Source: Eubacteriales bacterium (GTDB lineage Bacteria; Bacillota; Clostridia; Oscillospirales; CAG-272). From it: a stretch of DNA of 47,567 nt. The notes beneath the pieces are model-generated. The model was given only the letters and a program-made list of their open reading frames with translations, was not told where the DNA came from and made no database searches. The position numbers were made by a program, and so were the translations under genes. Below are positions 1 through 47,567 of the stretch, in pieces. The number at the start of each line of letters is the position of its first letter. Within the stretch, counting starts at the first letter, position 1. The stretch spans positions 1 to 47,567 of the forward strand of contig JAZUBG010000074.1 in the NCBI GenBank assembly GCA_045638405.1, in the 5' to 3' direction.

Positions 1-117
1 TTACTACAACAATGAGAGAATCTCTCTCAAGCTAAAAGGAATGAGCCCGGTTCAGTTCCGAGCTCATTCACAAGCAATTTAATATTTATTTTTGTCTAAA
101 CTTTTGGGTTCACTTCA
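1..117 (+). mobile_element. 3' end of an IS3-family insertion sequence: transposase C-terminus cut by the window edge, plus a candidate right terminal inverted repeat
   Basis: Frame 2 (nt 2-82) reads YYNNERISLKLKGMSPVQFRAHSQAI*, the typical extreme C-terminus of IS3/IS150-group rve (DDE) transposases. Nt 93-117 TGTCTAAACTTTTGGGTTCACTTCA resembles IS3-family terminal repeats that end in CA. Confidence 0.6.
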
Positions 118-133
118 AACGACTCCGTTTGTT

Positions 134-928
134 TTATTTTATCCCAAAGAATTTCTTTGCATTATTTAAAGTCAGCTCAGCAATTTCCGCTTCACTTTTT
201 CCTCTGATTTCTGCAATGGAACGAATTGTATATGCAATGTACCCCGGATAATTAGTTTTTCCTCTATAGGGCACAGGCGGGAGATAAGGTGAGTCAGTTT
301 CAACGAGAAGGGCCTCATCAGGTACGATAGCTGCCGCTTCTTTTACCTTTGATGCGTTCTTATAAGTCACGGGACCGCTGAAGGAAACGCTCCATCCAAG
401 ATTTGCAAGCTGTCTCGCCATCTCAGCACTACCACTGAAACTGTGCATTACCCCGCGAACTGAGGGATAACGTCTGATAACGTCCATAATGTCCCCATGA
501 GCATCTCTGTCATGAATCACAACGGGAATTCCAAGACTCTCTGCAATTTGCATCTGAGCATCAAAAGCATACTGCTGAACTGCTTTATCGGTGTCTTCAT
601 AATGATAATCGAGACCAATCTCACCGAGAGCTACAACCTTGGAATGTGATAACATTTTTTCAATTTCATAAAGATGTGCATCGAGCTCATCACCTGCGTA
701 CTGCGCTTCCGACGGATACATACCGACTGCCGCATAGATGAATGGATACTTTTCTGCAAAAGCGATAGCATTCTTAGCGTCCTCGAGATTTGTACCGATA
801 TTAACGGCATATGCAAGTCCGCCTTCCAATGCGGTGTTTATCATTCCGTCAGTACTTCCCCATTCTGACGTCTCATAACGGGGATCATGGAGATGCGCGT
901 GAGTATCAAAGTATTTTATATTATTCAT
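134..928 (-). CDS. tatD: TatD-family metal-dependent hydrolase (DNase)
   Basis: MNNIKYFDTHAHLHD (HxH motif) and TatD-like length. I prefer the internal ATG at 928 (AAGGAA SD upstream) because the ORF-track start at 958 lies inside the metG terminator hairpin. Confidence 0.85.
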   Translation of the reverse strand: MNNIKYFDTHAHLHDPRYETSEWGSTDGMINTALEGGLAYAVNIGTNLEDAKNAIAFAEKYPFIYAAVGMYPSEAQYAGDELDAHLYEIEKMLSHSKVVALGEIGLDYHYEDTDKAVQQYAFDAQMQIAESLGIPVVIHDRDAHGDIMDVIRRYPSVRGVMHSFSGSAEMARQLANLGWSVSFSGPVTYKNASKVKEAAAIVPDEALLVETDSPYLPPVPYRGKTNYPGYIAYTIRSIAEIRGKSEAEIAELTLNNAKKFFGIK

Positions 929-941
929 AGTATTCCTTACA

Positions 942-979
942 AATTCCGCAGGAAACATATAAAGTGTTCCTGCGGAATT
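942..979 (-). terminator. Intrinsic terminator downstream of metG
   Basis: Perfect 13-bp inverted repeat AATTCCGCAGGAA / TTCCTGCGGAATT (942-954 / 967-979), followed on the minus strand by a T-rich run. Confidence 0.7.
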
Positions 980-999
980 GTTATAACTTATTTATAAAA

Positions 1000-2943
1000 T
1001 TATCTTACCTTTGAACCGAGAGGTGTATTCTCGGGAAGGAAGATTACGTTTATCTCTTCCTCACCGGAAGCAAGGATCATACCGTTTGACTCTACACCGC
1101 AAAGCTTTGCGGGGGCAAGGTTACAAACAAGAACGACCTTTTTACCTATTAGCTGTTCAGGTTCATAGTAGAGAGCTATGCCGGAAACTACCTGTCTCTT
1201 TTCGAATCCGAGATCAACCTGGAGTTTAAGAAGCTTCTTAGCCTTCTTGATCTTTTCGCACTCTATAATCTTCGCGCAACGAAGCTCGATTTTTGTAAAG
1301 TCGTCAAAGTTGATCGTGGGAAGATGTTCTGTATCCTCGGTTACAGGCTCACCTGCGGCAGCCTTTTCAGCTGCGGCTCTTTCAGCCTCGATCTGCTCCA
1401 TGAACTTAGCTTCGTCAATTCTTGAGAAGAGAACCTCAGGAGTGCCTACTGACTTACCTGCTTCAAGCTTACCGAATGTTGCCGTAGATTCATAGCAGTT
1501 GATGTCTGTACCGATCTGAGCGAAGATCTTCCCTGCAGCCTCGGGAATAACAGGAGAAAGAAGCACCGAGCAGATTCTGATTGTCTCTAGGAGATTATAC
1601 ATTACTGTACCTAGACGAGCGTTATTTGTCTCATCCTTAGCGAGAGCCCAGGGAGTAGTCTCATCGATGTACTTATTAGCTCTTCTGAGTGCTGTGAAAA
1701 CCTCTGAGAGGGCGTCAGCAATGTGGAAGTCATCCATGAGTGCGGAATACTTCTCTGCCGCAGAGAGAACTGTAGACTTAAGGTCAGCGTCAAGCTCTGT
1801 TTCTTCAGAAGGAGCGGGGATCACACCGTCAAAATATTTCTTGGTCATTGCTACGGTGCGGTTAACAAGGTTACCGAGGTTGTTTGCAAGGTCAGTATTA
1901 AATCTGTTAAGAATAGCCTCATAGGTCACGGAACCGTCATTTGCGTAAGGCATCTCAGCAAGAGCATAATATCTTACACCGTCAACGCCAATCTTGTCGG
2001 CAAGCTCGTCTGCATATACAACGTTACCCTTAGACTTTGACATCTTGTCCTGACCGAAGTTAAACCAGGGGTGACCGAATATCTTCTTAGGAAGGGGCAG
2101 ATCAAGGGACATAAGGAAGATAGGCCAGTAGATGGAATGGAATCTCATGATGTCCTTACCGATAACATGAACGTCAGCGGGCCAGTTCTTAGTGAAGCTT
2201 TCAGGCTGAACCTCGTTTGCGGGGTCGTAGCCGAGTGCTGTAATGTAATTGCAGAGAGCGTCAAGCCATACATACACAACGTGCTTGGGGTCAAAATCAA
2301 CGGGAATACCCCATTTAAAGCTTGTTCTTGATACGCAAAGATCCTGAAGACCGGGCTTGATAAAGTTGTTGATCATTTCCTTCTTACGGGATTCGGGTTC
2401 AACAAATCCGGGAGTATTTTCAATGTACTCTGCGAGTCTGTCAGCGTACTTGCTCATTTTGAAGTAATACGCCTGCTCACACGCTGTCCCTACAGGTCTA
2501 CCGCAATCGGGACACTTGCCGTCAACGAGCTGGCTTTCTGTGAAGAAGGACTCACAGGGAGTACAGTAAGGTCCCTCATAGGAACCGAGGTAAATGTCAC
2601 CCTTATCGTACATCTTCTTGAAGATGTGCTTGATAGCTTCCTCGTGGTTATCGTCTGTTGTTCTAACGAAATAATCGTAAGTGGTATTCATCTTGTCCCA
2701 AACACCGCGAACGAGTCCGGCAACATTATCAACGTACTCCTTGGGAGTTATACCTGCGTCAGCCGCCTTGAGCTCGATCTTCTGACCGTGCTCGTCAGTT
2801 CCTGTACAGAAGAACACGTCATAACCGCGAAGTCTCTTATAACGGGCAACAGCATCTGTCATGATAACCTCATAAGTGTTACCGAAATGAGGCTTGGTAG
2901 AAGCATAAGCAATGGCTGTAGTAATATAATACTTTTCTTTCAT
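1000..2943 (-). CDS. metG: Methionine--tRNA ligase with C-terminal tRNA-binding (Trbp111/EMAP-like) domain
   Basis: HIGH-type motif (KPHFGNTYE), KMSKS motif, zinc knuckle CTPCES...CPDCGRP, and a C-terminal ELRCAKIIECEKI...LQVDLG OB-fold segment. Confidence 0.95.
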   Translation of the reverse strand: MKEKYYITTAIAYASTKPHFGNTYEVIMTDAVARYKRLRGYDVFFCTGTDEHGQKIELKAADAGITPKEYVDNVAGLVRGVWDKMNTTYDYFVRTTDDNHEEAIKHIFKKMYDKGDIYLGSYEGPYCTPCESFFTESQLVDGKCPDCGRPVGTACEQAYYFKMSKYADRLAEYIENTPGFVEPESRKKEMINNFIKPGLQDLCVSRTSFKWGIPVDFDPKHVVYVWLDALCNYITALGYDPANEVQPESFTKNWPADVHVIGKDIMRFHSIYWPIFLMSLDLPLPKKIFGHPWFNFGQDKMSKSKGNVVYADELADKIGVDGVRYYALAEMPYANDGSVTYEAILNRFNTDLANNLGNLVNRTVAMTKKYFDGVIPAPSEETELDADLKSTVLSAAEKYSALMDDFHIADALSEVFTALRRANKYIDETTPWALAKDETNNARLGTVMYNLLETIRICSVLLSPVIPEAAGKIFAQIGTDINCYESTATFGKLEAGKSVGTPEVLFSRIDEAKFMEQIEAERAAAEKAAAGEPVTEDTEHLPTINFDDFTKIELRCAKIIECEKIKKAKKLLKLQVDLGFEKRQVVSGIALYYEPEQLIGKKVVLVCNLAPAKLCGVESNGMILASGEEEINVIFLPENTPLGSKVR

Positions 2944-2978
2944 AAATTTATTTGCCTTTCTGAATATGTCAGATATTA

Positions 2979-4127
2979 TTAAACTTTTTCACCTGCGGCA
3001 TAAACCGCTTCGATATTAACTTCTTTCTTTGAGTCAATAATAATAAGGTCAGCTCTTAACCCCTCGGCAATCATACCGCAAACACTGTCAAGATGAACCA
3101 TCTTAGCGGGATTTAAGGTTGCAGCAGGAAGAGCTTCCTCAAGAGAGAGGTCACAGAACCTCATAAAGTTCTTAAGTGCAGTATGTAAGTCAAGCGTACT
3201 GCCTGCGATGGCACCCTCAGCGTTAACTGCTTTACCGTCCACAACGAACACTTTCTGTCCTGCGATAGAATATTCGCCGTCGGTAGCACCGGTTGCCTCC
3301 ATGGAATCGGTGATAAGCACAAGTCTGTCGGGGCTCTTGATACGCTGAAGCATCTTGACCACAGCGGGATTGACATGGAATCCATCGCAAATAACTTCAG
3401 TATAAGCGTCACTGAGAAGTGCCGCTGTGATGTTACCGGGCTCTCTGTGGTGAATGGGACGCATAGCGTTAAAAGTATGTGTAAAAGCAGTTGCCCCGTT
3501 TTCAATAGCCGCAAGCGCTTCATCATAGGTAGCGTCACTATGGGCGATTCCTAGTGTTCCGCCGCGGGAGATAACAGCATTATAGAAATCCTTGTCGGCA
3601 AGTTCAAGCGCAGCTGATACATGGAACGGTGCGGGAAGCATTTTGTCTATAAATTCATTTATCTCAGCCGCATCGGGCTTAGCGAGAAGATGGGTTGCAT
3701 GAGCACCACGTCTCTTTTCGCTGAGGTATCTTCCCTCAAGATGTACACCGCCGATGGTAGCGGTGCCGCCCTTCTCGTCTCGGTTAGCCGCGATGGCGTC
3801 CATGGAAGCAAAGAGCTCCTCTTTGGTAGCAGATGCTAAAGTCGCCATGAATGTGGTAGTGCCCACCTTTGCATAGGAGTCGCGAAGCTCACGAACTCCG
3901 TCTGTATCGGTTGTATTGAAGTCGTGCAGTGTTCTTCCGTGAGAGTGTACGTCTACGAATCCGGGGATTATATATTTACCGGAGCAATCAACGATCTCGT
4001 CGGCAGCAAGTATATCAACTTCCTCTTCTATTCTGCTTATCTTCGTGTCGTCGGTAAGGATATCGGCACGAATAAACTCTTTTCTTTCTGTATCGTAGAT
4101 CAAGCCGTCACAAAACAGTCTTTTCAT
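2979..4127 (-). CDS. nagA: N-acetylglucosamine-6-phosphate deacetylase
   Basis: Amidohydrolase motifs DVHSHG, GVHLEGRYLS, IAHSDATYDE and THTFNAMRP. The ATG at 4127 has a GAGG SD; the ORF-track start at 4139 is a GTG with no SD. Confidence 0.85.
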   Translation of the reverse strand: MKRLFCDGLIYDTERKEFIRADILTDDTKISRIEEEVDILAADEIVDCSGKYIIPGFVDVHSHGRTLHDFNTTDTDGVRELRDSYAKVGTTTFMATLASATKEELFASMDAIAANRDEKGGTATIGGVHLEGRYLSEKRRGAHATHLLAKPDAAEINEFIDKMLPAPFHVSAALELADKDFYNAVISRGGTLGIAHSDATYDEALAAIENGATAFTHTFNAMRPIHHREPGNITAALLSDAYTEVICDGFHVNPAVVKMLQRIKSPDRLVLITDSMEATGATDGEYSIAGQKVFVVDGKAVNAEGAIAGSTLDLHTALKNFMRFCDLSLEEALPAATLNPAKMVHLDSVCGMIAEGLRADLIIIDSKKEVNIEAVYAAGEKV

Positions 4128-4197
4128 ACTATACCTCACTAAAAATATTACTCTTTGAATTATAACAGATTTATCCTGAAATTACAACACCAAGGCG

Positions 4198-5073
4198 TCA
4201 GTTTTCGCTGATATATTCTTTATAAATGTCACTTTTTGATACGCCTCTCTGCTTTGCGGCAGTCTTCATGGCGGTCATTCTGTCAAGACCAGAGTCAATC
4301 AGGATATTTACGTGTTCGGTTACGTCTTCGGGGTAATCTGCCTCGCTTTTTTCGGGTGCACCTTCAATAACCAGAACATACTCGCCTCGTGGATCGTTTT
4401 CTTTATAAAACTCGACTGCAGAAGCGATAGTCGTTCTGAAAGCTTCTTCGTTATGCTTGGTAAGCTCACGGCAGAGGGTTATCTTTCGGTCACCAAAGTA
4501 CTTCAGAAGATCGTCAAGCGTTGTTTTCAGCTTATGAGGAGCTTCATAAATAATAAGCGTTCTTTTGTCCGTTGAAAGCTCCGAGAGTCTTTCACGGCGC
4601 TCGGATTTATTTGTGCTGATGAATCCTTCAAAAGCAAATCTGCCCGTTGCGAGCGCGGATAGCGTAAGGGCACAAATTGCCGCACAAGGTCCGGGAACTG
4701 AAACTACGGGTATGTTTCTCTCAGCGCAAAGCTTAACGATATCCTCGCCGGGGTCACTGATAGCGGGGGTGCCCGCATCGGTCACAAGAGCACAGCTCTC
4801 GCCCGCTTGAATACGGTTTACGATGATCTCTCCGCGTTCACGCTTGTTGTGCTCAAAATAGCTGACCATAGGCTTTGATATGTCAAAGCGTGAAAGAAGA
4901 AGACCAGTGTTACGTGTATCCTCCGCGGCTACGAAATCCACTTCAGACAGCACCTTAAGCGCTCTTTCGGAGATATCCGCAAGATTTCCGATTGGAGTTG
5001 CAACAAGGTAAAGAGTCCCCTTAAGAACTTCGTTTTTTTCTCTGAACTGAGTATGATTTTTAGAAAAACTCAT
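4198..5073 (-). CDS. rsmI: 16S rRNA (cytidine1402-2'-O)-methyltransferase
   Basis: GTLYLVATPIGNLADIS N-terminus, a tetrapyrrole-methylase fold pattern, ~290 aa. It sits after the yabB-like gene, as in Bacillus. Confidence 0.9.
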   Translation of the reverse strand: MSFSKNHTQFREKNEVLKGTLYLVATPIGNLADISERALKVLSEVDFVAAEDTRNTGLLLSRFDISKPMVSYFEHNKRERGEIIVNRIQAGESCALVTDAGTPAISDPGEDIVKLCAERNIPVVSVPGPCAAICALTLSALATGRFAFEGFISTNKSERRERLSELSTDKRTLIIYEAPHKLKTTLDDLLKYFGDRKITLCRELTKHNEEAFRTTIASAVEFYKENDPRGEYVLVIEGAPEKSEADYPEDVTEHVNILIDSGLDRMTAMKTAAKQRGVSKSDIYKEYISEN

Positions 5074-5080
5074 AAATTTA

Positions 5081-5872
5081 TCATCTTTCGGTTATATGTT
5101 TAAATGAAAACTCATCATAAATGAGTTGCATATCATCTGTATATTCGCGTGTACCGTCCTTATAGACGAAAAGCGGACGAGTGACGGTAAGGGATGAAGC
5201 CGCGCCTTTTTTTCCTTCAACAAGAACGAGAGAGGGAGCCTTTGAAGTATCGGGATGAATGAAAACGATCTTTTTAGGTTCGATGGAAGCTCGTCTCATA
5301 GCATCTGTCAAGTCAATAAGTCTCTCGGGACGGTGTACGACGAACAGTCCGCCTCCGCTTTTCAAAATTTTTCCTGCTGAAGCGCAAAAATCGTATATAC
5401 TTCCGAGAACCTCACGTCTGGCAATGTTTTTCTCTTCGTAATTATTTGTTTTACCGCTGTCGTTTTTCATGTAAGGCGGATTCATGAGGACCACGTCCAC
5501 TTCACCGCACGTGTCCGTCTGTGAAATATCGCGTATGTCTTTATTGATGACCATAACTTTATCATCAAGACAGTTAAGCTTTACGTTACGTTCGGTGAGC
5601 CTGGCGAACTCTTCCTGTACCTCAAAAGCGAATACTTTTGAATACTTCCCTTTTTGCGCTACGAGAAGTGAGATAACTCCCGTTCCGCAACCGAAATCGG
5701 CGGCTTTTCCTCTGGGACAGCTTTTTGCGAAAGCTGACAGGATATATGCATCAGTTCCGAAAGTCAAGCCATTCTTACGCTGAATAAGTCTGAGGTTTTC
5801 ATTGATCTCGTCGAGTCTTTCGAGTTCAGAGTCAAAAACTGATCCGTCACACATAAACATCTGTCCTTTCAT
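5081..5872 (-). CDS. Class I SAM-dependent N6-adenine methyltransferase (YabB/TrmN6-like tRNA methyltransferase)
   Basis: SAM motif ADFGCGTGV and catalytic NPPY (VLMNPPYMK). There are only 7 nt to rsmI. The true start may be the internal ATG at 5854, which has an AAGGA SD. Confidence 0.75.
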   Translation of the reverse strand: MKGQMFMCDGSVFDSELERLDEINENLRLIQRKNGLTFGTDAYILSAFAKSCPRGKAADFGCGTGVISLLVAQKGKYSKVFAFEVQEEFARLTERNVKLNCLDDKVMVINKDIRDISQTDTCGEVDVVLMNPPYMKNDSGKTNNYEEKNIARREVLGSIYDFCASAGKILKSGGGLFVVHRPERLIDLTDAMRRASIEPKKIVFIHPDTSKAPSLVLVEGKKGAASSLTVTRPLFVYKDGTREYTDDMQLIYDEFSFKHITER

Positions 5873-5943
5873 AAAGTTTCTGTCTGATTTCTTTATATCG
5901 GGAGAACAACCGAATCATCGGACACTCTCCGGATATAAAGAAG

Positions 5944-5965
5944 AAGGCGAAGTTGCCTCCGCCTT
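5944..5965 (-). terminator. Terminator hairpin after the ferredoxin gene
   Basis: AAGGCG / CGCCTT stem followed on the minus strand by TTCTTCTTT. Confidence 0.5.
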
Positions 5966-5990
5966 GCTCTTTATAATAAGTAAAATATAC

Positions 5991-6161
5991 TTACGCTTCC
6001 TTGATAGCGTCAACGGGGCATGTGCCAGCGCAAGAACCGCAATCGAGACATTCGTCTGCGTTGATCTCGTACTTGCCGTCACCCTCGGTGATGCACTCTA
6101 CGGGGCACTGAGCTGCGCAAGCGCCGCAAGCGAGGCACTCGTCAGTAATCTTGTAAGCCAT
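5991..6161 (-). CDS. Clostridial-type 2x[4Fe-4S] ferredoxin (56 aa)
   Basis: MAYKITDECLACGACAAQCP...CLDCGSCAGTCP carries two CxxCxxCxxxCP motifs. The ATG at 6161 has a GGAGGT SD. The 105-aa ORF in the track is an upstream extension that overlaps ricT. Confidence 0.9.
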   Translation of the reverse strand: MAYKITDECLACGACAAQCPVECITEGDGKYEINADECLDCGSCAGTCPVDAIKEA

Positions 6162-6240
6162 TGTAAATACCTCCATTAGTAATTTTTTCTTTATTGTATC
6201 ACAATTATTGAGAAAAATAAAGTGTTTTTCAGAAAATAGT

Positions 6241-7104
6241 TCAATCTTTTTTAGGAATAATTTTAACATCATCTCTATGATAAGTTTTAATGCTCTCGCC
6301 CTTATCATCAGTGAACTTAACTTTCAAAAAACCTGTTAGAACATGGGCGTCACTTACTATACCCACACCGTCTTTAGTGGATACTTTAGAGCCTACCTTA
6401 GGTGTCTGTGCAATTTCACGTTCATAAGTCTCGTGTTCATATCTGAGACAACACATAAGTCTGCCGCATGCACCGGAAATCTTTGAAGAATTAAGAGAAA
6501 GATTTTGTTCCTTGGCCATCTTGATTGACACCTGAACGAAATCAGCAAGGAAAGAAGCACAACAGAAAGGTCTTCCGCAAATGCCTATTCCTCCAAGCAT
6601 TTTTGCTTCATCTCTGATACCGATCTGTCTGAGTTCAATTCTTGTTTTGAAAACTGAGGCAAGATCCTTTACAAGCTCACGGAAATCAACACGAGATTCA
6701 GCTGTAAAATAAAACATAAGCTTAGTGTTATCGAAGGTATACTCTGCTTCTATAAGCTTCATCTCAAGTCCGTGATCAACGATCTTTTTACGACAGATAT
6801 CCATTGCAGAAACTTCAAGCTCTTTATTACGTTTGTACTGTTCCGTATCCTTTGAATCCGCAATTCTTATAACACGTCTCAAAGGCTGAACAATTTCCTT
6901 CGCCGGAATTGTATGGTTTCCTTCAGAAACAAAACCGTACTCGAGCCCCCTGGCTGTTTCAACAATAACATCTTGACCTGATGCAATCGTAAGTTTACAT
7001 GGATCAAAATAATAAATTTTTCCGGCTTCCTTGAAACGTACACCGACTATTTCAAAAGATTCAAGTACGTTATCTTCAATATTAATTACTTTGTTTTCAT
7101 TCAT
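6241..7104 (-). CDS. ricT: PSP1-domain protein (stage 0 sporulation protein YaaT / RicT)
   Basis: Conserved Cys cluster GICGRPFCC...GACGRLMCCLRYE and a position directly after holB, as in Bacillus. Confidence 0.85.
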   Translation of the reverse strand: MNENKVINIEDNVLESFEIVGVRFKEAGKIYYFDPCKLTIASGQDVIVETARGLEYGFVSEGNHTIPAKEIVQPLRRVIRIADSKDTEQYKRNKELEVSAMDICRKKIVDHGLEMKLIEAEYTFDNTKLMFYFTAESRVDFRELVKDLASVFKTRIELRQIGIRDEAKMLGGIGICGRPFCCASFLADFVQVSIKMAKEQNLSLNSSKISGACGRLMCCLRYEHETYEREIAQTPKVGSKVSTKDGVGIVSDAHVLTGFLKVKFTDDKGESIKTYHRDDVKIIPKKD

Positions 7105-7192
7105 TGTTGTGCGTATGCCTTTCTCGTCTGAAAAATATACGTAAATCTGTAATTGACGTTATTTCAGATGTTTATGTTTTAAAGAAAAATAG

Positions 7193-8236
7193 TTATTTGC
7201 GTTTATAATCAGCAATTTTAAGAACCATATCGGTAAGTACGATTTTCACCGCTACATTGGAATCAAGTCTCATAATAGCCCGTATAAGTTCATTATGTAT
7301 ATGGAACAACTTTTTAATGGAAGCTTCAGAAGCTGCCTCCAGCGCTTCCTCACGTGAAACGTAGAAAAGTAAATTTTCAGATGACGCACGTTTAACAGCT
7401 ACCATATCTCTGACTGCACTGTCAACAATCTGTAAAAGCAATTTTACATTCTGACTGTTCTTCATGAAACCGGTCAGTCCTAACTTTAACATTTGTGACG
7501 CTTTGGAGTTGCACATAAGCGGGATGAGTTTTTTTGCTTCAGATCTGAGTTTAAGCAATTCAGAAGTTTCCTCAGTTCCGGACAGCAATTCTTTAGCACG
7601 TCCTAGCGACCCGTCCGACAGTGATACTGCAGCCGAAAATTTATCAGGGAAATTCTTATGAATTCTCTGCCCTTCATAAGAAGACAACAGATACTCAGCG
7701 ACGGAAACTGAAGAAAATTTCTCCATTCGAATACACTGAGCGCGGCTTCTTACTGTTTCGAGAAGTTTCGTTGCATCTTCAGTAAGAAGCAGAAAAACAG
7801 CAAACGACGGCGGTTCTTCAAGAGTCAGTAGAAGTGCGTTCTGAGCCTGATCCGTCATCCTTTCTGCATTTACTATAATATAAGTTCTGTAATCAGAATC
7901 ATTTGGAGTAACATACAAGCTTTTTTTTATGTTTCTAATTTCATCAATACCGATAGAAGCTTTATCGCCGCTTGTAATCCAAACAACATCACCTGAGATA
8001 TTACTGAATATCCTGTGGCAGTTATCACACTCACCGCAAGGTAACCTGTGTGACGAAGATGTTTTATTATCACAAGCCAATCCTGCTGCAATCTGTTTTG
8101 CCACAGTACGTTTTCCGCTTCCTTCTGAGCCCTCAATAATATAGGCGTGTGAACAATTTCCGTTTATTATATCGTTACCGATAAAATTTTTTATAACGAT
8201 ATTACCGATAATATCCGGGAATATATCTTTGCTCAT
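7193..8236 (-). CDS. holB: DNA polymerase III subunit delta'
   Basis: AAA+-like GSGKRT, zinc module CGECDNCHR, LLLTLEEPP, and the SRAQ sensor motif. Confidence 0.85.
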   Translation of the reverse strand: MSKDIFPDIIGNIVIKNFIGNDIINGNCSHAYIIEGSEGSGKRTVAKQIAAGLACDNKTSSSHRLPCGECDNCHRIFSNISGDVVWITSGDKASIGIDEIRNIKKSLYVTPNDSDYRTYIIVNAERMTDQAQNALLLTLEEPPSFAVFLLLTEDATKLLETVRSRAQCIRMEKFSSVSVAEYLLSSYEGQRIHKNFPDKFSAAVSLSDGSLGRAKELLSGTEETSELLKLRSEAKKLIPLMCNSKASQMLKLGLTGFMKNSQNVKLLLQIVDSAVRDMVAVKRASSENLLFYVSREEALEAASEASIKKLFHIHNELIRAIMRLDSNVAVKIVLTDMVLKIADYKRK

Positions 8237-8358
8237 CAGTCTTTATCCTTTCATAAAGATAATACTATCAAAAACTCACACAGTATTCTAACATGAATCC
8301 TGAAAATAAACAATATATATTCGTAATATTTCTGAAAATAATTCCTGGGCGTGTTAAA

Positions 8359-10119
8359 CTATTTATCCTCAGTATGTAAAAACTGGCTTTCGTAAATAGT
8401 ATTGTAAAAACCTTTCTTATCAAGAAGCTCTTTATGGGTTCCCGTTTCTACAATATGACCGTCATTCATAACGATAATCAGATCTGCATTCTTGACGGTT
8501 GAAAGACGATGAGCTACAACAAAACTCGTGCGATCTGCTGTCAGCTTATCAAAAGCAGCCTGAATCATTCCTTCTGTTCTGATATCAATAGATGAAGTCG
8601 CTTCATCCAGAATAAGAACAGGAGGTAAAGCAAGCATTACTCTCGCAATGGAAATCAGCTGTCGCTGGCCTTGAGAAAGCGTTGCACATTCATTATCAAC
8701 AGCAGTATCGTAACCTTTAGGAAGACGCTTTATAAACGAATGAGCATGGACCTGTTTTGCCGCAGATACAATCTCATCAAAAGATGCATCAGGTTTTCCG
8801 AGAGCTATATTTTCCGCGACTGTTCCTTTCTTGATCCAAGTGTCCTGAAGTACCATTCCATAGTTTTGACGTAACTCTTTTCTTGATATAGAATGAATAT
8901 CAACACCATCAAGATAAATATTACCGGAATTTGGTTCATAAAAGCGCATAAGCAAATTGATAAGTGTTGTTTTACCGCATCCGGTGGGTCCGACAATGGC
9001 TACCATCTGTCCCGGTTCAACAGTTATATTAAAATCCTCAATAAGCGGTTTGTCTTTTACATATGAAAAACAGAGATCGCAGATTTCGACTTTGCCCTTT
9101 ATCCCGCATTCAAAGCATTCCACTGAACAGTTTTCAGTTTCCGACGGAGTGTCAATAAGTTCAAAAATTCTGCTTGCGCAGGCAAGCGCATTCTGAAATT
9201 CCGCTATAACCCCCGATATTTCATTAAACGGTTTTGTATACTGATTTGCATAACCAAGGAGACACACCAGAATTCCAACGGAAATTTCACGTGAAGGCGG
9301 AAGAACAAGAATAGCTCCCGCAAGTGCAACAAGTGCATATATTACTCCGTTAAGAAAACGAGTGGAAGGATTAACAAGTGAAGAATAAAATATTGCGCCG
9401 ACAGAAGCCTCGCGAAGTTCTTCATTTGTATTTTCAAACTTTTCAACAATTTTTTCTTCAATGCAGAAAGCCTTAATTGTTTTTGCAGTTGTTATACTTT
9501 CTTCTACTACAGCGGTTTGAATTTCTCTTGCTGACGCTTGTTTTCTGAACAGTTTAAATGTTCTTGTAGCGACAAACTTTGATATAAGAATAGACCCGGG
9601 TGTCAAAACGATAACAATAAGCGCAATTTTCACGTTCAGCAGTAACATAAAAATCAAAGTGCCTATAATTGTCATCAGACCTGTAAATAACTGAGTAAAG
9701 CCCATGAGTAAACCGTCCGAAAAAACATCTACATCTGCAATTACTCTGTTAAGCATAGCTCCGTGACTGGTAGAGTCAATATAAGACACAGGAAGTGCCT
9801 GAATTTTCGAGAAAGCATCTGTACGGATTTTTCTGACAATGCTGTAAGTCATTCTGTTGTTGATAACGCCTATGACCCACTGAACACCGGCAGTTGAAGT
9901 AACCAGCATTGCTATGAGTGATAACTTGCCGGTAACGCCTTTTATGTCAACACTGTCTTTTCCGGTAACAAGGTCAATAGCCTGCCCCAAAACGATAGGA
10001 ACGTAAAGCGTCATAGCAACCGCAACCGCTGATAATACCAACGTAATCAATACAAGTCCTATATGTGGACGAATATAACGTAAAACTCTTTTCAGAGTAC
10101 CCGGTTTCTTCATTGTCAT
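8359..10119 (-). CDS. ABC exporter half-transporter (TMD-NBD), the subunit with the catalytically competent NBD and a degenerate signature
   Basis: Walker A GPTGCGKTT, signature LSQGQRQL (degenerate), Walker B LILDEATS, H-loop VAHRLST. The start MTMKKPG at 10119 abuts the upstream stop at 10121-10123. Confidence 0.9.
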   Translation of the reverse strand: MTMKKPGTLKRVLRYIRPHIGLVLITLVLSAVAVAMTLYVPIVLGQAIDLVTGKDSVDIKGVTGKLSLIAMLVTSTAGVQWVIGVINNRMTYSIVRKIRTDAFSKIQALPVSYIDSTSHGAMLNRVIADVDVFSDGLLMGFTQLFTGLMTIIGTLIFMLLLNVKIALIVIVLTPGSILISKFVATRTFKLFRKQASAREIQTAVVEESITTAKTIKAFCIEEKIVEKFENTNEELREASVGAIFYSSLVNPSTRFLNGVIYALVALAGAILVLPPSREISVGILVCLLGYANQYTKPFNEISGVIAEFQNALACASRIFELIDTPSETENCSVECFECGIKGKVEICDLCFSYVKDKPLIEDFNITVEPGQMVAIVGPTGCGKTTLINLLMRFYEPNSGNIYLDGVDIHSISRKELRQNYGMVLQDTWIKKGTVAENIALGKPDASFDEIVSAAKQVHAHSFIKRLPKGYDTAVDNECATLSQGQRQLISIARVMLALPPVLILDEATSSIDIRTEGMIQAAFDKLTADRTSFVVAHRLSTVKNADLIIVMNDGHIVETGTHKELLDKKGFYNTIYESQFLHTEDK

Positions 10120-10120
10120 A

Positions 10121-11851
10121 TTACTCCTCAACACTGTTAGCAGAAAACTGAAGATCGTGAATTTCACGGTAAGGTATACAGTTACAATAAAGTTCGTCAT
10201 GCGAACCTATGCCGATAATCTCTCCGTCATCAAGAACAATAATTTTATCAGCATCCAAAATAGCTGATGTACGTTGTGATACGATGAAAGTAGTATGCTC
10301 ATAAGGTAGTGAACGAATAGCACGTCGCAAAGCAGCATCCGTAGTGTAATCAAGTGCGGAAGAACTGTCATCAAGGATTAGAATTTCAGGTTTTCCCACA
10401 AGTGCTCTTGCAACAGTAAGTCTCTGTCTTTGTCCCCCTGAAAAATTCTTACCCATCTGATCGGAATAGGAATCAAGTCCATCCTTCTTGTCAAGAATAA
10501 CCTTATCAACACAAGCAAGTTTGGCCGCTTCCATAATTTCCTCGTCGGTAATGTTTTGATCACGCCAATTAAGATTTTCTCTGATCGTATCTTTAACAAG
10601 TGTAGCTACCTGAGGAACGATACCGAACCGTTTTCTGAGTTTAATTCTGTCAATTTCCGATACGTTTACACCATCAATAAGTATTTCGCCTTCTGTGGCT
10701 TCATAAAATGCAGGGATCAGATTCACAAGAGTCGTTTTTCCGCTTCCCGTAGCACCAATGATACCAACTGTTTCTCCGGCATTTACGGAAAAAGAAATAT
10801 TACTGAGTGAATCTTCGCCGGCTGATTCATATCGAAACGAAACGTTTCTGAATTCAACTTTGGGAAATCCGATTTTTGTTTCGGGGTGTACTTCTGTTCT
10901 GAACTCTCCTTCAACACCGTCAATTACAGTTTGAACACGTTGACCACATGCAATTGCTTTAGTAATTGTAATTATAAGATTAGCTAGTTTGACGAGTTCA
11001 ACCAAAATCTGTGTCATATAGTTGTAAAGTGCAATAACTTCACCCTGTGTGAGATTGCCAAGTTTAACATTGACAGCACCGCGATAGATGAGAAGGATTA
11101 TAGCTCCGTTGACTATTAGATACGTGAGAGGGTTCATAAGAGCAGTAATACGTCCGACAAACTTCTGAGACTTTTCGAGTCTATCAGCATTAAAGTCGAA
11201 GCTTTCCTTTTCAGATTCTTCTCTTCGGAAACCTCTCAGAATACGGACACCGTCTATATTTTCACGTACATTTCCCGTAACTGCACTCAGTGAATTCTGC
11301 ACCTTTTTATAAAGCGGTACTGTACCGAGAATTATAGCAAATACGATTACTGACAAAACGGCGATCATAGCAGTAAAAATAAGAGCAAGTCGTGTATTAA
11401 TAGTAAAAGCCATGATCATAGCACCGAAAACTATACACGGAGAACGCATAAACAGTCTAAGTGTAAGATTTGTTCCGGTTTGAATCTGATTGATATCGGA
11501 GGTCATATGAGTTATCAATGAAGATGTTCCGGAACGATCAAGTTCAGTATATGACATATGCATAATCGTAGAAAACAGCTCACTTCGGATTTTGGAAGCA
11601 AATCCGACTGATGCTTTGGCAGAAAAATACTGAGCTATCACAGAGGCGGTAAAACCAACAAAGCTTAGTATAATCATAATAACCGCCATCTTTATAATGT
11701 GCGATTTGTCAGATCCCGCAATACCGATGTCTATAATACTGGTAACTACGAGAGGAACGAACAGTTCAAAGAGCGCTTCAAGAAGCTTGAAAGTGGGAGC
11801 AAGAATTGTCTCTTTTTTGTACTCACGAAGCAACCTGAGAAGTTTAAGCAT
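10121..11851 (-). CDS. ABC exporter half-transporter (TMD-NBD), the subunit with degenerate Walker B and H-loop
   Basis: Walker A GATGSGKTT, signature FSGGQRQR, Walker B ILILDDSSS (D replaces the catalytic E), H-loop FIVSQRTS (Q replaces H). The ATG at 11851 has a G-rich SD, and the promoter lies inside the longer ORF-track call. Confidence 0.9.
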   Translation of the reverse strand: MLKLLRLLREYKKETILAPTFKLLEALFELFVPLVVTSIIDIGIAGSDKSHIIKMAVIMIILSFVGFTASVIAQYFSAKASVGFASKIRSELFSTIMHMSYTELDRSGTSSLITHMTSDINQIQTGTNLTLRLFMRSPCIVFGAMIMAFTINTRLALIFTAMIAVLSVIVFAIILGTVPLYKKVQNSLSAVTGNVRENIDGVRILRGFRREESEKESFDFNADRLEKSQKFVGRITALMNPLTYLIVNGAIILLIYRGAVNVKLGNLTQGEVIALYNYMTQILVELVKLANLIITITKAIACGQRVQTVIDGVEGEFRTEVHPETKIGFPKVEFRNVSFRYESAGEDSLSNISFSVNAGETVGIIGATGSGKTTLVNLIPAFYEATEGEILIDGVNVSEIDRIKLRKRFGIVPQVATLVKDTIRENLNWRDQNITDEEIMEAAKLACVDKVILDKKDGLDSYSDQMGKNFSGGQRQRLTVARALVGKPEILILDDSSSALDYTTDAALRRAIRSLPYEHTTFIVSQRTSAILDADKIIVLDDGEIIGIGSHDELYCNCIPYREIHDLQFSANSVEE

Positions 11852-11881
11852 AGTCCCCCCAAAAAATATATATTTGATATT

Positions 11882-11911
11882 ATTATAGCACTTTTTAAGT
11901 GTAAAAGTCAA
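11882..11911 (-). promoter_or_regulatory. SigmaA-type promoter for the ABC pair
   Basis: On the minus strand: TTGACT, 18-nt spacer ending in TGc, then TATAAT. Confidence 0.6.
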
Positions 11912-11990
11912 TAGGAATAGAACACACATAACAAGTTATAAGAAATTAAATCATTACTGCATAATATTTTGAAGAATATTTCATTTCCGC

Positions 11991-12020
11991 TTGACATAAG
12001 CCAAACTTTTATAGTATAAT
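11991..12020 (+). promoter_or_regulatory. SigmaA-type promoter for the ileS leader
   Basis: TTGACA (11991-11996), 18-nt spacer, TATAAT (12015-12020). Confidence 0.7.
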
Positions 12021-12026
12021 ATAATT

Positions 12027-12268
12027 TGTTAAATAAAAACGTTGACGGAGACAGGTTTTGTTACTGAATTTCCTCCAAGCGAGTCGGAGGTGGTGTGAGT
12101 CCGGCAGGAAAAGTTTCAGAATATCACTCCCGAGTTCCGTGTATTTCTACGGCGGTACCGACCGTTATATCGGAAGGCATAGAGGCTGATTTATCAGCAG
12201 GTGCACGGGTGGTATAAACGAAGACTCTTCGTCCTGTGACGGACGCGGAGTTTATTTTTTTGCCATCC
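12027..12268 (+). promoter_or_regulatory. T-box riboswitch leader (Ile specifier) with terminator
   Basis: Stem I distal consensus GAGTCGGAGGTGGTGTGAGTCCGG. Candidate specifier AUC followed by A at 12123-12126. T-box core GGGTGGTA at 12207-12214. Terminator stem 12225-12234 / 12241-12250, then TTTATTTTTTT. Confidence 0.85.
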
Positions 12269-12316
12269 CTAAAAAAGTTAAACAATTTCAAAATATACAG
12301 AAAGAACGGTGAGTTT

Positions 12317-15300
12317 ATGTACAGAAAGGTTTCTACAAACCTCAACTTTGTTGAGCGAGAGCACGAAACGCTTAAGTTCTGGAACGAAAACAAGATTTTC
12401 GAAAAGAGCATGAACATGGGCGAGGATCGCCCCGCTTACACATTCTATGACGGTCCTCCGACCGCTAACGGTAAGCCTCATATCGGACACGTTCTCACAC
12501 GTGTTATCAAAGACATGATTCCCAGATTCCACACAATGAAGGGTGCTAATGTACCGAGAAAAGCAGGCTGGGATACACACGGTCTCCCTGTTGAGATCGA
12601 GGTAGAAAAACTCCTCGGACTTGACGGTAAGGAACAGATCGAAGGTTACGGTCTTGCCCCCTTTATCGACAAGTGTAAGGAATCCGTTTGGAAGTACAAG
12701 GGTATGTGGGAGGACTTCTCCGAGACCGTTGGCTTCTGGGCTGATATGGAAAATCCCTACGTTACTTACGACAACAACTTTATCGAAAGTGAGTGGTGGG
12801 CACTCAAGCAGATCTATGATAAGGGTCTTCTTTACAAGGGCTTCAAGATCGTTCCCTATTGCCCCCGTTGCGGTACTCCCCTTTCCGCACAGGAGGTCGC
12901 TCAGGGTTATAAGGATGTAAAAGAGCGCTCCGCTATCGCTAAGTTTAAGGTAAAGGGTGAAGAAAATACCTACTTCCTTGCTTGGACCACAACCCCCTGG
13001 ACTCTCCCCTCAAACGTTGCTCTCTGTGTTAACCCGGGTGAGACATACGTTAAGGTAAAGACAGAAAACGAGATCTATATTCTCGCAGAAGCACTTGCAG
13101 GTAAGCATCTCGGTGAAGATATTGAGGTTCTTGAGTCCTACACAGGCCGCGACCTTGAGTACAAAGAATACGAGCCGCTCTTTGACTTCGTATCTCCCCG
13201 TGAGAAGTGCTGGTTCGTAACCTGCGACAATTACGTAACTCTCACCGACGGTACAGGTATCGTTCACATTGCCCCCGCATTCGGTGACGACGACTCCAAG
13301 GTTGGTCGTGCTTACGGTCTTCCCTTCGTTCAGCTTGTTGACTCAAAGGGTGAAATGACCGCAGAAACTCCTTGGGCAGGTACATTCTGCAAGAAGGCTG
13401 ACCCCGAGGTTCTTAAGAATCTTAAGGAGAGAGGTCTCCTCTTCTCCGCTCCCGCATTTGAGCACTCCTATCCTCACTGCTGGAGATGTGATACTCCCCT
13501 TATCTACTATGCTCGTGAATCTTGGTACATCAAGATGACCGACGTTAAGGACGACCTCGTTCGTAACAATAACACTGTAAACTGGATTCCCGAGTCCATC
13601 GGTAAGGGACGCTTCGGGGACTGGCTTGAGAACGTTCAGGACTGGGCTATCTCCCGTAACCGTTATTGGGGTACTCCTCTTAACATCTGGGAATGCTCCT
13701 GCGGTCACAGACATAGCATCGGAAGCATTGAAGAGCTTAAGTCCATGAGCGACAACTGTCCCGATAATATTGAGCTCCACCGTCCCTACATTGATGACGT
13801 AACCATCAAATGTCCCGAGTGCGGCGGTGAGATGCACCGTGTTCCCGAAGTTATCGACTGCTGGTTTGATTCCGGCTCCATGCCCTTCGCTCAGCATCAC
13901 TATCCTTTTCAGAATAAAGATCTCTTTGAGGCACAGTTCCCCGCAGACTTCATTTCCGAAGCTGTTGACCAGACAAGAGGCTGGTTCTACTCACTTATGG
14001 CGATCTCTACCCTTCTCTTCAATAAGGCCCCCTATAAGAACGTAATAGTTCTCGGTCACGTTCAGGACGAGCACGGTCAGAAGATGTCCAAGTCCAAGGG
14101 TAATGCTGTAGATCCCTTCGATGCACTTCAGACATACGGTGCTGACGCTATCCGCTGGTATTTCTACACCAACTCTGCTCCTTGGCTTCCCTCCAAGTTC
14201 AGCGGTAAGGCTGTAGTTGAGGGTCAGCGTAAGTTTATGGGTACTCTCTGGAACACATACGCTTTCTGGGTACTCTATGCTAACATAGACAAGTTTGATC
14301 CTACTAAGTATAATCTCGCTGATCTCCCCCTCAGCGTAATGGATAAATACATTCTCTCCCGCCTTAACACAACCGTTAAGAACGTGGACAAGTATCTTTC
14401 CGAGTACAAGATTCCTGAGTCTGCGAAGGCTCTTTACGAGTTCGTTGATGAGCTCTCCAACTGGTACGTTCGTCGTTGCCGCGAGAGATTCTGGGTTCAG
14501 GATATGCCCGCGGATAAGGCTGCTGCATACATGACTCTCTATCACTGTCTCGTTACTATTTCCAAGGCTTCTGCTCCCATGGTTCCCTTCATGACTGAAG
14601 ATATTTATCAGAACCTTGTCAGAACCGTTGACGAAAGTGCTCCCGAGTCTATCCACCTCTGCAGCTTCCCCGAAGTTGACGAAGCAGCTATCGATGCTGA
14701 CCTTGAGCGTGACATGAAGTCTGTTGTAGACATCATCGTAATGGGTAGAAGTGCAAGAAACGGTGCTAACGTAAAGAACCGTCAGCCTCTTTCAGCAATG
14801 TACGTATGTACTGACTACGCTCCCGGCGAATTCTTCATTGACATCATCCGCGAAGAGCTCAACTTAAAGTCTGTATCATTCGTAACCGATGCTTCTGAGT
14901 TCTCTACCTACAACTTCAAGCCTCAGCTCAGAACTGTAGGTCCTAAGTACGGTAAGTTCCTCGGCAAGATCAAAGCAGCTCTTGCTCCCGAAAATCTCGA
15001 CGGAAATGCAGCTAAGCGTGAGCTTGACACAAATGGTAAGATCGTATTTGACTTTGACGGAGACATCGTTGAGCTTACTCCCGAGGATCTCCTCATTGAC
15101 GTAACACAGAAGGAAGGTTACTTCTGCGTAGCTGAGGGAGACGTAACTGTAGCTCTTGATATAACTCTCACTCCCGAACTTATCGACGAAGGATTTGTAC
15201 GCGAGATCATCTCCAAGATCCAGACCATGCGTAAGGATTCCGACTTCGTAGTTACTGACAAGATCAAGATCTACATTGATCCCAGTGACAAGATCCGTGA

Positions 15301-15439
15301 AATCTTTGAAAGTTCATCCGACAAGATTCTCCCCGCTGTACTCGGAACCGAGTATTCTGTCACAAGCGAGCTTCCCGAAGAAGCAAAATCTTGGGACATT
15401 AACGGTGAATCCGTAAGAATGTATCTTACAAGAGAATAA
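12317..15439 (+). CDS. ileS: Isoleucine--tRNA ligase, type 2 (eukaryote-like) form, ~1040 aa
   Basis: FYDGPPTANGKPHIGH (HIGH), KMSKS, and an editing-domain insertion. The ATG at 12317 lies downstream of the T-box terminator. The ORF-track start at 12236 sits in the terminator loop. Confidence 0.95.
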   Translation: MYRKVSTNLNFVEREHETLKFWNENKIFEKSMNMGEDRPAYTFYDGPPTANGKPHIGHVLTRVIKDMIPRFHTMKGANVPRKAGWDTHGLPVEIEVEKLLGLDGKEQIEGYGLAPFIDKCKESVWKYKGMWEDFSETVGFWADMENPYVTYDNNFIESEWWALKQIYDKGLLYKGFKIVPYCPRCGTPLSAQEVAQGYKDVKERSAIAKFKVKGEENTYFLAWTTTPWTLPSNVALCVNPGETYVKVKTENEIYILAEALAGKHLGEDIEVLESYTGRDLEYKEYEPLFDFVSPREKCWFVTCDNYVTLTDGTGIVHIAPAFGDDDSKVGRAYGLPFVQLVDSKGEMTAETPWAGTFCKKADPEVLKNLKERGLLFSAPAFEHSYPHCWRCDTPLIYYARESWYIKMTDVKDDLVRNNNTVNWIPESIGKGRFGDWLENVQDWAISRNRYWGTPLNIWECSCGHRHSIGSIEELKSMSDNCPDNIELHRPYIDDVTIKCPECGGEMHRVPEVIDCWFDSGSMPFAQHHYPFQNKDLFEAQFPADFISEAVDQTRGWFYSLMAISTLLFNKAPYKNVIVLGHVQDEHGQKMSKSKGNAVDPFDALQTYGADAIRWYFYTNSAPWLPSKFSGKAVVEGQRKFMGTLWNTYAFWVLYANIDKFDPTKYNLADLPLSVMDKYILSRLNTTVKNVDKYLSEYKIPESAKALYEFVDELSNWYVRRCRERFWVQDMPADKAAAYMTLYHCLVTISKASAPMVPFMTEDIYQNLVRTVDESAPESIHLCSFPEVDEAAIDADLERDMKSVVDIIVMGRSARNGANVKNRQPLSAMYVCTDYAPGEFFIDIIREELNLKSVSFVTDASEFSTYNFKPQLRTVGPKYGKFLGKIKAALAPENLDGNAAKRELDTNGKIVFDFDGDIVELTPEDLLIDVTQKEGYFCVAEGDVTVALDITLTPELIDEGFVREIISKIQTMRKDSDFVVTDKIKIYIDPSDKIREIFESSSDKILPAVLGTEYSVTSELPEEAKSWDINGESVRMYLTRE

Positions 15440-15450
15440 TTTATAACAAA

Positions 15451-15486
15451 AAAGATCATGGGCCTTATACCCATGATCTTTTATTT
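15451..15486 (+). terminator. Intrinsic terminator of ileS
   Basis: AAAGATCATGGG / CCCATGATCTTT 12-bp stem followed by TATTT. Confidence 0.8.
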
Positions 15487-15500
15487 AGAATATAATGATC

Positions 15501-15545
15501 AAAGCTGAACCGCACGTCTCACGAGGACATACGGTTCAGCTTTTT
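15501..15545. terminator. Bidirectional terminator hairpin between the convergent ileS and pgi operons
   Basis: AAAGCTGAACCG / CGGTTCAGCTTT 12-bp stem, with T-runs after the stem on both strands. Confidence 0.65.
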
Positions 15546-15569
15546 AAAATCATTCTTTCCTTTTATTAA

Positions 15570-15977
15570 TTAAAGGTACATCTTCTCAACGTCGGTAGCG
15601 TCCTCAACGGGGAGAGATGAAGTGATTACACAAGTAACATTGTGCTTAGTTGCGAGAGAGTCTACCTTTGCCAGGAACTCATCAAACTTTTCCTGATCAT
15701 TACCGCAAATCTTAAGTGCGGAGTCGATGAAGAGATCAGATACGTCGTGGTTGCTTGCAAGGATACCTGCAACAAAACCGTAAAGACCGTTGGGAGTCTT
15801 TACCTGGTACTCATCAGTATCAATAAGTCTGCACTGATAACTGATATCGAAACGGAGCTTGTCGCCTTTTTCGATACAAACGACAGAACCCTTGGTTTCC
15901 TTAAGCGCGTTGTTCACAAGCTCGATGAGAGTCTTGGTTTTTCCGGAACCTTTTGCGCCGATAATGAGTTTTAACAT
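15570..15977 (-). CDS. Small (135 aa) P-loop NTPase of unknown function
   Basis: MLKLIIGAKGSGKTKT (Walker A) and a SDLFIDS Walker-B-like hhhhD(S). AGGAGG SD before the ATG at 15977, which is 19 nt after the pgi stop. Confidence 0.7.
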   Translation of the reverse strand: MLKLIIGAKGSGKTKTLIELVNNALKETKGSVVCIEKGDKLRFDISYQCRLIDTDEYQVKTPNGLYGFVAGILASNHDVSDLFIDSALKICGNDQEKFDEFLAKVDSLATKHNVTCVITSSLPVEDATDVEKMYL

Positions 15978-15996
15978 AGTGTTTTCCTCCTGAGAT

Positions 15997-17346
15997 TTAT
16001 TTAATTCTGGCTTCCAAAGCCTCTTTATCTGATTCATATCCCGGCTTACCGAGAAGAGCATACATATTCTTCTTATAAGCCTCAACACCCGGCTGATCGA
16101 AGGGATTTACTCCGAGCATGTAACCTGAAATTGCACAAGCAAGCTCGAAGAAGTATACGATCTGACCGAAAGTATGTGCACTTCTGTCGGGAAGCTCAAT
16201 AAGGATGTTGGGAACTCCGCCATCGTTATGAGCAAGAAGAGTTCCCTTCATTGCCATAGAATTTACGAAGTGGAGATCACGGCCGGAAAGGAAGTTAAGA
16301 CCATCGATGTTATTGGGGTCATCGGGGATCTCAACAGTGTCTTCAGACTTATCAAAGCTGATAACTGTCTCGAAGAGCATTCTCTGTCCATCCTGTATGT
16401 ACTGGCCGAGAGAGTGAAGGTCGGTAGAACAAATCACGGATGAAGGATAAAGTCCCTTATTATCCTTACCTTCGGACTCACCGTAAAGCTGCTTCCACCA
16501 TTCACAGAGCATCTGCAGTGCAGGCTCATAAGATACGAGAACTTCTACGGACTTACCCTTGTTGTAAAGAATATTTCTTAGTGCAGCATAAACAGCTGCA
16601 TTATTAGACATGAGATCATCAGAGAGATATTCTTCTCTGGCATCAGCTGCACCGCGCATCATCTCACAAACATCGATACCTGCAACGGAAATCGGGAGAA
16701 GACCTACAGCAGTAAGAACGGAAAATCTGCCGCCGATATTATCCGGAACCACGAATGTCTCATATCCGCGCTCGGTGGAGAACTCCTTGAGCTTACCCTT
16801 TTGTCTGTCAGTTGTAACAAAGATACGCTCACGAGCACCTTCAATACCGTACTTTTCTTCAAGCATCTTTCTGAAGATTCTGAAGGTTACAGCAGGCTCG
16901 GTGGTTGTACCGGATTTAGAAATAACGTTAACACAAACGTCACGTCCTTCGCAGATCTTTATAAGGTCTGCAAGTGCAGAAGAACTGATACTGTTACCTG
17001 CGAAGTAAACGTCGGGAGTATCCTTCTTGAGATTATTATAATAGGGAGATTTTACAAATTCAATAGCCGCTCTCGCTCCGAGGTAGGAACCTCCTATACC
17101 GATAACCACGAAAACGTCACACATCTTCTTGATACGCTCGGAAGCGTCAAGAATTCTTGCAAACTCTTCCTTATCGTAGTCAACGGGAAGATCGTGCCAA
17201 CCGAGGAATGCGTTTCCCGCGCCGCTCTTCTCACGAACGACCTTAAGTGCTGCTGAAGCAACATGAGAGATCTTATTAAGTTCTCCATTGCCGTCTGTAA
17301 GATTAATAAAATCTGTAAGATAGTTTTTGTTAAGTCTGAGTGCCAT
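15997..17346 (-). CDS. pgi: Glucose-6-phosphate isomerase (short Firmicutes type)
   Basis: [23 protein letters not shown], 449 aa. Confidence 0.95.
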
Positions 17347-17452
17347 ACTTTCCTTTGCTTTCTTTGGATCCGGAGATTGCCACGTCCGTTTCCACCGTAG
17401 TTAAGATTTGCGGTTCTGCCACACTACGGTACAATATTTATGTAGTGTATAT

Positions 17453-17481
17453 ATAATACTACATATTGCGTTATTTTTCAA
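17453..17481 (-). promoter_or_regulatory. Candidate sigmaA promoter for pgi
   Basis: On the minus strand: TTGAAA, 17 nt, TATTAT. This implies a ~110-nt leader. Confidence 0.5.
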
Positions 17482-17505
17482 TAGGAATTTGTTATTTTTT
17501 ATAAA

Positions 17506-18660
17506 TTATTTTAAAATAAAACAGGCAAATATTCGTCTTAGCAGTTGAAAATACGTAATTTTATTTACAGTCTCACTTGATTTAATCTCACATTCATATA
17601 TAGTCTTATCTTCTAAAACATATTTTACCTTTCCGACAGTATCACCTTCTTTAATTGGCGCACATACTTTCTCTTTGAGTTCGAATTCTTTTTTTACATT
17701 TTTATTATTATTTCCACTTACAAGTATTTCACAACCGTCATAATAACAGTTAATATATTCTTTAACACCGCCTTTTACTGCAACCTTACCGGCATTGTTT
17801 TTTTTATCAAAATAAACTGAATAAGTGGAGAAACCATAATCAAGTAAAGTCTTAGCTGCATCATTTCTTATGTCTCTTGTCTCCGAACCCATAATTACTG
17901 CAATAAGGTGAAGACCGTTTCTCTCGGCAGTCGCACTGATACAGAAACCTGCTTTTCCGGTTGATCCTGTTTTAAGTCCTGTTGCACCTTTATAAAAACG
18001 GATCAGACGGTTTGTATTGGTCAGCCCGAATGCACCGTTCCTGATACTGTCCATCCAAATGGTAGTGTATTCAAATATTTTTTTATGTCTCATCAGTTCA
18101 CGAGACATGATAGCTATATCTCTTGCACTGGTTACGTGGTTCGTTACGTTATCATCTAGTCCTGTTACATTCTCAAAATTGGTATTTTTCATTCCAAGTT
18201 CTTTTGCCCTTTGATTCATACGTACAACAAATACTTGTTCACTACCACATACTGCCTCAGCCATAGCCACAGCACAATCATTTGCAGAAGCTATTACTAT
18301 ACTTTTCAAAAAATCATTCAACGGCATTGATTCTCCGGCTTCAAGAAACACTTGGGAACCACCCATTGAAGCCGCATACTCGCTGACTGTTATTGTCTCT
18401 TCAGAATCCAGTTCACCTTTATCTATTGCTTCCATGATTATGAGTAATGTCATGATTTTTGTTACGGATGCGGGTGGTAACGGTTCATCCGGGTTCTTTT
18501 CATAAAGATATGTGCCAGTATTGAAATCCATCAAGACCGCACTTTTAGCTGCTACATCAAAATTTTCCGTTGTTGCCGAAGAAATAGCACTAAACGGAAT
18601 TCCGACTGAAAACATATACAAAAGCAGAAAACATATAATCAGGGATAAACTTCTTTTCAT
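17506..18660 (-). CDS. D-alanyl-D-alanine carboxypeptidase (peptidase S11, PBP5-like) with signal peptide
   Basis: SVTK (SxxK), SAND (SxN) and KTGST (KTG) motifs, plus a hydrophobic N-terminus MKRSLSLIICFLLLYMF. Confidence 0.9.
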   Translation of the reverse strand: MKRSLSLIICFLLLYMFSVGIPFSAISSATTENFDVAAKSAVLMDFNTGTYLYEKNPDEPLPPASVTKIMTLLIIMEAIDKGELDSEETITVSEYAASMGGSQVFLEAGESMPLNDFLKSIVIASANDCAVAMAEAVCGSEQVFVVRMNQRAKELGMKNTNFENVTGLDDNVTNHVTSARDIAIMSRELMRHKKIFEYTTIWMDSIRNGAFGLTNTNRLIRFYKGATGLKTGSTGKAGFCISATAERNGLHLIAVIMGSETRDIRNDAAKTLLDYGFSTYSVYFDKKNNAGKVAVKGGVKEYINCYYDGCEILVSGNNNKNVKKEFELKEKVCAPIKEGDTVGKVKYVLEDKTIYECEIKSSETVNKITYFQLLRRIFACFILK

Positions 18661-18783
18661 AATACACCTCAAAATAATTACAAAGATTACATTAAATATA
18701 TATTCACTGAATAATCAAAAATACCAATTAAGTAGATCAATGTAAAAAAACAATATTTTTTTGCAAATATAACGTTATTTTTA

Positions 18784-18812
18784 TTGACATTGGTGCGGAA
18801 AAGATGTATTAT
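18784..18812 (+). promoter_or_regulatory. SigmaA-type promoter for the ABC/DUF1854/ABC operon
   Basis: TTGACA (18784-18789), 17 nt, TATTAT (18807-18812). Confidence 0.6.
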
Positions 18813-18887
18813 TATACTGATTTTATTAAAAGGTATTTTAAGTAACAATTCTAATCAAAGGATTACGAACGGGAGACATTACATTAT

Positions 18888-21305
18888 ATGCCAAAACACA
18901 AAAACGATATGCACGAAACGGATATTCACGAACATCACGAACACAAGCCTATAATTCCCGACTCTCTGAGCGGGGCTCTTAAACTTCACAATATAATAAA
19001 AGACGACATCGAGTTTTTTGCTACCACTGACATTTCACCTGAAAGAATCAGATGTGATTCTTTTGTGATTACAACAAAAGATTCGATTTTTATTCTTTCC
19101 GGCACTCTCGGACTTGACAAATCCTCAAAATTATACTTCCTTCGCCGCAAAAAATTAAAGGAAGTTTTCTTGGAAAACAGCTTCACTGAATTTAAGAGGG
19201 CTGATTACGTTAAATTCTCATTTGAGGAACAAATTTCAAGTGCAGACCTTACCGCAACTGATGAGAATGATGTTACTACAGTAATTGCTTCTGCTACAAA
19301 TTCTCTTAAAGAACAGCTGAGAATGATGTGTGATCACCTGACACCTCACGAAGAGGCCGAAGGTGAAGAGTCTCCTCATGGTATGCCTCCTCACCATGGG
19401 AAGCGTCCTCCTTTCGGTCCCGGCGGTCCTCACGGTGGCCCTCATGGAGGCAGAGAGAAAATGTCACCGAAAGGACCCCTTTACTGTCCCAAATGTGGCA
19501 AAAAATTCTCTGATCCCAGACGCAGAGTATGCCTCCACTGTATGGAAAAAGGTAAGATCATTAAGCGTATCTTCAGCTTTATTATAAAATACAAATTCCA
19601 GGTTATAACGACGATCGTTATTCTGGTCGCAACCGGTGCGCTCGGTATTATCACACCGTACATCAGTTCAGGATTCTATTACGATGAAGTGCTTAATAAA
19701 GCAGGTAAATTCTACGGTGAGATCATCATGGTTCTCTCACTTATCATAGGTACTAAGATCCTCAACACGTTTGTTACGATTATAAACAACCTTATCAACG
19801 CAAGGATCGCAGCAAATCTTCAGAATGATCTAAAAAACGTGATTTTTTCATCAATCGAGCGTCTTTCTCTCAGATACTTCACTGACAAACAAACCGGCGC
19901 TCTTATGACTCAGGTCAATAACGATGCCAGAACTATCTACTGGTTCTTTACAGGAGGTATACCCTATTACCTCGTAAACATCGTACAGATCATCTGCGTT
20001 GTTATTATCATGTTTATCATGAAGCCTGATCTTACCATCCTCTATCTTCTTATGGTTCCCCTTATCTTTGTCATGACCAAGAAGATGTTCACATCAATGG
20101 GTAAGTTCCACGGTATGAGATTCGTTTCATCCCGTAAGCTTAACGCACTTATCAGTGACACATTCTCCGGAATGAGAGTTGTAAAGGCTTTCTCTAAGGA
20201 AAAGGACGGTTCAAAACGTTTCAAGGTCGTAAACGACAAAGCGGCTGTCGCTGACAGAATCGCGTCGAGATACAGTACTATACGTTTCCCAATCACAAGT
20301 ATTCTCATGCTTATCAGCAACTCTCTCATCCTCGGAGTAGGCGGATGGATGGTAATGCAGGGCAAGTTCAGCTACGGTGAGCTTCTTACGTTCACAGCTT
20401 ACACCGGAATGATCTACAGTCCCATGGAATCCTTCGTACATATGACGTATGAGGCTACGGATAGCCTTAATGCTATGAGCCGACTTGTTGAAGTTATGGA
20501 TGCAGAGTCCGACATTCTCGAAGCTGAAGCGCCTGTGAAAAAGGACGTGCTTGACGGTGAAGTTGAATTTTCACACGTTGATTTCGGATATGATAAATCG
20601 AGAACTATCCTCCATGACATCGACTTCAAGATAGAAAAAGGAACGATTCTCGGCGTTGTTGGACACACCGGTGCAGGTAAGTCCACTCTTGCAAACCTTC
20701 TTCTCAGAATGTATGACCCTGACAAGGGTGAGATCAAAGTAGACGGAATTTCCCTCCGCGACATCGATACCGCAAGTCTCAGAAACAACATAGCTATCGT
20801 ATCTCAGGAAACCTACCTCTTTGTAGGTACTATCCTTGACAACATCAAGTACGCAAATCCCAACGCTTCTTACGAAGAAATAATCAGAGCGGCAAAGATT
20901 TCCGGTGCTCACGATTTCATCATCAAGCTTCCAGATGGTTATGCAACAAAGATCGGCTTCGGTCAAAGAGAACTTTCCGGTGGCGAACGTCAGAGACTTT
21001 CAATCGCAAGAGCTTTGCTCAGAGATCCTGCAATTCTGATCCTTGACGAGGCTACTGCCGCGATGGATACTCAGACCGAAAGAAAGATCCAGACAGCTCT
21101 TGAGATTCTGATCCAGGGTAAGACAACCATCATGATCGCCCACCGTCTCTCTACCCTCAGAATGGCTGATTCTCTAATCGTTCTCAAAGACGGTAAGATC
21201 TGCGAAAGCGGTAGTCACGATGAACTTATCAGAGCAAAGGGCGAATACTATAAGCTTTACACACTTCAGCTTGCAGCGCTTAAAAATGTAGGCGTAGAAG
21301 GCTGA
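18888..21305 (+). CDS. ABC exporter half-transporter (TMD-NBD) with a ~230-aa N-terminal cytosolic extension: His-rich tracts, a beta-rich segment and a Cys4 zinc ribbon
   Basis: C-terminal 570 aa: 6-TM exporter domain plus NBD (GHTGAGKST, LSGGERQR, ILILDEATAAMD, IAHRLST). N-terminus: HETDIHEHHEHK, DSIFILSG, HGMPPHHGKRPPFGPGGPHGGPHGG, CPKCGKKFSDPRRRVCLHC. Confidence 0.85.
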   Translation: MPKHKNDMHETDIHEHHEHKPIIPDSLSGALKLHNIIKDDIEFFATTDISPERIRCDSFVITTKDSIFILSGTLGLDKSSKLYFLRRKKLKEVFLENSFTEFKRADYVKFSFEEQISSADLTATDENDVTTVIASATNSLKEQLRMMCDHLTPHEEAEGEESPHGMPPHHGKRPPFGPGGPHGGPHGGREKMSPKGPLYCPKCGKKFSDPRRRVCLHCMEKGKIIKRIFSFIIKYKFQVITTIVILVATGALGIITPYISSGFYYDEVLNKAGKFYGEIIMVLSLIIGTKILNTFVTIINNLINARIAANLQNDLKNVIFSSIERLSLRYFTDKQTGALMTQVNNDARTIYWFFTGGIPYYLVNIVQIICVVIIMFIMKPDLTILYLLMVPLIFVMTKKMFTSMGKFHGMRFVSSRKLNALISDTFSGMRVVKAFSKEKDGSKRFKVVNDKAAVADRIASRYSTIRFPITSILMLISNSLILGVGGWMVMQGKFSYGELLTFTAYTGMIYSPMESFVHMTYEATDSLNAMSRLVEVMDAESDILEAEAPVKKDVLDGEVEFSHVDFGYDKSRTILHDIDFKIEKGTILGVVGHTGAGKSTLANLLLRMYDPDKGEIKVDGISLRDIDTASLRNNIAIVSQETYLFVGTILDNIKYANPNASYEEIIRAAKISGAHDFIIKLPDGYATKIGFGQRELSGGERQRLSIARALLRDPAILILDEATAAMDTQTERKIQTALEILIQGKTTIMIAHRLSTLRMADSLIVLKDGKICESGSHDELIRAKGEYYKLYTLQLAALKNVGVEG

Positions 21306-21344
21306 CACGTCAGCATTTAACCAACTAATTTTTTGGAGAAAACA

Positions 21345-21875
21345 ATGGATATAACAAGAGAAAAAGAACTACTTGAAGCAGCAGGCATCGTTTATCTGAC
21401 GTCTGAAAATTGTAAATTCGAGAAAAAAGGTGACTTTGTCAGCCTTACTTTGTTCGGAAATGAAGAAGAAAAAAACTACTCACGCGTCAATCTCCACCGT
21501 TTATTCCCGTTTGATAAACCTTACAATTATATTTCCGTTCTCGACAGCGATTCCGTGGAGATCGGTATTGTCTCTGACTTGGAAATTTTCGAAGAAGATA
21601 CCCGCGAGCTCTTAAAGCACGAGCTTGACAGAAAGTATTACGTTTGTGAGCTTACGTCAGTTACATCCGTAAGAGACCGTTTCGGTTTTTCATACTGGAA
21701 AAACCAGAGCAACGGTGGAGAGGTTGTTTTCACGATCAGAGATACTCACAACAGCCTTAGAGAGAATATTGACGGTAAAATATCAATTACAGATATCGAC
21801 GGAAACAGATATACTCTTCCTCCGCTTGAAAAACTGGATAAAAAAAGCCGCCGACTTGTAGAACTCTATCTGTAA
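21345..21875 (+). CDS. DUF1854-family protein (ABC-transporter-associated, function unknown)
   Basis: LHRLFPFD...SVEIGIV...ELDRKYY...FGFSYW...ITDIDGNRYTLPPLEKLDKKSRRL matches my recollection of the Pfam DUF1854 pattern. GGAG SD sits 6 nt before the ATG at 21345; the track start at 21333 is a TTG. Confidence 0.7.
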   Translation: MDITREKELLEAAGIVYLTSENCKFEKKGDFVSLTLFGNEEEKNYSRVNLHRLFPFDKPYNYISVLDSDSVEIGIVSDLEIFEEDTRELLKHELDRKYYVCELTSVTSVRDRFGFSYWKNQSNGGEVVFTIRDTHNSLRENIDGKISITDIDGNRYTLPPLEKLDKKSRRLVELYL

Positions 21876-21892
21876 AACGAGGTAAACAGATA

Positions 21893-24112
21893 ATGTACAA
21901 TATAAATGACCTTGTATCCGTTGCGATCAAAGCGAACGTTTGCACGGATCCAAAAGATCTGCGGATAATTTTTCCGTATGATCTTCACTCTGATGACAGT
22001 ATTAAGTCAGACGGTGGTATTGTAGCGGCAACAAACGACACAATATTTGTTTTAAGTGGCGACAAAGTCAAGAAAACTATTGTTAACTGTGAAGTTGAAA
22101 GCATTGCAATAACAAACGGTGTTGGCTGTATCTTCATTGAAGCTAAGATGAAGGACGGTTCCGAACAGGTAATATGCCGCGGAAGCGGTTCCAGCGTTAA
22201 GCTTTTCAAGGAAGCCGGAAGCGATCTCATCCGACTCGTTGACGGTAAATTCAATGGTGAGATAAAGGAATACGCAAGCGGAAACGCCTGTCCCAAATGC
22301 GGACGTCCTCTCCTCCCAGGAAGTTCTACTTGTATGCGCTGCACAGGAAAAAGCGCGTACGTTAAAAGACTTCTCAAGATTGCCTATCCCTGGAGATGGC
22401 TGATTATACTTTCGGTACTGCTTTATTTTGTAACGGCTGTTATTGGTCTTGTTCCTCCTATCCTCAATCAAAAGTTGGTAGACGACTTTATTCAGCCTAA
22501 CGTAAAGCTGACACTCACAACGTCTGTTCTTATAGGTTTTGTAGGTGTCATTGTTTCAATGCTCATCGTTAACCTGATAAACAGAGGAATTTCAGTTATT
22601 CGTTCTCTTCTTATGATCGATGCTGGAGCGGGTATTATTACAAAGCTGAGACAGATGACCTTCGATAAGATTCAGTCGCTGTCCATAGGAAGAATCAATG
22701 CGCGTACTTCGGGAGAACTTATAAACCGAGTTTATTCAGATACTCAGACGGTAAAAAACTTCCTTGTAAACCAGATCGGTGAGATGATACAGATGGTGGT
22801 TACTCTGATCACCGTCGGAGCTATCCTCTTCGTTTACAACTGGAAACTTGCGCTCCTCGTTCTCTGCCCTATGCCGGTGATCGTTGTAGCAAACCGCTAC
22901 ATAATGCAGAATCTACATAAGTATTTCAAGCTTTCATGGGTAACCTCATCGAAAGCAAGCTCCATACTCCACGATACATTCTCGGGAATCCGAGTCGTAA
23001 AGTCTTTCGGTATGGAGAATAAGGAGATTAACCGATACAAAGAGATCACCGAAAAAGAACGCGAGGTATCCATAAGAAGCGAAAGCTTCGCGGGAAGCAT
23101 CATGCCGATCATCAGCTTCTTCCTCGGAATTGGTGAGTTCTTCATCATGTTCTACGTTGGTAACAAGATCATTGGCGGCGAGATGACTCTTGGTGAAATG
23201 TCTAAGTTCTCGGCATACGTAGGACTTATCTACGGTCCTCTCAGATGGATCTCACGTCTTCCAAATATCATTTCACGTACCGGTACTTCCCTTGTAAAGA
23301 TTTTTGACATTCTCGACGAAGAAAATGAAGTTGAAGACAAGCCCGACTGTGTGAATATCGACATTCACGGCGAAATAACATTTGACGATCTCAGCTTCTC
23401 ATACGACGAAACAAATCCGGTACTTAAGAATCTTTCTCTTACCATAAATCAAGGTGAGATGATAGGAATCGTAGGCCGTTCGGGAGTAGGTAAATCAACC
23501 CTCATAAATCTGGTTATGAGAATGTATGACCCGACTTTCGGTGCAGTTAAAATTGATGGAGTTGATCTACGTGATATATCTCAGGATTCCCTTCGCAGTC
23601 AGATCGGTGTAGTACTTCAGGAGACCTATCTGTTCTCAGGTACCATCTACGATAATATCAGCTACGCTAAAACGGGAGCTACAAGAGAAGAAGTAATTGC
23701 TGCGGCAAAGCTTGCAGGAGCTCACAAATTCATCGTAAAGTTACCTGACGGATATAATACACGTGTAGGAGAGAGAGGTAATACCCTATCCGGAGGCGAA
23801 AGACAGCGAGTTTCCATCGCAAGAGCACTTCTCCGCAATCCTAAGATACTTATTCTTGACGAAGCAACGTCAGCTCTTGATACGGAAACCGAAAAAGAGG
23901 TTCAGGACGTGCTCTATAAGCTGACTCGCGGCAGAACGACTCTGGCAATCGCACACAGACTATCAACGCTCAGAAACGCTGATAAAATCCTTGTGCTTGA
24001 CAAGGGACGTCTTGCAGAATTCGGTCCTCACGACGAGCTTATGGCTCAGAAAGGTATCTATTACGAGCTTGTAATGGCTCAGAGACAGATGTCAAAGATG
24101 TCAAGAAAATAA
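21893..24112 (+). CDS. ABC exporter half-transporter (TMD-NBD) with a ~155-aa N-terminal cytosolic extension: a beta-rich segment and a Cys4 zinc ribbon
   Basis: NBD motifs GRSGVGKST, LSGGERQR, ILILDEATSALD, IAHRLST. N-terminus: LRIIFPYD, DTIFVLSGD, CPKCGRPLLPGSSTCMRC, directly before TM1. Confidence 0.85.
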   Translation: MYNINDLVSVAIKANVCTDPKDLRIIFPYDLHSDDSIKSDGGIVAATNDTIFVLSGDKVKKTIVNCEVESIAITNGVGCIFIEAKMKDGSEQVICRGSGSSVKLFKEAGSDLIRLVDGKFNGEIKEYASGNACPKCGRPLLPGSSTCMRCTGKSAYVKRLLKIAYPWRWLIILSVLLYFVTAVIGLVPPILNQKLVDDFIQPNVKLTLTTSVLIGFVGVIVSMLIVNLINRGISVIRSLLMIDAGAGIITKLRQMTFDKIQSLSIGRINARTSGELINRVYSDTQTVKNFLVNQIGEMIQMVVTLITVGAILFVYNWKLALLVLCPMPVIVVANRYIMQNLHKYFKLSWVTSSKASSILHDTFSGIRVVKSFGMENKEINRYKEITEKEREVSIRSESFAGSIMPIISFFLGIGEFFIMFYVGNKIIGGEMTLGEMSKFSAYVGLIYGPLRWISRLPNIISRTGTSLVKIFDILDEENEVEDKPDCVNIDIHGEITFDDLSFSYDETNPVLKNLSLTINQGEMIGIVGRSGVGKSTLINLVMRMYDPTFGAVKIDGVDLRDISQDSLRSQIGVVLQETYLFSGTIYDNISYAKTGATREEVIAAAKLAGAHKFIVKLPDGYNTRVGERGNTLSGGERQRVSIARALLRNPKILILDEATSALDTETEKEVQDVLYKLTRGRTTLAIAHRLSTLRNADKILVLDKGRLAEFGPHDELMAQKGIYYELVMAQRQMSKMSRK

Positions 24113-24128
24113 TATTTAGACAAATGTA

Positions 24129-24172
24129 TTTCCCGGTAAAACGGTAGATATGACTGCTGTTTTATCGGGAAA
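24129..24172 (+). terminator. Long hairpin after the operon (terminator-like, weak U tract)
   Basis: TTTCCCGGTAAAAC / GTTTTATCGGGAAA 14-bp stem (one G-U) with a 16-nt loop. Confidence 0.5.
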
Positions 24173-24211
24173 GTATTTAGTGATATATTTTATTAAAATG
24201 CAAAAGAACAC

Positions 24212-24240
24212 TTGACAAAACAGTTTTTTTATAGTAGAAT
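24212..24240 (+). promoter_or_regulatory. SigmaA-type promoter of tRNA-Thr
   Basis: TTGACA, 17 nt, TAGAAT, ending 10 nt before the tRNA 5' end. Confidence 0.7.
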
Positions 24241-24250
24241 ACAAGGGTAC

Positions 24251-24322
24251 GCTGGAGTGGCGCAGTGGTAGCGCAATTGATTCGTAATCAATAGGCCGTG
24301 GGTTCAAATCCCATCTCCAGCT
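24251..24322 (+). tRNA. tRNA-Thr (anticodon CGT), no encoded CCA
   Basis: Cloverleaf folded by hand: acceptor GCTGGAG/CTCCAGC, D stem GCGC/GCGC, anticodon stem ATTGA/TCAAT with loop TTCGTAA, T arm GTGGG-TTCAAAT-CCCAT. G1-C72 and C2-G71 fit Thr identity. Confidence 0.9.
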
Positions 24323-24323
24323 G

Positions 24324-24352
24324 AAAAAGCACCGTTTTGGCGGTGCTTTTTC
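24324..24352 (+). terminator. Intrinsic terminator after tRNA-Thr
   Basis: AAAAGCACCG / CGGTGCTTTT stem followed by TCATTTTTT. Confidence 0.8.
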
Positions 24353-24686
24353 ATTTTTTAGAGTAGGTATATACTCTCACTTTAGTTAATCATAAAAAAT
24401 GAAGGCATCCCCTACTCACGGACCATCCACAAAGGAGCCGGTTAAAAGTGCGGGGAATGCCTTTCTAAGTATATGTAAGAAGATGTCAATAGGAAATAAC
24501 CCCTTACATCTGTACCTGACTGAGAGACTATCGAGAGCGCCTGAAACTAAAGATACAGGTGCGATATTCAGTATTCCCTGTCCTTCAACTCTAAGTCAAC
24601 TTTTCAGTAAACCCAAATAACTTATCAATTTGTTAATTATGTCATCATAAACACTTATTTTTCACAAACTTTGTGTTTTTTGATAA

Positions 24687-24715
24687 TTGAAACCGACTCA
24701 CTTTTATGGTAAAAT
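24687..24715 (+). promoter_or_regulatory. Candidate extended -10 promoter for the permease gene
   Basis: TTGAAA, 17-nt spacer ending in TGg, TAAAAT. Confidence 0.55.
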
Positions 24716-24751
24716 TTTGATGTTTTGTGAGTTTGAAAAGGAGTACTGAAA

Positions 24752-25864
24752 ATGAACACTGTTTTAGGCTTTGTAAAGAAAAACACAGTAATGGTCATCG
24801 CATTTTTCGCCGCGCTTTTCACGTCATTTATCGTCAGACCTGACAAGAAGTATCTCGGATATTTTGACTTCCGTACACTTACCTGTCTTTTCTGCGTTCT
24901 TGCCATCGTATGTGCACTGAAAAATATCAGCTTCTTTTATATGCTTGCACACAAGATCGTCAAGAAGTTCAAAACTGTCAGAATGTGTGTGCTTGCGCTG
25001 GTTTACATTACCTTCATCGGCTCGATGCTTATTGCCAACGACATGGCACTGCTCACTTTCCTTCCCCTAGGCTATTTCGTTCTCGATGCATCGGGAATGA
25101 AGCGTCACATGGCATTTACTTTTATTCTGCAGAACATCGCGGCCAATCTCGGAGGGATGCTCACTCCTTTCGGTAATCCTCAGAATCTCTACCTATATTC
25201 CAAGTTTGAGATTCCCACAGGCGAGTTTATGTCAATTATGGCTCCGCCTTTCGTGATTTCCGTTATAATCATTACCGCTTGCTGTCTCTTTATTCCCAAC
25301 GATAAGATTGATGTTCCCGAAGAAGAACTTCACGTTCAGCCTAAACGTACTGCGATCTATCTCGTGCTTTTCGCACTTTCTATCGCAATCGTTTTCCGCG
25401 GCATTCCCTACGTGCTCGGACTTGTAATCATTCCCGCGGCACTTATGATCCTCGACAGACGTGCGCTTAAGATGGTCGACTATCCCTTGCTTCTCACATT
25501 CGTATTCTTCTTCGTGTTCGCAGGTAACATGGCGCGTATCGATATAGTCAGAGAGTTCTTCTCTTTCCTCCTCGACAAAAGCACGCTTCTCTTCAGTATT
25601 ATATCGTGTCAGTTTATCAGCAACGTGCCCTCTGCGATACTTCTCTCGCAGTTCACAAACAACTACGCCGACCTTCTCCTCGGTGTTAATATCGGAGGCG
25701 TGGGAACACTTATCGCGTCTTTAGCGAGCCTTATAACACTCAGAGAGTATTCTGCGCACAATCCCGGCAGAACACTTAAATATATCGGTCAGTTCTCTGC
25801 TGTAAATTTCGCATTTCTTGCGTTCTTAACATTCTCAATGACCATTTTAAAATTTATTGTATAA
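24752..25864 (+). CDS. Ion-transporter superfamily permease (ArsB/NhaD / citrate-transporter-like anion permease)
   Basis: Polytopic 370-aa protein with the NLGGMLTPFGNPQNLYLY motif typical of ArsB/NhaD-like permeases. AAGGAG SD. Confidence 0.65.
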   Translation: MNTVLGFVKKNTVMVIAFFAALFTSFIVRPDKKYLGYFDFRTLTCLFCVLAIVCALKNISFFYMLAHKIVKKFKTVRMCVLALVYITFIGSMLIANDMALLTFLPLGYFVLDASGMKRHMAFTFILQNIAANLGGMLTPFGNPQNLYLYSKFEIPTGEFMSIMAPPFVISVIIITACCLFIPNDKIDVPEEELHVQPKRTAIYLVLFALSIAIVFRGIPYVLGLVIIPAALMILDRRALKMVDYPLLLTFVFFFVFAGNMARIDIVREFFSFLLDKSTLLFSIISCQFISNVPSAILLSQFTNNYADLLLGVNIGGVGTLIASLASLITLREYSAHNPGRTLKYIGQFSAVNFAFLAFLTFSMTILKFIV

Positions 25865-25903
25865 AAATAATTACCGCCTTGATGAAGGCGGTAATTGTTT
25901 TTT
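25865..25903. terminator. Bidirectional terminator shared by the convergent permease and sigma-factor genes
   Basis: AATTACCGCC / GGCGGTAATT stem with T-runs after the stem on both strands. Confidence 0.8.
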
Positions 25904-27566
25904 ATACATTCACAATAAGAGTCGTCAAAGATTTTCTCTGTTCTTCGGTAGGTTCCTTTAGCTTGCCGTTCTTCAGGAGCGTTGTAATGCAGTGTACCAG
26001 GAACCATCCATCAGCGTGGAATATAAACTGCAATTCATATGCTTTAACCTTTCTAAGGTGTGCAGGAACCGATTCCAGTACAGCCTCGGCATAAGGTGCC
26101 TTCAGAGCATCAAACTCAGTCTGATACTTTACCTTGATTCGCTCACCGATGGTAAGGAGTTTATCACGAATCTCTTTGCTTGCCAAAACTATGATCTGCC
26201 ATGCGGATTTGAAGTGACCGTCGTAATCTCCGTTGGTTTTTACACAACCTCGCTCTGCAAGCCATGCATATTCATCCTTTGAAAGACGGTCCTCAAACTC
26301 TCTTTCATAGAGTGAGAGAATACGTTTGGATTCTTCAGAATAATTGAGTCTATAACCATCTCCACGTTCTGACCACTCACTGTCGATCTGCCAAAGAATA
26401 CGCTCACCATTGCCATTCCACATAGGACCGCACCAGTTTCTCATATAAACGTAGTCATCAGGAAGAATCATTTCATCCGGCACTACCGATGCATGATAGA
26501 TATTATGGGCACCATCCGGTCGGATCGTGGCAACCTCTTCAAATGAAATGCTCTCATCCATCAGCTTTTCACCCGACCAAGCTGCTATATAAGGAATCAG
26601 CGTCCATAGGATGAAATTACGGTCCGCTTTAGGAGACTCAGCCAAGGAGATGGGCTCGTCAGTTTGACCACACCAGATGTCCGGATCGTCAAGAATGCCA
26701 GAGGAGGTTAATTCATCATACAGATCGTTCGCAAACAGCTCAGCAGCACGCTTATACATATCGTTCTGCATGGTAAGCAATTCCGCAGTCGGCTCGCTGA
26801 TGATGAAGCCCGTAATATACTTATCCTTATCAGCCTGCAGGAAGCCGTATTCCTCAAGGAATTCAACTTCTGTTTCCACGTACACAGGGGAAACCCCCAG
26901 GTCATCGGCAATCTCGTTAATAGTCTTTGCCGTATTACGCACACAATAGCAGATATTCTGGGCCAATGTGGAACGGAAGAACTCGTCGGGAGATTTTTTG
27001 CCGACGGAACCGTTGATGCCGTAGGAGTGGAATTTAATAGGATTAAATTTAAGTTCACTTGTTTTTCTCATCTTTTCTATACCTCGTTTTAATTCTTTTT
27101 TAGCTTCAAACAAGTGCCACTTGACAGTGCCGAGAGGAATACCCAGTTCCCTGGCAATATCTGCCTGCTTGCGATTCTCAAAGTAATACGCAATTACAAT
27201 TCTTCTTTGCAATTTGGAAAGGTAAGCAATCTCGGTCTGGAGACGACGGATAGCGTCACTATTGTCATCGGTATCCAGCTCAGAGTACGGATCTGCAATC
27301 AGCTCCGCAACCTCATCAATAGAAACACCGATCATGCTCTTAGCAGTATCACGATAATAATTGCTGAGAGTGTTATGGGCGACTGTCCAGATGAATTTTC
27401 CCATATCCGCAACATCGTCCTTTATAAGAAGCGCACGAAAGGCTTTTAAAGCGATCTCCTGCGACAGATCCTCTGCATCGTGGATACTTTTACACCTTTT
27501 CAAAGCAAAGCCGAATATGGGCTTCAGATATTCAGTTATGGTTTTCTCTACGTCTTGTCTGTTCAC
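25902..27566 (-). CDS. Sigma-70 family (ECF-like) RNA polymerase sigma factor fused to a ~380-aa C-terminal domain of unknown function
   Basis: Region 2 (DAEDLSQEIALKAF, FIWTVAHNTLSNYYR) and region 4 HTH (QADIARELGIPLGTVKWHLFEAKKELK) occupy the first ~170 aa. The remainder is soluble and contains a second HTH-like stretch, INEIADDLGVSPVYVE. GTG start with a GAGGTG SD. Confidence 0.8.
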   Translation of the reverse strand: MNRQDVEKTITEYLKPIFGFALKRCKSIHDAEDLSQEIALKAFRALLIKDDVADMGKFIWTVAHNTLSNYYRDTAKSMIGVSIDEVAELIADPYSELDTDDNSDAIRRLQTEIAYLSKLQRRIVIAYYFENRKQADIARELGIPLGTVKWHLFEAKKELKRGIEKMRKTSELKFNPIKFHSYGINGSVGKKSPDEFFRSTLAQNICYCVRNTAKTINEIADDLGVSPVYVETEVEFLEEYGFLQADKDKYITGFIISEPTAELLTMQNDMYKRAAELFANDLYDELTSSGILDDPDIWCGQTDEPISLAESPKADRNFILWTLIPYIAAWSGEKLMDESISFEEVATIRPDGAHNIYHASVVPDEMILPDDYVYMRNWCGPMWNGNGERILWQIDSEWSERGDGYRLNYSEESKRILSLYEREFEDRLSKDEYAWLAERGCVKTNGDYDGHFKSAWQIIVLASKEIRDKLLTIGERIKVKYQTEFDALKAPYAEAVLESVPAHLRKVKAYELQFIFHADGWFLVHCITTLLKNGKLKEPTEEQRKSLTTLIVNV

Positions 27567-27661
27567 TTGTTTTCACCTCATTGAAAGCTTTCACCCATAT
27601 AGACACGTAATTTAGAAAAGGTTGGAACTTTTAAAAAAATTCTCGAATATTTTTAACATAA

Positions 27662-27696
27662 GTCAAAAACCTCCGTCCTGCTCGGACGGAGGTTTA
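27662..27696 (-). terminator. Intrinsic terminator after the membrane-protein gene
   Basis: AAACCTCCGTCC / GGACGGAGGTTT 12-bp stem followed on the minus strand by TTTTTG. Confidence 0.8.
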
Positions 27697-27714
27697 ATAA
27701 ATTACTGATAAGTT

Positions 27715-28506
27715 TTAGTTAAAGGATTCCTCTTCAATCTCCTCAATAGGAGTAGCAAGAACCTTCTCGCGGAACGCGCGAAGCTTTTCAGCCTTTTCCT
27801 CGTCACGCTTCTTAAGCTCTACGCAAGGAACTGCGATAGTACGATTGATATCTTCAACAGCCTTATCGGAGTCAGCGCCGTAGTCAATGCAGGTGTCAAT
27901 GATCCTATCGCCATTTACACCGTACACTCTGAAAACGTAGTAATCAAATTCTTCGCCCTTCTGAGACTTATAAACCTTCTTTTCAAGTTCAGCCTTAGAA
28001 AGCTCTGTGTACTTATAAGAAGAAGTAATCTCTTCAACAATAGATTCGTCTGTAAGGGAAAGACGCTTTCCGCTAATGTACATTTTTTCGCCTGTAAAAA
28101 TGAAGTTGTAAGCAGCAAAATAGTTAGTTCTCGGAGTACCGTCAGCACCCTTCTTGAAATACTTAACATCTTCTTTTGCTTCGAAATCATAACCTGCAAT
28201 ATCAATGGGCTTGATCTGCTTGAGGAAGTTCTTGTCATATACATCAAACTTCTTCATAGACACTTCCTGAAGCCCCTTTGTAAGCTCTCTTGCCTGATAC
28301 TCAATGTCGGTATCATTGCTCTTGCCACCGGATGTGAAAATGAGGAAAAGTAAACCTGCGATAATGCCGAGGATTGCATACATACGAAGTTCTTTCTCTG
28401 CAACCAAGAAAAGAATTGCAGCCACTGCAGTGATAACAAGACCGATAATCGTCAATACTGAAATCGGCGGGGCAATAAAATACTTCACATTGCGTTTGGT
28501 TTCCAT
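27715..28506 (-). CDS. Membrane protein with 2 N-terminal TM helices and a ~190-aa soluble domain, function unknown
   Basis: Hydrophobic segments PISVLTIIGLVITAVAAILFLV and YAILGIIAGLLFLIF. AGGAGA SD, own promoter and own terminator. Confidence 0.7.
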   Translation of the reverse strand: METKRNVKYFIAPPISVLTIIGLVITAVAAILFLVAEKELRMYAILGIIAGLLFLIFTSGGKSNDTDIEYQARELTKGLQEVSMKKFDVYDKNFLKQIKPIDIAGYDFEAKEDVKYFKKGADGTPRTNYFAAYNFIFTGEKMYISGKRLSLTDESIVEEITSSYKYTELSKAELEKKVYKSQKGEEFDYYVFRVYGVNGDRIIDTCIDYGADSDKAVEDINRTIAVPCVELKKRDEEKAEKLRAFREKVLATPIEEIEEESFN

Positions 28507-28563
28507 AAAATACGTCTCCTATAATTTTTAATAATTTGACAAACAATTTTATTTGTATAATAT

Positions 28564-28592
28564 ATATTATCACAAAAAATCGCACTTGTCAA
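28564..28592 (-). promoter_or_regulatory. SigmaA-type promoter of the membrane-protein gene
   Basis: On the minus strand: TTGACA, 17 nt, TAATAT. Confidence 0.6.
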
Positions 28593-28601
28593 GGCAATTT
28601 A

Positions 28602-29417
28602 TTATCTAAGTATATATTTACGCATAAAATCTATAGTAAACTTTACGCCCTTATCGCCAAGTTCACCCTGCCATACAGATGAGTGAGGTTCAATACTGAG
28701 ACCGCCTTCATATCCGTGCTTGTAAAGGAGTACAAATACTGTATTCCAGTCGATCTGATCCATTCCTGCAGGCGGATCGTCGATTCCCTCACCGTTAAGC
28801 ATAGCAGCACCCTTAATATGCATATGAGCAATTCTGGGAAGCCATTTATCAAGTTCATCAAGATATGTGGGATAGCCACAGTAAGGTGGTCTTCCGAAAG
28901 CATGAGAAGGATCATACTTTATATACAGATCCTTAACCTCATCAAGAACAATTTTCCACGCATGGTGATGGCAAACAAAGTTACCCCAGCTGCAGTTATA
29001 TACAGCTGCTTTAATACCAAGCTTTTTAGCTTCTTCTGTAATCTTATGGAAGTATTCTACGGCAGCCGCATAGTTCTTAAACGCACTGATACTATCGTCA
29101 TAATTACAACCGCAAACAAACACTGGAGAACCCACTTCCGCAGCTGCATTCATAAGTCTGATGTTCTTATCAAACTCTTCGGGAACAATAACGCCACCCT
29201 GATTGGCCTTCAAATTCCATCTTCCCACAGAGCCCACTGCAATACCGGTGTCATCAACACGCTTCTTAATTTCTTTAGCGTCTCTTACAAAATTTTCGGT
29301 ATCAGGGTCAAAGTTACAACATACCTCAATAAAGTCAAGACCAAGTTTTCCGACCTCTTCAAAAGTTATAGGTCCGTAAAGGTCAGGAAAGGACTCACTG
29401 ATCATGCCAAGTTTCAT
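28602..29417 (-). CDS. Sugar phosphate isomerase/epimerase (xylose-isomerase-like TIM barrel)
   Basis: MKLGMISESF...GLDFIEV N-terminus, with HMHIKG and SIEPH metal-ligand-type motifs. The ATG at 29417 has an AAGGAGA SD. The ORF-track start at 29510 is an unsupported extension. Confidence 0.7.
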   Translation of the reverse strand: MKLGMISESFPDLYGPITFEEVGKLGLDFIEVCCNFDPDTENFVRDAKEIKKRVDDTGIAVGSVGRWNLKANQGGVIVPEEFDKNIRLMNAAAEVGSPVFVCGCNYDDSISAFKNYAAAVEYFHKITEEAKKLGIKAAVYNCSWGNFVCHHHAWKIVLDEVKDLYIKYDPSHAFGRPPYCGYPTYLDELDKWLPRIAHMHIKGAAMLNGEGIDDPPAGMDQIDWNTVFVLLYKHGYEGGLSIEPHSSVWQGELGDKGVKFTIDFMRKYILR

Positions 29418-29647
29418 AAACAAAAGTCTCCTTAAATATAATACGTTTGGATTTAGTACACTCTCAAATCCTGTCGACTTGATTATAACACTTTTGGAGA
29501 TTATTTGCAAGTGATTTTGACCCTAAAGTAAGTAATTATCGCGTTTCAGATGCAAAAAATCAACTTCATTTTCGTTTTGCACAACATAAGATAAAATATT
29601 TTGTTTTAACTTGTCGAGATTGACGGGTAAAAAATGTTAACAAGCTA

Positions 29648-29676
29648 TTGATTTTATTTTGTTTTTTTGTTATAAT
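29648..29676 (+). promoter_or_regulatory. Extended -10 sigmaA promoter of ptsH
   Basis: TTGATT, 17-nt spacer ending in TGt, TATAAT. Confidence 0.65.
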
Positions 29677-29738
29677 ACAACTATACAAATATGCAGTGGT
29701 GTACTGCTAAACTAAAACAATGATTTTAGGAGACTAAT

Positions 29739-30002
29739 ATGATTTCACGCGATGTAACAATTAAAAATAATGTTGGACTTCATGCAAGACCCGCTACATT
29801 TTTCATTCAGAAGGCCAATTCCTTCAAGTGTTCTATCTGGATCGAGAAAGATGACAGAAGAGTAAATGCAAAGAGCCTTCTCGGCGTTCTTTCTCTCGGC
29901 ATTGTTAAGGGTATGTCTGTTACTCTTTACGCAGACGGTGCTGATGAAGCTGATGCTATCGAAGGTCTCGCTACTCTCATCGATACCGGTTTCAACGAGT
30001 AA
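29739..30002 (+). CDS. ptsH: Phosphocarrier protein HPr
   Basis: GLHARPA (His15) and NAKSLLGVLSLG (Ser46) motifs, 87 aa, AGGAGA SD. Confidence 0.9.
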   Translation: MISRDVTIKNNVGLHARPATFFIQKANSFKCSIWIEKDDRRVNAKSLLGVLSLGIVKGMSVTLYADGADEADAIEGLATLIDTGFNE

Positions 30003-30016
30003 TCAAACTATAATGG

Positions 30017-30078
30017 ATGCCTTGTCTTGTATGCTTACATTTTTGTTCGCATCGCGGACAAGGCATTTTCTCTTTTCT
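30017..30078 (+). terminator. Terminator hairpin after ptsH
   Basis: ATGCCTTGTC / GACAAGGCAT stem followed by TTTCTCTTTTC. Confidence 0.6.
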
Positions 30079-30121
30079 TAAATATTATTTCAGCGAGGTC
30101 TTCCTCGCTTTGTTTATTAAA

Positions 30122-32005
30122 ATGCTGAACAATACAAATAAAAGAGATTTAGATGCACTCCGAGCCAAGGCCGCGGCACTTCCCCGCCTTCCCGGTGTTT
30201 ATATAATGCACGGTTCAAAAAACGAAGTCATCTATGTTGGAAAGTCACGGTCACTCAGGGATCGCGTTTCGCAGTACTTCCATGGTTCTCACGATACTAA
30301 AACCGAACAAATGGCATACCATGTTTATGCTTTCGATTTTATTGTGTGTACTACTGAAATGGAAGCTCTGTCACTTGAAAACAGACTCATAAAGCATCAC
30401 ATACCAAAATACAACATAAAATTGAAGGATGCCAAATCCTACCCATATATTCGTGTAAATTATAAATGCGATTATCCGAGAATAACAATGACACGCAACC
30501 GCCTCGCTGACGGTGCTATTTATTTCGGTCCTTACTCATCCACATCTACTGTCTTTTCGGTGATTACTGCACTTGAACGTACTCTCGGGATTCCTTCATG
30601 TAAGAGAAAGTTCCCTGCTGACATCGGCAAAAACAGACCGTGTATTAATTATCAGATCGGAAGATGTGTTGGAATGTGTACGGGTAATGTATCAAAAGAT
30701 GAATATAAAAAAATTATTGAAACCGGAATAAGCATCCTTAAAGGCGGTATCGGTGACGCGGTAAAGTCCCTCTCCGAAGATATGTACAAATATTCCGAAG
30801 AACTGGAATTTGAAAAAGCTGCAAAATGCCGTGACACAATTGAAGCCCTTAAAAAGCTGGGCGAAAAGCAAACTGCTGTCACATCTCCTGACGTGGAATG
30901 TGACGTATTTGGATTTTGTCCTGCTAATCAAACCACTTCCGGTCACGACAGTTTGTCGGTATTCTTTATACGAAGCGGATATATTGCAGACAGAGATCAC
31001 TTTCTCATTGATGATGTTGCGCTCTTTAACACATTGAATGACAGCGAAGAGTCTGACCTTACAAATATGGTGACTCGTATTTACTCTGACAGAGAATATA
31101 TTCCACGAGACATTCTTTTATCTTTTGAAATCTCAGAAAATGACCGTCAGCTGATCTCCGATTATCTCTCAGTAAAAGCAGGGCGGAAAGTAAATATAAA
31201 AACACCTCAAAGAGGTGCATCAAAATCGCTCTGTGAGCTTGCGGTCAATGATGCGAGAAGACATGCAGAAAACAAAGTAACAAAGAAAAAAGCTACTGAA
31301 AAGATGCTTTACCGTCTTGCAGAGACACTAAAACTCGAAGTTTACCCCGAACGAATCGAATCTTTCGATATATCTAATATCGGAAGCGAGCATATCACTG
31401 CAGGAATGGTCGTTGCAATCGACGGAAAGTTAGCAAAAAGCGAATACAGAACATACTCGATCAAGTCTCTTAGTATGCCTGACGATTACAGTGCAATGAA
31501 AGAAGCTGTACTCCGTCGTCTTTCTCACAGTATAACTCCTGACGCAAACGGAAAGACAACGCCCTTCCCCGACCTGCTTTTGATTGACGGAGGAATCGGT
31601 CACGTAAACGTTATCTGTGAAGCGCTTGAAGAAAACGGGTATATTATTCCCGTTTTCGGAATGGTAAAAGATGATCACCATAAAACAAGAACTCTCGTGT
31701 CTAAAGATGGTGAAGTTGATATATCAAGACTCACTGATGTGTTTAACTTTGTTTACGCTTTGCAAGAAGAAGTTCATAGGTATACCGTTAAAAGAATGAC
31801 AAATGCTAAAAGAAAATCGGTAAAACGTTCTTCACTTGAAAAAATTCAAGGTATCGGTCCTGCAAAAGCAAAAAAACTCATGTCACACTTCAAATCTTTA
31901 ACCGCATTAAAGAATGCTTCTTACGACGCTATTGCTTCTGTTGCGGGAATAAGCCGTGCGGATGCAGAGAATATTTACGAACATTTCAGAAATGAAAGGA
32001 AATAA
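30122..32005 (+). CDS. uvrC: Excinuclease ABC subunit C
   Basis: GIY-YIG N-terminus (PGVYIMHGSKNEVIYVGKS), a UVR motif and a C-terminal (HhH)2 (IQGIGPAKAKKL). The ATG at 30122 lies downstream of the ptsH terminator. Confidence 0.9.
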   Translation: MLNNTNKRDLDALRAKAAALPRLPGVYIMHGSKNEVIYVGKSRSLRDRVSQYFHGSHDTKTEQMAYHVYAFDFIVCTTEMEALSLENRLIKHHIPKYNIKLKDAKSYPYIRVNYKCDYPRITMTRNRLADGAIYFGPYSSTSTVFSVITALERTLGIPSCKRKFPADIGKNRPCINYQIGRCVGMCTGNVSKDEYKKIIETGISILKGGIGDAVKSLSEDMYKYSEELEFEKAAKCRDTIEALKKLGEKQTAVTSPDVECDVFGFCPANQTTSGHDSLSVFFIRSGYIADRDHFLIDDVALFNTLNDSEESDLTNMVTRIYSDREYIPRDILLSFEISENDRQLISDYLSVKAGRKVNIKTPQRGASKSLCELAVNDARRHAENKVTKKKATEKMLYRLAETLKLEVYPERIESFDISNIGSEHITAGMVVAIDGKLAKSEYRTYSIKSLSMPDDYSAMKEAVLRRLSHSITPDANGKTTPFPDLLLIDGGIGHVNVICEALEENGYIIPVFGMVKDDHHKTRTLVSKDGEVDISRLTDVFNFVYALQEEVHRYTVKRMTNAKRKSVKRSSLEKIQGIGPAKAKKLMSHFKSLTALKNASYDAIASVAGISRADAENIYEHFRNERK

Positions 32006-32010
32006 CCAGT

Positions 32011-32631
32011 ATGAGAATTATTACAGGAATTGCAAGAGGAACTAAACTCGAAACTCTTGATTCGGATGCAACCCGTCCCACCTCAGATAAAGTTAAAGAA
32101 GCTATATTTTCAATGATTCAGTTCGAGATTGAAGGAAGGCGTGTTCTCGATCTTTTCGGCGGTTCAGGTCAGCTCGCTCTCGAAGCTCTTTCGCGCGGTG
32201 CTGACAAAGCAACCATCATCGATGAATCGAGAGAAGCAGTAAACGTAATCATAAATAATGCAAAACACGCTAAGCTGTACGATAAGTGCAGAATCTCAGC
32301 TATTTCGTATGCGGCATTTCTGAAGAGCTTTTCTGAAGAAAACAAATATAATATTGTTTTCCTTGATCCGCCGTACGCATCAAATTTGATGCACGACTCA
32401 CTTAAGCTTCTCGCCGAAAACGATGTTACCGCAATAGGTGCATCAATAATCTGCGAATCTGAGACCACGCCTTCCAAAAAGAAAAATCACGAAAAGAAGG
32501 ATCCTGAAAAACTCACAGCTTCTGTTCTTCATGACGTTTTTTCTGACGATGCTGAACTCATGGACAAATATAACCTTGAGAGAAGTTCTGTTTACGGAAG
32601 AACAAGAATTACTGTTCTTACAAAAAAATAA
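32011..32631 (+). CDS. rsmD: 16S rRNA (guanine966-N2)-methyltransferase
   Basis: MRIITG...TRPTSDKVKEAIF, FGGSGQLALEA, FLDPPY. It precedes coaD, as is usual. Confidence 0.85.
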   Translation: MRIITGIARGTKLETLDSDATRPTSDKVKEAIFSMIQFEIEGRRVLDLFGGSGQLALEALSRGADKATIIDESREAVNVIINNAKHAKLYDKCRISAISYAAFLKSFSEENKYNIVFLDPPYASNLMHDSLKLLAENDVTAIGASIICESETTPSKKKNHEKKDPEKLTASVLHDVFSDDAELMDKYNLERSSVYGRTRITVLTKK

Positions 32632-32643
32632 TAGGTTGCCGCA

Positions 32644-33144
32644 ATGAAAAAATGTATTATTCCCGGAAGCTATGATCCGGTAACCCGCGGACACATAGAA
32701 CTCTTCACGTCAGCTGCAAAAATTTTCGATACAGTTTACCCTGTTATTCTTTGTAATTCTGAGAAAAAAAGCGGTATGTTCACGTCTTGCGAAAGACTTG
32801 ACATTATGAATGCTGCTTGTGAAAAGCTCAAAAGTGAAGGTATAGTAAATATCGTTCCGATCGTTTATGAAGGTCTAACGACCGATGCCGCATTGGAACT
32901 CGGTGCAAATTTTATCGTAAAGGGAGTTAGAAATTCTACTGATTTCACTTACGAATACGATCTGGCGGAAATTTCAAGACACTTCTGCTCCAAACTGCAA
33001 ACAGTATTCATTCCTTCATTGCCGGAGATAGCCTATATAAGTTCCACGTACGTACGTGAACTTATAAAATACGGACGTTTTGACAGTCCTGACTTTGCAG
33101 ACGGTACAACTGATATCATTAAAAGAATTCTCGCAGAACACTAA
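32644..33144 (+). CDS. coaD: Phosphopantetheine adenylyltransferase
   Basis: PGSYDPVTRGH nucleotidyltransferase motif and ISSTYVRE; 166 aa. Confidence 0.9.
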   Translation: MKKCIIPGSYDPVTRGHIELFTSAAKIFDTVYPVILCNSEKKSGMFTSCERLDIMNAACEKLKSEGIVNIVPIVYEGLTTDAALELGANFIVKGVRNSTDFTYEYDLAEISRHFCSKLQTVFIPSLPEIAYISSTYVRELIKYGRFDSPDFADGTTDIIKRILAEH

Positions 33145-33173
33145 ATATCAAATTTATAGACCAGCTTACTGAC

Positions 33174-33199
33174 AAACTCTGTGCTTTGACACAGAGTTT
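33174..33199 (+). terminator. Hairpin after coaD (terminator-like)
   Basis: AAACTCTGTG / CACAGAGTTT 10-bp stem with a short T tract. Confidence 0.55.
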
Positions 33200-33295
33200 A
33201 TCAAATTAAACAAAGACTAATCTAAAGTAAAATGGGGAGACGCGGCATACGCGCCGCCTTTTTGACGAATTGTATAGCTTCGCGCCTTGTGAGGC

Positions 33296-33322
33296 GTGAC
33301 TTAGGGCTCTGCCCTAAGTCAC
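33296..33322. repeat. Perfect 12-bp palindromic hairpin
   Basis: GTGACTTAGGGC tct GCCCTAAGTCAC. Confidence 0.9.
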
Positions 33323-33394
33323 CGCAATCTTACCTAAAAGATCGATCAAAGATTTTGTGCATTTTGATAGTGTGAGACCTTTGTCAGCCGTCTG

Positions 33395-33432
33395 AGACAT
33401 GTGTGATGTTACATCATCATACATGTCTTTTT
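33395..33432 (+). terminator. Intrinsic-terminator-like hairpin ~90 nt upstream of the P-type ATPase start
   Basis: AGACATGT / ACATGTCT outer stem with a nested GATGT / ACATC stem, followed by TTTTT. Confidence 0.6.
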
Positions 33433-33520
33433 ATAATTTTAATCCACTGAAAGTTTTGATAATATCAAGAAAATAAAATGAATATATTGATATTACAAAA
33501 CAAAGATAAGGTGGATCAAA

Positions 33521-36265
33521 ATGGATATTATAGTCGGATTTGAGAGAAAGCAGACAGGCGGAATCATCAAAGATGTTACTGATACTTCGCACATTATAAA
33601 TTTATTACAAGGACTTACCGATGACGAAGTAACTCAAAGTGCTAAACAGCACGGAAAGAACACATTTACGGAAAAGAAAAAGAAGAGTTTTCTGCACGAG
33701 TTTTTTAAAAATCTGTCAGACCCGATAATTCGTGTACTTCTGATAGCAATGGGAATTAATATCCTATTCTCAATTGGAAGCATTAACTGGATCGAGGTCG
33801 GAGGAATAGGATTAACCGTATTCATTGCCGCTGTTGTATCCACAGTTTCAGAGTTCAGCAGTGGTGCGGCGTATGATAAGTTATTCAAAAACATTACCGA
33901 ACATGATCACACTGTAATTCGTAACGGTAACTCAGTAACAGTGAAAGTTTCCGATATAGTAAAATATGACATAATAGATCTGTCACCGGGTGAGATTATA
34001 CCATGTGACGGAATATTGCTGAACGGTTCTATTGTCTGCGATCAATCTGCACTTACAGGAGAATCAACGGCTGTACATAAAAAGGCAATCAATCTCAATC
34101 GCATTGATGAAACAACTTTAACTGTTTATTCGGATCCATCAAACGAATCATGGCTTTCACGAGGCGCATCAGTAATCTCAGGAGAGGGGCGATTTATTGC
34201 CTGTGCAGTAGGAGATAACACTTATTACGGTAATATTGCAACCGATCTTCAGAACGACTCTACACCAAGTCCATTGAAAACAAAGCTCACTTCCCTTGCC
34301 AAAACAATCAGTAAAATCGGTTATGCAGGTGCTATTATTGTTGCTCTCGGTTATTTATTAAACGTTTTTTACTTTCAAAACGGTATGGATATTTCAAAAA
34401 CAGCTATGCTTCTTAAAGATCTGCGTTTTACGTCAGGTGAAATTCTCCACGCTCTGACACTCGGTATTTCAATTGTTGTAGTTGCTGTACCTGAAGGTCT
34501 TCCAATGATGATTACAGTTGTTTTATCAGCTAATATGCGTAAAATGATGAAGCACAGTGTACTTGTCCGTCGTCTTATCGGAATAGAAACATCAGGTAGT
34601 TTAAGTATACTGTTCACAGATAAAACCGGTACCGTAACAAACGGTAAAATGAATGTTGTCAGGATAATAACCTGTGACAGAGAATATGAAAAGAATACGC
34701 CCTTGCAAAAAAACTGTTTTCTTGCTGAACAAATATCACTTGGAATAAATTTTTGCGGCGGAAAAAGCGGTGGGAATATGACAGATAAAGCAATAAGTGC
34801 CATTAAAGGAGTATCAAACACAAGCGGTAAATATGAATGCTTAGATAAGATACCCTTTGATTCCGAAAGAAAATTTGCTGCTGCAAAGTTACGGCGTATT
34901 GCTGACGGCAAAATTGTAACAGTTATCCGCGGAGCTTCAGAATTAATACAACAGATGTGTTCCGGAGCAGTATCAAGCGACGGAAGAAACATGGAATTCG
35001 GTATATATACTGTAACTCAAACGAACACCGAATCACTAAGAACAGTTTCACAAGCTATAGGAAACGATGAGACCTTCAATGATTTAAAAATCGGAAATCA
35101 TCCTAAAAATTTACGTTTTATTTGTACTTTTCAGATAAAAGATGACGTAAGATACGGAGTATACGAAGCTACCGAAGAGTGCAGGAACGCAGGCATACAA
35201 GTAGTTATGATAACCGGTGACAGTGCTGAGACAGCAGCTACAATAGCTGTGGATGCCGGAATACTTCCACGGCGTTATGCCGTGTTTGAAGAAGGTAAAG
35301 TTATACCTAAGGGTACAAAGTTAGTTTTGAAAAGCAAAGATTTGCATTCTATGTCAGACGCACAACTTACGGAACTACTTCCCGATATAGCAGTAATTTC
35401 ACGAACTACTCCATCGGATAAAAACAGGTTAATTAAAGTTGCCAGAGTTTCAGGACACGTTGTTGGAATGACCGGAGACGGAGTAAACGATGCTCCCGCA
35501 CTGAAATCTGCAGACGTAGGTTTTGCCATGGGAAGCGGGACTGTTGCAGCACGTGAAGCGGGTGATATAATTATTTCTGACGATAATTTCGTTTCCATAA
35601 CACGGGCAATCCTTTACGGGAGAACAATATTCCAAAGCATAAGAAAATTCATTTTATTTCAATTAACTATGAATCTATGTGCTTTCGGGGTATCTCTTAT
35701 CGGTCCGTTTATAGGTGTCGAAAATCCTATTACAATAACTCAGATGTTATGGATCAACATTATCATGGATACACTCGGTTCACTTGCTTTTGCGGCTGAA
35801 CCTGCACTTAAATCCTATATGAAAATGCTACCGATAAACCGTGAAGAACGGATACTTACACCTACAGTTATAAAAAGGATCCTTCTCGGCGGATCTTACA
35901 CTTTATTATTATGCACAGTCTTTCTTCTTTCGCCGCTGATGTTAAACGTTTCTACGGATGTCGGAGAGATTCATCATCTGACTATGTTTTTCTCACTGTT
36001 CGTGTTCTGTGGTATAGCGAATTCTTTCTGTGCAAGAACAGAGAGACTTAACCTGTCGGCAAGTCTCTCTGCAAATAAAACATTTATTCTTATCATGATA
36101 ATAGTGGCAGCAGTACAACTCGTTATGATCTATTACGGAGGAAGTATATTCAGAACCACACCTTTAAGTATTCGCGACGTTTTTTTGACGGCTGTTATTG
36201 CATCAACAGTTTTCGTTAGTGACTTTATTATCAAATTAACAGGTAAACTTAAAACAAAGAAATAA
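33521..36265 (+). CDS. PII-type (Ca2+-transporting-like) P-type ATPase
   Basis: TGES, VAVPEGLP (TM4), DKTGTVT phosphorylation site, MITGD, TGDGVNDAPALK; 914 aa; AAGGTGG SD. Confidence 0.9.
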   Translation: MDIIVGFERKQTGGIIKDVTDTSHIINLLQGLTDDEVTQSAKQHGKNTFTEKKKKSFLHEFFKNLSDPIIRVLLIAMGINILFSIGSINWIEVGGIGLTVFIAAVVSTVSEFSSGAAYDKLFKNITEHDHTVIRNGNSVTVKVSDIVKYDIIDLSPGEIIPCDGILLNGSIVCDQSALTGESTAVHKKAINLNRIDETTLTVYSDPSNESWLSRGASVISGEGRFIACAVGDNTYYGNIATDLQNDSTPSPLKTKLTSLAKTISKIGYAGAIIVALGYLLNVFYFQNGMDISKTAMLLKDLRFTSGEILHALTLGISIVVVAVPEGLPMMITVVLSANMRKMMKHSVLVRRLIGIETSGSLSILFTDKTGTVTNGKMNVVRIITCDREYEKNTPLQKNCFLAEQISLGINFCGGKSGGNMTDKAISAIKGVSNTSGKYECLDKIPFDSERKFAAAKLRRIADGKIVTVIRGASELIQQMCSGAVSSDGRNMEFGIYTVTQTNTESLRTVSQAIGNDETFNDLKIGNHPKNLRFICTFQIKDDVRYGVYEATEECRNAGIQVVMITGDSAETAATIAVDAGILPRRYAVFEEGKVIPKGTKLVLKSKDLHSMSDAQLTELLPDIAVISRTTPSDKNRLIKVARVSGHVVGMTGDGVNDAPALKSADVGFAMGSGTVAAREAGDIIISDDNFVSITRAILYGRTIFQSIRKFILFQLTMNLCAFGVSLIGPFIGVENPITITQMLWINIIMDTLGSLAFAAEPALKSYMKMLPINREERILTPTVIKRILLGGSYTLLLCTVFLLSPLMLNVSTDVGEIHHLTMFFSLFVFCGIANSFCARTERLNLSASLSANKTFILIMIIVAAVQLVMIYYGGSIFRTTPLSIRDVFLTAVIASTVFVSDFIIKLTGKLKTKK

Positions 36266-36288
36266 TAACCGACATAAATACGAGGTAT

Positions 36289-36397
36289 CGTGATTGAGGT
36301 AAAATCGTATACAAGCTCAGGTGGATCAGTAGTATAACCGTAATAAGATTAACCGCTGATCTCACCGGGTCTGTACTCCAGCATTACCTCAATCACG
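36289..36397. repeat. 109-nt nested inverted-repeat element between convergent genes
   Basis: Outer perfect 14-bp stem CGTGATTGAGGTAA / TTACCTCAATCACG (36289-36302 / 36384-36397). Inner stem GGTGGATCAG / CTGATCTCACC (36320-36329 / 36356-36366, one bulge). Confidence 0.85.
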
Positions 36398-36433
36398 TTT
36401 GCCGGATTATTAAGTTAGTGCCATTTTTAGAAT

Positions 36434-39376
36434 TTAAGAAAGTTTTACAAGATTTTTGAAAAGCGATTCGTTTTCTCTGATTTTTTCTTCGTTTCCGATT
36501 ACACAACAGGAGGTGAGGTCAACCACCGCCTCAAGTGACGGTGCTAACGCTTTCAGTTCATCTACAGTAACATTAAGCATAGCTGTTCTGTCACGAAGCA
36601 TATCATCATAAGTTCTGCCTGACATCCACAAAGCGAGAGCTCTGGAAACTTTCATATACGCACTCATAGGTCTGTCAAGTCTTCCGAAAGTACCAATGAT
36701 ATGTTTTTTCAGTTCATCATCGCTAAGGCTCAGGTTCCTTACATAATCAGCTGATTTCCTGAAAACATCCAAGCTCTCACTAAGACAAGGATCTCTGTAA
36801 GTAACCATAGATACGTTTCCTGAGTTTACTGAGAAAGAACATGAATAGCCGTAGGCACCGCCCTTCATACGAATCTCAGGATAAAGATAATCGTTTTTGA
36901 GTACGGAAGACAGTATCTGATACCTTCCATCGTAAGTAAATCCCTTAGAAATTAGATTTCCCGCAGTAGCCACGTACTGAACTTTTGACGTAGTAAGAAA
37001 ACCTTCATTCAAAATTCCAAGCGGTGAACGTACAGCCTCAGGCGGCAATTCTTTTTCGGGAAGACAATCGATAAACTTACCGACAAGTTTTGCGGCACTG
37101 TCAAAAATTTCATTGTCAGCGGCAATACTTATGTTACAGATATTTTTCACGAAAATCACATCGATCAGTTTCTTAAGCTCTTTTGAAATCACATCTCTGC
37201 TGTTTTCATAATTATTCATCAGATCTTTCTCAAACATATACGAAGTAATACCGTCAAGATAATCTTCCGAAGCATCAGCAGCGCTAAAATAAGCGAGCGC
37301 ACGTGCTGACGAATATTCCGAACCTGAACTAACAATATCGCGGAGCTTTTCCGAAATCATTTCGGTGATAATCTCACGTATTCTTACTTTATCATCGAAA
37401 CGAGTTTCGAAAATCACCTCTTTGACAAGCTCAAGAGCTCGCTCAAGCTTATTCTCAAGGACTCTCAGGTTAATCTCATATATGGGACGGAACGTATCTC
37501 CCCCATCTTTTATACGATACATTTCACAGGAGAAACCAAATCCGCCCGTATTCATTCTCACTTCGTCTAAAATATCTTCATATAGGTGCGAAAAAGTATC
37601 AACTTTGCCGAGAACCGAGGAAAGAATATCGAGATACGGAAACATTTCGTTTTCAATATGTGATATATCAAACATCAATCTTAAATAAACGATTCCATTT
37701 GTTTTCACGTCGTGAATGATTGAAGTAACTCCGTTGATTTCTCCAATTTTGTAAGATACAGGAGTCGGAGTTTTTGATATATCATCAATAGACAGCATAG
37801 GTATACATGACAGTTCTTCTTCGGTTTCTACCCTGTCTTGATACTCAGTGAAAGAATCGAATTCATCACAGATCGCGTTATATTCCTCATCGGTAATGGA
37901 AGAACGAAAATCACGTAATTTTTCATTTAATTGCTCGACGTTCTTTTCATTAAGACCTGCTTCGGGGGACATAACAAAAAGAACTTTAGAATCAGAGTCA
38001 AGCAATTTTGTAATAAGAGACTCATAATAACCCGTATCGGCAAGACGTCTGAGTTCGGCGAGAAGCTCGTCTGCTTTAAGATATGCAAACGGATCTTCGT
38101 CAGAATACATCCAGTTTTGTAGCATACTGAGATTAACATTGAGTCCTCTAGGGGTTGAACCCTGCTCTCCCTCTCTGAAACGGAATTCACTCCGTTCAAT
38201 TGCAGCGAGGAGGGATTTTTTATTTATACCATTCTTTATAATTTCCGAAAGTGTATTGTTGATAATGGAAATGAATTTTTCTTCGTCATCGGCATTTGTA
38301 TTTTTTGCAATTATCGAAAAGGCAGGCTTCTTCATATGGTTAAGAAAACCTCCAAAAACTTCTTCGCCTATCCCAGCCGAAATCAAAGCGTTTTTAATCG
38401 GAGCACCGGGTGATTCTACCAGAATGTCTGACAGAAAATCATACGCCATACATTCAACCGTATCAGCGGCATCTGAACATACAGCACCGTATGCAAAAAA
38501 GTTTTTCCCTTCTGCATCTTCATCAGGCATCACGGCATACTTTTTCTCAACACGAACAATATCACCGTTGCCGAGATTTGAATCGGGAATATCAAAATCG
38601 CATTTTTCGGAATCATACTTAGAAAGGTATTCTCTGTCAATGTATTCAAGTCTCTCTCTGTGATCCATATTACCGTAGAGCGTTATATAGCAGTTAGACG
38701 GATGGTAATGACCCTTGAAATACTCCAAAAAAGTCTCGTAAGTGAGTTCAGGAATATGTTCGGGATCACCACCCGAATTCTTGCCGTAAGCATTATCGGG
38801 AAAAAGTGCCGTTATAAGTCCGTCGTATACAATTGAATCAGGCGATGACATGGCACCTAACATTTCACTGTATACTACACCCCCGATTCCAAGACCGTTT
38901 TCTCCGTCAGGTTCATAATGCCAACCTTCCTGCATAAATATCTCTTTATGTTTTGCTATATTAGGTGCAAAAACAGCATCGAGATATATGTTCGACAGAT
39001 TGATAAAATCAGTTTCATTGCACGAAGCAACGGGATATACAGTCTTATCGGCATATGTCATAGCATTAAGAAATGTCTGCATAGAACTCTTCACGAGTTG
39101 CATGAATGGATCTTTGATCGGATACTTTTCCGATCCGCAAAGAACTGAGTGTTCTATGATATGAGGCGTTCCGCAGTTGTCTATCGGAGGTGTTTTGAAA
39201 GCTGCAGAAAATAATTTATTATCATCATCATTAATGAATACCGCAACTCTTGCTCCGCTTTTAACATGGCGAAGGATAAATGCGTTACTGTCAATGCATC
39301 TGATATATTCTTCTTTTTCAATTCTGTATTCCTTCGGAACAAAAGTTCGTAGTTCCGTATTTTTGTTACTCTTCAT
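36434..39376 (-). CDS. M16C-family (PreP-like insulinase) zinc metallopeptidase
   Basis: HIIEH (HxxEH) zinc motif near the N-terminus; 980 aa, four-domain size typical of M16C. Confidence 0.85.
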   Translation of the reverse strand: MKSNKNTELRTFVPKEYRIEKEEYIRCIDSNAFILRHVKSGARVAVFINDDDNKLFSAAFKTPPIDNCGTPHIIEHSVLCGSEKYPIKDPFMQLVKSSMQTFLNAMTYADKTVYPVASCNETDFINLSNIYLDAVFAPNIAKHKEIFMQEGWHYEPDGENGLGIGGVVYSEMLGAMSSPDSIVYDGLITALFPDNAYGKNSGGDPEHIPELTYETFLEYFKGHYHPSNCYITLYGNMDHRERLEYIDREYLSKYDSEKCDFDIPDSNLGNGDIVRVEKKYAVMPDEDAEGKNFFAYGAVCSDAADTVECMAYDFLSDILVESPGAPIKNALISAGIGEEVFGGFLNHMKKPAFSIIAKNTNADDEEKFISIINNTLSEIIKNGINKKSLLAAIERSEFRFREGEQGSTPRGLNVNLSMLQNWMYSDEDPFAYLKADELLAELRRLADTGYYESLITKLLDSDSKVLFVMSPEAGLNEKNVEQLNEKLRDFRSSITDEEYNAICDEFDSFTEYQDRVETEEELSCIPMLSIDDISKTPTPVSYKIGEINGVTSIIHDVKTNGIVYLRLMFDISHIENEMFPYLDILSSVLGKVDTFSHLYEDILDEVRMNTGGFGFSCEMYRIKDGGDTFRPIYEINLRVLENKLERALELVKEVIFETRFDDKVRIREIITEMISEKLRDIVSSGSEYSSARALAYFSAADASEDYLDGITSYMFEKDLMNNYENSRDVISKELKKLIDVIFVKNICNISIAADNEIFDSAAKLVGKFIDCLPEKELPPEAVRSPLGILNEGFLTTSKVQYVATAGNLISKGFTYDGRYQILSSVLKNDYLYPEIRMKGGAYGYSCSFSVNSGNVSMVTYRDPCLSESLDVFRKSADYVRNLSLSDDELKKHIIGTFGRLDRPMSAYMKVSRALALWMSGRTYDDMLRDRTAMLNVTVDELKALAPSLEAVVDLTSCCVIGNEEKIRENESLFKNLVKLS

Positions 39377-39724
39377 TACGTACTCCTTTTGAATCTGACT
39401 TTGTGTTAATATTATGTACTCAAAACATTAAAATGTCAACAGTAACTGTAAATATTTTCAGAAATTACATATAAAAACATTGTAAAAATATCTAATGTAT
39501 GCTATACTTGAATTTGTATGTTGGATTTTTTGTGTTGACAGTACTTTCATAGAATGCTTTATCTGTTAATACCGAACTTTATCTGTGTCGAAGTTCAAAA
39601 TCAAGCATTCTCGGCTCGATTTTCAGCAAGTGTTGCGAGAATCCGAAAAGTCACTCCACTCAATGACCGTGAGCCGACCGCATATTTTCCCTACCGTTTC
39701 AGACGGATTTACTTGGAGGTGCAA

Positions 39725-41539
39725 ATGAAAAATAGCTCCAAAATTTCACTGATACGCAAATTCTTAAAAGGCTCCGTTCATCTGTTCATTTTAAGTATGG
39801 CGGCTACTTTATTTGTTTCGATTTTTGAGTTAATCTATCCACAGGTCATTAGACTGCTTACCGACTCAATCATCGGGAACGAGGCGGTTAATAGCGAATC
39901 AATTGCAGGTATTTTTGTAATTAAGACATTTGGGATTGATTTTCTGAAGTCCAATTTGTGGATGGTTGCGGTTATCATTATCGGTTTTGCCTTTTTTATC
40001 GGAATATTTAAATATTTGTCCGGTGTACTAAACACAGCGGCATCCGAAAAACTTACCGAAACCACGAGAAACGCCCTGTTTGACAGAATCGAACATCTTC
40101 CCTTTTCATGGCATACTGCTAATCCTACCGGTGACATTATCCAAAGATGTACATCGGATGTAGAAACACTAAAAAGATTCTTATCTGAACAGTTGACCCA
40201 GGTAGTCAGTACTTTCCTTCTCATCGTGTTTTCCCTTTTCTTCCTTGTGGAAATACATCCGAGATTTGCATTAATTGCAGGACTGTCAATTCCTCTTGTC
40301 GTAGGCTTTTCGGGCGGCTTCCACAAGCTTATCAGCAAAGGCTTTGCAAAGTGTGACGAAAACGAGGGCATTCTTTCTTCCATCGTACAGGAAAACCTCA
40401 CGGGTGTAAGAGTAGTACGTGCTTTCGGACGTGAAAAAGCTGAGATTGACAAGTTTACCGCGCAGAATCAAACATATACAAACACATGGATAAATCTTTG
40501 TAAGGTACTCGCAAGTTTCTGGGCTACCAACGATATTATCTCATGCGTTCAGGTAATGGTAGTTATAGTTACAGGTGTTTACCTCTGCGTCGACGGTAAC
40601 ATAACTGCAGGTGACTTTATCGCAGCAGTTTCCTATAATGCTACTCTCACGTGGCCCGTGAGACGTCTCGGCAGAATGATCTCGGAAATGAGCAAAGCGT
40701 CAATCGCTCTCGGTCGTCTTGGATACATAATTGATTCTGAACCTGAAAAGGACAAAGTTACTGCTGTTTCTGCCGATCTTACAGGTGACATTGAATTTAA
40801 GAATGTTACTTTCTCGTATGATGGCAAGAAAAAGGTTCTCGACAACGTGTCCTTCACCGTTAAATCAGGAACAACCCTCGGTATTCTCGGCGGTACGGGC
40901 AGCGGCAAATCTACCCTCGTTCAGCTTCTTTGCAGACTTTACGAGCTTGGCGCTGACGGAGGTAGTATAACCGTTTCGGGAATCGACGTTAAAGACCTGA
41001 AAGCCAAGTCCATCAGAGACAATATCGGTATCGTTCTTCAGGAGCCTTTCCTTTTCTCAAGAACAATTTCGGAAAATATCGCAATTTCAACCGAAAATGC
41101 GACTGAAGACGATATAAAACGTGCTGTTGAGATCGCGTGTCTTGACAAGGCGATCTCCGAGTTCAAGAACGGATACGACACGGTCGTCGGTGAGCGAGGT
41201 GTAACCCTCTCGGGCGGTCAGAAACAGAGAGTCGCAATTGCGAGAATTTTGCTTCGCGGGACTCCAGTAATTATCTTCGATGATTCTCTTTCTGCAGTAG
41301 ACGCTGAAACTGACTCACTGATCAGACATGCTATCAAGCGAGAACTTGCTAAATCGACCGTTATCATTATCTCTCACAGGATCTCATCCATTATGCACGC
41401 TGACAACATCATCGTACTCGACCACGGTAAGATCGCCGAATCCGGAACGCATAACGAACTGCTTGAGACAGACGGAATCTATAAGAGAGTATTTGATCTC
41501 CAGCACACCGATCATACAACTTATGAGGAGGTGGAGTGA
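39725..41539 (+). CDS. ABC exporter half-transporter (TMD-NBD), the subunit with degenerate Walker B
   Basis: GGTGSGKST, LSGGQKQR, VIIFDDSLS (D replaces the catalytic E), ISHRISS. The ATG at 39725 has a GGAGGT SD. The ORF-track start at 39554 is an unsupported extension. Confidence 0.9.
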   Translation: MKNSSKISLIRKFLKGSVHLFILSMAATLFVSIFELIYPQVIRLLTDSIIGNEAVNSESIAGIFVIKTFGIDFLKSNLWMVAVIIIGFAFFIGIFKYLSGVLNTAASEKLTETTRNALFDRIEHLPFSWHTANPTGDIIQRCTSDVETLKRFLSEQLTQVVSTFLLIVFSLFFLVEIHPRFALIAGLSIPLVVGFSGGFHKLISKGFAKCDENEGILSSIVQENLTGVRVVRAFGREKAEIDKFTAQNQTYTNTWINLCKVLASFWATNDIISCVQVMVVIVTGVYLCVDGNITAGDFIAAVSYNATLTWPVRRLGRMISEMSKASIALGRLGYIIDSEPEKDKVTAVSADLTGDIEFKNVTFSYDGKKKVLDNVSFTVKSGTTLGILGGTGSGKSTLVQLLCRLYELGADGGSITVSGIDVKDLKAKSIRDNIGIVLQEPFLFSRTISENIAISTENATEDDIKRAVEIACLDKAISEFKNGYDTVVGERGVTLSGGQKQRVAIARILLRGTPVIIFDDSLSAVDAETDSLIRHAIKRELAKSTVIIISHRISSIMHADNIIVLDHGKIAESGTHNELLETDGIYKRVFDLQHTDHTTYEEVE

Positions 41540-43353
41540 TGAAAGAAAATAACACAACAAAGCTGCCCTTTTTCGGCATTACAAAGCTACTCCCTCACCT
41601 GAAACCTTACCGAATCATGATACCCGTCATGGTACTCTTCGGACTACTCGGAACGGCAACTGATATCATCATTCCAATGTTTCAGAAATACGCGATCAAC
41701 AATTTTATCAAGAATGAAACAGTCAGCGGTATCGTTGCTTTTATCCTCGCTTATCTTGTAGTAATTCTAATCCAGGCACTTGCCAACCTCATTTCCTGTT
41801 TCCTTGCTTGTAAGATAGAGCTTGGAGTAGGACGCGACCTCAAACAGAAGAGCTTTGAGCATCTTCAGACGCTCTCCTTCTCCTACTTCAACAGAAACAA
41901 CACAGGATACGTTCACGCACGTGTAATGAGTGACACTGACAGAATAGGTACTCTCGTTTCATGGGGACTTATGGACGGCGTGTGGAACCTCTCCTACGTT
42001 GTAGGCGTTATCTTCACAATGCTTTTCATGAACTGGAAGCTCGGTCTTCTTATCCTTGCAATCATTCCCTTCGCAGTCCTGCTTTCATGGGTATTCCAGA
42101 AAAAGCTCGTCACCATGCACAGACAGATAAGAGAAGAAAACTCCAAGATCACTTCAAACTTCAGCGAAGGAATCTCAGGTGCCGATACTATCAAGACCTT
42201 AACCGTCGAAGATAAGATTGGCGACGAATTCCGTCATCAGACCGGGGTTATGCGCAAAGTTTCTGTTAAGAGCGCGCACTACAATTCCCTCTTCTCCGCA
42301 ACTCTGTCCCTTTGTTCTTACACTGCTTTGGCTCTCGTTCTCTGGAAAGGCGGTCTTATCACTATCGACGGCCTGATGCTTATCGGTACCCTTTCCGTAT
42401 TCATTCAGTACGCGCTTGGTATCATGGGGCCTGTTCAGTGGTTTGTAAGCTCAATTACAATGCTAATCGGAGCGCAGGTAAACATCGAAAGATTCACAAC
42501 TCTCATGGAGACAACATCTGACGTTACGGACACTCCGGAAGTAATCGAGAAGTATGGCGACACATTCTCTCCCAAACGCGAAAACTGGGAAGAGCTACAC
42601 GGACATATCGAGTTTCGTGACGTTTCTTTCAAGTATCCTGACGGTGAAGAGCTTGTACTTGATCACTTTGACCTCGACGTACCAAAGGGTACCAACGTAG
42701 CTATCGTCGGTGAAACAGGAGCGGGTAAATCAACTCTTGTAAACCTTGTGTGCCGTTTCTTTGAACCTACCGAAGGAAGCGTTTACATCGACGGCAGAGA
42801 CGCTAAGGAGCGTTCTCAGCTGTGGTTGCATTCCAACATCGGATACGTTCTTCAGACACCGCACCTTTTCTCAGGCACAATCAGAGATAATCTGAAATAC
42901 GGCAATCCCAATGCGACCGACGAAGAGATCATGGCGGCTCTGAAAACCGTATCTGCGAATAAGATCATAGACAGGCTTGAAGCAGGCCTTGACAGCGAAG
43001 CCGGTGAAGGCGGCGGCAATATGTCAACCGGTGAAAAACAGCTTCTCTCGTTTGCAAGAGCAATACTTGCCGATCCAAGAATACTGATTCTCGACGAGGC
43101 TACATCCTCTGTTGATACTGAAACAGAAAAGCTGATACAGGATGCCATAAAAACCGTAATTGCAGGCAGAACTTCCTTCATAATTGCTCACAGACTTTCA
43201 ACTATCGTTGATTCAGACGTTATCCTTGCTGTTAAAGCCGGAAAGATCGTTGAATCAGGTACTCACAGTGAGCTGATGAAAAAGAACGGTTATTATGCTA
43301 TGCTTTATAAACGTCAGTTTGAGGATGAGGCATTCGAAAAACTGAATATTTAA
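41536..43353 (+). CDS. ABC exporter half-transporter (TMD-NBD), the subunit with degenerate signature
   Basis: GETGAGKST, MSTGEKQL (degenerate signature), ILILDEATSS, IAHRLST. ATGA start/stop overlap with the upstream gene. Confidence 0.9.
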   Translation: MMKENNTTKLPFFGITKLLPHLKPYRIMIPVMVLFGLLGTATDIIIPMFQKYAINNFIKNETVSGIVAFILAYLVVILIQALANLISCFLACKIELGVGRDLKQKSFEHLQTLSFSYFNRNNTGYVHARVMSDTDRIGTLVSWGLMDGVWNLSYVVGVIFTMLFMNWKLGLLILAIIPFAVLLSWVFQKKLVTMHRQIREENSKITSNFSEGISGADTIKTLTVEDKIGDEFRHQTGVMRKVSVKSAHYNSLFSATLSLCSYTALALVLWKGGLITIDGLMLIGTLSVFIQYALGIMGPVQWFVSSITMLIGAQVNIERFTTLMETTSDVTDTPEVIEKYGDTFSPKRENWEELHGHIEFRDVSFKYPDGEELVLDHFDLDVPKGTNVAIVGETGAGKSTLVNLVCRFFEPTEGSVYIDGRDAKERSQLWLHSNIGYVLQTPHLFSGTIRDNLKYGNPNATDEEIMAALKTVSANKIIDRLEAGLDSEAGEGGGNMSTGEKQLLSFARAILADPRILILDEATSSVDTETEKLIQDAIKTVIAGRTSFIIAHRLSTIVDSDVILAVKAGKIVESGTHSELMKKNGYYAMLYKRQFEDEAFEKLNI

Positions 43354-43363
43354 TAAAACTCAA

Positions 43364-43402
43364 AAAACTCTGTTTTACATCTAAGTAAAGCAGAGTTTTT
43401 TT
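43364..43402 (+). terminator. Intrinsic terminator after the ABC pair
   Basis: AAAACTCTG / CAGAGTTTT stem followed by TTT. Confidence 0.75.
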
Positions 43403-43494
43403 GACGAAACGTTTAAAAATTACCGAAAATCAATATACAAAATATAGAAAATATGATATAATTAAGTCAGTGTTGAACATTGGGAGGTATATCA

Positions 43495-44997
43495 ATGACA
43501 AACGAAAACAAGAATAAAATCAGCGCCGAACGTTATGTACGAAATAACGTTTTTCTAAGCGAGAAAATACAGACTGATGAACTTCCCGTTTATGATAAAA
43601 TCCAATCGCTTCTTCCCTCTCCTATTTGGGAAGGACACGAAGATGCTGTCAGCTGTTACTACAGAGCATGGGAGATCGCTTTCGGCAATATTAAGAAAGC
43701 AGTCCCGGGTTCAGGGTTCGTTTCTCATTTTATTGATACTGCGTTTAACGACTGCCTCTTTATGTGGGACTCAAGCTTCATTCTGATGTTCGGGAAGTAT
43801 GCACGACACATATTTGATTTTCAGCGGACTCTTGACAACTTCTACTCACATCAACACGAGGACGGTTTCATCTGCCGAGAGATCAGCGAGAATAAAGGAA
43901 TGGAAATGTGGTCGCCTGACGATCTTTCCTCAACGGGACCGAACGTTATGCCCTGGACAGAATGGGAGTACTGGTGTCTCACCCCCGACAAACAAAGACT
44001 CTCACGTGTGTTCGATCCTCTTATGGCTTACCACATTTGGTTCAGTAAGAACAGGACGTGGGATGATGGTACATACTTCGCGACGGGACTTGCCTCAGGT
44101 ATGGATAACTGTCCGCGAATCAATTACGATCTGTACGAGCTAAGCACCCATCACGGATTTGTTACAGCAATCGACGCCTGCTGTCAGCAGTATCTCAGCG
44201 CAAGTATACTGATAAAAATGGCAAAGATACTTGGAAGATCGGTAGAAGTGGATTTTCTGATTGAAGAAACTGAATATCTCCAAAAAATAATCAACGATAC
44301 GATGTGGGACGAAAAGTCGGGGTTTTATTACGACAGGAATCAGAACGGAACTCTAACTTATATTAAAACCGTAGCATCATATTGGGCTTTGATTGCAGGA
44401 ATCGTCCCTGAAGAGAGATGTAATGCATTTACTGCGCATCTTGACAATACGTCTGAGTTCAAACGCCCTTGCCCTATTCCTTCCCTTTCCGCCGACCATC
44501 CGGATTACAATAACGACACCGGCGGGTATTGGTGCGGCGGTGTATGGGCACCTACTAATTATATGACTCTCAAGGGACTTGAAAAATACGGTTACGACAA
44601 GCTTGCCTACGAGATCGCTCTTAATTATTTGAACAACGTTGTAACGGTATATAAAAAAACCGGAACTCTATACGAAAACTACAGTCCAGAAAAAGCTGAA
44701 AAAGGAGTCGCACAGGCTGATTTCGTCGGCTGGACCGGATTAGTTCCAATATCAATTATGATAGAGTTCGTTTTCGGAATCAAAGCCGATCCTCTGAACA
44801 AAAAGATTACGTGGATAGTTAATCGGCTGGAAAAACACGGCATTATAGGTTTCCGTCTCGGAGATACTATTGTCGATCTTATATGTAATCAACGTTCTTC
44901 CGCTAACGAAAAGCCGAAAATTCAAATTAACTCCGACGTTCCTATTGACATCGAAATAATATGGGACGGAGGACGAGAGATTTATACACATAACTAA
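43495..44997 (+). CDS. Six-hairpin (alpha/alpha)6 glycoside hydrolase, trehalase/GH63-like (clan GH-G), paralogue 1
   Basis: LFMWDSSF (trehalase-like WDS acid motif), GGYWCGGVWAPTNYM, ENYSPE...DFVGWTGL. GGGAGG SD before the ATG at 43495. Confidence 0.65.
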   Translation: MTNENKNKISAERYVRNNVFLSEKIQTDELPVYDKIQSLLPSPIWEGHEDAVSCYYRAWEIAFGNIKKAVPGSGFVSHFIDTAFNDCLFMWDSSFILMFGKYARHIFDFQRTLDNFYSHQHEDGFICREISENKGMEMWSPDDLSSTGPNVMPWTEWEYWCLTPDKQRLSRVFDPLMAYHIWFSKNRTWDDGTYFATGLASGMDNCPRINYDLYELSTHHGFVTAIDACCQQYLSASILIKMAKILGRSVEVDFLIEETEYLQKIINDTMWDEKSGFYYDRNQNGTLTYIKTVASYWALIAGIVPEERCNAFTAHLDNTSEFKRPCPIPSLSADHPDYNNDTGGYWCGGVWAPTNYMTLKGLEKYGYDKLAYEIALNYLNNVVTVYKKTGTLYENYSPEKAEKGVAQADFVGWTGLVPISIMIEFVFGIKADPLNKKITWIVNRLEKHGIIGFRLGDTIVDLICNQRSSANEKPKIQINSDVPIDIEIIWDGGREIYTHN

Positions 44998-45014
44998 ACC
45001 TAAAGGAGACAATT

Positions 45015-46529
45015 ATGTCAGAAAGAAGACTGTTTCGTGTAAACGAAAACTTAAAATATGATAATAACCGCTTTGCAGACAATAATAAATTTATCAACGG
45101 CCCCCGCTATGATGTTGACATTCCTATCTACGAAGAGATAAAGGATAAGCTACCGAAACCCTTGTGGGAAGGTCATGAAGACGCTATAGCTTGTTATTAT
45201 AAAGCATGGAAGATCGGCTTCGGTAACATAAAAAAAGCTCTTCCCGAAGCGGGATTTGTATCTGATTTTATTGATACGGCATTCAACGGATTCCTCTTCA
45301 TGTGGGACTCAAGCTTTATCGTAATGTTCGGCAAATATGCAAGCAGGATATTCAACTTCCAGAAGACACTTGACAATATGTACTCTCATCAGCACAAAGA
45401 CGGATTCATTTGCCGAGAGATATGCGAGAGCCGTGACGGTGAACTCTGGCACAGAGACGATCCTGCCTCCACAGGTCCTAACGTAATGCCCTGGGCTGAG
45501 TGGGAATACTTCTGTTCAACGGGAGACCTTGACCGTCTTTCCAAAGTCTTCGACCCTCTCTGCGGATACCATCTGTGGCTCCAGAGAAACAGATCGTGGC
45601 CCGATGGAAGTTACTGGAGTTGTGGACTTGCTTGCGGTATGGACAATCAGCTCAGAATGCCTCCGGAGTTTAACGACAGAATCTCCCACGCTTTCATGAG
45701 CTGGATCGATGCCTGCGCACAGCAGTACCTCAGTGCAAGTTTACTTATTAAGATGGCTGACGTACTTGACAGAAGAAATGAAGTTAAATGGCTTGAAGAG
45801 GAAATCGAGCTTCTGAAAAACACTATTAACAATACAATGTGGTCAGAAGAAGATGCATATTACTACGACAAACGACGAGACGGCTCTCTGACGGGAGTTA
45901 AGACTGTCGGATCATATTGGACATTGCTTTCTGATCTTGTCCCTCAGGAACGTCTTGACACTTACGTGGCACACCTCGATAATGAGGAAGAATTCAAGCG
46001 TCCTAACAGAGTTCCCTCAATGGCTGCAAACGATCCCGGATATGAACCTCCCGAAGGCGGTTACTGGCGTGGCGGAGTTTGGGCACCCACAAACTATATG
46101 GTGCTTAAGGGACTTGAAAAACACGGTTACAACAAACTTGCTTATGAGATAGCCTCAGACTATCTCGGCTGTGTTGTCAAGGTTTTCAATGAAGAAGACA
46201 CACTTTTCGAGAATTACTCTCCCGAGGCGGCAGCTCCGGGTCACGCAAGACGGGACTTCGTAGGCTGGACCGGACTTGCTCCTATTTCCATAATGTTTGA
46301 ATACGTTTTCGGAATCAAAGCAGACGCTCAAAACAACAAGATCACATGGCACGTTAATCTTACCGACCGTCACGGAATCGAGAACTATCCTCTCGGAGAC
46401 GCTACGGTTGACCTTATCTGCGAAGCGCGAAAGTCTGCAGATGACGTACCCGTAATTAAAGTAAAAAGTGACAAACCTGTTACAGTCGAAGTTATCTGTA
46501 ACGGCGAAACAAAAATTTATAATACCTAA
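45015..46529 (+). CDS. Six-hairpin glycoside hydrolase, trehalase/GH63-like, paralogue 2 (tandem duplicate)
   Basis: Colinear with the preceding gene; shared blocks include WEGHEDA, FGNIKKA, LFMWDSSFI, STGPNVMPW, QQYLSAS, GGVWAPTNYM, ENYSPE, DFVGWTGL, VFGIKAD. Confidence 0.65.
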   Translation: MSERRLFRVNENLKYDNNRFADNNKFINGPRYDVDIPIYEEIKDKLPKPLWEGHEDAIACYYKAWKIGFGNIKKALPEAGFVSDFIDTAFNGFLFMWDSSFIVMFGKYASRIFNFQKTLDNMYSHQHKDGFICREICESRDGELWHRDDPASTGPNVMPWAEWEYFCSTGDLDRLSKVFDPLCGYHLWLQRNRSWPDGSYWSCGLACGMDNQLRMPPEFNDRISHAFMSWIDACAQQYLSASLLIKMADVLDRRNEVKWLEEEIELLKNTINNTMWSEEDAYYYDKRRDGSLTGVKTVGSYWTLLSDLVPQERLDTYVAHLDNEEEFKRPNRVPSMAANDPGYEPPEGGYWRGGVWAPTNYMVLKGLEKHGYNKLAYEIASDYLGCVVKVFNEEDTLFENYSPEAAAPGHARRDFVGWTGLAPISIMFEYVFGIKADAQNNKITWHVNLTDRHGIENYPLGDATVDLICEARKSADDVPVIKVKSDKPVTVEVICNGETKIYNT

Positions 46530-46540
46530 AGGAGGTTACT

Positions 46541-47567
46541 ATGTTTAATCTTGATCATATTACCCGTCCGCTTCCCTTCAAGGCAAGACGTCAGAGCAGT
46601 TATGACAGAACAGGCGGAAACGCTGACGTTATACACATTGCTCCTCATTCAACCGGAGTGATGTTTGAAGCAGAAGCCGCAGGTGTCGTTCGTCATATCT
46701 GGATGGCTGTTGCAACTGAAGAGACATATTATCTCCGCCGTAATCTCATCAGAATGTATTGGGACGGTGAGGAAACTCCTTCCGTAGAGTGTCCTGTAGG
46801 TGATTTCTTCTGTCTCGGTCACTGTGAGTCTTACGAACACTCAAGTGCGTGTTTTTCTACGTCAGTCAATAACGACCCTGCAAGAATAGGTCAGGGTGTT
46901 GCTCTTAACTGCTGGATCCCCATGCCTTTTAAGAAGAGCGCAAGAATCGAATTTGTATCCGAGCAGGATCTGCCGATAAGTCTCTATTTCTACGTAGATT
47001 GGTCTGAATATGAAAGCCTTCCCGATGATACTTTTACGCTTCACGCTTCTTGGAGACGTGAAAATCCCGTCACAACGCCCAAAGTTGAAGGAGATCCTCT
47101 TTTCGATGAAATGATAGAAGGCAGAAATCTTACCGACAAGTACAATTATCGCCTCCTTTACGCAGAAGGCAGAGGTAACTTCCTTGGAGTTAACATGAGT
47201 GTTGATAACCGCGCCGGTGACTGGTGGGGTGAAGGAGACGATATGTTCTTCATCGACCGTCCAGAAGGTAACCGTGACTGCGGTGGAAATTGGCCTCCCG
47301 ATCTTCACGGTACGGGAAGCGAAGACTATTTCTGTCACGCCTGGGGTATGCAGAAAACACACAATATGTACTGTGGCGAGCCTTGGTGCGAAGACCACTT
47401 CTTCGCACGTGCTCATAACTGTAACGGAAAAGTAGCGGTTTACCGTTTCCATATTGCCGATCCAATTCCTTTTGAAAACAAGATCAGGGTAAGTATTGAA
47501 CACGGCCACGCAAATGACCGTTCAGAATGTGATGACGTAGCATCTACTGTTTACTGGTATCAGCAGG
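46541..47567 (+). CDS. GH172 (DUF2961) glycoside hydrolase, 5' partial (runs off the window)
   Basis: Not in the ORF track because there is no stop in the window. My translation from the ATG at 46541 (GGAGG SD) is MFNLDHITRPLPFKARRQSSYDRTGGNAD...GEGDDMFFIDR...GTGSEDYF...YRFHIADPIPF...IEHGHAND...VYWYQQ, which carries the classic DUF2961 blocks. Confidence 0.8.
   Translation, partial: MFNLDHITRPLPFKARRQSSYDRTGGNADVIHIAPHSTGVMFEAEAAGVVRHIWMAVATEETYYLRRNLIRMYWDGEETPSVECPVGDFFCLGHCESYEHSSACFSTSVNNDPARIGQGVALNCWIPMPFKKSARIEFVSEQDLPISLYFYVDWSEYESLPDDTFTLHASWRRENPVTTPKVEGDPLFDEMIEGRNLTDKYNYRLLYAEGRGNFLGVNMSVDNRAGDWWGEGDDMFFIDRPEGNRDCGGNWPPDLHGTGSEDYFCHAWGMQKTHNMYCGEPWCEDHFFARAHNCNGKVAVYRFHIADPIPFENKIRVSIEHGHANDRSECDDVASTVYWYQQ

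Follow-up and report, generated by a model that had tools for sequence, protein, structure and literature searches.

A predicted heterodimeric ABC exporter with PH-like/zinc-ribbon N-termini and a DUF1854 subunit in a gut Clostridia genome

Introduction

The closest described relatives of the system reported here are a pair of NCBIfam equivalogs hosted by beta-proteobacteria. NF052233, the "cyanophycin metabolism-associated ABC transporter" (766 positions, cut-off 880 bits), models the whole transporter, and NF052234, the "cyanophycin metabolism-associated DUF1854 family protein" (cut-off 150 bits), models its partner. In two beta-proteobacteria the DUF1854 gene shows cofitness with cphA/cphA' and with the ABC gene, and the fitness study proposed the ABC/DUF1854 pair as an exporter of an amino-acid polymer (Price et al., bioRxiv 10.1101/072470). 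This pair is the sole curated and studied branch of the family of PH/zinc-ribbon ABC transporters with DUF1854. The original prediction for the present locus, that the architecture had no assigned function and that DUF1854 was known only as ABC-associated, was thus too strong, since the two models and the published cofitness give it a proposed context.

Other ABC exporters share parts of the architecture. The transmembrane and ATPase core of TM287/288, TmrAB, Sav1866, MsbA and BmrA aligns end to end with that of the two ABC proteins described below (A and C), but these transporters have neither an N-terminal PH/zinc-ribbon module nor a DUF1854 partner, and TM287/288 and TmrAB carry one degenerate ATP site whereas both sites are canonical in A and C. 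PCAT/HlyB-type exporters likewise have a soluble accessory domain fused ahead of the first transmembrane helix. Theirs is a C39 or C39-like domain, whereas A and C have a PH-like domain and a zinc ribbon and no Pfam C39 match, so the likeness is an analogy only and not membership. For enterocin DD14, the PH-domain proteins DdE/DdF are needed for ABC-mediated export of the leaderless bacteriocin; these are separate membrane proteins, whereas here a PH-like domain forms part of the transporter chain itself, with a zinc ribbon after it. We found no solved ABC structure bearing a PH/zinc-ribbon module. How ABC exporters choose their cargo has been learned from additional domains in the cytosol, among them the C39 domain of peptide exporters and the carbohydrate-binding domain of Wzt.

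Results

Operon layout and its signals

The window is the whole 47,567-nt contig of a gut Clostridia MAG. Three plus-strand open reading frames, 18888-21305 (805 aa), 21345-21875 (176 aa) and 21893-24112 (739 aa), encode in this order an ABC half-transporter (A), a DUF1854 protein (B) and a second ABC half-transporter (C). The ORF coordinates give the co-directional spacing described originally, with gaps of 39 and 17 nt, and the SigA-like promoter and long hairpin said to bound the trio were both located at the operon ends.

18784..18812, +, sigma-70/SigA-like promoter, TTGACA-17-TATTAT (11/12 positions match the consensus)
18888..21305, +, gene A, ABC half-transporter, 805 aa (PF00664 residues 240-513, PF00005 residues 575-724)
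21345..21875, +, gene B, soluble DUF1854 protein, 176 aa (PF08909 E 5.9e-31)
21893..24112, +, gene C, ABC half-transporter, 739 aa (PF00664 residues 171-450, PF00005 residues 511-660)
24129..24172, +, long hairpin 3' of the gene C stop codon (19-bp stem)

Only two sites in a 6.2-kb scan, the promoter itself included, reach its score. The ATG of gene A, with the ribosome-binding site GGGAGA, is 75 nt downstream. Gene B has a GGAGA site 5 nt ahead of its ATG at 21345, and an alternative TTG start at 21333 overlaps this site. The hairpin (folding energy -29.6 kcal/mol, z-score -6.55) has a weak T-tail and is probably the operon terminator; the scan found no terminator-like sites on the plus strand within the operon. 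A tRNA-Thr gene with its own promoter (24251-24322) comes after the hairpin, and this downstream tRNA was the only significant match in an Rfam search for a riboswitch or leader RNA in the 5' UTR. No convincing candidate for a small peptide gene adjoins the operon.

Transporter core and ATP sites

Both outer genes encode complete type-I exporter half-transporters, as predicted, with PF00664 and PF00005 matched at 121 and 115 bits in A and at 159 and 127 bits in C. In A and in C the six-helix transmembrane domain (PF00664) precedes an ATPase domain (PF00005) on one polypeptide, which makes both proteins ABCB-like (type IV fold). The two are 36% identical from the zinc ribbon onward, and their core aligns to TM288, Sav1866 and ABCB1, the TM288 alignment spanning C residues 154-730 (E 2e-112).

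Walker A, LSGGERQR, ILILDEAT and AHRLST are canonical in both proteins, and the motif set of a competent ATPase (Walker A, Q-loop, LSGGQ, Walker B Glu, H-loop) is complete in each. These motifs predict that both ATP sites of the exporter are catalytically competent. Motif comparison agrees with the earlier contrast to the two asymmetric ABC pairs elsewhere in the window: in each pair one subunit lacks the catalytic Glu (LDD/FDD) and its partner has a degenerate signature (LSQGQ or MSTGE), and in x10121 Gln also replaces the H-loop His.

N-terminal modules

The first Pfam transmembrane match begins at residue 240 in A and residue 171 in C, compared with residues 31-78 in the window's four other ABC exporters, which bears out that A and C have N-terminal extensions and the others do not. 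The shared motifs D(S/T)IF(I/V)LSG and CPKCG...C..C, pointed out in the same prediction, are present in both extensions. The domain order in A is PH-like domain, His/Gly/Pro linker, zinc ribbon, transmembrane domain and ATPase domain; C has the order PH-like domain, zinc ribbon, transmembrane domain and ATPase domain.

18945..19337, +, A residues ~20-150, predicted divergent PH-like domain (hhalign homology to the C-type profile)
19338..19475, +, A residues 151-196, His/Gly/Pro-rich low-complexity linker (composition)
19476..19553, +, A residues 197-222, predicted Cys4 zinc ribbon CPKCG-x9-CLHC, immediately ahead of the first transmembrane helix
21893..22252, +, C residues 1-120, predicted PH-like domain (AlphaFold2 model and Foldseek)
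22286..22351, +, C residues 132-153, predicted Cys4 zinc ribbon CPKCG-x10-CMRC (PF13240 E 7e-4 with the isolated module)

The AlphaFold2 model of the C domain, with a pLDDT of about 90 over residues 11-120, consists of a helix, seven strands (residues 25-98) and a C-terminal helix (residues 99-116). The top 50 Foldseek matches of residues 1-120 in the PDB are all PH/PTB/FERM-F3 domains at probability 1.00. As modeled, C residues 1-120 adopt a PH-like fold, a seven-stranded beta-sandwich with a capping C-terminal helix, which is also the fold of bacterial PH domains (bPH_3, PF14470). Profile comparison by hhalign aligned the A-type N-terminal sequences with the C/homodimer type over 181 columns (probability 99.1%, E 8e-19); by this comparison the N-terminal modules of A and C are homologous and A residues ~20-150 are predicted to be PH-like, with a basic insertion of ~23 aa at residues 79-101. 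The N-terminal sequences of A and C themselves matched no Pfam PH family, even at E 10. Among relatives, 23 of 150 module-family members matched PF14470 (best E 6.8e-6), and these matches, together with the AlphaFold2 and Foldseek results for C, support the early guess of a bacterial PH domain plus zinc ribbon.

The Cys4 motifs of A and C are predicted zinc ribbons with two CxxC knuckles. Their Cys-x2-Cys...Cys-x2-Cys spacing is conserved in 17/17 aligned orthologous subunits, and CPKCG varies among orthologues at the non-Cys positions (CPDCG, CPVCG, CSKCD). Three of the cysteines are invariant and one is nearly invariant in alignment A5. Pfam zinc-ribbon matches are weak and under cut-off, though present in many family members; those of A are to PF13248 and PF12773, and the AlphaFold2 confidence of the C ribbon is low (about 60). 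In the window's clade the A ribbon is 69-100% identical, with locus L012 (46%) as the exception; for the distant L002 and L004 the figure is 48%. The linker of A contains 14% His, compared with 2% in the remaining sequence, and its composition recurs in 6/7 A orthologues.

No part of these proteins evolves faster than the PH domains, which share 32-44% identity within the clade, against 76-90% for the ATPase domains. Such divergence fits a specificity-determining role; it may also simply mean weak constraint. A mis-called start codon was ruled out as the source of the extensions because they are conserved in orthologues, have a predicted fold and occur in database proteins of full length.

The DUF1854 protein and its association with the module

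B proved to be a DUF1854 protein, as expected, matching PF08909 with 107.5 bits against a cut-off of 26.8 over profile positions 1-128 of 130. Its AlphaFold2 model (pLDDT 88) has two beta-rich lobes. Foldseek searches of the PDB and BFVD gave no structural match with a TM-score >0.3, and a sequence search of the PDB gave no match. Homology of DUF1854 to the N-terminal module (hhalign probability 1.3%) and an internal duplication (0.3%) were both rejected. A tblastn search against PLSDB found no DUF1854 on plasmids.

Searching with the C N-terminal sequence alone gave a single match, since the word index limits sensitivity, and a profile search was therefore used for the family count. The N-terminal module occurs on ABC exporters in 931 representative clusters, nearly all at or near the N-terminus among the matches listed, and full-length module-bearing proteins have 728-930 aa. 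A locus scan with a narrower DUF1854 alignment gave 7 genome loci, all from Clostridia MAGs. DUF1854 was adjacent or fused in 19/20 loci checked and in 7/8 of those found from the PH side; in L015 it is not present in the visible flank. Conversely, every ABC gene adjoining DUF1854 in loci L001-L012 has the PH/zinc-ribbon module. The trio is syntenic in related genomes (L001, L006-L012) and occurs also in unrelated contexts (L002, L019). The architecture is thus not unique to the window, and databases already model the family.

The docking of DUF1854 on the N-terminal modules as an adaptor or regulator is plausible, and its near-obligate co-occurrence with them fits this idea. The sole natural fusion seen, the 930-aa protein P0180, runs from a PH/zinc-ribbon module through the transmembrane and ATPase domains to DUF1854, which follows the ATPase domain and is not beside the PH domain. 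This fusion is a first clue to how the exporter assembles, and its fusion point counts against a placement of DUF1854 on the PH domains.

Discussion

Proposed identity and mechanism

The window system is a predicted heterodimeric variant of a recognised, mechanistically uncharacterised exporter family; it represents a duplicated, probably heterodimeric Firmicutes branch of the widespread PH/zinc-ribbon ABC and DUF1854 family. We believe that A and C probably form an ABCB-like exporter with PH-like/zinc-ribbon N-termini and a DUF1854 subunit, which together recognise or gate, and export, a peptide-like or polymeric substrate. A and C would pair as a heterodimer with both ATP sites working, and B would be the third, soluble subunit. 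In each half-transporter the Cys4 zinc ribbon would tether a PH-like domain of the bPH_3 kind to the helix entering the first transmembrane segment. The two PH-like domains would thereby lie at the membrane-cytosol interface, flanking the transmembrane domains, in the place held by N-terminal C39 or C39-like domains in peptide and protein exporters. The analogy to cargo docking is suggested because the accessory domain precedes the first transmembrane helix, as in the PCAT/HlyB exporters. DUF1854 might bind the cytosolic face close to the ATPase domains, and with the PH-like domains it would recognise or gate a substrate of cytoplasmic origin, probably peptide-like or polymeric. ATP hydrolysis at both sites would power export. 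Against this reading, none of about 20 loci shows a candidate cargo or biosynthetic gene conserved beside the system.

A possible but somewhat unlikely alternative is a small-molecule or lipid exporter of the MsbA or multidrug kind, on which the modules and DUF1854 form a purely regulatory cap over the ATPase domains and leave the cargo untouched. The core is closest to the ABCB1/ABCB4, TM288, Sav1866 and MsbA models, and P0180 has DUF1854 at the C-terminus of the ATPase domain, where other ABC systems carry regulatory domains, as MalK and MetN do. The exporter genes also sit in housekeeping contexts that lack biosynthetic neighbours, and a c-di-AMP receptor gene lies downstream of the ABC/DUF1854 pair in L004 and L018. 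Such a cap would leave unexplained both the cofitness with polymer synthetases in beta-proteobacteria and the much faster divergence of the PH domains, and DUF1854 matches no ligand-binding family.

Recognition of a peptide-like or polymeric cargo, which we prefer, raises the question of cyanophycin. The system might be the equivalent of the beta-proteobacterial exporter and export cyanophycin or a similar Asp/Arg polymer, with cphA elsewhere in the genome. NF052233 is the best NCBIfam model for A and C and NF052234 for B, the N-terminal module is part of the shared architecture, and cofitness with cphA/cphA' is on record (Price et al., bioRxiv 10.1101/072470). The scores, however, lie far under the equivalog cut-offs: 475 bits for A and 539 bits for C against 880, and 69.6 bits for B against 150. 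The alignment of A and C to NF052233 does not start before the zinc ribbon (positions 133-137 of the profile), while relatives align to positions 10-750, of which positions 10-130 are the N-terminal modules. Two diverged ABC genes flank DUF1854 in the window, whereas the beta-proteobacterial pair has one ABC gene, and the window comes from a gut Clostridia MAG. The 47.5-kb contig contains no cphA, no cyanophycinase and no ATP-grasp/Mur-ligase fusion, and none of these lies within 8-10 kb of any of roughly 20 related loci. The only amidohydrolase of the window (2979-4139), considered as a link to cyanophycin, is nagA (263 bits, above cut-off) and not an isoaspartyl dipeptidase. Cyanophycin export by the window system is unlikely on these grounds, and the name "cyanophycin-associated" does not carry over to the Firmicutes branch.

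A dedicated exporter of a leaderless peptide or bacteriocin, its PH domains acting like DdE/DdF of enterocin DD14, is highly improbable: ABC export of that bacteriocin does require PH-domain proteins, and the N-terminal domains are placed like C39 domains in peptide exporters, but DdE/DdF are membrane proteins of the different bPH_2 type, and no small-peptide, immunity or modification-enzyme gene lies beside the operon or is conserved in related loci.

The preferred reading, an ABCB-like exporter with PH-like domains and DUF1854 as recognition or gating parts, has a bolder form. In it the Firmicutes system would be self-contained and unrelated to cyanophycin, the PH/zinc-ribbon module and DUF1854 would constitute a new cytosolic recognition or gating device, the His-rich linker would confer metal control and the cargo would be linked to the envelope. 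The last point is suggested because the neighbours include a D-Ala-D-Ala carboxypeptidase gene in the window and ddl-murF in one relative. We regard this form as rather doubtful.

Significance

The gain from this one locus is modest, for it exemplifies a known unknown well but is no new kind of system. The family itself comprises about 930 clusters with a near-obligate DUF1854 subunit, and a single genetic hint bears on its function. The domain definition given here makes an anonymous DUF part of a concrete, testable three-part machine.

Operon organization

Genes A and C, each encoding an ABC half-transporter, flank gene B, which encodes a DUF1854 protein. As the original prediction described, the three genes are co-directional and lie between a near-consensus promoter and a long hairpin, with intergenic gaps of 39 nt (A–B) and 17 nt (B–C).

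18784-18812: promoter, TTGACA-17-TATTAT, near-consensus (11/12 positions)
18888-21305 (+): gene A, ORF of 805 aa
21345-21875 (+): gene B, ORF of 176 aa
21893-24112 (+): gene C, ORF of 739 aa
24129-24172: hairpin, 19-bp stem, -29.6 kcal/mol, z-score -6.55

Gene B starts at the ATG at 21345, with the ribosome-binding site GGAGA 5 nt upstream; an alternative TTG at 21333 overlaps GGAGA. No terminator-like site was found on the + strand within the operon, and no Rfam element in its leader. A stand-alone tRNA-Thr(CGT) gene (24251-24322) separates the operon hairpin from the CitMHS transporter gene and has its own promoter (24212-24240, 11/12) and a T-rich terminator (24322-24353). Elsewhere in the window, a 554-aa protein (25902-27566, - strand) has an ECF-type sigma-70 domain that does not extend beyond residues 1-170, and its ~380 further residues match no family. 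Fusion of a sigma factor to an anti-sigma or sensor domain is one possible reading.

The N-terminal modules of A and C

The N-termini of A and C show only weak BLAST similarity to each other (E 0.002) and gave no Pfam domain match even at E 10. Residues 1-170 of C, modelled with AlphaFold2 with the aid of 12 homologous fragments, reach a pLDDT of ~90 over residues 11-120; the fold has one helix, then seven strands, then a second helix at the C-terminal end. Its top Foldseek matches in the PDB are all PH, PTB, FERM-F3, TFIIH-p62, Rtt106 and GRK2 PH domains, at probability 1.00. Profiles of the A-type and the C/homodimer-type N-termini align with 99.1% probability (E 8e-19, 181 columns), which makes the two one common module and bears out the shared layout proposed for them. 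All four cysteines of the CPKCG...C..C motif ahead of TM1 are conserved in every alignment, with weak matches to zinc-ribbon families. Of 150 module-family representatives, 23 match PF14470 (bPH_3) and dozens match zinc-ribbon families. All the above indicate that the module is a divergent bacterial PH domain followed by a Cys4 zinc ribbon, positioned directly ahead of the helix leading into the first transmembrane segment. PF13597, the anaerobic ribonucleotide reductase NrdD, is matched as well by five of the 150 representatives (best E 6e-11; alignment A6, P0056-P0204); cross-matching of the zinc ribbon, fusion of two genes or an artefact of assembly could each account for this.

Two insertions distinguish A: a basic one of 23 residues (79-101), and a His/Gly/Pro-rich one ahead of the zinc ribbon. 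The linker from PH domain to zinc ribbon (residues 151-196; 19338-19475) is 14% His vs 2% elsewhere; this composition is present in 6/7 A orthologues, with the sequence itself unconserved. The N-terminal tail HETDIHEHHEHK (residues 7-20; 18906-18947) is His-rich as well. Such a His-rich stretch may be a metal-binding element.

The DUF1854 protein and the ABC core

The middle gene product had been taken for a DUF1854 protein, and B does match PF08909 (E 5.9e-31). Its AlphaFold2 model (pLDDT 88) consists of two lobes rich in beta-strands, each with a terminal helix. No credible fold neighbour was found in the PDB or BFVD, and no sequence match in the PDB. Comparison of the two ruled out a relationship between DUF1854 and the PH module; an internal duplication was also ruled out. 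Invariant DUF1854 residues include R52, F54, P55 and the hairpin D150-x-D152-G-N154-R155-Y.

A and C are paralogues, 36% identical from the zinc ribbon through the C-terminus, and both have PF00664 and PF00005 matches. The core formed by their transmembrane and ATPase domains is of the ABCB-like type, with matches to TM288, Sav1866, ABCB1/4 and MsbA. In an alignment of the six ABC exporters of the window, Walker A, Q-loop, LSGGERQR, Walker B with its Glu, and the H-loop are all canonical in A and C. The other two pairs differ, as first predicted: one subunit per pair is missing the catalytic Glu, and the signature motif of the other is degenerate. ORFs, signals, domain matches and ATPase motifs thus show the original observation to be correct in every checkable detail. 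The other pairs (8359-11929, - strand; 39554-43353, + strand), with one degenerate ATP site each, are typical asymmetric heterodimers; one of their subunits (x10121) has Gln in place of the H-loop His.

Distribution and linkage to DUF1854

Searching 1.84 billion cluster representatives with a profile yielded 931 module-bearing proteins at E ≤ 1e-3, of which 393 reach E ≤ 1e-10. In nearly all matches listed, the module is located at or close to the N-terminus; full-length members are 728-930 aa, and all ten scanned are ABC exporters. Related loci (L numbers) were found from either side. The module is present in every ABC gene adjoining DUF1854 in L001-L012, found via DUF1854, and DUF1854 is adjacent or fused in 7/8 loci found via the PH domain. 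The sole exception is L015, whose sequence ends 1.1 kb downstream; a QatA-like anti-phage ATPase fragment (10460-11512) comes after its PH/zinc-ribbon ABC gene, at the contig end. In these loci DUF1854 and the module co-occur near-obligately.

Arrangement of the ABC and DUF1854 genes
Trio (ABC, DUF1854, ABC): window, L001, L002, L006-L012, L019; probably L020
Duo: L004, L014, L016, L017, L018
Fusion: L013

P0180, a single 930-aa protein, comprises PH/zinc ribbon, transmembrane domain, ATPase domain and DUF1854, in that order. This fusion is direct Rosetta-stone evidence for DUF1854 as a cytosolic-side part of the transporter. The expected conservation of the trio in related Clostridia was also found: in the window clade, whose members with the syntenic trio are all gut or rumen Clostridia MAGs, the trio shares synteny with ileS, pgi, a gene for an S11 D-Ala-D-Ala carboxypeptidase and a CitMHS transporter gene. 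The window itself spans one entire NCBI contig of 47,567 bp.

The carboxypeptidase gene is always divergently upstream of the trio in this clade (17506-18672, - strand, in the window). In L018 (5523-11210), genuine ddl and murF immediately precede the PH/zinc-ribbon ABC gene, in the same direction, and DUF1854 and a DarA-like c-di-AMP receptor gene come after it; the receptor gene is also downstream of DUF1854 in L004 (7738-10841) and L005. These neighbours hint, though weakly, at a cell-envelope connection.

Proposed mechanism and relation to known systems

We consider the identity and architecture of the system very likely to be as described. A and C would form a heterodimer, with the PH/zinc-ribbon modules at the membrane-cytosol interface beside the transmembrane domains and DUF1854 bound near the ATPase domains. 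Modules and DUF1854 might then jointly choose or gate what is exported from the cytoplasm, probably a peptide-like or polymeric cargo. Within the window clade the PH domains (32-44% identity) diverge faster than the zinc ribbons (46-88%) and the ATPase domains (76-90%). A functional precedent comes from the enterocin DD14 system, in which the PH-domain proteins DdE and DdF assist an ABC exporter; no solved ABC structure with this module was found. Adaptor or gating function specifically is a tentative proposal, somewhat short of an even chance; the chief alternative is an ordinary exporter on which these parts form a cap with a solely regulatory role.

It is possible that the cargo is cyanophycin-like and that a distant cphA makes it. 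The best curated model for A and C is NF052233, "cyanophycin metabolism-associated ABC transporter", and that for B is its DUF1854 partner NF052234. For relatives found via the N-terminal profile, the alignment to NF052233 begins at about position 10 of that model, which therefore already contains the same N-terminal module. The window proteins score far below the cut-offs (475 and 539 vs 880 for NF052233; 69.6 vs 150 for NF052234). Our literature search found DUF1854 mentioned only in Price et al. (bioRxiv 10.1101/072470), where in Acidovorax and Cupriavidus it is cofit with cphA/cphA' and the ABC gene; that study put the pair forward as exporters of an amino-acid polymer. Such a cargo has no support at this locus: no cyanophycin synthetase was found near the operon in the window or near any related locus examined, and the cyanophycin label should therefore not be transferred here.

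Rather than representing a new kind of system, the operon is a heterodimeric Firmicutes variant of a mechanistically unexplored exporter family already recognised in databases. To that family the present analysis adds caution over the cyanophycin label, the assignment of the N-terminal domains as a bPH_3-like PH domain and zinc ribbon, and the co-occurrence and fusion evidence for DUF1854.
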